Positions 1 through 64,000 of a DNA stretch of 64,000 nt are shown here, one piece after another. Every line of letters starts with the position of its first letter. Position 1 is the first letter of the stretch. Under the pieces are notes generated by a model. The model worked only from the letters and a program-made list of their open reading frames with translations, was not told the origin of the DNA and made no database searches. The translations under genes and the position numbers were made by a program. The stretch is from Phoronis australis (lineage: Eukaryota; Animalia; Phoronida): assembly GCA_002633005.1 (NCBI GenBank), contig NMRA01000106.1, forward strand, positions 105,655 to 169,654. Direction: 5' to 3'.

Positions 1-560
1 ATTATAACATATTTTGAATCAAACGTTTGCCCAAATAGTGCCCGCCTCCAAACAAGGACTTAGTGTTTGACCCTTCGTTGCCTGCGGACTAATCACCAGT
101 GTGCAGTGCTGTACCCTCTCTAATCAACCATAGTTGGCTCCTTGGCGGTGGAGCTTTGCAGTTAATATGTATGGCAATGACCGCATCTCCATTGACAGTA
201 TTAAACGATGTACGCTGCAAGTGCAAAAAGAACATGTGTGCTGGGAAACTGAGTTTGTGCTGCAATGCTGGGTCAAACTGTACAGAAATGTGCAGCTGTG
301 ACAACTGTACTAACATCAGCAACACTGACTGCATAACACTGGATAGTTCTTTGACAAGTTAACCCCAAATAGACCTCCAACCCCATTATTTCCTTTTTTG
401 TATTAAAAAGTTATTTTTATTGGTTGATTAAGTCATAGAAAGTACATACTTTGATCATTGTCATGTATTTGTCTCACACTGCTTGATAAACGCTGTCAGA
501 ATAATCTATTATTTTCATACAGTCTTTGTGCACATTCACAGAGATCATTCAACACCTAAT
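1..560 (+). mobile_element. Degenerate 3' end of an Academ-like DNA transposase (C-terminal Cys-rich finger)
   Basis: ORF 99..362 ends in CKCKKNMC...LCC...CTEMCSCDNC, preceded by a decayed LRTNHQCAV motif. It resembles the Cys8/CXC tail of Academ-type transposases. A reverse-complement homolog lies at 9290-9885. Confidence 0.55.
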
Positions 561-923
561 CAAATCAAAACATATCTTAGAGTAAAGAAGCTAGTTACCT
601 AAAGAAATCAGCTACAGAACTACTCTTTCAGCGGTGAATCCATCTAAAATGCTTGGCTACTTCAGAAGTGTCGACGGAAGCGCACGCACAATTGATCTCC
701 GCGCGTTTTGCCGATGAGCCACGAAGACTCAGCAATTCACAATGCAAAAAATATATTTTCAGAGTGAACCAACCCTCAATTTTTTCCAAGTTGGTTTACT
801 TAGTGGGGTTTACACACGCTAGAGGTGCCGTTTTTGTTTTGATGGAGACGTTTTTTTTTATTTTTTTGGTCCTGGCCCAAGGGGGGGGTTAAACCCCCTG
901 AACACCCCGTAGATCTGCCACTG
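540..923 (+). mobile_element. Right part of a non-autonomous TIR element (same family as 6425-6953)
   Basis: Shares gcttggcyacttcagaagygtcga and the terminal ggggggttaaaccccctgaac...tagatcygccactg with the 6425-6953 element. Confidence 0.6.
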
Positions 924-1519
924 TTATGATAGAATGGCGCCGGGGAAAAAAGACAACACGTACCGTAGTTTTGATCCTAAGGGAATTGTGCGTCAACATG
1001 CATACCACCGTTGGCGTTGAAAACGAATGCTACGAGTTGCCTCAGGCCTCTGTGGTCATGAACACAGAAAGTTGTGAAAAAAGATAAATCCTTACCCTAA
1101 TTCCTTAATTCAATTAATAAACTATCATTTCGATGTTTCGATCTTATGCTAACGACATACTTTAACCACCGATTCGATTTTTGTTATCCATTTCTTACTT
1201 GGTTTGGTCAGTCTCCCAGCAAGTGACGTGTACAGGCTATGAACTGTGACCAACTTAAAAAGTAGGTCGTACAAACCAGTAAACGTTGGCTGCGAAAGAT
1301 ACGTTTATTTGAGCTTTTAATGATAATTAAGTTAGTTACGCACTGCAAAATCAGTTGACATTGCGAGTGAACATTGAAATAGCTAACATGGTTAAGGATT
1401 GTACAGGTTATGTGTACCGAAAACAAGTTTTCACCGAATAATTAACCGAAGACTGAGATTTTCACGTGTCCCACCCAGTTTAATCGGCTTTTTCTCGGCT
1501 TCGGCAAATCGACTTTATT

Positions 1520-2030
1520 TGAACTTAGGAACACTACTTCTCGAAAACGGCTCGATGCTGGATGGATTTCGCTGAAACTTTCCAAACTTGATATTTAGTC
1601 ACCAATCTCAAAAATTGTTAGGATTTTCGATACAAAGGCCTAGTTTTTACATAATGAGACAAAGACGAATACAACTTCAATTGTTTACAAAGATGCCTTA
1701 CGTTTTGCGAGTTGATTTGTCATAGGAACCAAACGAAAAGACTAATCGGAAATTCCTGAAAGCGTTTTTGAGGTAACTGGTGAAGTTTTCATTTAAAAAA
1801 GGTTTCATAAAAATCGACCGAGGGGTTATTTTGCTATGAATGTACCTTTCTTACAAATGAAATTTTGACTTAAAAAGGTTTTTACGTAAAATAATGGAAC
1901 ATAAATACAAAAAGTATATTTATATTTCCTGGTCTTTGTTCTTTCAGAAAATATATAATTTTACTAATTGACAAAGCTTAGTTTTTTCATGTACGAGAAT
2001 GGAGTCCACTAAATAAGGTTGGAGATAACC
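1520..2030 (+). mobile_element. Decayed copy of the TTAA-flanked MITE at 60351-60937
   Basis: Shared blocks such as aaaatcgac..ggggttattttgctatga...tttctt.caaatgaaa.t.tgacttaaaaa. Confidence 0.55.
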
Positions 2031-5000
2031 TACCAGCTTGTAATCACTTGTCCAGCTGTATCAATCTAGTTTCGCAGTCATATGACGGTAAGTTCAACGG
2101 ATCCGACAGCTCCTTATTTCTTCAACTGAAAACACTAAGCCCATTAAATTTCAGATCACACCGCCGTGATCTAATCATTTTGAAGGAATAACAAACTACC
2201 AATTCTGAGCCCCTGATCACTTCTAAACTGAGTAAGGAACAAGACCAGGCCGATTTACAACGATGAATGACTTAAATGCACCTTTCTTGGCAACACTGAG
2301 GCAAACCACCGGTTGTCATTGTTAGTCTAGACTATATTGTTCTTCCCTGTTAACTGACTGCGTCTGTGTATCACTACTTGTTGTTGGGCCTAGCAAGGTG
2401 GCCATTTTTGTCTTCTGTGGATGGTGTTTTAATAAACGCCGAAAAATGTCAAGCCAGTTTAAATCCGTCGTTGTTTTTATTGACATATGCTGCTACTTGC
2501 TATCATGGAGACCTTTCTTTCAGGGTGACATATTTCCCGAGGTAAAGCTGATATGTTGAAAATCAAAATATACTTCTTGAAAGAACTATATTTCATGATT
2601 CTCAAATGAATGAATATTTTTATTACTTGCCGGGTGCTGCCATCTACACGACAAATGTATCAAAACTGTTTTATAAGGAGATAATTTCTGTTGTAGCTGT
2701 ACTGTGGTTGCGAGGACATTCTTCGCAAATCATTTTGACATAATCCAGCTATATCAATGTCGCATTTATCCCTTTTTAGGTGACTAAATACAAAATTGAA
2801 TTAACTAAAGGCTTTTTACTCTCATAAAATTGGTCTCATAGCCGTTACCAAAATCATCAGTAACTAAAAAATGCATTGGAATTTATTGGGATTAACCAAC
2901 CCGAAAATTGTGAATTCGAAAATGGAGCATATATGCATTACGTGGCATATACGCAATGCGTAGCATACGCATTGCGGAGCGTATACGCACTGCATTTTAC
3001 TTGCGTTCCAGGCTCATTCGGCCATTGTTGTTTTCTGTCGATTATCAATAAACTTCTTAACTAGAAAACTATGTTTAAACCACATAACATTACAAGAATA
3101 ACTTTTCAAAACGACAAAAAGCTGTTCGATTGAACAAAGTGGACAGCCTGCATGGTGAGAGACCACATGTAGGTTAACCACTTTTCTACTTTATGAACCT
3201 TGTGGCCTTTAAAAACGGTTTTGAAATGGTAGCAAAATTTTTTACTTGTAAAGGGAGTTGAAACTGAAGTGTTTTTTTGTGAATTTAAACAATAATGTTC
3301 GTAAGTGGTAAGACATAAAATTAGTAGCATCTCCTCAAACGCTTTCCATCTCATAATGTCCGTGACTAGACCCAAGGGAGAGTAGTTTGGTTCACATTAA
3401 CGGTGTCTGTTCCATTTCACCAACATGAAAATGACACCTCAGTCCTCAAGACTGTTTGGGGCCTCCTCAGGTCGACCATTTAATTTAGCAATACAGGCAA
3501 GACTGTTCCCAAAGCAAAGCATTCACAGGTCAACTATGGTTTCGATTTATTTGAAAAATACCTAACAAAATTGTTGCGAACAGCTGCAGACTGTAGATTT
3601 ATATACAAAACTTAATAGGTTAATCCATACCATGACATATGTGTACAAAGTAACAGAGCACACTGCCATTTGCATCGACCCCCAGGGACACACATCGCTT
3701 ATAAAAATACCAGAAGTTGTTATCAAAGACTGCGCTTGATTGACTTCTGCCGGTCAGTCAGCTGAGACGTCTTATTGGTCTGTAAGCTGGAAGTCGTCAT
3801 CGAGAATCAATCAAATGATTTAGCCACCTAACGAAGTCACACAAGTGCGGCCAATGTGAACAAGCAAAACTACCTACATTAGGTCAAATTCTAGTTAACA
3901 TTTTTAACTATATACAAAACCTTAGGGAAATAATAAACACACCAACACAGTTATATACAGAGGAACCTTCTTACAGCACGGTGGTGTAAACACCTTCCTT
4001 AAACGTATTCCCGTAAGATGTATTGAGCTACCCAGATAGTTCCATCAAAACTGTAAGAAGCATATACGAAAACATTAGATTCCTCAAATGATACATGATT
4101 TAGCCTTTTCAGGTCATACTGAGGCACCTTACAAGGATCCACAGTGACGCTGACGAATGCAAGTAATGAACTGGTGTGTTCGTTACATTTGGCAATGACG
4201 CTCAAAATATATTTGCAACCAAATTCATGGGCATTACCATTCCAGGTAGGTTTTAAAGTAAAAATGTGTCCCTGGCGTTACAAAAGTTTATTAACACAAA
4301 AATGCTCTGGTTTCAATGTTTAAGTTTTCGTGACAAACAATCACTGATGAATACTGAAATACAGAAAACATTTCCACAAGTAAGTGTTAAACAATAAAAG
4401 GCTACCAAATCCAGAAAATGTGTTAGTGAATGATGCATAAAACTGCTATATATACAAAGATCATCATGCTAACCTCAAAAAAGCAGCGATACTTAAGAGT
4501 ATGCACTACTTATAAGACATTCCCCACCACAAGATTGGGTCACAAATTAGTTGTATCCAACATACACCACGCCACCAATGGCTAACAACAGGTATGAAAA
4601 TACTGAGTATACTCCCTGCGTGAGACTCGAGGACTCTGTCTTGACGTATTGACCGTAAAAAACGATATTTTTACCGAAAACTCGACGTGTCCAAAACTTT
4701 CAACCACATGACGCCACTTTTGTAAAAACATACTTACGCAATGTAAAGTAAACTCAATTACTTTTTGTTAATAGTTTATTTTAAACTTAACAATTGTAAA
4801 TTGCATTCATATTTCGTAACAATATTCAAGTTAGAATTTAATAAATGGTCTTTGAAGCTGTAATATTAAAACTTAAAAAAATATTTATCTATAACAGTCA
4901 GCAAGGCTTTCCCGCGTGACTACTGAATTGATCTTAAGGCAGTACAGCTAGACAGTCTCACCGCGTTTCTGGAGTTGGGGTTCGTCTCCGTTTGAACATA

Positions 5001-6424
5001 GATTATGTTATGAATGAACGTGGATATGGAATTCGCCGCCGAAGATTGACCTGTTTAAGAAGTTGTTTGCATGTTCTTTCTACTGGGAGTACGTACAGTT
5101 GCGACCGGACAACCGATTTGCTACTCATAACGTTGTCACCTTCACGGAATTCCGGCATTGTTTGGTTGCCGCGCGTTTGGTTGTTTTAGTGTTTTGCAGA
5201 CGATAAAATGTAAACCATATAGATTTGTACTTTGCACTACTTTGTAATTCGCCTCAGTAATATCAAGAAATTACGTACTCCGTGATATCAACCAGTCGTG
5301 TCGTAACATATTCTAGGCCATGCGAGAAAACAATTAAACCCAAAGATGTATGCGTAAAACGATGCAAACCCATAGGCGGATTTGGGGGGGGGGCAGGGTC
5401 CCTCCCCCCGGCTGCCGCAACAAAATAAAACAGCAAGAGCGTGAAGAAACATTGAGCTTATCAATTAACCCTGGTAATGAACGTGTGGCTGAAACAAGAT
5501 TTAATAATGTGTGCAATTTCAGTTTCTGTGTGTGTGTGTGTGGGCTCGTACTACCCCACTGGCGCAACCATATTCCCGTTTTTTCTAGTTTTCCGTTTGT
5601 TTTCAAGTGAAACCTCAACACTCCCAACCCTCCTACATTTTAGGCTGGGTGCGCGCATCTATGCGAGGCTGTCCGGGACAGAATGTTGTCCACCCACTTA
5701 TCATATCATATCCTAGGTCCGCCACTGAAACCGGCAATGCATTACCCAAATCCCGCATCGTAACGTATTCACAAGTCAAAATGCATATCTACAGACTTTC
5801 TTCCGGCATATGATGTGCGTTAGGCATTACTGTCTGGTTGTGTGGTTTCACGCATGCAGCATCCCAAAACTGTTATGCCTTATGTTTACGTACTCGTCTT
5901 TGCATGTGCCGTGTAGTGGCTCTTCTGGTTGAAAAATTGAGTCACCGACACACAGAAAATATGGGTAGGCCCTGGGGAACATCTGGGCGGGAGAACATAG
6001 GTCGGAGGAACATTGGGACGAGGGGACATATGATTGGGAGAACAACGGGACGAGGGGAACATATATGTACGGACTAGGAAACATGGGTTTGGGAACACAG
6101 AGACGGGGAATGTACAGGGACCGGGAAACTGCGGTACGGACCCTTATCTAGCAAGTCTCTGTCGTTGAAGGCATTATCATTGTTTACACAGACTGATAAA
6201 GTGAAACCAAAAATTCAGTCCAAACTGGGAGCACATCAAACGGAATCAGACTTTAGCCGGGTAAGTGTAGTTTAATATTTTTCTCGGAACACTGCATAAA
6301 AATCTTTAAGAGGATATGCGCACTCGCGTTGCAACAGATTGTACCGGTATATTGTTGTTGAGACAGTCTGACATTGCGCCACTTAAGGTTTTGTCTCCAT
6401 CTCATACGATATGTATGAGTAGAC

Positions 6425-6953
6425 CAGTGGCGGATCTACGTTTTAATAACGGGGGATTCGCCAAGCGCCGAGCTGGGTGCATGATCGATGAGGTAAAAAC
6501 GTTGCTCGTCTATTCACCTGAACATCAGAGTTGCAGTACTACAGTATTTTCTCTAATCATATCAAAACATATCATAGAGAAAAGACGCTGATTACGTAAA
6601 ATAATCAGCCATGTCTGCTTTTTCCCGCGGTTGTCTCCCGGATCTACGGTGCTTGGCCACTTCAGAAGCGTCGAAGAAAGCGCACACATTTGAACACATC
6701 GCAACTTGCCAATGAGTCACAAAAACTCGAAATCGTTTTCTTTTCGTGATTACAGCAAATCGCAAAGCAAAAAAGTATGCTATTTAGGGTGACCTCCCAT
6801 TTTTTCGAGGTGGTTTACATAGGGCTTACCCACGCTGGCGGTGTCGTTTTTGTTTCGATGGCGACGTTTTTTGGTTTGTTAATTTTTATCTTTTATCCCG
6901 TTTCTTGGGGGGGGGGGTTAAACCCCCTGAACCCCCCTATAGATCCGCCACTG
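6425..6953. mobile_element. Non-autonomous DNA transposon (MITE)
   Basis: 14-bp perfect TIRs CAGTGGCGGATCTA / TAGATCCGCCACTG; 2-bp AC duplication on both flanks. Confidence 0.75.
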
Positions 6954-8807
6954 ACTAGAGCAAAGATGGGTCAATATCTGGGAAAACCGGGAATCGTGGC
7001 AACTTTTTTCTGTGCGGTTTTGTGAGTGATTTTTGTTCATACCAAAAGTGTCAAACTGCGAGGAAAACAGGTGGTCTGTTAAATTGTCTGACTTATACAG
7101 GTTTTTTTATACAGACCACCAAGTGGGGCAGCTATTGGTTGTTGGACACTGTAAACCAACTCCATTTGATCTCTTCACCTCGTGTCAAATCTAAAACAAC
7201 CCGATACATTAACACACTCCCTCCCTTATAAATGAAGGAAGTGTAACGTGTAGAACTGAATAGTTGGTTGGCATCCATATAAGATTCTGACATGTATGGA
7301 CCAGGAGAGCCTGCCCGTTACTGCACCCGCGCTGTGGAATGAGTAACCCGTTTTCTCTTATGGGCTTGTCGGGATACAGCCGTGTAGTTAACACGATAGC
7401 AAGGGGAGAAAGTCGACAAACCAGTGTTTACATAGTCCACCTCTCTCATTGAAATTACGTTGTAAACAGCGCGCCTGACGCTAACCCATATTTAAACTAT
7501 TTCCGATCGACGTTCAACAAATGTCGTGAAGAAGATGATTGTGTTTTGTACTATCACAAAAAACTTCAAACGGAGAAAAACGTTTAATTTTCAGAGAAAT
7601 TAGAATTAACGTTCACCTGTCGATTCTTCTGTGCGACTATAAGCTGTGATTCACGCTTACTACCACAACATTGTGTACTTACACAATAAGTTTGTTTGTT
7701 AAGTTAAAATGAACGTAATAGATCGTGATGTTAGAAATTTCTTGGTTTTAACAGTCCAAGGAAATGACACGTAACGAGCAGGAATCGGTTTGGCCTTTGA
7801 CATCCCGCTGCGATTGACTGACAAAAAATTAGCCGCCCCATTTTTTTAAAGCTGAGCAAATAATTTTCCAAATGTAAACTGTGAGAAGTTCCATTTCATC
7901 TCACTGTTAAGGAAATTCGACTAATTATGCAAAGAAACTAGTCGGAATATTGCTGAACTTTGATCCTCGCACTAGTAACCATTAGAGAAAAACTGACAGC
8001 TTCGTACAATTTTCTTTCTATCCACCCCTAATGCTCTTGCTCTATATCAACAACGAATTGTGTGATCTTGGGTACGAAACGTTTAGTGTTTCCCATTGCT
8101 TGTCATGTAGGATCTTAGAAAAATGCAAACTTCGGAATGTTACACCTCAGAAAGGATTAGATTCATATGAGATTTTCACAAACTATACTTTATGTACTGT
8201 TCTCCAAAAGTGGTTCTAAGAAATGCTGTTAAATGAGGTGCAATCAGAATGGTATTTTTAAGATTTTTATGAAACAAATCACAATGTGCACCAATAAAAT
8301 ATTTAGGAACACGTTACTGACAAATTCAAGTACGGTGTGGCCGAATCACGCAGACTAAGTGGTAAATTAAGATACGTGTACGCGGGGTCGATGACTTTCA
8401 CTCTTGAAATAACTGTATTCCTCTCATAGTAGGATGAACTTTTATTCGAAATTGCTGGAATGCATTTCCTTTAGACCAGGGTTATCGCATCCACGAAAGC
8501 GTACATTTAGAATTCAGCGATGTTCAGCCACATGCTGTTTGGAGTCCTGCTCCCGGCCATGCAAATAAAAGACGATGACAATCATGTATTGGTATTCCTT
8601 AGTCACATGTTGACTATCCCTGTGAACATTCACCTGTATTTGTCATGTTAAAAAATCATCATGAGACAGATAATTTCCGACGAACCGGCTCCATCACAAC
8701 AGGGGACTTTTGTGATTCAGTTTCACTATTTGTGTGCTTAAGATAGTTTGATTCATGTTTCAGGTCAGTACATTTTGTTCGTAGCCAATATTGGTTGGAC
8801 GACAAAA

Positions 8808-8853
8808 ATGAACGCGTTTGGCTTCTTCTTGGGAATCTGCTACGTAGTGTGTG
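8808..8853 (+). CDS. Cadherin-like gene, first coding exon (signal peptide MNAFGFFLGICYVVC)
   Basis: aaaaATG context, hydrophobic peptide, phase-1 donor G|gtaagc matching the next exon. Upstream acceptor tttcag ends at 8763. Confidence 0.6.
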
Positions 8854-11800
8854 GTAAGCTCTTTAACACGACGTTGCAATTGTTTTTCGTTTGGTACTTT
8901 TGTACTGTAGCAGTTTTATAGCTGTATTTTAGGGTAGATAATCAGAGCATACATTTTCATGTCGCCACTGTTTTCAGTGCCATATGCAACATTTATGCAT
9001 ACTAAGCATGTAAATCTTATGAATGAATCGAAACAGAAGGCAAATGCAAGAGATGAACAGTTTTTGTTGACTGCCTGAAGTTTTAGATCAGATCATTCCC
9101 GTAGGGAAACGATTGTCGAAATCTCTCTTCTTCCCCACTGGTAGAAATGCAAACTAAGTCTGAATGTTACTAGGAGGTTATTCTGGCATTGTCTGGCAAC
9201 AAAAAACAAAAATAAAACAAAACCCTTGAGACTGGGCAAAATTTGTGCCTGAATGACTGAACGATTGACTAATGGTGTAAAATGTAGCTTGTTTGGATAA
9301 TGCATCAGAAATACGTTATAGTACAAAAACAATATAGTTGAATGATCTCTGTGAAAGTGCACATAGACTGTTTAATAGATTATTCTGACAGCCTTTATCA
9401 AGCAGTATGGGACAAATACATGACAATGACCAAAGTATGTACTTTCTATGATTTGATCAACAAATAAAATTCACTTTTTAACCCAAAAAATGAAATAACA
9501 GGGTTGGAGGTCTATTTAGGGTTGACTTGTCAAAGAACTATCCAATGTTATGAAGTCAGTGTTGCTGATGTTACTACAGTTGTCACAGCTGCACATTTAT
9601 GTACAGTTTGACCCAGCACTGCAGTACAAACTCAATTTCCCAGCACACATGTTCTTTTTGCACTTGCAGCGTTCACCGTTTAGTACTGTCAATGGAACTG
9701 CTCGCATTGCCATACATTTTAAGTGCAAAGCTCCACCGCCAAGGAGCCAACTATGGTCGATTAGAGAAGGTACAGCAGTGCACACTGGTGATTAGCCCGC
9801 ATGCAGTGAAGGGTCAAACTCTAAGTCCTTGTTTGGAGGCGGGCAGGATTTGGGAAAACGTTTGGTTTAAAATATGTTATAATGGGCTGTGTTAATTAGA
9901 GTCAGCAAGTGAATAAATGTACACTAGCCTCAATTCACTTTCGTATCTCTTAGTCGGGCACAAACAAGAACAATGAGTAGCATCAACAGTCGTTTTTTAA
10001 GATTGCCTGTTCAAATAAAACTTCATGCACACCAGCTTTCTGAAGAACAATTTCAAAGTCTTGCTTTAGTTTTGAGAGACAAATGACATCTCCATGTGTT
10101 AGAAGCTTTGATTCAATGAACTCCAAACAAAACTGCAGAAAAATATCTCTGAAAACTGTGGATTTGTCACCCTTCACAATTTTTGTCTTTCTATTTTTAT
10201 AGCATGATGATCTGTAGTAATTGGCTTCTAAGACACAAGGTCTTTATCTTTGAATTTCATTTGCATATTCAGGGCTCTGGACTGACCTGTTGCTTGCGAT
10301 ACAGGACCAAGTGAAAAAACCCGAATTGTTAACACTAATTTAACATTTAACTACGAGTGAGTTGGCATGCAAATTTTTCAGACGGACTTATCAGGAACTG
10401 GTCCACCACCAGCCTAACAAATTTACATTACCGACTGATCAGTCGCCTAAAAATGTTGATCATCTAATAATTAGATTAGTTGATGTAACTGAAAATAAAT
10501 CAGCTGATATACCTGTGCAGTGATTGAAATTTATTTTTCTTAAATCAGATGCTCATACCATAGTCAATCGATTTACACTTAAGGTAATCAACGTTTGACG
10601 AAATGGACAGTGGTTACCACCATCCTCAAATTACGACGGGGACGCTGGCCACTTTGGCACTTTAATTTAATTACCATTGCAGCTACCTAAGTAATTAATG
10701 TTTACAAAAATTTGAGAAGAGGTTCCCCCTATCTCAGGATTACGGCAGGGGATGAAGGCCACTTGGACATATCGGTTGCAACCATCTACTCCATTTAACC
10801 TTCTCAAAAATGTTTGACTTAAAAGTGCTTAAAATCACACCCACAGTATAACGCCATATGATTACCCCCAGTGTCGATGTGGCAACGGAACAAGGGAGTG
10901 TTCGAAAAACAGGATTGCACGAGTATCTGTTTAAGCTGGGAAGAAATGGAAACTCCTCAGAGGCGTTTCTCTACGCGATACTTCTAAACTTAGAGGAACA
11001 TATGGTTTAACCAGTGTGATGCATAATTTGCCGAAAAGCATCCGGCATATGGAGTACCTATGGTATGATCACCGTCTCTACTAGGTCAGCGGTATTGTCT
11101 AAGGCCTAGGCAGCCAAGGGGCTGAACAAGTTCAAAAACAACTGGTGATAATATTGAAACACACTTGGAAAACACCAAGATGTACCTTTCAAAAACACGA
11201 ACCTGTTTTTCAAAGAAGTTGTTACTTCTTTCTCTTTCTTGAAATGTGGTCCATAATATACTTTTCCTGCTAACAAATGATGCACCCATGTTTCAGAATG
11301 TTTCAATCTTGCTCAGGTTAATTGGTAGTTTCAGATTTTGGAAGTCTAATTGGTTTTCTTAGGAAATTTTGGGTAACATCTGTATCAATTTCAGCAGCTT
11401 CAGTTTTAGTACTACTGCTGGTGTCTTGAAACGTTGTTATGCCATCCTATGTACCTTCAATTTTTGGTCTAACACTTGGTCGTCTACAGCAATATACTAA
11501 GTATAGGCTATACCAGGACATGCAGCTGTTTTCTGCACAAACGTTTGTGACGACTCTTCTTTTTGATCTACTGATCTACAGAGTTCCACAGTCCATCAGC
11601 TTTCGTCAGGGTGCTTCTTTAAGTTTCTTCAGGTTCTGGCATCAAAATTATGTGCTATTTGATAAACCTTGAATTATACAGGCATCACACTCCATGGGAG
11701 CTGCACAACAATACAATCTGGCTCTCTGATTGGTCAATTCAATAGAGAAGCGCCACCAACTGGCAGGAATGTGCATAATATTTTGTGCAATAAAAACACA

Positions 11801-14800
11801 TTTTTAAAAAAATGTGCAAGTGTAGACGTGGGAGCTTTTTGGAATTTGATTTATAGGTATATTATATAGCCAAATAGAAAAAACTAGATTGTCCACCAAA
11901 AGTACTCGCAAAGATGAACGCTATGAGATCTGGCCCCCGACTACAAAGCATGTTTTAGTATGCAGTCATTCTGTCATGCGAAAGGTGGAAAAGTGATCGT
12001 TGGGGATGCGGGTTGCTCGAGCACTGCAAGTAAATCCACTGAAGCACTTTCAGGTACTAGAAATAGGTTTACTTATGCTGTGGTGTCGAGTGTAAATCGA
12101 GGGCAGATCTTGACCTCAGTAAGGCTCTGGCATTCAAGTATGCACCACATGTTATTCTGAGCGCTGATTTTTTTCAACTGGAAACGGCCGGGTTATTCAC
12201 TAGGCTACTTCACTACAATATACACTGTAGTACCGTTAGTCACACACCGGTCTTGGCTCGATTTACGCAACGTGAAATAACACTTTCGACGGCAAAGTGA
12301 CAGCACATAGGCAACGCGGTTATTGCATTTTCTTACAATGTTACAAGTAACTGAGGCGGACCTGTTTGCCTAATTTGGCAAATGGGGGGGGGCTCATTCT
12401 TTCTCCAATGTGTGTAACATCCGATGTGGTATTTTGTTGCGAAACGTGGCTTTGTAACTCATTTCCAGAAGTGGACACGTTCTACAGTACAAGTGTGAAA
12501 AGATTAGTTGATGTTAAAGGTGCAACTATCAATGACCTTATTTTACGAGACACGGCAATTGCTGACACGGAAACCGTTATCTAGTTTAATCAAAGTCAGT
12601 TTTTTACTAAGCTGCGACTAAGGACGGTTTCAAGTGTTCATATCTTACGTCAATCATTACCCAGGCAATCGCTTGCTAAAGTCCAATGGGAAAAGCTATG
12701 GCACGTTTTTTTCACGTTCGTCAACCTCCGCAACCCTGCTACTCATTCAACAGGCTTCAATCGAAAGTGAGAAATAATCTACAGAAAACTCGTTTTTCCA
12801 CTCAAACGACCCTAAACCCAGTGTTGTCCAAGGGTGCATGTACTCTGCGTCTGACACTTTATAGCACCAACGGATTGTTCTGTCGCGTGCACAGCTATCC
12901 TCACACCTACTGTAGGATCGAGTCAGGAAAGTTGGCGAGAATACTACGAGAGCTCAGACTATATCACTGCAGTGAGGTTCAATCAGAGGATCATCTATTA
13001 CTCCTTTGTTCTCTTGACAACAATATCAGGTCTGCTTTTGCCAATATACAGGACCATATACACTCATTTCGTCACTGTTGAGCCAACCCGACAAACAAAT
13101 AACAACGTATGTAACTGTGGTCATAAATTTTTTCAAACGCTTGGGATTACAGTGCATACATTTGTTATATGTCATTTTCTATTACCTCCATTTTCTACCA
13201 TAAGTTCCAGTTTGCTGTCAAGCTTTGGGGTCACTGAGTTAGAGCCACTGACAGTTTATTACTTAGTTGAACTGAATTTTATCACTTGTTTTATGTGAAT
13301 ACATTTGCGTTGAAGCCATACCGGTATTGTTCAATTTGTTATTTTTAATCTGTTTGTTAACATTTTCGTTGGACTATCGTAACTTCATATTATTTTGTAA
13401 CCATCGTTTATGACTTGATAGTCAATAAAGCTATTACTAGGCCTACATGCTTTGCTGTCAATCGTACAGTGTGCATGGTGTTCACAAAAATGCTACGGGA
13501 AACAGAGACATGTATGAAATGTAAATTGCTACGAACTAGTCTTCTCACAGGAGTGAAGGTACTGCACATCTAGAGTGTATTGACACGTGACGTACCCGTG
13601 TACGTCCAGTCTCACGAAATGAACGGGGCTATAACCCTTTTGATTATCTCTTAGTTATTTTAAGCTGATATTTCGTTTAAAATTGTTGAAAACAGCTTCA
13701 ATTACGCCTGGGACTCGGTTTCAAAACGAAGACAGGCATTAGCCTGCATTCTCACTCTATGAAAATACAATTGGTTAAGACTAGTTTTAGTGGCCGTTGT
13801 TGTAAAGCGTCTCAACACAGGTACTACGTATTTGCGTAAGACGCATTGCAATGTATTTTTTGTTGCTATTGTTTACCTCTGCTGTAAAATTTAACGGGAG
13901 AATGAATCAGAGACTTCTGCCGAAAAACGACTTCTGATTTAGGCCACGTTCTGATATAAACCCACGGTCTCGTCTTTATGCTTGCTCAGATAGGAAATGA
14001 TGACTAAACTTGATAAGATGGGACACTGAGTCGTTATTTGCTCTAGATCAGGTCCACTTATACATGTAGTTGCCTGGAAAGGAAACCAAGTTCAGTCACT
14101 AAGCTAGGCAACGTAATTGTAATCAATTTCAATTCAAAAATAGATAAAATCGTGATGATGTTGCAAATACATACACGCCCGTAAGAAAGATGATTACGGC
14201 ATTCACCACTGAATCATCTGTTCATGTTGCTTTGTCTATTTTTTCTATTTTAGTTGTGGCCAATAACCCGCCACGGGTAGTGAACTCTGTTAGGCTTTTG
14301 ATTGTACCTGAAAATCTTCCCGTGGGTGAGTAAATTATAAACATTAGTCCGAAATTCATGGAATATTGAGCAAAACAAACTGAGGTCGTCGTGATCAAAA
14401 GTCAGGATTCGTTCATAAAAAGTTGAAAGTACCTTAATTTATTTTGTGCATCTAGGTTAATGTGTTTCCGAAAGTAAAATCTGCGTTCCGAACAGAAATA
14501 TTCGTTGACTACATAGGGCACAAAACAATTGGACATGAAATAATAAGTAAATCAACATGATGATAATTAGGCCTACTTCGTAGGTGAAAACCGTCGCCGT
14601 GATGCTGAATGGAGACGTTTAAACAATCTAGACTCAATTTGGAGTAATTAATTTTAAGCACGTTGAATAAAATAAATAACGAAGGAATGGAATCTCTTGC
14701 AGATAACTCTCTAATTCAACTAATTTTCATTTTAATTGTTTTTGCCCGGCCAGGAAGCTCTATTTCCAACATTTTTACGGAGGACCTAGACGGAGACTTA

Positions 14801-17800
14801 CTTACGTTCACCATTGTGCCTGCTCTGAAATCGGGTACCGTCACCTTGCCTGCCGATTACTACCTGAAAGTAACGCCAAGCGGACCAGCAGGAAGTCAGA
14901 AAGCGGAGATTACTCTCAAAAACAAATTGGACCGTGAGGTATCTTTTTCAACTCCCAATGTACTCTAATTTGGTTGAAATTTTAATTGCACCTTGAATTA
15001 CGTAATTCTACAGTATACGTCGAAATATTTCGTATTCATTAGTTCTTGTAAAAACGTGAATTCTTTGTGTACTTTGCTAAGATCCAGTATGTCATGGAAT
15101 TGATGTAAACGACAATAGGAAGGTTGGTTTTACAAAAACGGAACAAGAATTTCTTTGGGTCGCTCCTGGTATGTTTCTCTAAGTTTCTTTAATTAAAGCC
15201 AACCCAAAGTACGCTTGACAAGTGCTTTTAGCAAGCACTGGAGTAGCCACGGTGGGGCAAAAGGGGACCAAAGCCCCACCTACTCAGTCCAAATTAGTTT
15301 TCCAGATTAAACGTGGGTAACTTGAATATTTTTCATAAAAAGTACTACTCAGAGTGCGCAAGTGAGCGCCCGAGTCAGGGGATAAAGCTGTGACCCTATG
15401 GAGCCTTAATGAACAAATAAAGTAAGACCATGGTGTTAAAGGTATAATGACTTAACTGGACAGAATTGGATGAATGTAGAGTTGGTGAAAGAATTGTTCA
15501 TCATTTGGAAAAGGCAAAAACTAAAGTGCAATTATTACAAAATCACGAAGTTCGCCTACAAATGACGAGAAGTAAGGTCCTTTAACTGAGAAATTGGAAA
15601 GTAGCTCATTTTTGCTTCATTGGAGAAGAGAATTTAAAACCGGCAATTGATAAAAGACCTTGCTCAAATAGGATCACAAATAACTAAACTAGTTATTGCT
15701 CCATTGTTTTCACAGTTTGTCAAATGGAAACTCTAACTCCAATATCTATCACAAAGAAAATCCCCCAGTGATGTTGAGCAACTCAGTGGATGACTTTTTA
15801 ACCGCGGGTGAATGCCTTGAAATTTGAAAAAAACGTCTCCAGGAAATGGCGGTTTAAATTATGAGTTCTATAGATGTTTCTGGGTTTCTGGCGTGAAGTC
15901 AAAAAGCCTTTTAATGAAATATTTTGAATATTTTTACTAGGGAAAATATTTAGACCACAGAGAAAAGGAGACATAATGTTTCTGCTCAAGCCAGATGACG
16001 ATGCCGAGTTTCTGGATAATAGCGGAGTTGCAACTCCGCCATATTGGAAATGGGTCAGAATGTTGCATTGTGGTTAAGCCGGTAAACAAGTACGTCGGCA
16101 AGCGTGGGGGCGAACCGGCCACAGGGAGGTTATACGTGTTGTGTGCCTGGCTGCTATAATACCAGTTAGCGAAATAAAGAATTTAGTTACTACCTGTTTC
16201 CCAAGGATCAGGAACTGCGTTAAACATGGGTCAGACACATCGGTAGAGCTGGTAGCAAAGGCCGACTTAATGAATTCTTTCCGACTTCGTAGCATAAGTA
16301 TGCAGCGCTCATTTTGAGGGCGGCAAGAAAACGTATCTTGGAAACTGCCCAACTATAATTCGCTTGAAAGAAACAGTAACAAATACTCCACGGCGGATGG
16401 TAGTGAAAAAAAATTGTTTTCGCTTGACCAGAACCAAGCCAACATGAGCAATTTTGAGGATGCCTCTGCACAATCACCTGTTCTGGGTCGACTCACTTAA
16501 CGTACTCACACTTATATGCATTAACGCGATAAGATAAAGTGTGCAGAATATTATAATTTACTTTCTACAAAATTGTGGTGCATTTCTATCAAAATTTGTT
16601 GTTAAATTACGATCATTTTTCAGAAAATTGTGCTGAAATCCCAGGGCAAAATCTCGCCGACAAATGCGTAGCTGCCGGTTTCGCAATCGTCGTCGATAGG
16701 GCTTGAATTCTTGAGTAAGAATACAGCTTCGACTCAACATATTACCTGAAATCCTCCTCAAGTTATCCAAACAGCGTCTATAAGATTTTTGAGTTCTTGT
16801 GGAGTCTGGATTAACTGCAGATTAAGTCCAAATCTGCGCTAGATTGTAGCGCGCAACACGAGAAAAATCTTTGGAGGAACACACATGTTGTTGTCACGTG
16901 ACGTTTGTTTTGAATTTTTTGTGCGTGTGTGTGAGAGTAAGCGTGCGTGTGCTTGTCATCAGAGTTCATTTGCCAGAGTAATGTACATGTAATGATCTAG
17001 GTGTACATTGTATCCAAAGAAATTAAGTCAAGCAGTCAAGCGGAGCGTGTTTTAATATTTAGCTTAGCACTTGCTGGCCTCTTCTGCTAAAAAACGTTCG
17101 AGAATTGTTTCGGTAAGACCGATATGTCACTCATTGAGTCGCCGGGTGAGTGGATGCGTGACCGTAGTGTAACAGCTATTTTCCGGAAGATTCTGGGTGT
17201 AAGGGTGCAAATGTGTTCACTATCAGTGGGTCATTTTGATTTTAAAAACACCAATTATGATTAGTTAAATAATTTCTCTTAAAAATAATGCAAAGGGTTT
17301 TTACGGTATTAGAAACTTTTGAAAATTAGTGCCAATATTTATTTCTTGCCGATACTATGTTACCCGTTTCATGAATAGATAGTTCCCGAATAAATGTTTT
17401 CGATGACAGCCAGTACCTTATGCAGCGCGCTTCTTGGCCGCGTGCTAACACTGGTCGAGTTTTTTTTATTAGTCTTCGATTCACGGTTTTCACGTGTACA
17501 ACGAAGTTTGGATTCCTGTTGAGGCCGGAGAAGATCTGTTCCGGAAAGAAACAATGCAATCCCGCTGATAAGTAGGCCTATGCAGCGTCTGTTTTCAAAT
17601 TCCAGACCCGCGTAGTGGGGCACATCCCCAGCAAGACCACCAAAATTTTTGCGTTCTTTTTGAATCGCGGCGTAAGTTTGAAGTGTATACGGACATAATG
17701 GTGAGGCTCGTGGTCTACAAATTCAGGACTGACGGATCTTTCAATTGATAAATTGGAGACGTTAGAACTGTAGGTAAGGCATTTTCGCATGTAGTTCATG

Positions 17801-20162
17801 GGCTGGGCGCTTACTTTAGCGAAGTCTGAAAACGCGTTGGGGCACTTATTGGGGCACTTATTGGGGCATGGGCGCTTATTAGGGCGAATAGCGGCAGAAT
17901 TACATACCGCAGCGTAGTTTAATAGCCTTTGCGCCCCCTAATTTCCGGACATGCGCAATCGTTAAATGGATTCGGTTGCAACTCCGCGATAAATATCATC
18001 ACAAAACATTGATTATGAATCACTTTAAAAGCTGTAAATAACATGATGGTGAAACTGGTTATTATAAAGTATACATATATTACGCATGCTCAGGGTCATA
18101 TGCTATTTTTAGACATTTTCAAACCATATGATGCAATAAAATGAGACTTTGTTTTTCAAATATTAAATGCTTTCAGTTTTGAACAGGTTTTTGCACGATA
18201 GGTACTGACAATTTATTCAAAACCAAGATAGTTTTAGCAGCAATGATTTCACTAGAGATTATTTTCGGACAGAAAAGGACGTGAGACAGGGTAATTCCTT
18301 GTCAGGTAAATGTCAAAAAGTTTAAAGGGTTATACCTGATGCCACGAGTTTCTGATCCACTTTACGTCTTCAAGTGGATTGACGAACCAGTCAAGATCTT
18401 TGGTATATGTTTCGAGCATAACGATCAAGAAAACATTTCTTAAATTTGAATTTAACCATTAAATCACCCCTATCTCAATATGCTCCGGGGAAATCCACAA
18501 TATTTCTCTGTTAAGCAGAATTTGTGTAATCAACTTTTGCACTTTCTAAAATAGACTAACATGTAATGAGTAATTTTGGGATGGGTAGTGCAAATAGAAC
18601 GAAAAGTAAACATAATGATAAAAATTGTGTTTGGCAAGATAAAGACCTCAGCATGAAAAGATGTGACTAAATTCTCATAAAAATTATAGTTTTTCAGTTC
18701 CTGATGTAAATATTATGTTCAAGTCATCAGTAAAGTGGGTTAACCGCTGCTTGAATGGAAACAATGTAATTTTGTAGTGTTTCCAAACAAGGTTTTTAAA
18801 ACATATTTGGATAGTTTGATCTTTAAATCAAGTTATAGTAAGTTCTTGTCTCTTGCAAATCTTAATATCTTTTACCATTACATCTGGATTGCTTAGGAAA
18901 AAATTGTTGACCAAGTGGAAATCAAAAAGGGGAGCAACAGAAAACAAGATGTATGGTGGGATTGTATTTTTAATAGTTTTTATGAGGCAGGCATTATTTT
19001 TGTGAAGGACGTTTTGGATTGTGAAAACAAATTCCTGATCTGGGAGATATTGAAACAATTATAAGCTTTCAAGCTAGATTAATTAGGCCGCTTTAAAACG
19101 TCCAATAAGGGTGGAACCTGTGCCTTTTAAGTCAAAGTGCGTAATCTCTTTACCGTTAAATAAAATCACTTTGTTTTCTAGAAACGTTTGGCTCTACAAA
19201 TTTTTTCTCCTCCGGATATAGAATACAGCTCGATTGATATTTCCCCTATTCAAAAAACAAATCCAATTTACGTTCTTCCACACAAACTCTCGTTGCTTCC
19301 TGATTTTAGAACTTGTAAGCATTACGAAACCATATCCATATAAGGATTTATATACAGAAAGTGTTTTGAAAAAGGTGCGATTAGTTAGTGAGGACACATG
19401 TGCATCTTGTGAAGCTTTTAATCATTATGTTTGTAGAATGTGACTTTGCGAGACTTCTGTGGTAAGAGATTCAGAAATTTTAACTCTTTTTAACTGCACA
19501 ACACGATTTAATCTTAGTAAATGTTATTTTGTAACCCTTCTTAAAAATTTGTCAATATTTCATTTATGAATGCTCTTGATACCAGACGAACCTTAGTTTT
19601 ACAAACGTTTTTACTTATAAGTACCACATGTATAATCACTGTATGCTAAAAAAACCAACCCCATCAAGCTGTTGTTTGAGAAACCCCTATTACTTATCAG
19701 CAACAACTACTAAGTTAGATGATGTGGGTGTGTGTGTGTGCGTGTGTGTGTTTGCGTGTGTGTGTGTTAAAAACTTGTGCTTACGCCAGGGTTACCAAGT
19801 TAATGTGAGTAGAAAACGGAGATATTTGTATGTTTCTGTTATTTCTGCGTGGTCAGTCACAAGTACTGAAAACGAACACTCGTTTTATTTAAACTATTTG
19901 ATATAAACTGCTTACATGCTTCTCAAGTTTCGATGACGATCATTTTGAAAAGCGAAATATCACTGATGCTCTAAAGCCTTGTTTTATTACAGGCATTTGA
20001 CAGGCTCCTATTTTCCGTACTTTTAAGCGACGGTAAATCTAGTGGGGTGAGTATTGAGCTTCAGGTATAGTAAAAAGTTCAACATCATAGACTGTTAATT
20101 CAGTCTCACTACATTGGATTTTTGGTGGCCAGCGTAGTTAAAAAGCCACCGTAGTTGAAAAA

Positions 20163-20196
<34 letters not shown>

Positions 20197-23100
20197 NATT
20201 TGTAATGCCTTTGGAGTGTTCGTGAGTGCAAATGATTTGAGAAGCCAGCAATGAATAAATCACTGCATTACCGGCTTTAGGTGCAATAAAACTAATTGAC
20301 GGGACACCGAGACCGTGTGAGCTCATGCTAATTTAGTGTTTGCTGGCAGAAACTGTTGTGAAACAACTCGATTTCCATCCCACTACCAGGTGTTAGGGGA
20401 ATCTTTATTTACATTTACATTACTCAAATAATTATCGTCAATGTACAACTTCTGCCCTGACGGTGCTGTGGCCAAAGCGGAACTTAAATTCGCGGCCCCC
20501 GACGAGTAAGTAGATTTGCAGTTTCGTGGCTAATTCACCAACATAATCAGGTGCACATTACTTTGGCTCACTAGTATAGTATTTTTTTGACTGGAAGTTT
20601 AGTTTCCACTGAACTTTGGCTGGTTTATGTTCGTGATGTCTGATCAGTTTCCGAGCCACTGGCCGGGATAACGAGACAGTTCGGCCCGCCGCGACGGGCC
20701 TGATCGGGCTCCGAGCCACTGGCCAGGATAACAAGAGTTTTGTGTTTAGAACTAAACAAATCACAAGTCTAAACAACACAGATCTAGGTTGTCCTGTCTG
20801 TATCTGACGGAAAAATACTTCGAAATTATCTCCGAACAGACCCCAAACTCAAGTCCTACTACGGACCTTTTTGGCCTGCCGAACTTTGTAGGCTACGGTG
20901 TGTCCAAATACCAATAAATCCGTAAGAGCGAAATAAAACATCACGTTTTTATAAGAACTCGGTGAATTTTTAAGGGTTTTACATCGAAGTTTGATGATCT
21001 ATTGGTGTTTAACGATGACTTCAAGCGATAAGCTGACACCAGTAACCCGTGTTGTGAACTGCTGAACAGACTGTGTGTGAAACCGATGACGTCATTGGAT
21101 AATTTCAAAACCTCCGTCTGCCGTCAGGTGTCAGGTAACGCAACCGTACGTGTCGTTATGGAGTAGAACTACTCGATCTAAATTGATACAAATTAGGTTG
21201 TTTTTTGGGTGGCATGCTCCTTTAAGCATATGTATTTAAAACAACGCCAAAATTCGGAGCTCCTGTGGCACATACTTACAATAATGCGAATCAAGACTGA
21301 CAAGCTGTATTACAGCAAGATGTTGGCATACTGCAGTGTACAAAATGGATGAAATAAAAACTTGCGAAGCACCACACTGTGCTAACAAAGATCCGTCTAC
21401 ATTTATAAGGTAAAATTGTGCTCATGCGCCGCAATGTGTCAATGTGCCAAAAAGCATTTTTTCGGGAGTAAGCTGCCCATGATTCGATTACTCGCGCGAG
21501 TGATGTTTGAACGTTTATGAAGCGTGACGTGTTTCGTTAGATTATGGGGTAAGCTGTACACGCTTATGACGAAGGGTTATTGCTTCTAAATCTGTACCAG
21601 CGACAACATTAAAGCGGTTATGGCCATCGGCATAAAAGCAGCATTTGATTTAGACAACTACCGTGATGAAATTGTCTAAATGTTTCTTGGTCAAGTTACT
21701 GGATAGGACTTTGAAATAAGCTCAGAGTAGTATTGAGAACAGGCGCTACAAGTTGGTGTGTTAATATAGGCGGTCAGGATGGTCTAAATGCGTACCGAAC
21801 TGCCAGTTCATAGCAATGATCCAGAAACCACTTCTCATCTGAGTAAGGGATAAGTTGAGACCAGGCATGCGTTCAGTAGGCACGGGTTCTTGGGAGAAAA
21901 TGAGACACTCGCAAGACTTCGTGAGATACTGACGTGTGAGCGGAGCACGTGGTCACACTAGCTTTAGAGTCCAGGGGCCCGGTCCAACCGTAAACTGACT
22001 TAGCTAAGACAATTCTTAAATTTTACTAAATTTTAAAACAAAAGATAAATTTCAAGAAAGATATATTTAGCTTGATTAAAGTGTTTGGGGTAAGTTTTTT
22101 CTTAGTTTTGACGAATTTACCGGATGTGGAAGTTTCAAAGTTTGGAAGTTAAGACAAATCTTAGACTTAAGTCAAATAAGTCAGTTTCTTGGAACAGGCC
22201 CGGCCTGATCTCACACGTTGTTAACCCTTATTACATGGTTAGAGAATGTTATAAGGATCCAAGAAGTACCTACCCCATAACTAATGCACAATCTGTAATC
22301 GAACAAAGCTTAAATAAACGCGCCCCTCACGATTCACCCGAACATTAGAATACACCGCCATTTTGAACTTACCGCGAACCCGGAAGTACAATTCATTCAG
22401 GAATCCATGCTAAGAAAACGACATCAGTGCGACTGGAGCAGTGCTTGTTACCAGCGCGCCTTAATTTTAATAAAATCAAAACATGGACAATTTTATCGAA
22501 TTTGCTGAAGAAATGCAGCGAATAAATTTTGACAGAAATTATTTTGCCGGACTCGGGACCGTAGCCTATCGGACCTGGTGCGGATCGAGACCAGACACTG
22601 GCAAACGGTAAAGGCATGCCGTTGCAAGCTGTTTTGTCGAAGTAAAATGTTCAAATCATAAATGCCGTATATATTCAAATGTAGTTTCAGACACTTGCAT
22701 AAAATTTCAGTCAGGTTAGTCCTGTGTCACACTGCAGCGGCAGCCCTTAGCTAGCCTCAGTGCCAGCTACCAGTATGAAGACCGTGTATCGGCAAACTAC
22801 AGCTTGTTGGTAGGCCTCTACAGCTTTGCGCCAAGGCTACCCTTTAGGCCTACCTTGTCCCTGGCCAGAGCGCTCGCTCAAACGAGGTTTATTTAAAACT
22901 TGCGGTCTTCTGGCGAACTGTGCTAAGTTTTTGGCTTTCAACAGATATTTGCCCAGACTTTGCATGAGCGCCCCAAGCCTAAAAATGGGGGGGCTGGAAT
23001 TTTTGGGAATGTCTACCTTTTACTATAAGATTCATTGGGTTAGTTCAGAGCTATGAATTGCAGACGCTAAATTTTGGTACTTCCTGTCTTCTAGTGGGCT

Positions 23101-26100
23101 TCTGTCTCGTTTTCTACTTTTTTCGGAGTTCGTGCTTCTTTGACTGAGGCACACCTTTTTCCATTTCTCCAAATAGGGGGGTCGTTCGAGCACATAAGTA
23201 GGACAAGTCCAATACAAAATGTTATCATTTTTTATTCATTAAGCCAAAATGATTCTGAATCAACCTTTTACCATAATAAGTAACTTAGAATGCACAGTAC
23301 TTTACAACATTTAAGCATTACAAACACTATCGAACAGCACAAGTTTCCACCGTGGACATACATGTAACTATTACCATGGTGCCCGAATAGTGTTTCCTTA
23401 CACCAGAATTAGACAAGCATGATTTAAAAAATATGAAATTGCAAGGAACAAGAATTGGAGGCTTGAAGCTTCACAATACGACATAGCGTATTTCTCAAAT
23501 TTTAAGATTGTTCATGTTGTTGACTTGATAACCGGAATTAAGAAAATAATAAGTTACAAAACATGACTTGAAAGCAATTTAGAAAAAAAGAATTATTTTG
23601 TGACACCTAATCAAGCATTGAACAGCAGTTGACAGTCAAACAAAAACCATTTCAAAATTATTTCAACTATTTTTTAGCTTAGTGTAAGATCACCTGAATG
23701 GGAAATTCACAGTAAAATAATTCGAATATATCTTATATTTTTGCACCAAAAACACGAAAATTGAACAAAGTTCCTTTTTTGCAGCAACGTTTGTCAAAAT
23801 GTGTCAACGTTAAATCTTCACAAATTACAAAGTAACAGGTTGAATATGCCTTCCAGTTCATTAAAAGTCGCCATGTTGTCGGTGCCGCCAGAAATGAGAC
23901 GAAGTCCAACAGGAATTGTGAGCACATTTATCACTTAATGAGTAACAACTGCGAGGCTGAAATTTAGTGAAAACTGTTGAATCGTGCAGAATAGTAAGTA
24001 AAGATATGTCTCGCTAAATTTCACCGTAAATTATTGGCGAAAACAATTTACACAACGTTTTAAACTCGTAAATTATCCCGCTGTCCTCCAATACGGCCGA
24101 CGCGATCCAAACAAAGTGACCCAACTTTCGCCACAAAAATGGCAATAACTTTACACTGATTGCCCCGATTTTGATACTTTTTCGATTTTTACTGAGTTAA
24201 AATGCACTACCTTTCCGATGATAGCAAAGTACTTTTTCAAAACGAAAAAAAAGCAAAACGAAAAAATTGGTTCGACTCATATTGGTTCCTAGGTTCGACC
24301 GCCCTACGTAAGGAACTAAACACCAATGCTATTTTAACATAGTAAGTCCGCGTAACATTCTAAAAAATTCAACGACCACTAACTACAAACTATAAATACA
24401 CTACATATGCAAACGAATCACAAGATATTACTAATAAAACAAAATAATGAAAGCTTTTCGAGCAAGCGATAGCAGATTCACTTACACGGAAAAATGGCGG
24501 CGTTCAGGAGAAGTTCGTGAAGGAGGCACAGAACAGTTCTCACTGGGTTTTGTGAAGAAAATGTGACAAAGCAAGTGATCTGGGTTTTGCCCAGCAAAAC
24601 CCAGATCACTTGATTTGTCATTTTTTCTTCACTCTGTCAAAAACAGGATGCAAAAAATGGCATGTTTTCAGTTATTTCGCATAAAAAGCCCTGCAGATGA
24701 GCGCAGAAACTTTATTCTCTCTTGTGTTTTTGACCCTTTCAATCCCACTGAAAACCGAGCTAGACTAGGAAAAATAGGGGCAAAGTCGGCACTTTTCACC
24801 CCGTTTCTGTATCTGTTTCTGTTTCTGCTTCTGTGGTAACGTCAGAGGGTAGGCACCGGGATAGTCTCTGGCCCTCCTCCGCACGCAATGTAAATTTGGA
24901 GATGCAACCAAGTTCGTCCTGGTTACACACTCTTCGATCTTTTCCCCTGATACGAGTTTTTGCTGCATCTCCGTATTGCCATCCTCGCTTTGTTGCCCAT
25001 CTCTCCTGCTGTTGTACAATCTCGGCATCTGTAAGCGATTCACGCACTCTGGAGATTGCTGGTGTGAGGAGCAGGTCGGCAATCGGTTCTGCGATGCCTG
25101 CAAGCTCATCCGCCACAGTGTCCTGATATATAAACACTGGTGAAGAGACCATTAATAGAGCTGAACAGAGGAATCCAGGAATCTTTCTCATGACCAGTTT
25201 TAAGCCTGCTAATGAGGCTGAGGGAGTATACAAGTAGAAATGATCTGTCTGCAGGTGTTTTGTTCTGTGAGAGCCAAACTAGGGCGTCTTCATATGCTTC
25301 ACATTCAGCTCTAAAAGACGAGGATTTTCCAACCCGTGCTGTTGACCATTCGAAGAGGCGTTGACCCTCGCGAGTCCAAGCAATTGCTGCCCAAGCCGTA
25401 GTGTCATCTCTTAGTGAGCCGTCCGTTGCAACAATGACTGTGGGAGATTGTTCTTCAAGCAATTTCGATACAGTTGCTTGGTTGATACAGTCAGCTCTTT
25501 CCTGCCAATGACGGCCTCCAATCTCCAGGGTGTTGGTGACAAAGTTAGTGGCTTTGGAGCACTCTATGCTGTTGATGTTCTCCACTGAACATACCTCTTC
25601 GACAAGCTCCCTAGCTCCGATAACCCATGATTGAACAGTTTTCAGCCTCTGTGCAGTGTGCTCATCACTATGCTCTCTCAAGTCCAGGTACAGAGGATGG
25701 GAGTTGGTTGTAGCTGCCTTTAGAAATGCTTGGGCTGCTAGTGTTTTCTGTTTAGTACGGATGCTGCTGATACCTAACCAGTATTGGAGACTGTCTATCG
25801 GAGTGGGTCTAGCTGCCCTGGTTACTATCCTCATGGCCTGGTTTTGAATCCTCTGTAGTTTGGTCATTGACTGTTGGGAGGCACATAGGCACAGATGGAG
25901 CCCATACTCATTTCTTGCGCCGACAGTTGCATTCATGAGCTGCACCAGGCTCTTTTGTTGGATCAGCTGAGCTGCTGCATATCTCAACAGTGACAGGCTC
26001 TTGGCACCTTTCTCAGCTAGGAATTCGACATGGGAGTTCATCGTCATTCTTCGATCCATTTTAATTCCTAGATAGGTAACTTCAGCGACTTGAGGTATCA

Positions 26101-29100
26101 AGGCTTCCATACATCCCAGAGTGAACAGGTTTGGGTTGAAATAACCTCGTGAGGCTAACATCCCTTTATCTGGTTGGATGGACATCTTGTTGTCTTTGGT
26201 CCAATCGGCCACACCATCACTTCCTGATTGCAGGCCCTCAACGGCATGTCTTGGAGTGTTCGCCTCATTGGCGACTATCAAGTCATCAACATAGTTGTAT
26301 GGTGAAGCTCTACCTACACTTGCTGCTTGTATGAGATCTGCCGTGTAGACGTTAAGGAGCACTGAGCTGAAAGGGGGCCCTTGCGGGAGGCCTGAGCTTG
26401 CTTCAAAGCGTCGAATTTGAGTTGACATCTGCGGGTATCCAGCGAGAATAGAATCCAACGGATCATCATATCGGACACCTCTATTTGTCTGAGTTTGTTG
26501 GCAAGAATACCCACATCCATTTTGTTGTAGGCGTCTTCCAGATCAAAAAACCCCCCAAAACACCACTTCCCTACCGATGCACGACTAAAACCAACAATAG
26601 ATTCTGAAAGCAAATTTCCTACAGATTCTGAAACTGTGGTCCAAACGTACTGACAACCAACTAGTTTTTGGCAAATCTGGCTTGTTTGAGGGCTACCTAA
26701 AATCGCAGTCAATTTCTCAGTCGCTACCCAGCAATGCACAATTGCAACCGGGGACCGCCATCTTGACGAGAAAGTGGCCTTTTTTATTCTTAACATGTTC
26801 ACAAATACAAAAAAACCACATTCACTGAGCTTACATGCAATGCCCACCTACAAAATGCCCCCAAACTTGGCCTACCCCAAAATTTTAATATTTTGGCAGT
26901 GCAAATTAGCCGTGGCCGCAGCCTAACTATTCACTGACACCGAACTGACGAGCTGGAAATGTGGGTACGGAAATAACTGATGACATCCGGTAATTATACG
27001 CTCACAGAGAAGGGTCAAATACTGTTAAAATCGCTTTTGGCACGAAAGGCGAAAAGAATATAAAGAAAGGATATCGAAAATAAGATTTATTTAGTAAGTA
27101 TTTTCGGATACTGGAACCACATTGGCATTTTGAGACAAGGACTTTAGAGTCTACGCTTAGAACTCCAGAGTTCAATACTCTTCTTCCGCATGAAAAATGT
27201 AGCCAAATCAATTGCTCTCATTGAGAAAAGGCAATATCTCGCGAAATCTTGCAAGCTCTTGGCTTTCTGGCGAGGTAATAGCGTGATTGAACTCGACCCT
27301 GGATACCAATTTCGACTTCGCGGGTCTGCCGGAGACTGCGCCCCGCATGCGTGAGATTTGCATTGAGTCGTTTGTTTTCTGGAGTTGGTTCTTGCTTGGA
27401 AACATATGGGCTTAGAGTGGTATCTTTATGCAGTTCAAACGAAGTAAATTTGGAAATGTTATCACCGAAAACTTTTTCCAAACAAATGTCATTATATTTT
27501 TGGAATATTCTGCGATCTAATGCCCCGAACAATGTCAAACGGATGATCACCTGCATGCGATTGCACAATTCGGAAGTACTGCTGTCGGTAATGCCGCGCT
27601 GCTTAGATAATAAGCGAAACGTAACGCCATCTAGACGTATCACAGTAATTCCACAAGTTTACAGTTTTCTTAAAAAATATATCCACATTATCAAGCACCA
27701 CCTGAACTTTAATCTTCCTATACTATACCAAAAATCACGTACCTAGTGGGACAAAACCGCAAGGTGGAGTAATGAGCACGTGCGCGTCTGAAGACGAGAG
27801 TTCATCTATGTTTACGTGTTGCTGTGTTCTCAGAATGTTAGAAGCCCGACAATGACTCTTCTAATTCTGGATGCTAATGACAACGCACCAATCTTCACCG
27901 ATTTTCCACGAGACGTGACAGTTTCAAGAGACTCGCCAGTTGGTTCTACAATTTTCACCGGTGTTTCTGTCGTAGACCCTGACCTAGCCGAAATTTTTAC
28001 GTTCAGTTTGCAGGTAAGAAACAAATTTCGTAAAATTCTCTCGGCAAGCCTAGGGATTTTGATGAAATTTCCAAGAGGTTTCGCTCATGTCATAAACTTG
28101 AGACTCTTGTAGGATTCTTTATTTCTCATTTGTAGGAACTGTGTGAATTTGACAAATAAGATCGCCAACAGTTTAAAAAATAAACTATAAATGTTACTCA
28201 AAATTTACATAATTTTGTTAAAATGTGATATGCTTTTGTGCAGTGCAATTTCTCGTTCAACGTGGACGTGATCATTTGAATAAACTTGCCAAGTTTCCCT
28301 GAGTGTTCTCCAAGTGCACGAGACATGTACAATCTTGGGATTAAAAGAGCACTGTAATAGTAAAAATAATGCTGCAATTAACTGGCTCTAACATACAAAA
28401 AACCTGGCATTTTCTACTCTACTTTTGGGCGAAATCAAGATAAGTGTCTATTATTCTATGCTCGAGTACACAATAACTTACGTAGATAATTTATTGCCCT
28501 TAGTTCACAGTTTGTAAACCCAATATTAAAGCAATAAGTTCGAGTTTGAACTCGAAATTTCGAGTTTTTACTCAAGTTTGTAGCACGAATATAAGGGTCT
28601 TCAAGGGCAAACTTGAACTAGAAACTTCTATGCATAAACTATAATGTATTCGAGCACAGTCTGATAACCAATTATCTTAAGTTCGCACAAAAGGAGCAGA
28701 GAAATTGCCAAAAATAGTTTCGAGTTCGTTTCGAGTACAAAGATTAGAGACCGGGCCCAGGATTTACTAAACCAATAGCTTCACAAACCATATCTCAGCT
28801 TGTTATATTTAGTCTATCGACCGGCTAGTAATTGCTAATCACGATACATCAAAAAGTTAGTTTTCTCAGAAGAGTTTTGATACAAGCTAACTTTCGAATT
28901 TTAGGAAAATGAATACGTCCATTGAGTGCAGTGCCGATTTGAGTGCATTGATCATAATGTACGTCCAATGGTCATATGAAAGTGCCTTTTGAGTGATTTG
29001 GTTTATTTTATACAAAAATCATGCTTTGTGAGTCAATAATTCACACATTCCTAAAATGTTGCATGAATATCTAATGATACGCAATTGTTTTCCCAAAATT

Positions 29101-32100
29101 ATATTGTATAATTTCGTGTCTGAATTCGGGTTTGAAGCACCTATCTCCAATTCGTGCTAAAAAAGATCAGAAAAATAACAAAAAAATAATTCCGAGTTCA
29201 GTTCTCAGAATAGACCTCGGACCCTAACCACGGAAATTCATTGCCCACAAGCATATCTGCAAAGCAAAGAATTAATGGTAACTTGTGTATTTTTTAAACT
29301 CATGTCTTGCTCTTAATTGTGTAGACTGATAGCTGCGACGTATTCAAAGTCAATTCCACGACAGGCACCATTACCCTCACAAAACCATTGGACACTATAC
29401 GCACCGACAGATGTTACCTGTACCTCGTTGTTAAGGTAAATAAAAAATTACTGCCTGCTGCGCAAGACAAGTGAGTTCACACTCCGAAATGTTCCAGTCG
29501 GCGCGTGGTCAATTATCCCTCGACTCGTGGACCAAGGGAAGGCGTGCCTGCGTTCATCATAATAGCGTGACGTACGTACATGCGCACGAGTAGAAGTATG
29601 TGGTGAGCGTATTAAAAAAGCACTCTATGCTAAAAAATCAAGGCGCCACTACAGTTTCAAAGTTATGGCAATATCAGGCGCGCGATCATAAACACAAAAC
29701 AATCGCAAGGCTGACTTGAGAGAGAAATCTCTTATTGAATGGAAACAGAGAAATTTCTCCCATCATTTCAGTGGCGGCCATTTTGCTAACTTTTTCTCGC
29801 AAGAAATTTGGCTAGTGTGAGAACACACCCCTGGCTTATTAACCATTATTTTGTACGCGTTTTGAATTTGGGCTTGATGACCAAAGTTCATTTGAAATGT
29901 CTGATAAAACACCTCCTCCCATCCATATATCTGTACACATACGTTCCGGACTTCGAATTTAGGGTCACAGATTTTCGTTTTTCGTGCCTGAATTTCAGAC
30001 TGAGAGCACTTTAACTGGATAGAATACGAGGAAAACAACGTTTAGCTTGTGAGAGATATGCATGTTTTTTGTATGATAGGCCTACACAGAGCTTGTTTTG
30101 GAGGTAGTGAACAACTGGCGAAGTAGAGTGATGACTAAACATAGCTTAATAACTGTCTCTGAACTATCCAAAACATTTTTTGTTTCTATAGATACACAAA
30201 TAGGCGAGTTGACATACAGCAACATTTTTTTAAGATGAACCCCGGTCGATGTTTTTCACAAAACCTTATTTTTTTGAAAAAAAATCCAGTTTGAAGAGGT
30301 TACAAATCACTTGGCTTCAAAAGTTTGATATTAATAATAAACCAATATTACAATATGGTTCAGAGATCTGGGTTTTCATCCAGCATCCAGTGTGAAACTT
30401 TTGCACAAGTTTTGTTAATTCTTATTCGGTCTTGGGCAAAATGCCGCTAACTTAGCAGCTATGGTAAAACTGGGCATGTGCACTATGTAAACACTGACAG
30501 CCGATTTCACAAAGGTGGTTTAAAGTTAAACCTGGTTTAAACTGGACTTAGACCAGGTTTAAAGATAATCTGCATTTCGTAAAGGTGGTTTAACTTTTAG
30601 ACCAGTGGTCTAGTAAAACCTGGTTTAACTCCAGTTTAGAGCTGGTCTAAGCCAGTTTTCATTTCACCAACGAGGTATACATTACTTAGACCTGTATTAT
30701 GATCTTAAATAAGGTTTAACTTTAGACTTGGTCAGACCCAGGTTTAATACTATTAAATATGGCAGACTTGTACGATACATGTGCAAATGAATGATGCTGT
30801 GGTGTGCATTTACGATGCAGTTTTAGAGCGACAACGGACTATTTTCAATATTCAGTTTTAGGACGACACAAGATCAAACGTAACAGGGGGGACCAAGAAT
30901 TTTTATGGGGGGAGAGGTCGGATCAAGGATTTTTAAAAGGAGGGTCTGGGTCAACAATTTGAAAATTATAAATTTGATATCACTAAAATCAAGGGAAAAG
31001 GGGTCCGGACAACTTTGCCCGGTTGCATGAAACAGTCCCAAATAGGGACACAACTAAGGTCCCTAAATCTATTGCGTATTTGCGGGCCTGTGAAAACACT
31101 GATTGTCTGCTGTTTGACTATCATTACTATGCCAATTTTTGGCTTTGATACAAATTGAGAGTGATTGACTGAATTCTAAATATTCTTGAAAATAAGTAGG
31201 GATCTTTTCATGCAACGCACCCAATTTAAGGAGTAAGTCCCAAACTGTTTTGATTGAATTAAGGGCTCAGTTTTTAGTTACATTATTAGAAAATGTCATT
31301 AGTCAAAAAAGAGCTCATAATAAAGATTAAATTATAGAAAAAATATTACACCTGTGCCAAAAAAAACGAAACAAATACGGAAAAGATTTAGGGACCTTAG
31401 GTGAGTCCCTATTTGGGACTGTTTCATGCAACCGGGCACTTGAACCCCTGAATCCGCCTGTACGTAGACCAGTACTTACCGAAGGGTGTCCTTCGGATTC
31501 CTCAGAATATGACGGTTCGAGTAGAGCGTCATCGTCGTAAGCTTTACCCGCATGACTAAAAAGGCACATAATGACTGGCCATGGCTCCCCTAAAATTCTA
31601 CTACATTCCATTTGGCATTTCGGGGCTGCAAATGTCTGATAGGCAAAATCCTGTCTAATACTCTGCCCTGGCCCCCTAAACTCAAAATCCTGAATTCGCC
31701 CCTGTGCTGCCCCTGTGGCCGCAAAAAAGTAAAATGACACGGAAATAAATGAGTGCATTTACTGTGTTACGGGTAATCCAGAGCCATGATTATTTTAATG
31801 TGTTTGCTTGTGTTGCACACAGATAATACACAATTAGAAATATCTCCTCATAAAATCCTAGATCTGCCACTGGCTCAATTGCCATTTTTCTGGGCATATT
31901 TTTCACTGATGAAATTTTCTTTCTGGCCTTTATTCTGGAGCAATATCTCTCCAAGTCTGCTGCTTACGTTGACTTGATTTGGCACCAATTTTCTTGTTCT
32001 CGATTATGACATTGGCTTTTTATCTGATCAGTTATGGGAGGATACATTTTTCCTCGTGAGAAAAGCTTTTAGCTCTTTTTCGCGAATGGATGCACTGGTT

Positions 32101-35100
32101 CTACTGCTGTGTGCCATTGTGTACCCACGTGATCAAGAGGTCATTGAAACACTTTAATAGTTTTTTCGTTGGGTTAATCCGGATCAGCACAGTAGGGTGG
32201 CTTGGATACTTTAAACCAGGCGTGCGTTCAGTAGACACTAGGACCTACGCTAGGACCTAGCTAAAACCTAGTCAAAGTCACGTGTTCTCAGTTAAAATGT
32301 ACGGCAATAGCTCACGTAATCTCGCGAAGTCTTGCTTCTTAGCGAGGTCCTAGCGTAATGGGAGGCAGGTATTACTAAACCCGCCTCCCGTTCAGTAACG
32401 CTAGGACCTCGCTAAAAAGCTAGACTTCGCGAGATTACGTGAGATATTGTCGTGCATTTTAAATGAGAGCACATGACTTTGACTAGGTTTTAGCTAGGTC
32501 CTAGCGCAGGTCCTAGCGTCTACTGAACGCACGCCCGCTTTATGGTGTAACAACACCAGCCTCCCGTTCAGTAACGGTAGGACCTCGTTAAGAAGCAAGA
32601 CTTCGCGAGATTACGTGAGATATTGCGTGTATTTTAAATGAGAACACATGACTTTGACTAGGTTTTAGCTAGGTCCTAGCGTAGGTCCTAGCGTCTACTG
32701 AACGCACGCCCGGCTTTCAGACTTTTAAACCATGTTGGTGAAATGCAAGTTAGGTCTAAAATTAGACCAAGTTTAGGAAGACCAGGTTTTGTTAAACCAC
32801 CTTCATGAAATCGGCTGTAAGGTTTTCGTTTATTGTTAAACACTGTTTGAAATTACGTAATGTTGGTGAGAACGGGTACCGGGAATTTCCGAAAATATAG
32901 GCCCATGCGCGCCAGATATTCGGAAAACGACCTTTCAAAAACCTTAAGTGAAACCCAACACAGGCCCGGGTCTGTTTTCGGAAGGCGGTACATGTATTTT
33001 TGGAAATTCTGTCAAACATTTTATGAGGAAATTTTTTTGAACAAAGACCAGTTGGGAATTTTTTAAACGAACACGTCCTTCATAGTTGTACATATTTATC
33101 TCACTAGTAACGATTTTATTGGTCCGTACTTATTTTGCATTATACACAGAACGTTCAAATTGTCTGTCATACTGTGTTAATAAAACAATCCATCTGATTT
33201 TCGAAACATTCAAACAGTTACCAAAAATATGTCCATGAGCGTAGTTTTGGAGTTTTTGTAAATAAGGCCATTGCGTACTTTTGGTGGGCCTATTTTCGGA
33301 AATTCCCGGTATGTATAGTGTATTTATTTATAACTATCAAAGTGAATTAGCTGGACAAGATACAAACTGTTGAGCGTTATTTGGGGAGCAGTGACTGTTT
33401 AATTTTTGAATTGTCATTGTTTTTGAAACTGTTTTGGTTTGGGGACGAGCGAATATTTTTAAGGGAGCTTTGAAACAACAAAAACTAGGCGTTGGAGTGC
33501 AGCAGTGGCAGTCTGAGGAACTGTTGAGTGTCAGGAAATTAGATACTAACAGATTGTGAAAACTGCAGTTAAAAACTAGAAGATATCTCAAGGCTTTTAC
33601 AAGATTCAGATGTTCAAATATGAATTTAAAAATCGAAAGGAAGGCACTTAAAAATCCGTAAATAGATTATTATATTATGTACATGTACTGTTTGTGACCT
33701 ATACGTTATAGAAGACGAATCATCCGTAACTGAGTGTCCTATTTATGACAATTTAAGAACAACTTTCAACAGAGTAAGCATGAACTGCGGAGTTACCTCA
33801 GAAAATGTCATGGTGAAGTGTAATACTTCAATTTAGCTGAGCTTTTGTTAGCAACTGATAACAGAAAAGACGATGTATAAAATATACTGTGTAATAAATT
33901 TGACTTTTTTACTTATATAGGACAATAATGCTATACACAATACCACAGCTTATCTAACAGTGTCTTTGACTGGTACTTACGGCGGTTCAAAAAAGCAAAA
34001 TAGTCCACCACGTGTGACAGAGTACCTTCCCCAAAAAATAACGACGAAACCTGAGGATTCACCTGTAGGTAAGATCTACAACGAAATTGTGAACTTTATC
34101 TCAATTTATCTTTAATGATAATGAAGCTACTGTGTATACTGTTTTAAAAGTACATGTATTCTAAACGAGGTCGCCCTAAACTTTAACATGCATGGCGTAT
34201 TATTTGCTTTCAGGGAGTTTTTTGTTCAGTGTGACAACCGCCGATGCCGAAAATGACACGGTCGAGTTCACAATTGTGCCGCACAGTAGGGATTGCAAGC
34301 AAGTGGCGAGCCCGGCCGATTATTACATGCAAGTGGAATCGCGAGGAAGCCCTGGTAGTCAGACAGCTCTCATTACTTTGAAGAACAAGCTTGACCGTGA
34401 AGTGAATAGTATTACTCTTAAAGTGGCTGTAAATCCGCATTCCATCATTCATGAATTAAGGCACATTCGTTATCAATATGCCCTCAATGTGTTCATTATT
34501 CAAATTAAAAGTGATTTTTGGTCTTGAAGAAGATTTGCTATACTTGGGAAGAACTAGACAGTTGGTTATTTCCTGATATCAGACTTGACAAGTTATATTG
34601 TCCCAGCCGGACATTTTATGAGCCGAGCGTGGTCTCAAACACTACCGAATTATCAGTTGTTCCCGAGTCCAGAAATCCTTTTCCAACCAGTTGTGATATA
34701 ACCGAAAGCGTTCTAATTCAACATTTAATTCTTTGGCGACCGGAAACGGATTTAGAGTCGCTTCCATTTTTACGTCTTAGAGATTAGTACAGGCGCTTGG
34801 GTTTATCGCAAATGACGTCACTCAATAATATATATAAGAAAACATAAAGGTTGGACACTTAAACTTTGCCAAACCGAGGCTCCCAACTTCAACCGTCCAA
34901 AATCCAAATAAAATCTGCGTGCACCTCCCTCAGTCTGGTGTTGCATAAACCTTCGAAGCCTTATCTTTCCTAGATCCCATTAACTGTCTTCGTGAGTGGT
35001 GAATTGGCGATGGAATTTCCAAAACAATCTCAAAACTCCGAATTCAAGGACCTGAAATAGTAAACATGGCGGATTTCAGTTGTGCTTCAACTTGTACGCC

Positions 35101-38100
35101 TGACGTAGGTGAAACTTCGAGTTTGAGCAAGCAACCTATATTTCAAATTCAATAACTCTAATCAAAAACTCAACTAATTGAGAATGTTAAAGTTAGTATT
35201 TTAATGATTATTTGTAACTTTATTCCACTGACGGCTCATTTTAGCTTAGAATTTTATTGCATAAACTGGCGTATCTTGTTTCTCATCTTGACATCACGCA
35301 CTTTTTTGATTGAAGCACAACACACACTCGGCCAGGAAACGCAGTCCGTGCAAGTATTAGACAATGCGCGTGGCCGACGAGTTAACTCAATGCTTTTGGC
35401 CAAAAGTAAAACCTTCATAAGAAATCACAGTACACAAAAAACTTCGCATATCAATACAGTATCAGGATAATTTATATATGACACAAATATGTGAGTAATT
35501 ACATTTATTTGGCAATAAAGTGCTCTCTGCTTCTCATGATCAAGCAGTCGATGGATTGACGGCGAAAGCCGCGCGAAATTAGACTTTCGGATTTAGCTCG
35601 GGAGCGTCCGTCAAAACCCGGATGTGCGAAGACCGTCTGTCATGACATCACGGAATTAGGTCCTTGAATTTGTGATTTTGGCATTCTTTTGGCATTTTTG
35701 TCGCCAAATCACCACTCGAANCGGTGATAATTAATTCTGAACGGTGATAATTAATTCTGAACGGTGATAATTAATTCTGAACGGTGATAATTAATTCTGA
35801 ACGGTGATAATTAATTCTGAACGGTGATAATTAATTCTGAACGGTGATAATTAATTCTGAACGGTGATAATTAATTCTGAACGGTGATAATTAATTCTGA
35901 ACGGTGATAATTAATTCTGAACGGTGATAATTAATTCTGAACGGTGATAATTAATTCTGAACGGTGATAATTAATTCTGAACGGTGATAATTAATTCTGA
36001 ACGGTGATAATTAATTCTGAACGGTGATACTTAATTCTGAACGGTGATAATTAATTCTGAACGGTGATAATTAATTCTGAACGGTGATAATTAATTCTGA
36101 ACGGTGATAATTAATTCTGAACGGTGATAATTAATTCTGAACGCTGATAATTAATTCTGAACGGTGATAATTAATTCTGAACGGTGAATTCTCTTTTTGA
36201 ACAAATGGAACCTAAAATACTCAAGATCACTTACAAAAGTTGTTTATTTTCTAAATTATAATTACAACTTAAATACACCGCGTGTTTTCAAATTAACTAG
36301 ATGTTCGATATTTCACTGAAATTGAGACAACAAAAAGGCCGATCAGAACGTTTAATGGATTGAGGAGTATGAGCTATGAGCTATGACGGATTGTGAAAAG
36401 TCAATAGGTATTGCTAACAACGTTTCCATCTAGTTGTGTCGCCTTCGTCATTACTCAAATGTCTGGAATAAGTTTACAAATCCCTTACAATGTCTGCTAA
36501 ACAGTCTAGTATGACTAAGCGACAGCCATGGAGATGGATTACTCACTAAAACGAGCAACAAAAACAGTGTCTTCTTATTGTGCTGTCATGTAGGACCTAA
36601 CACTCCGTATTTAATCCAAATATCTACAAAACTATGGATTTTAACTCAGTCAAATTAGACTGTATATGTATATATATTGCCGATGAAAACAAAAGGTTTA
36701 TAAAATTTAATTAGTAACATGATACGAATTTTTCTTAAATGTGACCACCTGACCATGCCTTTTCGATTAAAGTTAGTAAAAACTGAAAGGTCCATTCGTT
36801 GTAAAATAACGGTAACAGTTGCTTGACCAAATATTAATGTTCACGTTGAAATCGACAAAACGCAATTACAGTTTCTGATTATCATTTCCTTTCCGTTTGA
36901 TGCAACTTTTCAGTTCTTTCAGAAAAAAACATCAAAGCTCTCATGCAAAAGTATAACATTTTAAAAACATTTTCTAACACTATTGTTTTGGAGAACAGTG
37001 CATAAGGTAGGCCTATAGTCACTTAAAGTTTCATATGGATCTGACCAGCCAGTTGTGAGATGTGATGTTCCCAAAGTTTGTCAAATTAGAACATTTTACA
37101 AGGATCCTATTTACCTTAAGGGGTGAATGTGAAATAGATCTCTATACGATATGCGCATGTGAACCACAACAATAATAATATATCAACAGGTGACTTTCTC
37201 CGCCGTCATGGTACTCGCGGTTGACGATGTAAACGATAACGCTCCACTCTTCACCAACACTCCGTACAGTGTCACCGTCCCGGAGTCCACGCCAGTTGGA
37301 ACCGTTATTTTTTCTGGAGCCACCGCAACTGACCGCGACCGTAGCGACACCCTCACCTTTCGCTTGAGCCAGGTGAGAAACCTATGCACTTTTATCCGTC
37401 AATCGAAATGCCAGGAGAATGCCACCCAAAAACAACCTACTTTGTATCAATTTAGATCGAGTAGTTCTACGTTCGGTTGCCTCGGTGCCCGGTCAATTAC
37501 CCTTGTTGCCGGCATCAAAAGCCGGTAACGCAGTGGTTTATTTATTGCTGGCTTCTCAACATTTGCACTCATGCACGAATACTGCAAAGGCAAAATTGTA
37601 TCTAATGATACACACTTTGTTTTCAGTTTCATATCAGCATTGGACTCAGACGTATCTGAGGTTAGGATGAGAATAGTTCATTTTGAAACAGAACGCAGAA
37701 TAATAAACGTCTACATGTCAACTCGCCCGGCGCCAATCCCGACTTAGTCAAGAGCTCATCCGACGAAGACTTCACGGGTCGGATCGTTAGGTTTCACAGG
37801 CTATCAGTTCGAATCGGAATACACTGATCAAGAAATACTAAGAGAGGCGCCGTGAACATGCACAGGCAACGGAACGTATGGATGGTTCTATGGTACGCCG
37901 GAATTCGTCCACGAAATGCCGGCCACAGACACGGAGATGTTTCACGGCCTCATACTTGCTATTAACAGCGTTCCTTTCATTCTTCACTACCGCGAGCCAC
38001 TTCATAAGCATTTCGGGTTCTCGAGGTAGTCGAAAAAACGATATAGATTTACCCGCTTTCTTCGCTGCTTCATAGTTCGGACAAGCGGGAACGATGCACC

Positions 38101-39824
38101 GCAATATAGCGGCATTCACTCTGCAAACGAACCACTGACGTCGGTGCGTCGTTTCTCACCTTTCCTCACAGGTTAACGCGACACCTCTTGGCAAGGTGAG
38201 GTCGACCGTATAAGAGGCGACGTGGACATAGACCGGTTAAGACGGTAAAAAAGACTAATTAAATCGGGTGGCATTCTCCTTTAAGGAGTGAATGTGACTT
38301 CATAGTGAAGTAATGGTACAAGTGTTATCAGAACACATAACGTTGTGTCACTTTCCGTGAAACCCTTTCCTTGCTGAGATTTGAGCTCGCGTAATCAAAT
38401 GCTCTGCTAACTGAACTAAATCCCGCGTGACCACTGACAGCGTATTTTAAGAATTTACATAAGTATTCACGTGACTGATTTGCTTATGTACTACATAACT
38501 GTTTTCACTCATTTTTAAACATTTACGTAGAAAATAAATCTGAAACTAAATAAGGCGATCCAGATCCCCCCAAGGATACTATTGTTTCACGAAATGTAGA
38601 ATATAAATAGGTAAATAAAACAACAAGAATGGATCAAATAAAATTTTTGGATATATTAATGTCCTTCGTCAACAGAAACAGAAATAAAGTAAAATCAAAC
38701 ACTATATGACAATTGACATTTAAGATGTGGCGTAATGAATATGATACATTGTTGCGGAAAAAATTCAATGATATAATTTAAGAAGTTTTTATGTTTAATC
38801 CATGAGGTTCTAGTGTATTGAGCTTGTCTATCCAATATTTTTCTCTTTTGAGTCTGTGAGGGGTACTGGGGTGTTGGAGTTTTTCTATTATTTGTACAGA
38901 AAGATCTTGAACATTATGGTTCTTGGAATTGAAATGATTACCTACAGTATCAGAAATGTTTTTTATGTATCATGTTAAATCTATGATTACGAAGCCGAGT
39001 TTGTAGATTATGTTGAGTTTGTCCTACGTATTGGATAGAACTTTTTTTACAAGTTATAAGGTAAATAATATTGTTGGTGGTGCAATCAGAATTATTTCAA
39101 AGTTTTCATTGGTTTGAGAAGACTGGAAAAAAGTGCTATCATTGATAAAGTAACACATTTTACACCTAGTTTTGTTACATTGTGTGTTGCCAATAGGTTT
39201 GTCAGTTTGGTGTATATTGTCGATGTTAGCTTTAACTAAATAATTTTTTAGATTTTTACAAAAGTATTTGGTTTTACTTTATTTCTGTTTCTGTTGACGA
39301 AGAACATTATTATATCCGAAAATTTCAGTTGATCCATTCTTGTTGTTTTATTTACCTATTTATAAACATTTACAAAATGTAAGATCACTAGTGCTCACTC
39401 CTACCATTTTTCAGAGCAATAGTTTCACCATTGACAAAACGACTGGTAAAGTGACACTTGCGAGGGCCTTAAATTACACAGAACGCTCTCGTCACGAAGT
39501 CCAATTGATTGTTGAGGTAATGATTATGCTTTTTCATAACACAACTTTATTGTCTTACACTGTCAACGCACGCACACATTAAATGCATTTAAGTAAATTA
39601 TTTTACAGAGCTAGAGAAACCGCATGAAATTTGAAAAGCATTTAATAATCTAAACTTCGTTGTGCACTTAGGCCTACATCACAAAAAATTTGAGTTATAG
39701 TCTATCACGCATATTAAAATGTTATATCTTTTGAATATCATAAAGAAAACATTTATCTTTTCAGGATTCGAATGGAAAGCACAGTGGTTCAGCTTTCTTG
39801 ACAGTCACTGTTAAAAGTGCTTAG
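8808..39824 (+). CDS. Multi-exon gene: signal peptide + 4 cadherin (EC) repeats, no TM domain (about 440-460 aa), predicted secreted cadherin-like protein
   Basis: 11 hand-found exons with GT/AG sites and compatible phases. Cadherin motifs NNPP, PE, DxD, LDRE and DxNDNAPxF. Ends LTVTVKSA-TAG. One small internal exon was not located. Confidence 0.72.
9290..10788 (-). mobile_element. Internally deleted Academ-like transposon remnant
   Basis: 9290-9885 is the reverse complement of 1-560 (Cys-rich tail). 9983-10260 gives a frameshifted DKDLVS..EANYYRSSCY...FLQFCLEFIESKLL, resembling the DLvAxEaxYHxxC N-terminal motif of these transposases. Confidence 0.5.
10850..11450 (-). mobile_element. Highly decayed L1/Tx1-like LINE fragment
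   Basis: ORF 11086..11289 SRKSILWTTFQERERSNNFFEKQ resembles the RSr..w.e.gEk.t.yFf linker of Tx1/L1 ORF2; weak. Confidence 0.3.
12560..13440 (+). mobile_element. 3' remnant of a non-LTR retrotransposon (L2/CR1/RTE-X-like ORF2 C-terminus)
   Basis: RIESGKLARILRELRLYHC-SEVQSEDHLLLLC matches the decayed IExGR...RxCxxC..ExExHxLxxC motif. It is followed by a T-rich 3' region and AATAAA near 13424. Confidence 0.55.
14254..14325 (+). CDS. Cadherin-like exon (VANNPPRVVNSVRLLIVPENLPV)
   Basis: Strong polypyrimidine tract + tag; G|gtgagt; NNPP and PE motifs. Confidence 0.8.
14754..14938 (+). CDS. Cadherin-like exon, EC1 (SSISNIFTEDLDGD...KNKLDRE)
   Basis: cag| and |gtatc sites; DxD and LDRE motifs; paralogous to exon 34214-34401. 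Confidence 0.85.
16125..16360 (+). pseudogene. Disrupted THAP-domain sequence from a DNA transposon
   Basis: Translates as TCCVPGCYNTS*RNKEFSYYLFPKDQELR*TWVRHIG...VCSAHFEGG, a C2CH THAP signature with stops and a frameshift. Confidence 0.6.
18280..19700 (+). mobile_element. Decayed L1/Tx1-like LINE ORF2 3' half
   Basis: Remnants PVKIFGICF and IQFTFFH...LKKVRLVSEDTCASC resemble the Tx1 RT-tail zinc-finger region; many stops. Confidence 0.45.
19993..20046 (+). CDS. Cadherin-like exon (AFDRLLFSVLLSDGKSSG)
   Basis: ttattacag| and |gtgagt sites; phase 0/0; supplies the F strand and SDG turn of EC1. Confidence 0.75.
20198..21221 (+). mobile_element. Right half of the Kolobok-like element (family of 45409-47065)
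   Basis: Colinear with about 46100-47065; ends gggtggcatgctcct|ttaa; begins at an N after a (GA)n run. Confidence 0.75.
24797..26560 (-). mobile_element. 5'-truncated non-LTR retrotransposon with RT and RNase H (I/Ingi-like group), frameshifted
   Basis: FFDLEDAYNKMD, GLPQG, YVDD and YLGIKMDRRMT (RT); ATDGS...ECEA and GHCG..ADELA (RNase H); ACAGAA-like repeats at the 3' end. Confidence 0.85.
27834..28013 (+). CDS. Cadherin-like exon, EC1/EC2 (NVRSPTMTLLILDANDNAPIF...FTFSLQ)
   Basis: ttctcag| and CAG|gtaaga sites; DANDNAP calcium-binding linker. Confidence 0.88.
29325..29435 (+). CDS. Cadherin-like exon, EC2 (TDSCDVFKVNSTTGTITLTKPLD...LYLVVK)
   Basis: gtgtag| and AAG|gtaaat sites; FxIxxxTGxIxLxxxLD cadherin pattern. 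Confidence 0.82.
31016..31438. mobile_element. Nested MITE with about 55-bp TIRs
   Basis: TGCCCGGTTGCATGAAACAGTCCCAAATAGGGAC... and its reverse complement; 3-bp TSD CTT. Confidence 0.75.
32219..32710. mobile_element. Foldback MITE (about 140-bp arms) with a tandem extra right arm
   Basis: ggcgtgcgttcagtagac...ctaggacct arm at about 32219-32357; reverse complement at about 32397-32535, repeated at about 32560-32710. Confidence 0.75.
32879..33309. mobile_element. Tc1/mariner-type MITE
   Basis: TA|CCGGGAATTTCCGAAAAT... and ...ATTTTCGGAAATTCCCGG|TA. Confidence 0.75.
33921..34068 (+). CDS. Cadherin-like exon, EC2-EC3 junction (DNNAIHNTTAYLTVSLTGTYGGSKKQNSPPRV...PEDSPV)
   Basis: tttacttatatag| and G|gtaaga sites; open frame; reads as a fusion of last-exon-like and second-exon-like sequence. 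Confidence 0.78.
34214..34401 (+). CDS. Cadherin-like exon, EC3 (SFLFSVTTADAEND...KNKLDRE)
   Basis: ctttcag| acceptor; PADYY and ITLKNKLDRE shared with 14754-14938. Donor is GAA|gtgaat, or an alternative at 34428|gtaaat. Confidence 0.8.
35722..36187. repeat. 20-bp minisatellite (cggtgataattaattctgaa) x about 23
   Basis: Near-perfect tandem array starting at the N at 35721. Confidence 0.95.
37190..37372 (+). CDS. Cadherin-like exon, EC3/EC4 (VTFSAVMVLAVDDVNDNAPLF...LTFRLSQ)
   Basis: DVNDNAP, VPE and ATDRD motifs; CAG|gtgaga donor; the acceptor has a weak pyrimidine tract. Confidence 0.85.
37440..38280 (-). mobile_element. Left part of the Kolobok-like element, with an open THAP ORF (37838..38119)
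   Basis: Reverse complement of about 45409-46250; end gggtggcattctcct|ttaa; ORF CIVPAC...FFRLP...KW...RVCGRHF. Confidence 0.8.
38360..38428 (-). mobile_element. Decayed tRNA-derived SINE head
   Basis: Minus strand has TAGTTCAGTTAG (A-box-like) and GCTCAAATC (B-box-like); not a foldable tRNA. Confidence 0.3.
38602..39364. mobile_element. AT-rich element with about 100-bp terminal inverted repeats
   Basis: tataaataggtaaataaaacaacaagaatggatcaa...cttcgtcaacagaaacagaaataaagtaaaa, with its reverse complement at about 39270-39364. Confidence 0.65.
39415..39516 (+). CDS. Cadherin-like exon, EC4 (SNSFTIDKTTGKVTLARALNY...QLIVE)
   Basis: tttttcag| and GAG|gtaatg sites; paralogous to 29325-29435. Confidence 0.85.
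39765..39824 (+). CDS. Cadherin-like terminal coding exon (DSNGKHSGSAFLTVTVKSA*)
   Basis: cttttcag| acceptor; completes the EC4 G strand, then TAG. Confidence 0.75.
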   Translation, partial: DSNGKHSGSAFLTVTVKSA

Positions 39825-42605
39825 AATAGCGACATCTCATGTCCAACAAGAAGCGATTTTCACAGTAGACATGCTTGATGTTGCATTTCTAATCAATTAG
39901 CTACCAAAAACGAAATATTGATTACCATAATAAGATTTGAATTCCGATATCAACAAGAATATTGAAACCATCAGCGACTCGAGAAAAACCTTTAGAGTTT
40001 ATTGAGGTTGACCATTCAAAAATTGCACCTTGACAAACATTGCCTTTGACTTGAGTTGCCGGTTCATTCGGCAACAATTCAAGATCCGATAAGAGTGGTA
40101 ATGTTTTGAAAGCGCTTCGGTTATAAAATCCTATATGGACAGCTAAACAGTGACGAAATGTCGTGAGCATTAAATGCTGACACGATTTAAAACAGATAAA
40201 CGCAATAAATTTTACAACAGTTATGCACATTTTCTGTGAATGTAAGGTAATGAGAAATGTTATGAAATCTGAAAACGATGAATAAGTATTAAAAGATATG
40301 CTGTGCAACAAATCGTGTGCTGTAGTACAAAGTGTCCCTGTCACCACAATAAGTCATCGGTGACGATTCGTGAAGTGGTGACAATTGTGGGCGTAGCAGG
40401 ATCACATCTGAGGAAACAACTTACAAGCGATGAAATCGGCGGCGAGCTAGTTAATTTCCGTTCGTGCTTAAACAAAGGCCCCTAGAGTCAGTCTTCATTG
40501 GTAGAACGTGTACTATCGAGAGAAAAAAATAACTGAAAATGGTGGATAAGTTTTGATGGTCATAACCTTGGAGCGGTCGTGATCTGACCTATGCTTCCCC
40601 TGACTGTACAATGCTGTAGAATAATACGGTGTTTCGACATTTACTCATACACAGCTACTTGTAGGTGACTAACGTTACCATGACTTCGAGCATGATTGTG
40701 ACTTAATTGAAGCGGCCCAAGTTTCACCGTGCCAGATCGACACAAGTAAAAGACTAAGAATTCACAGCAAACACGTAACTTTGTTAATGAGCGAAAACCA
40801 TTACAGCATGATTGGGAATTTCTACAAAAGCGTACATGAATAATTTACTAATTGCACAATGTCTTCAATTACACATAATCTTATGGAAATTACACGACCT
40901 AAGGGATGCACTCTGGGAAGTTACCAAGGCGACATCAGATTCGCACGAGTTTTATAATTGACATTTTCTCACTTTCGGCACACACTGGGCAGGATCTAAG
41001 TAAAAATATACCCACATTGCATGGAAGAAAATATGAGTTCCTTACTCCAATTAAAAGTGAGATTAGGTCTTCCAAAAAACGACAGTTCATTATTCCTCGA
41101 GACAATACTCGCCGACCTGGCGATCTTGGTCTCGAGTAATAATCAAATTTCCAATCTTTCCAAGTCCAGGATTGAGAAAAAAAATTGAGACCAATTTCAT
41201 ACATGTCACGGTAACAGGACCAAGTTAAAACTAGTTTTGTGACGTAAGCAAAGTGTTCTTTTAACCACTTTAAAACCACTATGAGACGCAAGCAAAGTGT
41301 TCTTATAACCACTTTAAAACCCGGCCAGTTGTGCTCTGGTTGAAACCCAGGAGAAAAACAGAGCACCTTCGCAAAATCAAAATTGACGAAAAAAATCCGA
41401 CGTCACACTTGACAACTCCCACGCATCTCGTCTTTCTCTGAAGGAATTTTGAAACATCAAGCCAGTACACAAAATATGTAATCACGTGCGCTACCCACTA
41501 CATTGAGAAAATCACAAACAAAAAACACAAATCAAAAATCATCTGACACCATATTCGAGAACCCCTCTAAAAACTCCAAGTCAAAGCAAATAAAAAGATT
41601 TCCAACCTGAAAAATGAGACCTTGGTTTCAACGTGGAGTTAAATGAAAAGGATGACATTGTTTGATTTCGCTAGCTTTAACAAAAGTAACAATTCCCTGC
41701 ACTACTGAAAAGGCAACATTCTTTCCTGGAAGGCTTTCATATAACCAGGCAAGACCTAACGTGTATAGACGTATTGCTTCCAACTATTGCTCCATGTTTC
41801 CAACATAAATGCATACACCAGCTCTGGAGAACACTAATAACATGGATTCATATCAATCATGAGCACATTACATATGAGATCTTAAGAGGCAAAACGTTAG
41901 TAATCTACACATTAGATATCGGTTATCTGTATCCAAAATGTTTCTGTTCAATTGATGTGACATCGATTCCATAACTTGAAAGAGGAGCTGAACTCGTGTT
42001 GGGTATACTAAAAGATTAACCATGTAATATGAATCATATCCATCTTCAAAATGAAACCCATCTGTCGTTTGTTACATCAAGACGCATCACATTCGGCATC
42101 CAACAAATCTTTAGCCAAGACATTAAAACATTTCAAAAATTATTTTGTCCGGGCCAATCCCCACACAAATTTGAAACCCAAGTCCGGCACGGTCACTATG
42201 CACTTATGCAGTGGCGCTTCAGGCGCATACCAAGCACATCTTTACATACCCAAAATCGAGCTCAGTTCCTCTTAAACCACACTACAAGTTTAAGGACTAT
42301 GCACTGCTCCATATAACAATTATTAAGAGGATTTCAGAATCAACATCAAACCGCGTAAAACGTGATGCAGCCTTTTACAAATTCTGGCGCGCCATCTGGA
42401 GATGGTAGCACAATATGTTCCAATCTACAAGACGCCATTGCGGGCAAGGACAAGGTACAAGTAAAATACCACCACTGCACCTCCCTTCAATGATGGAAGC
42501 ATTGTTTGCATAGAACACTTGATAAGTACTCATGACATGGTACAATAGAAAAAGAACATGAACTGAAAAATACAGAGAAGAATGTCACTCTATTCTCCAT
42601 TACGT

Positions 42606-44884
42606 TTTATTAAAGACATGACCAGTAGAAAAGAGAACAATGCCGTGTCAAAGAACAAAGCTGAGGGATATCAATGGTGACAACAGAACGCCATATACCA
42701 TGTATTTCCGAGAGAATCTGGATGAAATTAAACTACCGACATTTACAAAGTACTGCTCTAAACAGGTGGCTATGCCACTCTGCTCAAAAAACTGGGAGAT
42801 TCCACACAGACCGATCAAAAAGTCAAAAGTTAAAGCATACAGCAGTCTTGTTTCCTCAACCATAAATGCACTTGAAGTGAAAACCCAAACAAATAATTGA
42901 CAAAAAATGGGCGAAACAACAGATATTCAAAAGACTGCTTTTAGCACCTTCTTGGTAACACAAACCAGTACTTCGACCTCGACTTCATCCTCCAATGTGA
43001 TTGGTCTACTAAGTCACATGATATGCAAATCCCCATCAGCGTTTAACAAATTCTGCTCCACAAAGTATGGCAATTTGACATTCAGACCGTTTTCAGCTTT
43101 AATTACACGGTATAACAATGCACAACTAAGCAGATGTTAATATTCTTCAAATACAATTTTGTACATATCATAAGTATAAGATCCTTTTACTAGCCACTTG
43201 AAACAACACTAAAAAACAGCTCCAAAATCACCCATAATGCATAGCAGCTACTAAATGCAAAGAAAATACGCTGTGCATGTGACCAGTGCGATAGCTACAT
43301 CTAATACTAGTTTGTGCAATAACTAAATCTAGAGTGTGAAACCACTAGCTCTAAGCTAGTTCTCGTGCATCTACACGGTTGCTGCTGTATGTAAATATAT
43401 GACCCCGCTTAAGACAGAGTGTAAGAAGAAAGATTGCATAAGTGCTTTTTATTGAACCACAATTGAAAAACACATGCAAGCGATCATGCACCAGTGAATC
43501 GACCCAGAGGAAGATATTATGAACTGTTCCAAGGAGTGTGCCTGCTATTGACAACTTGCAAATGAGAGGAAGAGCACACTGGGTTTTGTATTGCTTTTAC
43601 TGGTGTCCTGATTTGATATGTGCGCAGGACTTTTCTGTGCTTTTGACAATTTCGAATAGAAATGGAGAGACAGCACAAAAGGTTTTGATTTTTTGACAAC
43701 CAAAAAGCATTTGATCAATGGATGTCAATTTGGTGTCCAAAAAGCACTGGCTTAGAAAGGTAGCAACATTTCTATGAGGGGGGGGGGGGGNGCTGGTGGT
43801 TAAATAAGACTTCATATATAGAGTAAATAGTACCTAGCATTTCAAAAAAATAATCCAAAATCGAAATTCACAGCCATCATCACTGCGTGAAGTTGACACA
43901 CAACTTGAGCGCAGTAAAGATCTATACAGGTCCTTGGATGGACTGATCTACCAACAGATCACCAATGGCAGCCTAAGAACCTGTACAGTTGAAAAATTTG
44001 ACATAAAACCGTTTATTGACACTCCGACACATCAGTAATACTAGAATATAAGATCATCTTTGACCATTGGTGAGCAATGTCATCCAACCACGCAAGAGCT
44101 ATACTCGCGTAAAATTCAGTAACTTTGCCACCAGAAATTGTCGGATTACACAAACCCAATAAATAACTTGAACTGCCTCAACTATCTTGGACTTCCTTCT
44201 CCCAGTTACAGTCTCTCGACAAAGAGATTCTACAGTGACTGCACTCTTTAACTGCGACCGCCTAACAAAGTGGCTTGCAACTCAAAAAAATAAAATCATA
44301 TGGATTTTCCAAAAACACAAACACAGCAAATGTGTAATTTTCTAATATCATGTCACTGTCTCAACACGAACTAGGCACTCTGCGGACAACTGTGACTTCT
44401 TTATGGTTAGTCAAGCGGAGACAATTTAGTAAAGCCCTACTTCACCACAAAGTAATTCACAATGTAGCCAAAAACGGAGGTCCATTTCAACCCTCCCTCC
44501 CTAGCTAGACCACTGGCCACAACAAATGCCCAGTACGTGTAAAGATGACAAGTAAACTGTTGAGAGCCATTTTGTATACAAGCCTATTTCCAGGCTATTC
44601 ACAAGACAACCACTCATCACATGAGCAGTTTACACAGTTGTTTTCAAAAAAAGATAGAATATAGCTTCAGCGAAAAAAACGGAAAACCTCTGTTTGAAGC
44701 ACTCTGAGACTTTCAAAGAAAACATTTGGATTGTTGACAAAGTTGAGTTTAGATGTTGAAAAATGACAACTGGCAGTAGATCTGTTTTTGAAAACTACTG
44801 TATTTAAGATTGGCTTCTGAAGTGGTATTGTAAAGGCAGACTTTTTAGGTAGCTGCCTTGGCATGCACACGTCTGCATGGTGAC
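42606..44884 (-). other. Probable Argonaute 3' UTR with candidate poly(A) signals
   Basis: Follows the stop codon. AATAAA on the minus strand at 44012-44017, 43448-43453 and 42606-42611. True 3' end unknown. Confidence 0.4.
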
Positions 44885-44996
44885 CTAGGCAAAGTACATG
44901 ACCTTGGTTGTCTCGTTGTGGATCTGCACCGCACGTGCCATGGCTGACAAGTTACGGTCCTGCTCACTGCCGCCGGAATGATGGCTGCCCTCACCG
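44885..44996 (-). CDS. Ago1: Argonaute last coding exon ([10 protein letters not shown]...KVMYFA*)
   Basis: ctctttcag| acceptor; TAG at 44885-44887. Confidence 0.92.
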
Positions 44997-47900
44997 CTGA
45001 AAGAGAAGCAGACGGCTCACGTCACAATGAGAAAATCAGGCACCATGTGAATGTAGACAAGGCACAACTTATTGTCAGTGAAACTATACTAACACAAACA
45101 AAAATAAAATAAACCAGAAACTACTTACAATAAAATTTACAATAAGTGCCTGTATTAGACCTGTTAACAAGCTCACATGCACACACACACAAAACGCTTT
45201 CGAAACATTTTGTTAATAACAACATCAAAACTACAATTAGAAAGTGCCTCATTGGTGCTCGGCTGCATTGGTGCTAAATAGGTTATGGAGCAACTTATAA
45301 ACATGCCTGTGTATTTCACCAAATACCTACAAAATTATATACATACTTTCTGAAAGTGGGAAGCCTGTAGAATTTGTTTTTTCTTTACTGTGTACCTTGG
45401 CACTTTAAAGGAGAATGACACCCAATTTAATTAGTCTTTTTAGCGTCTTAATCGGTCTATATCCGCATCGCCTCTTATACAGTCAACCTCACCTTGTCGA
45501 GAGGTGTCGCGTTAACCTGTGAGGAAGGTGAGAAACAATGCAGCGACGTCAGTGGTTCGTCTGCAGAGTGAGTGCCGCTATATTGCGGTGCATCATTCCC
45601 ACTTGTCCGAACTATGAAACTATGAAGAAAGTGGGTATATCGTTTTTTCGACTTCCTCGAGAACCCGAAATGCTTAGGAAGTGGCTCGCGGTAGTGAAGA
45701 ATGAAAGATAGGCTGTTAATAGCAAGTATGAGGCCATGAAACATCTCCGTGTCTGTGTCCGGCATTTCGTCAACAATAATTTCTCTAACGAATTCCGGCT
45801 TACCAAAGAACTATCCATACATATGTTCCGTTGCCTGTGCATGTTCACGGCACATCTCTAGTATTTCTTGATCAGTGTATTACGGTTCGAACCGATAGCC
45901 TGTGAAACCTAACGATCCGACCCGTAAAGTCTTTGTCGCCTGAGCTCTTGACGTACTAAGTTGGGATTGGCGTGGGGCACCACAGTTGCCATTTATTAGT
46001 AGACGTTTATTATTCTGCATTCTGTTTCAAAATGAATTATTCTCATCCTAACCAATGCTTATATGAAACTGAAACAAACAAAGTCCGTCTCATTAGATAC
46101 AAGTGGTAATGCCTTGGAGTGCTCGTGAGTGCAAATGTTTTGAGAAGCCAGCAATGAAGAAACCACTGCGTTACTGGCTTTTGATGCCAGAAACAAAGGT
46201 AATTGACTGGGCACCGAGGCCGTGTGAGCGCACGTTAATTCAGTGTTTGCTGACAGAAAGCTGTTGTGAAACAATTACTCGATTTTATATGCTATGGTCA
46301 CATGTTAGGGGAATCTTTATTTAGAAATACAAATACATTATTCAAATCATTGTTACTGTACAACCTTTGCCCTGACGGTCTGTGGAACGGGAACCCGACA
46401 TCGTGGCCCCCGACAAGTAAGTAGATTTTCAGTTTCGTGGCCAATTCACATAAATTAAATAATTACGTGCACATTATTTCTTTGGCTCACTATTATAGAC
46501 TTTTCGTGACTGGAGGTTTAGCTTCCAACTCAAGCTGGTTTATGCTCGTGCCAGTCCCGGCGGCTGCGACGGGCCTGGATAACAAGCGTTTTGTGTGTTT
46601 AGAACTCAAAAAATCACAAGTATAACAACACAGATCTAGGTTTTCCTGTCTGTATTTCACGGAAGAATACTTTGAATTTATCTCCGAACAGACCCCAAAC
46701 TCCTCAGTGCTAGCGACCTTGGTAAACTTGCCTGCCGAACTTTGTACGCTACGGTGTGTCCAAATACCAGTAAATTCGTAACAGCAAAATAAAACAAGAA
46801 GTTTTACAAGAACTGTATTTTTAAGGGTTTCACATCGAAGTTTTATGATTTATTGGTGTTAAACGATGACTTCAAGCGATAAGCTGACACCAGTAACCCA
46901 TGTTGTGAACTGCTGAACAGACTGTGTGTGAAATCAATTACGTCATTAGATAATTTCAACATCTCCGTCTGCCGTCAGGTGATTCAACCGAACGTGCGGT
47001 TGTCAAGTAGAACTACTCGATCTAAATTGATACAAAATAGACTGTTTTTTGGGTGGCATTCTCCTTTAATTGCAAAACAACGGTGTTAATAAGATAGCCA
47101 TTAAACAAAGGCCCTTCCAAACCCACCCCCCCCACACACACGCCCGCACACAACTTCCAGTCACGGCACACCAAGATCCACACAACAGCCAGCGATACCT
47201 AGTGGACAAAGTATCTTCTAACCTGTCATGGTCCTTCTCCACCAGGTGGTAGCGTGCGCGGAAGGCCACAAGGTGGGCGTAGTAGGCGGGAGCAGGGATG
47301 GAGACACTACGTGTGCAGCGCACATAGGTGTGGCACAGTTGGTAGGTCAGCGACTGCAGCTCATCTGCCTTCAGACGGTTGTCATCCCACAGGACGTGGT
47401 AGTGAGATGGACGGCTGGTGCCCTGCAACATGGCCATCACACAACCAGTAGCAAATTTGTTTTGTGCATTATAAATATAATCCAGACTACTGACCCAATA
47501 CCTCCTTTATAAGGTCATTAGAATCAAAATGAAACAGTGACACTTATTTGGAATGCAGTACATAGTAATAATGAACATGTGATTTTGATAAACACCTCAC
47601 CAGTTGATCAGCGCTGAATCACAACACCCTAACTGTTTGAGAGAGAATGTCGGCAACTAAATCATCCTGCTCACTCACCTGGATACCAGCATGGCTGCAT
47701 AGATAGAAATCAAACTCGGTGGGGTGTGTGATGCCGACATCGACGGTGGTGCCGGCTGGAATGTTACCGCTCCTGCCGATCTGGTCCTTCTTCTCAGCGC
47801 AGAAGAGGCGCGTGTGATGGCGCTTCTGAACCACGATGAAGGTGATGCCTGGCTTGTAGTCTTTCTCAATGCTCAGACAGGCCTCGCGCACTGCCAGCAA

Positions 47901-50900
47901 CTCATGTTGCAGCACCTAAGGATAGAGAACACTCAGGATCAAGTATAACACAGGTGCCAGACAGCAATGACAACAACGGAGATAAGTAGCACATACGGAT
48001 ACTACCCAGGCGGGTACTGAGTTATCTGGACTTCATTCAAATCCTACCCAGGCGGACTCTCTTCAGACAGTCAAATTCTTTGCTACATGCTACATTTCCA
48101 CATTTTCCTGTAGCAAAAAGAACTGGCTTCATAAAGAGTTTGAAATTGCGATTATCAATAGACTCATTCTGAACTGGTAACCAATTTTCCAACAAGGTAG
48201 AAAAATGCCTGGAATAACTGAGCACACTTCTCAAAGGTTAGGCATTTTTACGCACGTCTGATGGCTTGAGTCAGACGAGCTAAGATACACTGTGAAATAG
48301 GTTAAACAAACTCCTTTTTTAGCTTAAAGCACCATACTTCAACTAATCAACACCAGCCAACCTACCTGCTGGAACTGCCCCTCGCTGACACCGTCGCGGT
48401 AGAAGATAATTCTACTGGGCTTGAACCTGGTGGATCTGTAGAAACTGAGCAGCATCTCGCGCACCATCGAAGCCAACTCTTGTATAATCTCCTGCCGATG
48501 TTGCTGGATGCGCACGGTTGCCGCGTAACGACTCGGGTGACCATCCATACTGCCCACCACGGCCGCGATGGACGGTTTGGATGTGTCGCCGGCTGGAGGG
48601 TGGGTCACATCGGCACCAAGGAAAATGAGTGGCTCATTGAAGACGGCTGGTCTGTAAGTGACAACATGACATATTAGCACAAGTAGCAGTATTTATGGTC
48701 TGTAAGTGACAACATGACATATTAGCACAAGTAGCAGTATTTATGGTCTGTAAGTGACAACATGACATATTAGCACAAGTAGCAGTATTTATGGTCTGTA
48801 AGTGACAACATGACAGATTAGCACAAGTAGCAGTATTTAATAAATAACATCACAGTAGGCAGTAGGATGTTATTGATGTGTGCCCACCCAGTCTGTCACA
48901 ATAGCTACATACCGGACAGTAGGCAGCAGTATATTGTTGTATGCCGTCCCCAGCCTGTTTCAATAGCTACATACCTGACAGCAGGCAGCAGTATATTGTT
49001 GTCTGACCCACCCAGCCTGTTTCAATAGCTACATACCTGACAGCAGGCAGCAGTATATTGTTGTCTGATCCCCCAGCCTGTCACAACAGCCACACACTTG
49101 ACAGTAGGCAGCAGGATATTGTCTGCCCCCCCAGCCTGTCACAATAGCTACATACCTAACAGTAGGCAGCAGTATATTGTTGACGGTCAGCAGCAGCATC
49201 TTGCTGATGTCTGCCCCCCCCCTCCCGGTCATAATAGGTGCGTACATCAAAGTAGGCAGCAGGATATTGTTGATGTCTGCCGCCCCGGCCGGTCATAATA
49301 GGTGCATACATCACAGTAGGCAGCAGGATATTGTTGATGTGTGCCCCCAGCCTGTCACAATTCTACATACCTTACAGCAGGCAGCAAGATATTGTTGATG
49401 CCTCCCAGCTTGACATTGATCTTCAGACAAAGATTGGACAGAGTCTGGGGTGATGTCTTGTTTACGTTCTTGGCTTGAACACACTGCGTGGCCAGGCCAA
49501 ACAGAATGTCACCCACACGCTTCACTTCAGCTGCAAAGACAATTACATTGGCATAACACGTGAAGGACAAACTTTAAGGTTAGGTCTGACTAGAAAAATG
49601 TCCAAATATACATTGGGACATCACACCTTAGAAATGGCTGATCAGATTAATATGCAAATTTCAGATACAATGATTCATGAACTATTCTCCAAAATGTTTT
49701 TAAGAGTGACTTTTAAGACAACAGGAGTCACGCAGAGCATTGAAATGTGCCCACGAATGCACCGCTAACAGTGTGCTTCTAGGGGTGTTTATTTGGAACG
49801 TAAAAATGGCCACTAGAGGGCGTAAAATACGTCGAATCCATCCGAAAACTTGTATGTGTCATTAAAGCTATATACCAAGTTTCATAAAAATCCCTCGAGG
49901 AACTTCTGAGAAACAGAGGAAAATGAAAAAATGAAATTGCCACTAAGAGGCTATAGATGACAAAAAACATAACTGCCACTGAGAGGAGCCACATTAGATA
50001 AAGTCGTCCGAGAATCATTGCCAGACACCCTCTTCACATTAGAAACATACATGCCAATTTCCACAACCATCCTTAGAGTAGTTTGATTGACAGAGGGGCA
50101 TACGCCAAATAACAAGACTCAAAAACAGTAAAAATAGCCACTAGGTGGCTTAAAAAACCACAAATTGAACCGTAATTTGGAGGATAGTGTCAACTCACAG
50201 ATATCTATCTGCCAAATTTTATGAGAATCCGTTGACGATCTTTGAAGATAGAGGTAAAATTGAAAAAATTAAAATTGCAATTAGGGGGCACACCGGAAGT
50301 CCGATCCATCTGAAAGTCATCATCGTTTCTTGTCAAGTTCATATACATACACTTGCTAAATTTAATAAAGATCTTGCAGAGGGTTTAGAAACAGCCATGG
50401 GCGTAAAAAACTGCCACTAGGAGGCGCCGCAGTTGTTGAGGTTGTCAGAAAATCATCGTCAGCCCTCCTCTTCACATTAGGAACATACAAGCATATTTCC
50501 ACAATCATCCTTAGAGTGGTATGGTTGAAAGAGGTGCAGATGTCAAAAAACAGATTCGAAAACAGTAAAAATGGCCACAAGGTGGTGCAAAATGCCTTGA
50601 ATTTAACCGAAAACTGGATGATAACGTCACCTCACTAATAGATACCTATCTGTCAATGTTAAGAAAATCCATTGGCGGCCTTTTAAGATAAAAAGAAAAA
50701 TATAAAAAACTAAAATTGCCACTAGGGGGCACACCGGTAGCCTGATCCGTCCGAAAGTCATCCTCTGTTGTCAACTTCATATAAATACACCAGCAAAATT
50801 CAACAAAGATCCTGTAAAGCATCATCCGCCATCAGCTTCATTGGAACACATCTAACAAAATCTAATCAAGATCCTGTGAGGGGTTTAGGAGATACAGCCA

Positions 50901-53900
50901 TGGGCGCAAAAACAAACATAACTGCCACTACGAGGCGCCATAGCAGTCAAAGTCATACCGAAAATCATTGTCAGTGGCCATCTTCACAGTAAGAACATAA
51001 TTATATACCAAATTTTCAAAATCATACCTACAGCGGTTTGGTTGATACCTGGCCAGACGTTAAAAACAGATTAAACAAAAAGTAAAAATGGCCACTGGGT
51101 GGCACAAAGTACCTCAAATTTGTCCGAAAACGGGAGGATGGCACTATCTCACTAGTAGATTCCTAACCGCCAAATTTTATGAAAATCCGTGGGGGACCTC
51201 CGAAGATACAGAGGTAAGAGTAAAAAACTTTAATTGCCACTACGGGGCACACTGGTAGATGGAAAGGTCATCTGCCAAATCTCATCACGATTCTGTGTGG
51301 GGTTCAGGAGATACTGCTGCGAACACCGGATGCCCAGACAGAGATGATGGAGATATGCGACCACATATAAATAAGTGGGCGCATAAAAATCAAAAGTAGG
51401 AAAACACGAAAATGAAGTAATTTAGAAAAGCGTACCAGCATTTTTGATATTTCACCTTTAACATTGATATCAGCACAAATGCCTGCATGCATCATGTGAC
51501 AACCTTATCACACTAACGCCCCCAACTGATGAACTGCTTTTTGCTCTCTGACTGCAGTGCGTCACCACACTCAAAACCTGTAGCAAGAACATTGAAATGC
51601 ACCCCAAAAACTGTGGAAGGTGGGTTCACACACCCAGTGTTCGGAAGTGTAGAATGAGCACTGGATATATTTGCTGGCAGTTCAATTATGTCTCCTAACT
51701 CACCATACACAGGTGTCTTTCCTGGCAGAACGACCACAATCAGCTGTAGGCCACTGTATTGGTTCTTCAGGTATCTGAACATAGGCTCCACCTGGTCAGG
51801 ACCTGTGGCGTATTTGCAGAAGCACGGCTGGCCTATCATAGTCATGCCAGCGTCGTTGGAGATCCTCTGAAGCTGGGCGGTAAAGTTCCTGTAGGATAGA
51901 AGACGGGTGTTGCACGCACACACACACATCCCAGGAGATGAACCGAAAAATGACTAATCAAATACCAAATGGGTGGAGGCTATGAGCAAATATCAACAGG
52001 GAGGCAGATTTCCAATATGTAGGGTATTTTGTGTTATTTGGAATTTAAAAAAATTAAAGTGTAAAGAATGCAGTCTCACACGCTTTACAACACTGAGGGT
52101 GTTTTGTCAACAGTCTTAGTCTGGTTGTAACCAAGGTGGTCGTAACTAGTGATTTTAATTTGCTCACTTAAATACGGTTGACAAATCTGCATACAGAAAA
52201 TTACCACCTGAACTTCAGTTGTTATGTTTCACTCCCCTTAGCATATCGCATCATAATTCACAGCAATCCAATATTGAAGAGGCAACAAAATCTAAGAAAC
52301 ATTTTACACCACTTACCTCTTGTTCTCAACTGGTCCGCGACTCAGTCAAGAAGTGATTTCCGGATTTGCAAAAAACTGACAATTCGTTATTCATCGCGAC
52401 CATTCCCAGCAGATATAATGACACATCGTTGACCTCAACCAATAACAAATTGACCGTTGTTTCAAAGCCCAGAAATCCTCTCCAGTTTTAAACCAATTAC
52501 AGAACAGTAAGCGGTCTTAATCAAACATTGTTTATTTGCAATGGAAGTCAGGTTTACAGTCCACTTAACTAAAGTTAACCGACTTAACATTGTATTTAGG
52601 AGTGTGCAAGAAATGACACACATCACATTCATAGAGCAAGGTAAGTCAGGGTGTCCATACCTGAGGGCATCTTCGCGCACAGTCCTCTGGGGTGCAAAGC
52701 AAGCGATGGCCCACTTGTGAATCTCAATGCCGCTGAAGAACTGCTTGCCCCGCATGTCCCACACACCCTGATTGGGCAGCGCTTGAGCTTTGGTCTGCCA
52801 ACAGAACGACAGGTTTACACACGTGCTGCACTATACAAGGTTGTCATGACGTCAGTGCTAATTACAAAAGGTCAAAAAAAACCCCAAAAACTCTTTTACA
52901 AAACAATCTTGGGATTACAACACGAACAAAACTGCATAATTACGTTATCTTGTGGTCTGTTACATAACACATTTTATACGAGACAGGCCCCCACTTTGAT
53001 CTCTTGAACTGATTAAGAACGAAATTCAAGCACTTAGGCTGAATGCAAATAATAGTAACTGAATAAGTAATCTATGAAAAAGACAAAATGCCATTTTGCT
53101 AAGAGCAGTTATTTAAAAACTACAAATTCTTGCATCTTAAGATACTGAAGCCTTCTAAATTAGTCTTAAGCAACTAATCATGGCTAGCAAATGTTAGAAC
53201 AAGAAAAACAAATGTAAAAGAATAACTCACAAAGTATTCAAAAACTACGAGGTTCATTACACCAGTATATATATATATATATATAAGATCAGTAGTTACC
53301 CAAAAAATAAACTAGGAATGTTGGCTGAATGCGAGAGACTCAAAATTCACGCCCCTCTGTGTCGGATAAACCTTCAATAGGTAAGTGGAGCCAATAGAAC
53401 AAACAAGTAACTAGTGGCAAAGACAGTAGAGAGCTTTATAGTCAAACCACAGTGGTTGCAAGACCATTTTCAATGCCCCAAATGATTCATAGAGAGATGC
53501 ACAAATTACGAGAAATGATAAAGGAAATTTTTGGTCAACCTAGAATATGAACTTGGAGATTAATGTATAAACTACATGATCTGCTCAATGAGACACTGAA
53601 AATGAGCGCAATAGCCAACAAACCATCTGGCATCTTAAAGCAAATAATATGACTCAATGATACCACTCCCGTAAGAAAAAGAACTCAAAGAAAGAAGACG
53701 GAAAGAAAAACGCAGCACCGGGTAAGTGAAACAATGAAACCACACACGCATACCATGGTTCGTACAAAACTTTGACAAAAGTTCATAAAAACTACAAGCC
53801 TTTAAAAACTTTTTAAAATTTTCATAGTGACAATTTCTATCATCACAACAAACTTGTCAAAGAACTTCAAACTATCAAGTCAGTTGACCCCTTTCATCAA

Positions 53901-56900
53901 CCATGTGATAACTTATTTTAACAGTAAAATTCTCATTTCAACAATATCTACCACTTTAAAACAATAACTCTTGAATTTTCTGATGCAAGTCTTGTGCTTA
54001 TAACCCTGTAATTACAGCATTTCCCCCATTTTAAAACCGCGTCCCTTAAAATAATCCACCTTGCTTCAGTTGCATGTGCATTGTGCAATCCCAATCGCAC
54101 ATAATACCACAAGCGCCAAAAAGCAATTTTGCAGAACAAACAATGAGTGACACGTGACATAATATTTTTTTACGAAAAATGTTACTTAAGATTTTAAGTT
54201 TAAATAAAATGCAAACGTAAATGTGCACTTGATGAAGAAAAATGGCTGCTATTTACGATTTTTTTAATATATGTCTTTGCAGCAATAAAAAAAACTAACA
54301 CAGCATACACCCACTTTAACTTACAGTTTAGCTCTTTCAAAAACTTTCAAGACTAAAAGTGAAATTCAAGGGTTTTTCAAGGACATGATTAAATTGAAAG
54401 ACTACTCAACGCCACGGCTTTAAATTCAAAGGCTTTTCAAGACTGTACGAACCATGTACATCCACACAACCATCACAAGGAAGTGAAGCTTGTCGAGGGA
54501 TTAGTGCATCTGGCAGTGGTAGAGAATAACGCTGAATATGGCAATCACTGGATGTGTCTTTAACTGACAGGGGTACGGAGAGGAAAGTGCTGAAATCTGG
54601 GCAATGATATAAAAATGATAGTAAGACATGCTGTCACCGAGACAGGCTGGCTGCGGAACGAATGCACAGACACTAAAAGAGAGGAGACAGACTTACTGCT
54701 TCAGTGGTGTGATACAAACTAGACACATCGTCTCTCAGTGTGGGCACCGCCGCCACTCAGTGGACGACGCTTACGCGTTTTTCGCTTACCCGACCGCCGT
54801 ACTGGATTTTCGGTGGATTGAGGACCCTGCCCGTTACGTCCGCCATCTGATAATTAACGCTGATACCAAATGTTTGTAGGTGGGGGTCTGCGTTGAAATT
54901 CGCTTTCCGCACCTGGTGTCACACAGACAATATAAGGCGAGGGTTAAACAATTAGAACAGCAAAAGAGAGTAAGATAGAGCGAATGTGTTTGTGTGTGAA
55001 ACACCTAACACACGTCTAGAGGGGGACGGGCCCTAGACATGCGCCAGCCGTGGAACGGTAAGCGCATGCAATGCGTCTTAGACAAACAGCGGGGGCGCAA
55101 TTCTCTTTATGACCTCGCCACATGACGGTGGTGAAAGGCTAAAGAAAGACTGCCTACCCGGCCGCCGTACTGTATTTTGGGCGGGTTGAGCACGCGGCCC
55201 TGGAGCTCAGTCATCTGTGTACTGACGCTGACGCCAAACGTCTGCAGGTAGGTGTCATTGTTGAAGTCGGCCTTTCGCACCTATAGCACGAGACATCCAC
55301 AATCATGAGACACCTTGAGCATGCCGGAGAAGGATGACGGTCCATTCGCATTTATCAACACATTCCAATGTTATGTTTTCAAAATAAAAATAGACTTTCT
55401 CAGAACTCTGCCAAACTTGAATTGAATTCTTGCCAGAATTATCAGGTAGTTAGTTGAAATTTTACGACATTTTTGTCAAACTCCTGCCGGAGTTTAATAT
55501 CATGTCTTGATGCGGATTGTATATTTACGAATGGTAATTTCTTGCGGTTTCAATAACATGTGCGAGAAAGTTAACCAGAGTTGAAATGGAATCTAGTAAA
55601 AAAGAAATGGACATTCAGGAGTGGTTTTGAGCGCCAAAACTCAGGCAAATTTTGATATTGTCCAAGTTTATTTTGAAAACTACAACAGAAAACATGCTGA
55701 TATTAAGAGACCCAAATTGACTGCAGGAATATTTAACTGGACTGATAAACATGATCATTCCTTTACAAGAACAGAAATAAAGCTTGCACACTACGGGTCA
55801 TTAAAGTAATTTGTGCAATATATCATAATGTGAACACATTCTGTGGAATTGAAACAAAATTTTCAAAGAGAGAATACGTTAATGATATCATATTGTTTCC
55901 ACGGTATATTATTATTTTTCGGGCCAAAGTTTTCTGAAGAGACCGTCCTCATCTCCGAAACACTCAGACAGACATTGATTTTACACTATGTACAAACCAC
56001 GTCACACTGAATTTGTTCATATGATCAGATGTCACCTTATAAAAACGTGTATGCTGAGAACATTGTACAGTGGAAATTTACAAACATGAAAGTTAAAACT
56101 TAATAAAATAAAATGCTGTCGTTACACAAAATATGTATGTAATCATAAAGATTTTTGTGAACCTCTATTGAAACAAAGCAATAAAAGGTCATACCAAGGT
56201 GTTGATTTCTTTTTCACGGTCAGGTGCAGATCTGGCAGTGGCCTAAAACAATAAAGCAGTATCTATCTGAGTCTTAAGAATACAGACAACCTCCCTCCAA
56301 GCTTGGCGACCACCTAACCTTTAGTGGGTTTGACAAATGAACAACTGATTATAAATTTTGTTTAACTCAAAACTAAACCAACAGCTATGCATTTTAACAC
56401 TTATCAAAACAGCACTCTAGAATTTTTATGATTGTGCTCAACAAGGACACAATGCTTCCTGATGTGACCACAAGCCGCATTAGGCGACCTCACCCCCTTA
56501 TTGGCCAGCTCTAATCTATCAACTGGGTTATCAGCCTGTCTCCACTTCTCACACCAATGTCAGTTTCACTCAAATCAGCATCACAACAGACATATATCAC
56601 ACTTCCCCACCACTTACTTACATAGACCCTCCCCCTTACTCTGAACACCACATACCTTGATCATGGTGGATGTCTGCATGTCAGTCAGTTTCTTGATGCA
56701 CCGCTGGCCGCCCACAATGTTGCACACTTCCAATGGCAAGTAGGTGTGTTTTTGCTCCTGGCCCACCTGTAGACACGGCAGGTGGGGGTATTGGAGGCGG
56801 ATCTTATAGCGCTCCAGGAAGTACTTGGCAACAGTACATTCCACAGTCTGACCAGACTCCAGTTGCAGAGGGAACCTGAGGGTGGACAGTACGAGTGAAA

Positions 56901-59900
56901 GATAAAGCTTATGAGTACTGCAGTAGTAACGGGCATTTGACCAAAAGCGTTAGGACTCATTCCCCCCCCCCCTTACAAGTTTTGGGAAAGGACAGAAACA
57001 CCCAACACGAAAGTCTATGATGACCACAATCTGAAAATGTCACGTTGCACCTAAAAGCAAATGCACCTGGCAAGACCTGTATGATATCCCCATTTGTTAA
57101 ACACACCAGTCCAGAGGTATTTGTTAAACACACCAGTCCAGAGGTATTTGTTCAGCTGAGATAGCTTTCAGCAAGAACTCACTGGTAACGCATGTGTTAA
57201 AGTAAGAAACAGACCATTTTATGCTCATAAAGATATGTGGATGACAAGTTACCCAGACTTCTGCACTGACTAGAATGAAGTAGAAGAGTTACAACTTACG
57301 ACTGAGTTTGGGCAGGCTTCCTCGTCACGTTGCACACACGGTACTTTCTCTTCATGGCACCACAGTGAGTGATTTCCACCTTCAAGCCTGAAGAGCAACC
57401 ACAGCACGTAAATTATGTCTGCATATAACCAACATACACTATGCACTGAGTGTTCAGAAAAAATGACCGGGAATTCTCTTTCATGACGGCTGGGTTAGAA
57501 GTAGCATTTATTGTCAGAGTAGTCATAAACCATGACTAAAAGGGCATTAACACCTAAGTTAGTAAAGTAGCTTAGCCATTCTTCAATTAGAATTTCGCCT
57601 CCAAGATGGAGAAACAGTATTTTGGCCGATTGCTTTTGTCATGTTCTGTGTATGCCCATACATTATACAGTAAGTAACGAAAGTGAGAACGTAACATAAC
57701 ACTGAACAAAGAGTACCACATTTTGCTAAGACGCAATGGTGAAACAAAAACATTATTGGAAATTAGGTTTAAGGACATTAACCAAGAGTGAAGTTCTTCT
57801 ACAATTTTTCTTAAGGCAATAACCGTCAACTCAGGACCACATAAAATCAAAAACGACTTCTTCCAATACACACGCATGGGACTGTGCTCCACAAAACACT
57901 CCAAATAAGACGGTCACCTCACATAAGTTGTTATCATACTGCACTCTAAGCAGTAATCTCCATGGCCTGCTTTAACACGCCAATGTTTGCCTGCAATTGC
58001 AAGGTGAATGATTTGCCCTGCCAGTCTCCAAATACATTTGACCGAATAGCCAGTGAAATGCCCCCCAAAGCTGCACTACCAACAGTATGCTTACAGCTGC
58101 ATTTATTAGTAACACAAAAATGCCCACTAGATGTCAGATATGGCAAGCCTGCTGGAAATCAGTAAAATGTCCCTATTTGTCAAGTTATGTGAAAATTCTT
58201 CAAGGACCTCCCAAAACACAGAGGCAAACGTAAAAAATCTAATTGACATTAGCAGTGTTCTCCACGGCCTGTTTTAACTCGACGCTGTAACGAGTTTGGA
58301 TTTTGCCGCGTCGAGTTTGGAAAATGCGCGTCGAGTTTAGAAAGTGCTGCGTCAGGTTTGAACTTTTGTCCTGGCTTGGTATTTCAGCCCTCAACACTAA
58401 AGCAGTGCCAGATTAACCACACTCAAGCTCATTGCAGCACTTTAGAGGCAGTCAACACTATATGTATAACTTCGTAAGACACTACAAGAGTTTAAATTTC
58501 AATTAACAAAATCTGCAAAAATCTTTAAATAACAAACATTTCATGGAGTCACCTAGCTTGCTTAATTAACTGACTAATCTACTTTGTCATTCTAACTTTA
58601 AAATTTTGCAAGTCAATCTGTAAAAAAGCAATTTAATTTGCTTAATAAAGACAATTTTGATTTTGACTGACATCTAGTGGCAAGTTAGAACTTTATGAGC
58701 TTATTAAACTTGACAACAGGTGTCACTAAAAACTAGGTCACATCAGAACTCATGTTAGTAGTACTTAATATGTCTAATTGATATTAAAATTGGCATTGGT
58801 ATTATTAAAGGAACTTTTGATCTTTTGTTTGCTGCTGTGGGTCTGTCAAATGCTTTGGAGGAATTATGAGATGCATTGGTAGGAAAGCTAAACTTTGAAG
58901 TGTCTAAAAAGTAGGTCACACCAGTGTAGTGTACAGTTTTAAATCATATATAAATACCTCCAGCATAACCATGCTTATGGTTAGACTCGAGACAATGTCA
59001 GTAACTGACATTTAACATTTGCGTCGAGTTTGGAATTTATAATGTGGAGAACACTGATTAGGAGTCACAAGATGAGTTGGATCTATCGGATATAGTCATC
59101 AAGTGTTGTCATGTTCCTAGGAATACTCTTGCCAAATTTCAAATAGACCCTACAAGGGGTTTAAGAGATACAGCCGCGGGCGCAAAAAACAAACATAATT
59201 GCCACGAATAACTGCCGAATCTGCCTGCATAGTGCTAGCTATATTTGTCTCGTCTCTCCACTCATTACAGCACCCAGACCCAAGCATGAACAGCACTTTA
59301 AGTACATGGGGTAGAAACATTCACCCCGACAACCACTGGTGACGTGGCTGCACACCGACGTCTGAACCTGTGCTTGTGTGTGTATGTGTGTGTGTACCTC
59401 GAATCTCTTTGGTAAACTTGACACGCTGGGAATCACTAAGTGGTCGCCTGTGTTGCTCGTGTAAGTCAGTAATCTCCAGCACTTCCTCCAAGAACTTGAT
59501 GACTGGCTGACCCTTGTAGAACGCTGTAGCCGACACTAGAGATAGAATACACGCGCCAACACGTTAGCACAGCTGACATACCAGGCCACAGGCTTACCTA
59601 CCTCGAATCTCCCGGCTGAACTTGACTCGCTGTGAGTCTGTCAGGGGGCGCCGGTCATGCATCTGGCCCTGCAGTTCAAGCACTTCGGCGACAAAGTCAA
59701 CCGCCGGCTGCGCCTTGTAGAACGCCGTGGCCGAGACTGCGGTGGGAACACAGAGCAGGGGGTCAGAGACAGATTTCTTAGAAGCAATTGTTCCCGGGGT
59801 TACTCCCAGTTATCGTGGGGTAAGCCGGACACACTACATGCTGTCTCAGTAACAGTCACATGTCAAGCGTATGACAAAAGTCAAAGTGCATTTGTTTGAA

Positions 59901-62900
59901 TCATTAATGACATCTCTGAGATGTTCCTGGCTTTAGTTTTTTCAGTTACATCTTTAGCGCAACGATTTTGTTATTGAAACACAATATTTTTACACGAGAT
60001 GAATAAATAATTCATAAAAGTCTACAGTATCCGATATTTTAAAACTAGCAATATTGAACCATCAGTGAGTATGATAGTTGACACAATCTGCTGACAGATG
60101 CATTTTCTTGGAGTATCTAAACAAATTAAAAAACACATGTTGTTCCCTCTCACTGGGGAAAATCCTAAAGGTGTTTCTCAGAAATCTGCCTGCCATACCC
60201 TCCACACAGCAGGCGCAATGATGCACAATATGTTAAGAATGACTAGAGTATGCAATTTGAACACTTAGTGTAAGAACGTAATCAACTTCAACTCTTAAGC
60301 ATTAGCAACTAGCTACATGATTAAGGACTCTAAATCAAATATACATTTAAGGTTATCTAGGACCTTACTAAATGATCTCAACTATGCTTCACACTACTGT
60401 GTCTTTATTATGGTCACCTGACATTTTGAAATCAAATTTTCCTGTTCAAGAAAGGTACATTCATAGCAAAATAACCCTCAGCCAATTTTCACTAAAACTT
60501 TTCTAAATGAAAACTTTATGTTAGGTCTCAAAAACGCTACTGGGATTTTGCTTTAAAATGCCTAGTTTTCAAGCACCGAGCAATATACGAATAAGTCCTC
60601 TGTTTTTTTTACAAAAATGCCTAGTGTTTTGGGAGTTAATTTGGGTTAATAATCAAAAATTCATAACAGTGTTTTTGAGACATAATGTAAAGTTGTCATT
60701 TAAAAAGTAAAATCGACGGGGGGTTATTTTGCTATGATATGAATATAACTTTCTTGCAAATGAAAGTATGACTTAAAAACGTGGTTACATGGCAATAATG
60801 AAGGCAGTAGTAAGAAGCATATTTTTAGAATCCTCGACCTTTCTCCGTCAGAAATTATATGCTTTTAATGGATGACAAAGCATACTTGTTTCGATATTTG
60901 ACTTAGTTGAGGTTGCTTATTAAGGTCCTAGATAACCTTAAATCACTTTTAACCTATGGTCAGTTCACAGAAATACAGGGTGCCTCACAATGACGGAACA
61001 CAAAACAGAAAAAAATAATGAAAATTCACGCTATTTGCTCAGATACCATTTGAAAATTACATTCTTTAATGAACGCCCTCACTCATGTGCTCTTATTACC
61101 ACAGCTCTTTGTGAAGTGTTTCAAATGTTCATTTTACATGTTTGTTTACTTGTTCATGACAAGCTTAGTTCAGCTTGACCCAGACAAATATGAATGCATC
61201 AACATGGTACCTCTCACGGAGTCATCGACCTACGGAAACACTAAAACAACTTCCGATCCTTATTTTATATTCAGACCCGAATCCAGATTATTTACAAACA
61301 ACCGTCTACATGGGGAAAACCACAAAAAATAACACCTGATCTGAAGCCAGCATTCATAGAGAAACTGTTATCATACGTATTATGTAATGCAGACTAACAC
61401 CACAAACAGAGTGATGAGAGTTCACTCATTATACATCCATTTGAACAATGTAATTTTCAAACGCCTCAGTAAGCTAATTTCTCATTATCAAGCAATAATT
61501 TTAAAATATGCCCCGTTATGCTGAGACACCCTATACAGCCAGAAACAAATACTCAAAACAAAAGTTTAGAGATTAGCCACACCACAACGTAACAATTTGC
61601 TTAGTAACCAGAAAATTTGAAATATGAAGGTAGTGCCCACTCCTACAGCTAAATCAAAAGCAGAGTGACAAGAAGTTAACACAGCAGTGCCACATGGCCA
61701 CTGTTAAAAGATAAACACCAGCTAGAACCGAAATATTAACTCAAGAGACAGCCAGTAGGATTAAGGAGAAACTCAAGATCAGCTGTATGGACAGCAAACT
61801 AGTCCATGAGAAAAATGATAATTTAGGTGAAATGTTATGCATGTATATGTACTCATTAGAAGCATGGACGCCTTCTGGTGGAACTAAAGATTGCAAGTTA
61901 AAGCTTCCTTTGACGGGGTAGCAACGACCCAGCCATTCATCGCATCCTAATGACACGAACTTAACAAGGGAAACAACCGTTCTGTGCCAGACTGGCTGCA
62001 GATATTTGAAGATACACCATCTCTATACCCATGGCAGTGGAAGTTAAATAAAGTTTCAATTGCCGTAGAAATGTCAAATTACATCAGTGCACAATATTGT
62101 GAACTTCCAACAGCCAATTTCTGCAGGTAATAACAGTGTCAATTATGATATACCCAGCTTCTCAAAAGAAGAGTTATCAACTTGTGTTTTGCGGGCACTT
62201 ATAAAGCAGATCTCTTTTAACAGAGGAGAGCTAAATAGGTCAGATGGAGTTGCCATCTGGCAGGCACCAAGAGAGTTAGTGGTAGTGACAACGGACACCT
62301 CTACACCGACAGCTAGGCGAGAGTGGTGTGAGTGCGGATAGTACGAGATTACCGTCTATGTTCAACATCATTTTCCGCCAGCTTGGTCGGATGCTCTGGT
62401 GGAAGCCGAACCACACTTCACGGCCACCACCAAGTGGATGGTAGTAGTTGTCTGGTGGTGAGAAGAACGATCGACCAACTGGTGTGTAGCTAGATAAGAG
62501 GAGAATAAAAAATGCAGGCAATTAATAGCAGGCAACAAGCGATGAAGCTTACCGTCAATGTTCAGCATCATTTTCCAATGGGACGGCCGGACGCTCTGGT
62601 GAAAGCCAAACCAGACCTCGCGCCCACCTCCCAGCGGGTGGTCATAGTTGTCCGGAGGTGAGAAGAATGAACGGCCAACAGGGGTGTACCTGGTTGCAGA
62701 CGGAAAAAATAACAGAAGTTTTGTGGGTTAGCAGTCACATGACACAGCACCTCACAGCAGGACGCTGCTTAGTCACACAGACGTTCAGCAAATAGGCCAC
62801 ACAGAAGAACACCGACGCAGAATTTTAAACGCTTAGTTAATGAATAAAACGAAATTGAAAAGTGAACCCCAATCAGCTTGTTGCCACAAAGATGAATTCC

Positions 62901-63556
62901 TGGACTGAAAACATACTAGAGAAATGTTACAAAATGTCATGAATTACGATAAAAATTAAGGGACAACAAAGACCGCTTCTTTCCAGTAACTGTGAACTCC
63001 TAACGAAGGGATACTGGGCTCTTGTCATCAACTCAAAATAACAAATCAAGATCAAGGTCATCATTTGTCAATGGAAGATGTGATATTTGCAAGCTTTAAA
63101 AGTCTCTGTTATCGTACCTGTTCAGCAAATATATCACTAAACATCAATCCCTTGTTTTGAATAGTGCTCCAGTAATCCACCAAAAATCTGCTTCATAACC
63201 CATGTGCTTCCAGACAACCATGGAAAGATACCAAGGAAGGTCTATCAAGAACACCAGACACAATAACTTGACACTGTAAAGACTGACTACTACTGCTATT
63301 AATTTGTTTTTGAACGGATGGCCATTTTCATGTACATGAGGGCAAAGGGAGTGTAACAAGATCTGCATATTTACTTCATGCTGGGAAGATGGCGCATGAT
63401 GACGTCGAGAGCCTGTGTAGCATCAAAGGGTATCTGGCTGACATTCCCCTCAAGAGCCTCGTCGAGGGCATACAAGCTGACCTCGGAGACCCATTTGATG
63501 GAAACTTTGAACACGCGGTCCCGTCCTTCGCCAGGCAGCGTCACTTCTAGGTCCAC
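44885..63556 (-). CDS. Ago1: Argonaute, miRNA-class (invertebrate Ago1 / vertebrate AGO1-4 type), 5'-partial; 14 exon positions, three of them duplicated
   Basis: Spliced frame of 2247 nt (748 aa + stop) using one copy per pair. N/L1/PAZ/L2/MID/PIWI motifs, DEDH tetrad, C-terminal MYFA*. Most exon sizes match those I recall for human AGO2. Confidence 0.95.
45409..47065 (+). mobile_element. Full-length non-autonomous Kolobok-like DNA transposon with a THAP remnant, in the last Argonaute intron
   Basis: TTAA on both sides; TIRs AGGAGAATGACACCCAA / TTGGGTGGCATTCTCCT; stop-interrupted THAP frame at about 45585-45775. Confidence 0.85.
47223..47422 (-). CDS. Ago1: Argonaute PIWI exon (GTSRPSHYH...[14 protein letters not shown])
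   Basis: 200 nt; catalytic His; AG/GT sites. Confidence 0.95.
47679..47915 (-). CDS. Ago1: Argonaute PIWI exon ([13 protein letters not shown]...SHAGIQ)
   Basis: 237 nt; KRHHTRLF motif; |gtgagt donor. Confidence 0.95.
48366..48651 (-). CDS. Ago1: Argonaute PIWI exon (PAVFNEP...GADVTHP...QEII...[12 protein letters not shown])
   Basis: 286 nt; catalytic D, E and D. Confidence 0.95.
48648..48839 (-). repeat. 4 x 48-bp tandem repeat spanning the splice acceptor
   Basis: Units start at 48648, 48696, 48744 and 48792; one mismatch. Confidence 0.95.
48845..49410 (-). repeat. About 8 degenerate ~60-bp repeats of the exon 3' end and splice donor
   Basis: Repeated atattgtt...cagcctgt.wcaatagctacatacc.gacag.aggcagcag, matching the exon end NNILLPAVR|GTATGT. 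Confidence 0.85.
49371..49530 (-). CDS. Ago1: Argonaute MID exon (EVKRVGD...[18 protein letters not shown])
   Basis: 160 nt; AG/GT sites. Confidence 0.95.
49770..51350. repeat. Complex internally repeated element (about 450-500-bp units) rich in GCCACTAGRKGGC motifs
   Basis: About three degenerate units; related fragment at about 59080-59230. Confidence 0.65.
51704..51888 (-). CDS. Ago1: Argonaute MID exon ([10 protein letters not shown]...LPGKTPVY)
   Basis: 185 nt; AG/GT sites. Confidence 0.95.
52661..52794 (-). CDS. Ago1: Argonaute exon ([19 protein letters not shown]...EDALR)
   Basis: 134 nt; AG/GT sites. Confidence 0.95.
53754..54456. mobile_element. Intronic MITE
   Basis: TIRs CATGGTTCGTACA / TGTACGAACCATG; 3-bp TSD TAC; ttcaag subterminal repeats. 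Confidence 0.75.
54790..54912 (-). CDS. Ago1: Argonaute L2 alternative exon, copy b ([41 protein letters not shown])
   Basis: 123 nt; caccag| and CGG|gtaagc sites; open frame. Confidence 0.88.
55158..55280 (-). CDS. Ago1: Argonaute L2 alternative exon, copy a ([41 protein letters not shown])
   Basis: 123 nt; ctatag| and CGG|gtaggc sites; open frame. Confidence 0.88.
56195..56242 (-). CDS. Ago1: Argonaute small exon ([16 protein letters not shown])
   Basis: 48 nt; ttttag| and |gtatga sites. Confidence 0.92.
56656..56875 (-). CDS. Ago1: Argonaute PAZ exon (FPLQLESGQ...[10 protein letters not shown]...QTSTMIK)
   Basis: 220 nt; AG/GT sites. Confidence 0.95.
57300..57387 (-). CDS. Ago1: Argonaute PAZ exon ([28 protein letters not shown])
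   Basis: 88 nt; cttcag| and |gtaagt sites. Confidence 0.95.
58253..59056. mobile_element. Intronic non-autonomous DNA transposon (hAT5-like)
   Basis: TIRs CAGTGTTCTCCAC / GTGGAGAACACTG; 5-bp TSD ATTAG; cgtcgagttt subterminal repeats. Confidence 0.75.
59398..59535 (-). CDS. Ago1: Argonaute L1/PAZ alternative exon, copy b ([45 protein letters not shown])
   Basis: 138 nt, phase 1/1; ctctag| and G|gtacac sites. Confidence 0.88.
59602..59736 (-). CDS. Ago1: Argonaute L1/PAZ alternative exon, copy a ([44 protein letters not shown])
   Basis: 135 nt, phase 1/1; ccgcag| and G|gtaggt sites; not in the ORF track. Confidence 0.88.
60351..60937. mobile_element. TTAA-flanked MITE (Kolobok/piggyBac type)
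   Basis: TTAA|GGTTATCTAGGACCTTA ... TAAGGTCCTAGATAACC|TTAA. Confidence 0.8.
60976..61533. mobile_element. Tc1/mariner-type MITE
   Basis: TA|CAGGGTGCCTCA...TGAGACACCCTA|TA imperfect TIRs. Confidence 0.6.
62353..62489 (-). CDS. Ago1: Argonaute L1 alternative exon, copy b ([45 protein letters not shown])
   Basis: 137 nt; ttatctag| and G|gtaatc sites. Confidence 0.9.
62553..62689 (-). CDS. Ago1: Argonaute L1 alternative exon, copy a ([45 protein letters not shown])
   Basis: 137 nt; aaccag| and G|gtaagc sites; TGCTAAC branch-point motif about 40 nt upstream. Confidence 0.9.
63375..63556 (-). CDS. Ago1: Argonaute N-domain exon ([16 protein letters not shown]...RHLPSM)
   Basis: 182 nt; ttctctag| and AA|gtaaat sites; earlier exons lie beyond the window. 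Confidence 0.93.
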
Positions 63557-64000
63557 CTAGAGAAAGAATCGACAACTAAATCACATTCAAATGAAAACAG
63601 TTTTAAAGCAATTCCAATGCGTGTTATCCAGCCTGTGCACAGTTTGGTTACTAGAGCATGCAGTCAATGACTTATTTGACGGCAATGACAGTTCCTTATG
63701 GCTTGAGATCAGGCAGGATACATGGGCTTGCCATGGACAGTCATTTTATGCACTGAGCACGGTTTCAAGCTCTAACCAACCACCAGTTGTTGCCTAGCTC
63801 AGTAATATTTTTTAACCAGAGTAAGGAACAAGTTCAGAACAATTTTATATCTAAGTTTGTAATCTTTGGAGACCAATGGCCAGTTATTGCCACTATATGC
63901 GGAACAAGCTCCACCTGGTGGCAAATCTACTCCATGTTTCAAACACAAACTGTTCATGCACTGCACCCTAATAGGAATACACACAGTAACTGTAACAAAT

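Follow-up and report, generated by a model that had tools for sequence, protein, structure and literature searches.

Mutually exclusive splicing of Dscam exon 17, a two-exon cluster, reportedly depends on steric hindrance together with RNA structure, as tested experimentally in 2013 by Yue et al. More generally, homologous mutually exclusive exons arising by tandem duplication come under steric control and control by frameshift and NMD, a donor-to-branch distance below 50 nt being the criterion for the steric kind (PMC5740500). Among Argonautes, one shrimp Ago1 gene yields the functionally distinct splice isoforms Ago1A, Ago1B and Ago1C, which differ by N-terminal variation and a 27-residue insertion in PIWI (PMC3510085). 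In the human proteins an acidic versus neutral state at AGO2 Ser387/AGO3 Glu390 controls LIMD1/TNRC6 recruitment, and AGO3 hard-wires the acidic state at Glu390 (PMC5507773). Studies surveying RNAi in lophotrochozoans tally genes and keep the longest of the isoforms, and they find that few lophotrochozoan phyla retain an siRNA Argonaute (PMC11114477); these statements follow the parts of the four articles that were available.

Here we describe, in a 64,000-nt stretch of Phoronis australis DNA (the window), an Argonaute gene in which three exons occur as tandem homologous pairs. Our main reading, to which we give a probability of about 80%, is that three old tandem duplications produced six copies that are all spliced, likely one per pair, with spacer-based exclusion and swaps that leave catalysis alone. 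As in Dscam exon 17, spacer structure may add to steric exclusion, here at the third pair, although the case is experimental there and predicted from sequence here. The exons resemble those in the available text of PMC5740500 in being tandem, homologous and of equal phase, with one dominant and one minor copy, in donor-to-branch distances predicted below 50 nt (two pairs) and in a length not divisible by three (one pair). They differ in that three clusters share one gene, each apparently with its own safeguard; neither "Argonaute" nor "AGO" occurs in the main text of that article. With shrimp Ago1A/B/C the locus shares a single invertebrate Ago1 gene with splice isoforms, but the available part of that report holds no homologous exon swap and neither of the words "exon" and "mutually" (PMC3510085). 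In keeping with the original prediction, no published description of these Argonaute exon pairs was found in the literature; the public gene models, however, already contain the L2 pair, in automatic RefSeq/GenBank entries named "argonaute-2-like isoform X.." from molluscs, nemerteans and Priapulus, in which pairs 1 and 2 are not alternative.

Junction reads were pooled from three raw-read RNA-seq runs (X2, X3 and X4; X1 is the contig source). In the features below, ">" denotes a splice junction, and counts separated by slashes are for X2/X3/X4.

63375..63556, minus strand: constant exon EN, N domain, AGO2 113-173; first coding exon inside the window, with junctions to 1a and 1b
62553..62689, minus strand: exon 1a, 137 nt, L1 linker, AGO2 173-218 (Pfam ArgoL1); EN>1a 5/5/13 reads, total 23; 1a>2b 20 reads
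62490..62552, minus strand: spacer intron 1a-1b, 63 nt; best predicted branch-point candidate 31 nt from the donor
62353..62489, minus strand: exon 1b, 137 nt; EN>1b 5/8/17 reads, total 30; 1b>2b 30 and 1b>2a 14 reads
59602..59736, minus strand: exon 2a, 135 nt, end of L1 and start of PAZ, AGO2 219-264; 1b>2a 14 and 2a>E3 22 reads
59536..59601, minus strand: spacer intron 2a-2b, 66 nt; single consensus branch-point candidate, predicted, 38 nt from the donor
59398..59535, minus strand: exon 2b, 138 nt, major copy with one residue more; 50/64 entry-junction reads
57300..57387, minus strand: constant exon E3, PAZ; spliced frame and junction reads
56656..56875, minus strand: constant exon E4, PAZ to start of the helix-7 region; spliced frame and junction reads
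56195..56242, minus strand: constant exon E5, 48 nt; E5>3a 9/6/21 reads, pooled 36
55158..55280, minus strand: exon 3a, 123 nt, L2 linker, AGO2 383-423, major copy (Pfam ArgoL2); 3a>E7 16/6/26 reads, pooled 48
55082..55173, minus strand: predicted hairpin, 37 pairs, -39.7 kcal/mol, including the 3a donor (folding)
55002..55050, minus strand: another predicted hairpin within the 3a-3b spacer; 92 nt free of AG lie downstream of it (folding)
54913..55157, minus strand: spacer intron 3a-3b, 245 nt; folding z -3.06
54790..54912, minus strand: exon 3b, 123 nt, minor copy (Pfam ArgoL2); 3b>E7 1/3/0 reads, pooled 4
52661..52794, minus strand: constant exon E7; spliced frame and junction reads
51888-51704, 49530-49371, 48651-48366, 47915-47679, 47422-47223 and 44996-44885 (stop), minus strand: constant exons E8-E13, MID/PIWI; DEDH residues present

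Counting one copy of each pair, the window holds 13 coding exons, which spliced as 1a-2b-3a encode 749 aa with a terminal stop only, the N-terminus falling beyond base 64000. All six paired exons lie where they had been predicted, each with AG and GT ends, one open frame and the same phase as its partner, and the three pair spacers are the three shortest of the 16 introns. Self-tblastn of the window revealed no further duplicated Argonaute exon beyond degenerate repeats of the end of E9, so the remaining exons are single, as had been claimed. The earlier view that exactly one copy per pair completes the Argonaute is enforced by the reading frame for pair 1, but the frame would also be kept if pair 2 or pair 3 contributed both of its copies or neither. 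A 24-nt in-frame microexon candidate (45516-45493) was rejected: it lies inside a high-copy repeat and no junction to it was among the joints listed, against 43 reads for E12>E13.

The gene is of the miRNA class (miAGO/Ago1): Pfam domains follow the order L1-PAZ-L2-MID-PIWI, the protein is 83-87% identical to mollusc and nemertean Argonautes, and it falls inside a lophotrochozoan clade (SH-aLRT 99 in a quick tree with no siAGO outgroup; all our Argonaute trees are quick ones). Pfam domains and AGO2 numbering agree in placing the pairs in L1, L1/PAZ and L2, as first mapped. All four residues at AGO2 positions 597, 637, 669 and 807, which we take to be the catalytic DEDH tetrad, are present in constant exons, and it is on these residues that the predicted slicer competence would rest. 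The PIWI exons E10-E13 are joined singly (E10>E11 20/6/19, E11>E12 20/18/17, E12>E13 15/9/19 reads), bearing out a constant region over these exons.

Within pairs 1, 2 and 3, nucleotide identity is 106/137, 93/139 and 88/123 and amino-acid identity 41/45, 28/44 and 30/41. Synonymous sites are near saturation (pS 0.76, 0.74 and 0.67) while amino-acid changes are few (pN 0.07, 0.25 and 0.17; Fisher p ~1e-6 or lower for each); thus both copies are under purifying selection. That the duplicates might instead be an assembly artefact, alleles or pieces of paralogous genes is practically inconceivable: i) the copies differ at 23-33% of bases, mainly synonymously; ii) reads of independent runs connect either copy to the same flanking exons; iii) the L2 pair is present in many other species. 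The spliced reads thereby refute the artefact named beforehand as a possible objection.

All six copies were found spliced, the copies of each pair sharing neighbour exons, and every listed junction was CT..AC on the expected strand. Copies 1a, 1b and 2a were used substantially, 2b and 3a were dominant, and 3b was minor (4 of 52 exit reads, from 2 runs). The exit of 2b was seen in the X1 contig only, because the raw reads are cut at a repeat (59362-59400). For pairs 1 and 2, no a>b joint, skipping or 63/66-nt deletion was listed at 20-64 reads per junction class, and for pair 3 neither E5>3b nor 3a>3b nor any skipping was among the listed junctions; listing began at 3 reads per run, which leaves room in each pair for as many as 6 a>b reads over the three runs together. 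The alternative use proposed for the copies is thus borne out, all six being spliced with no co-inclusion listed at this threshold. Three of the four pair-1 by pair-2 combinations were listed, 1a>2a being the one absent; coupling between these pairs is not claimed, as p ranges from 0.003 (0 1a>2a reads) to 0.59 (6 hidden reads). Pair 3 follows exon 2 in the mRNA at a distance of 356 nt, and single 150-nt reads are too short to phase it. The number of protein cores is at least four and at most eight; the "up to 8 isoforms" of the original prediction therefore stands as a ceiling, but with three of four junction combinations seen, thin evidence for 3b and pair 3 unphased.

Exclusion at pairs 1 and 2 is likely steric, judged from modelled distances: the predicted branch points lie 31 and 38 nt from the upstream donors, which would be too near for both copies to be joined, and as a backstop 1a joined to 1b would shift the frame. 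The branch points are motif guesses. At pair 3 the motif-based distance is at least 161 nt, and two stable predicted hairpins, one of them covering the 3a donor, would take up the 5' two-thirds of the spacer and likely hinder 3a-3b joining less strictly than the short spacers do. Only 1 of 200 shuffles was as stable as the 3a-3b spacer. The donor hairpin (55082..55173) had z -3.7, the lowest among 16 donors, and z -5.0, rank 2 of 263 windows; the fold window 55060-54961, holding the second hairpin, had z -5.1 and rank 1; and the three best-folding of the 263 windows (10.5 kb) were all inside or overlapping the spacer. With a pairing probability of 0.69 the 3a donor does not stand out from the 16 donors, and 3a is the major copy despite its donor lying in the hairpin, an observation against a hairpin role. 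An Rfam search over 44000-64000 returned no match to a curated RNA family, for the spacer hairpins or elsewhere.

These folds bear on another mechanism, in which Dscam-type long-range docking and selector pairings, and not spacers that are short or compacted, set the choice. In the minimum-energy fold of 55200-54700 a short helix does enclose 3b, and 8 nt of the spacer are complementary to the donor of 3b; but the signal of strong folding comes from local structure, the 25 of 74 and 25 of 109 inverted repeats listed showed no docking element shared by the copies with a selector for each, and short spacers would be enough for pairs 1 and 2. We consider it very unlikely. Nearly as improbable is that pairs 1 and 2 are mutually exclusive while 3b is a rare in-frame cassette after 3a, duplicating the L2 segment: all four 3b>E7 reads could derive from 3a+3b transcripts (E5>3b being unlisted), 3a+3b is in frame, the 245-nt spacer is long enough for splicing, and both L2 copies are joined in 8/9 Physella and 6/8 Priapulus models. 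On the other hand, 3a>3b is likewise unlisted, 3b is under purifying selection (pN 0.17, pS 0.67), the spacer is strongly structured, and every model carries a single copy in 16 of the 17 two-version lophotrochozoan sets. Spacer-based exclusion at all three pairs is the reading we retain.

The architecture is not peculiar to this animal: pair 3 is widespread in molluscs, and of 23 gene-model sets from molluscs and nemerteans (188 models) 17 contain two L2 versions, which in molluscs carry either Asp or Asn where human AGO2 has Ser387. In none of the 23 sets was pair 1 or pair 2 alternative. The oyster second gene, Aplysia P0181 and the Tubulanus, Amphibalanus and Pollicipes pairs were left out of the tally as paralogues because their differences spread over all exons; single-model species and arthropod sets were also outside it, and Priapulus was counted apart. 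The other alternative exons in the mollusc, nemertean and Priapulus models were EN, E7, the 5' part of E10 and the last exon. At least three blocks can be swapped in mussels, oysters and clams, and in some of these animals the catalytic-Asp exon is one of them. In Physella and Batillaria the Asp copy precedes the Asn copy, the same order as in P. australis. In the tree, exon 3b clusters with the Asn copies of molluscs (SH-aLRT 91), and an AU test did not reject 3a and 3b as a lineage-specific pair (p 0.056). Exon 3b also carries some Asp-class residues. On this sequence comparison, pair 3 likely goes back to the split from snails and bivalves, and pairs 1 and 2 look lineage-restricted; no close relative of exon 2a was found, the best match having 70% identity. 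A metagenome scan gave 2 loci from 74 candidate stretches, and at both the L2 exon was single and of the Asn type.

Exon 1b places Arg at the Trp211 position and Trp at 210, exon 2a replaces Thr259, and at AGO2 387 and 393 exon 3a has Asp and Tyr and exon 3b Asn and His. The proposed link to regulatory phosphorylation sites is supported by this exchange at 387 and 393, in the same L2 segment as human Ser387 and Tyr393 in the available text of PMC5507773 and PMC4647457. Phosphorylation and paralogues act in the human case, whereas splicing would exchange Asp/Asn and Tyr/His here; in Drosophila AGO1, Ser387 is not conserved. The suggested effects on duplex unwinding and guide 3'-end handling found no support: F181 is identical in 1a and 1b, and constant exons encode the PAZ 3'-end pocket and helix-7, in the roles and positions we presume for them. 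The swaps would alter surface interaction and regulatory patches, not catalysis.

A wider proposal, doubtful at this stage, is that lophotrochozoans swap Argonaute paralogues for a splice code. A single miRNA Argonaute would be built from exchangeable exons, the ancient L2 pair hard-wiring the human Ser387/Tyr393 phospho-switch as on or off (Asp with Tyr versus Asn, Tyr sometimes lost), with two private modules here, one removing an otherwise invariant surface Trp; cells would choose RISC types differing in partners and in repression-versus-slicing balance. If the miRNA Argonaute is such a modular spliced family, its diversity has escaped notice in molluscs and worms, among them Aplysia, oysters and Biomphalaria. 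With its conserved swap of Asp and Asn where humans have Ser387, the L2 pair would be a natural version of the debated human phospho-switch, one gene may yield differently regulated silencing proteins, and isoform choice could influence RNAi efficiency in molluscs and worms.

The exons may also be mutually exclusive yet near-equivalent, the copies persisting since any included copy must work, a possibility we take seriously while thinking it unlikely. Several observations fit it: i) exon 1 copies differ at just 4 of 45 residues; ii) Asn 387 is the sole version in spiders, Mya, Mercenaria and Dreissena, and Asp the sole version in insects, ticks and Daphnia; iii) metagenome locus L002 has E5 followed directly by an Asn copy; iv) one study saw a mild effect or none from the human mutations S387D and Y393E (PMC4647457, in its available part). 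Against it, 1b loses a Trp211 found in 48/48 other segments and 2a a Thr259 found in 90/90 others compared, and usage differs between runs for 3b (3/9 in X3 vs 0/26 in X4, p 0.013, uncorrected) and 2a (1/19 in X2 vs 13/45 in X3+X4, p 0.048, uncorrected). Moreover, the molluscan Asp and Asn classes are separated at further positions: 401 is Val in 13/13 vs Ile in 15/15, 406 is Thr in 13/13 vs 0/15, and 384 is Arg in 0/13 vs 15/15.

The three tandem exon pairs predicted for this Argonaute gene were found at the following coordinates, all six exons lying on the minus strand, each with AG/GT ends and a single open frame (residue numbers are those of human AGO2, transferred through alignment of a mussel homologue):

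62553-62689 (-), exon 1a; 62353-62489 (-), exon 1b: AGO2 173-218, ArgoL1
59602-59736 (-), exon 2a; 59398-59535 (-), exon 2b: AGO2 219-264, L1 end and PAZ start
55158-55280 (-), exon 3a; 54790-54912 (-), exon 3b: AGO2 383-423, ArgoL2

Counting one copy per pair, the gene had 13 coding exons within the window, which lacks the N-terminus, and its conceptual product was 749 aa with the sole stop terminal. The protein was 83-87% identical to the best 70 matches listed, mostly mollusc, nemertean and chelicerate Argonautes; a quick tree placed it inside a lophotrochozoan clade (SH-aLRT 99) and outside the bivalve-gastropod clade (98), its position next to annelids not being separated. No other duplicated Argonaute exons were found by self-tblastn. 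The copies were identical at 106/137 (pair 1), 93/139 (pair 2) and 88/123 (pair 3) nucleotides, and the spacers between them (63, 66 and 245 nt respectively) were shorter than all the other introns of the gene, which has 16 in total. Synonymous sites were close to saturation (pS 0.76, 0.74 and 0.67 for pairs 1, 2 and 3), while replacements were scarce (pN 0.07, 0.25 and 0.17). Thus these are old duplications, with constraint on both copies of each pair. Any of the spacers, if retained, brings in a stop. The reading frame enforces the predicted use of exactly one copy for pair 1 only: zero or two copies of pair 2 or 3 stay in frame.

Exon use was followed by counting junction reads in three stranded raw-read RNA-seq runs of one study (X2, X3 and X4; ~18-19% of each sampled), alongside one contig set (X1); all carried the same species label and closely matched the window exons. 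Junctions needed at least 3 reads in a run to be listed, and negatives hold above that threshold.

Junction reads in X2, X3 and X4 (EN, E3, E5 and E7 are constant exons)
EN to 1a: 5, 5, 13
EN to 1b: 5, 8, 17
1a to 2b: 10, 4, 6
1b to 2b: 8, 3, 19
1b to 2a: 1, 3, 10
2a to E3: 2, 5, 15
E5 to 3a: 9, 6, 21
3a to E7: 16, 6, 26
3b to E7: 1, 3, 0

The 2b to E3 junction was seen solely in an X1 contig, being missing from the reads because a short repeat adjoining the 2b donor cuts them. At the threshold of 3 reads per run, the listed junctions included no a-to-b joining, no pair skipping, no 63- or 66-nt deletion, and neither 1a to 2a nor E5 to 3b. Therefore all six copies are used and at least four cores exist, while the eight isoforms originally proposed stand as a ceiling only; the three pairs are real and transcribed. 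Across the PIWI exons from E10 through E11 and E12 to E13, junctions were single among those shown, as predicted, and the DEDH residues all lay in constant exons. Usage of 1b was about equal to that of 1a, while 3b made up 4/52 exit junctions (95% CI 2-19%). Usage differed among runs for 3b (p 0.013) and 2a (p 0.048; both uncorrected), a hint of regulation.

Steric exclusion is expected where donor and branch point are <50 nt apart, the criterion given in PMC5740500, and the motif-predicted distances in pairs 1 and 2 (31 and 38 nt) were both below it. In pair 1, the short distance between donor and predicted branch point (31 nt) together with a frameshift would block 1a-1b joining; in pair 2, the single consensus candidate at 38 nt would block 2a-2b joining. 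Candidate branch points of pair 3 were at least 161 nt from the donor, within an AG-free zone ahead of 3b that, at 92 nt, was the longest of 17 acceptors. Here predicted folds point to a structured spacer, which probably hinders 3a-3b joining, though less strictly: i) the 3a-3b spacer folded more stably than 199/200 shuffles; ii) the 3a donor window was predicted to be the most structured of 16 donors; iii) among 263 folding windows over 63300-52800, the top 3 were in or overlapped this spacer. Against such a role, however, the pairing probability of the 3a donor was ordinary, and 3a is the major copy. Models containing both L2 copies (Physella 8/9, Priapulus 6/8) suggest that pair-3 exclusion is leaky.

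Among isoform models in 23 lophotrochozoan gene sets (188 models), two exon-3 versions were present in 17 (both Lineus genes, 8 gastropod and 7 bivalve sets) and a single version in 6, while exons 1 and 2 were alternatives in 0/23; Priapulus likewise had two versions of exon 3. Mollusc models with both copies (Physella, Batillaria) carried an Asp copy then an Asn copy, the same order as in P. australis. In Mya, Mercenaria and Dreissena exon 3 was of the Asn type only (37/37 models), and in a bivalve-like metagenomic locus (L002:98-734) E5 was followed directly by one Asn-type L2 exon, as would be expected if some clams had lost the Asp copy. A tree built on 41 columns put 3b, but not 3a, together with the Asn copies of molluscs (SH-aLRT 91, unstarred); a 3a-3b clade, however, was not rejected by the AU test (p-AU 0.056). 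Thus shared ancestry of pair 3 with the molluscan L2 pairs, as judged from sequence, is likely but not proven. For pair 2, 2a carried Arg at AGO2 260, found in 1/90 other segments; an Owenia model has the same Arg, and the pair may be common to P. australis and some annelids.

Relatives also swapped further exons: EN (mussels, oysters, scallops, clams), E7 (mussels, clams), the last exon (some relatives) and the 5' part of E10 (oysters, clams, several snails), some versions of which were without the catalytic Asp (the first one in oyster, clam and snail models P0171, P0195, P0205, P0409, P0435, P0484 and others). Mytilus Argonaute has three swappable pairs. Therefore the multi-pair architecture belongs to the lophotrochozoan gene, and the P. 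australis set is new among those examined. No E10 alternative was found in the window, where E10 is a single 286-nt exon; given the bivalve EN alternatives, a second EN copy could sit 5' of the window (above 63556).

F181, helix-7 and the 3'-end pocket of PAZ lie in constant exons or are left unaltered by the swaps, so the proposed effects on duplex unwinding and guide 3'-end reading are unsupported, and altered partner binding or regulation would be the better reading of the substitutions. At AGO2 387 (Ser in mammals) 3a has Asp and 3b Asn; at Tyr393 3a has Tyr and 3b His. Among distinct molluscan copies, Tyr393 was present in 13/13 Asp-type and Phe in 3/15 Asn-type. According to PMC5507773, Ser387 phosphorylation or an acidic mimic brings in LIMD1 and TNRC6A in human cells, AGO3 has a built-in Glu390, and Drosophila AGO1 does not conserve Ser387; in PMC4647457, the effects of S387D were no more than slight and Y393E silenced normally. 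Exon 1b has Arg at the position of Trp211 (Trp in 48/48 other segments), a residue described in PMC11094075 as surface-exposed within a caveolin-binding motif of human AGO2. Exons 2a and 2b differed at 16/44 aligned residues plus one insertion, chiefly within 227-246.

As in the original note, which knew of no such architecture, no description of homologous alternative Argonaute exons was found among the papers listed in full-text searches of the open literature. In the portions available, shrimp isoforms are insertion isoforms (PMC3510085), isoforms are collapsed in PMC11114477, PMC13762713 deals with thresholds, and PMC4793324, PMC11353429, PMC12479628 and PMC4244043 held nothing relevant. 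The splicing mechanism is a known one, for this gene family no published account of it was found, and public gene models already show it in part. Of the new points, the strongest is the L2 pair, which covers Ser387 and Tyr393 and is widespread.

Elsewhere in the gene, the E9-E10 intron was full of tandem arrays at 48648-49400, some made of 62-64-nt units that originate from the E9 end with its donor; a further four units, of 48 nt, run up to the E10 acceptor and copy its context (possible decoy sites). The E12-E13 intron held a high-copy repeat with a THAP-domain fragment (45400-47070; RNA reads from both strands), with related copies at 37479-38284 and 20715-21225. A 24-nt in-frame microexon candidate (45493-45516, minus strand) had no listed junction; it would add residues ahead of the C-terminal serine cluster, a site of insertions in several relatives. 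Plus-strand open frames at 14648-14965, 34180-34524, 37163-37525 and 39298-39579 presumably carry cadherin-repeat-like motifs; Pfam gave no match for two of them. The frames at ~14.8 and ~34.3 kb were alike, suggesting from their sequences a duplicated exon, domain or gene. At 35718-36187 lay a near-perfect tandem array of period 20 nt containing an N.
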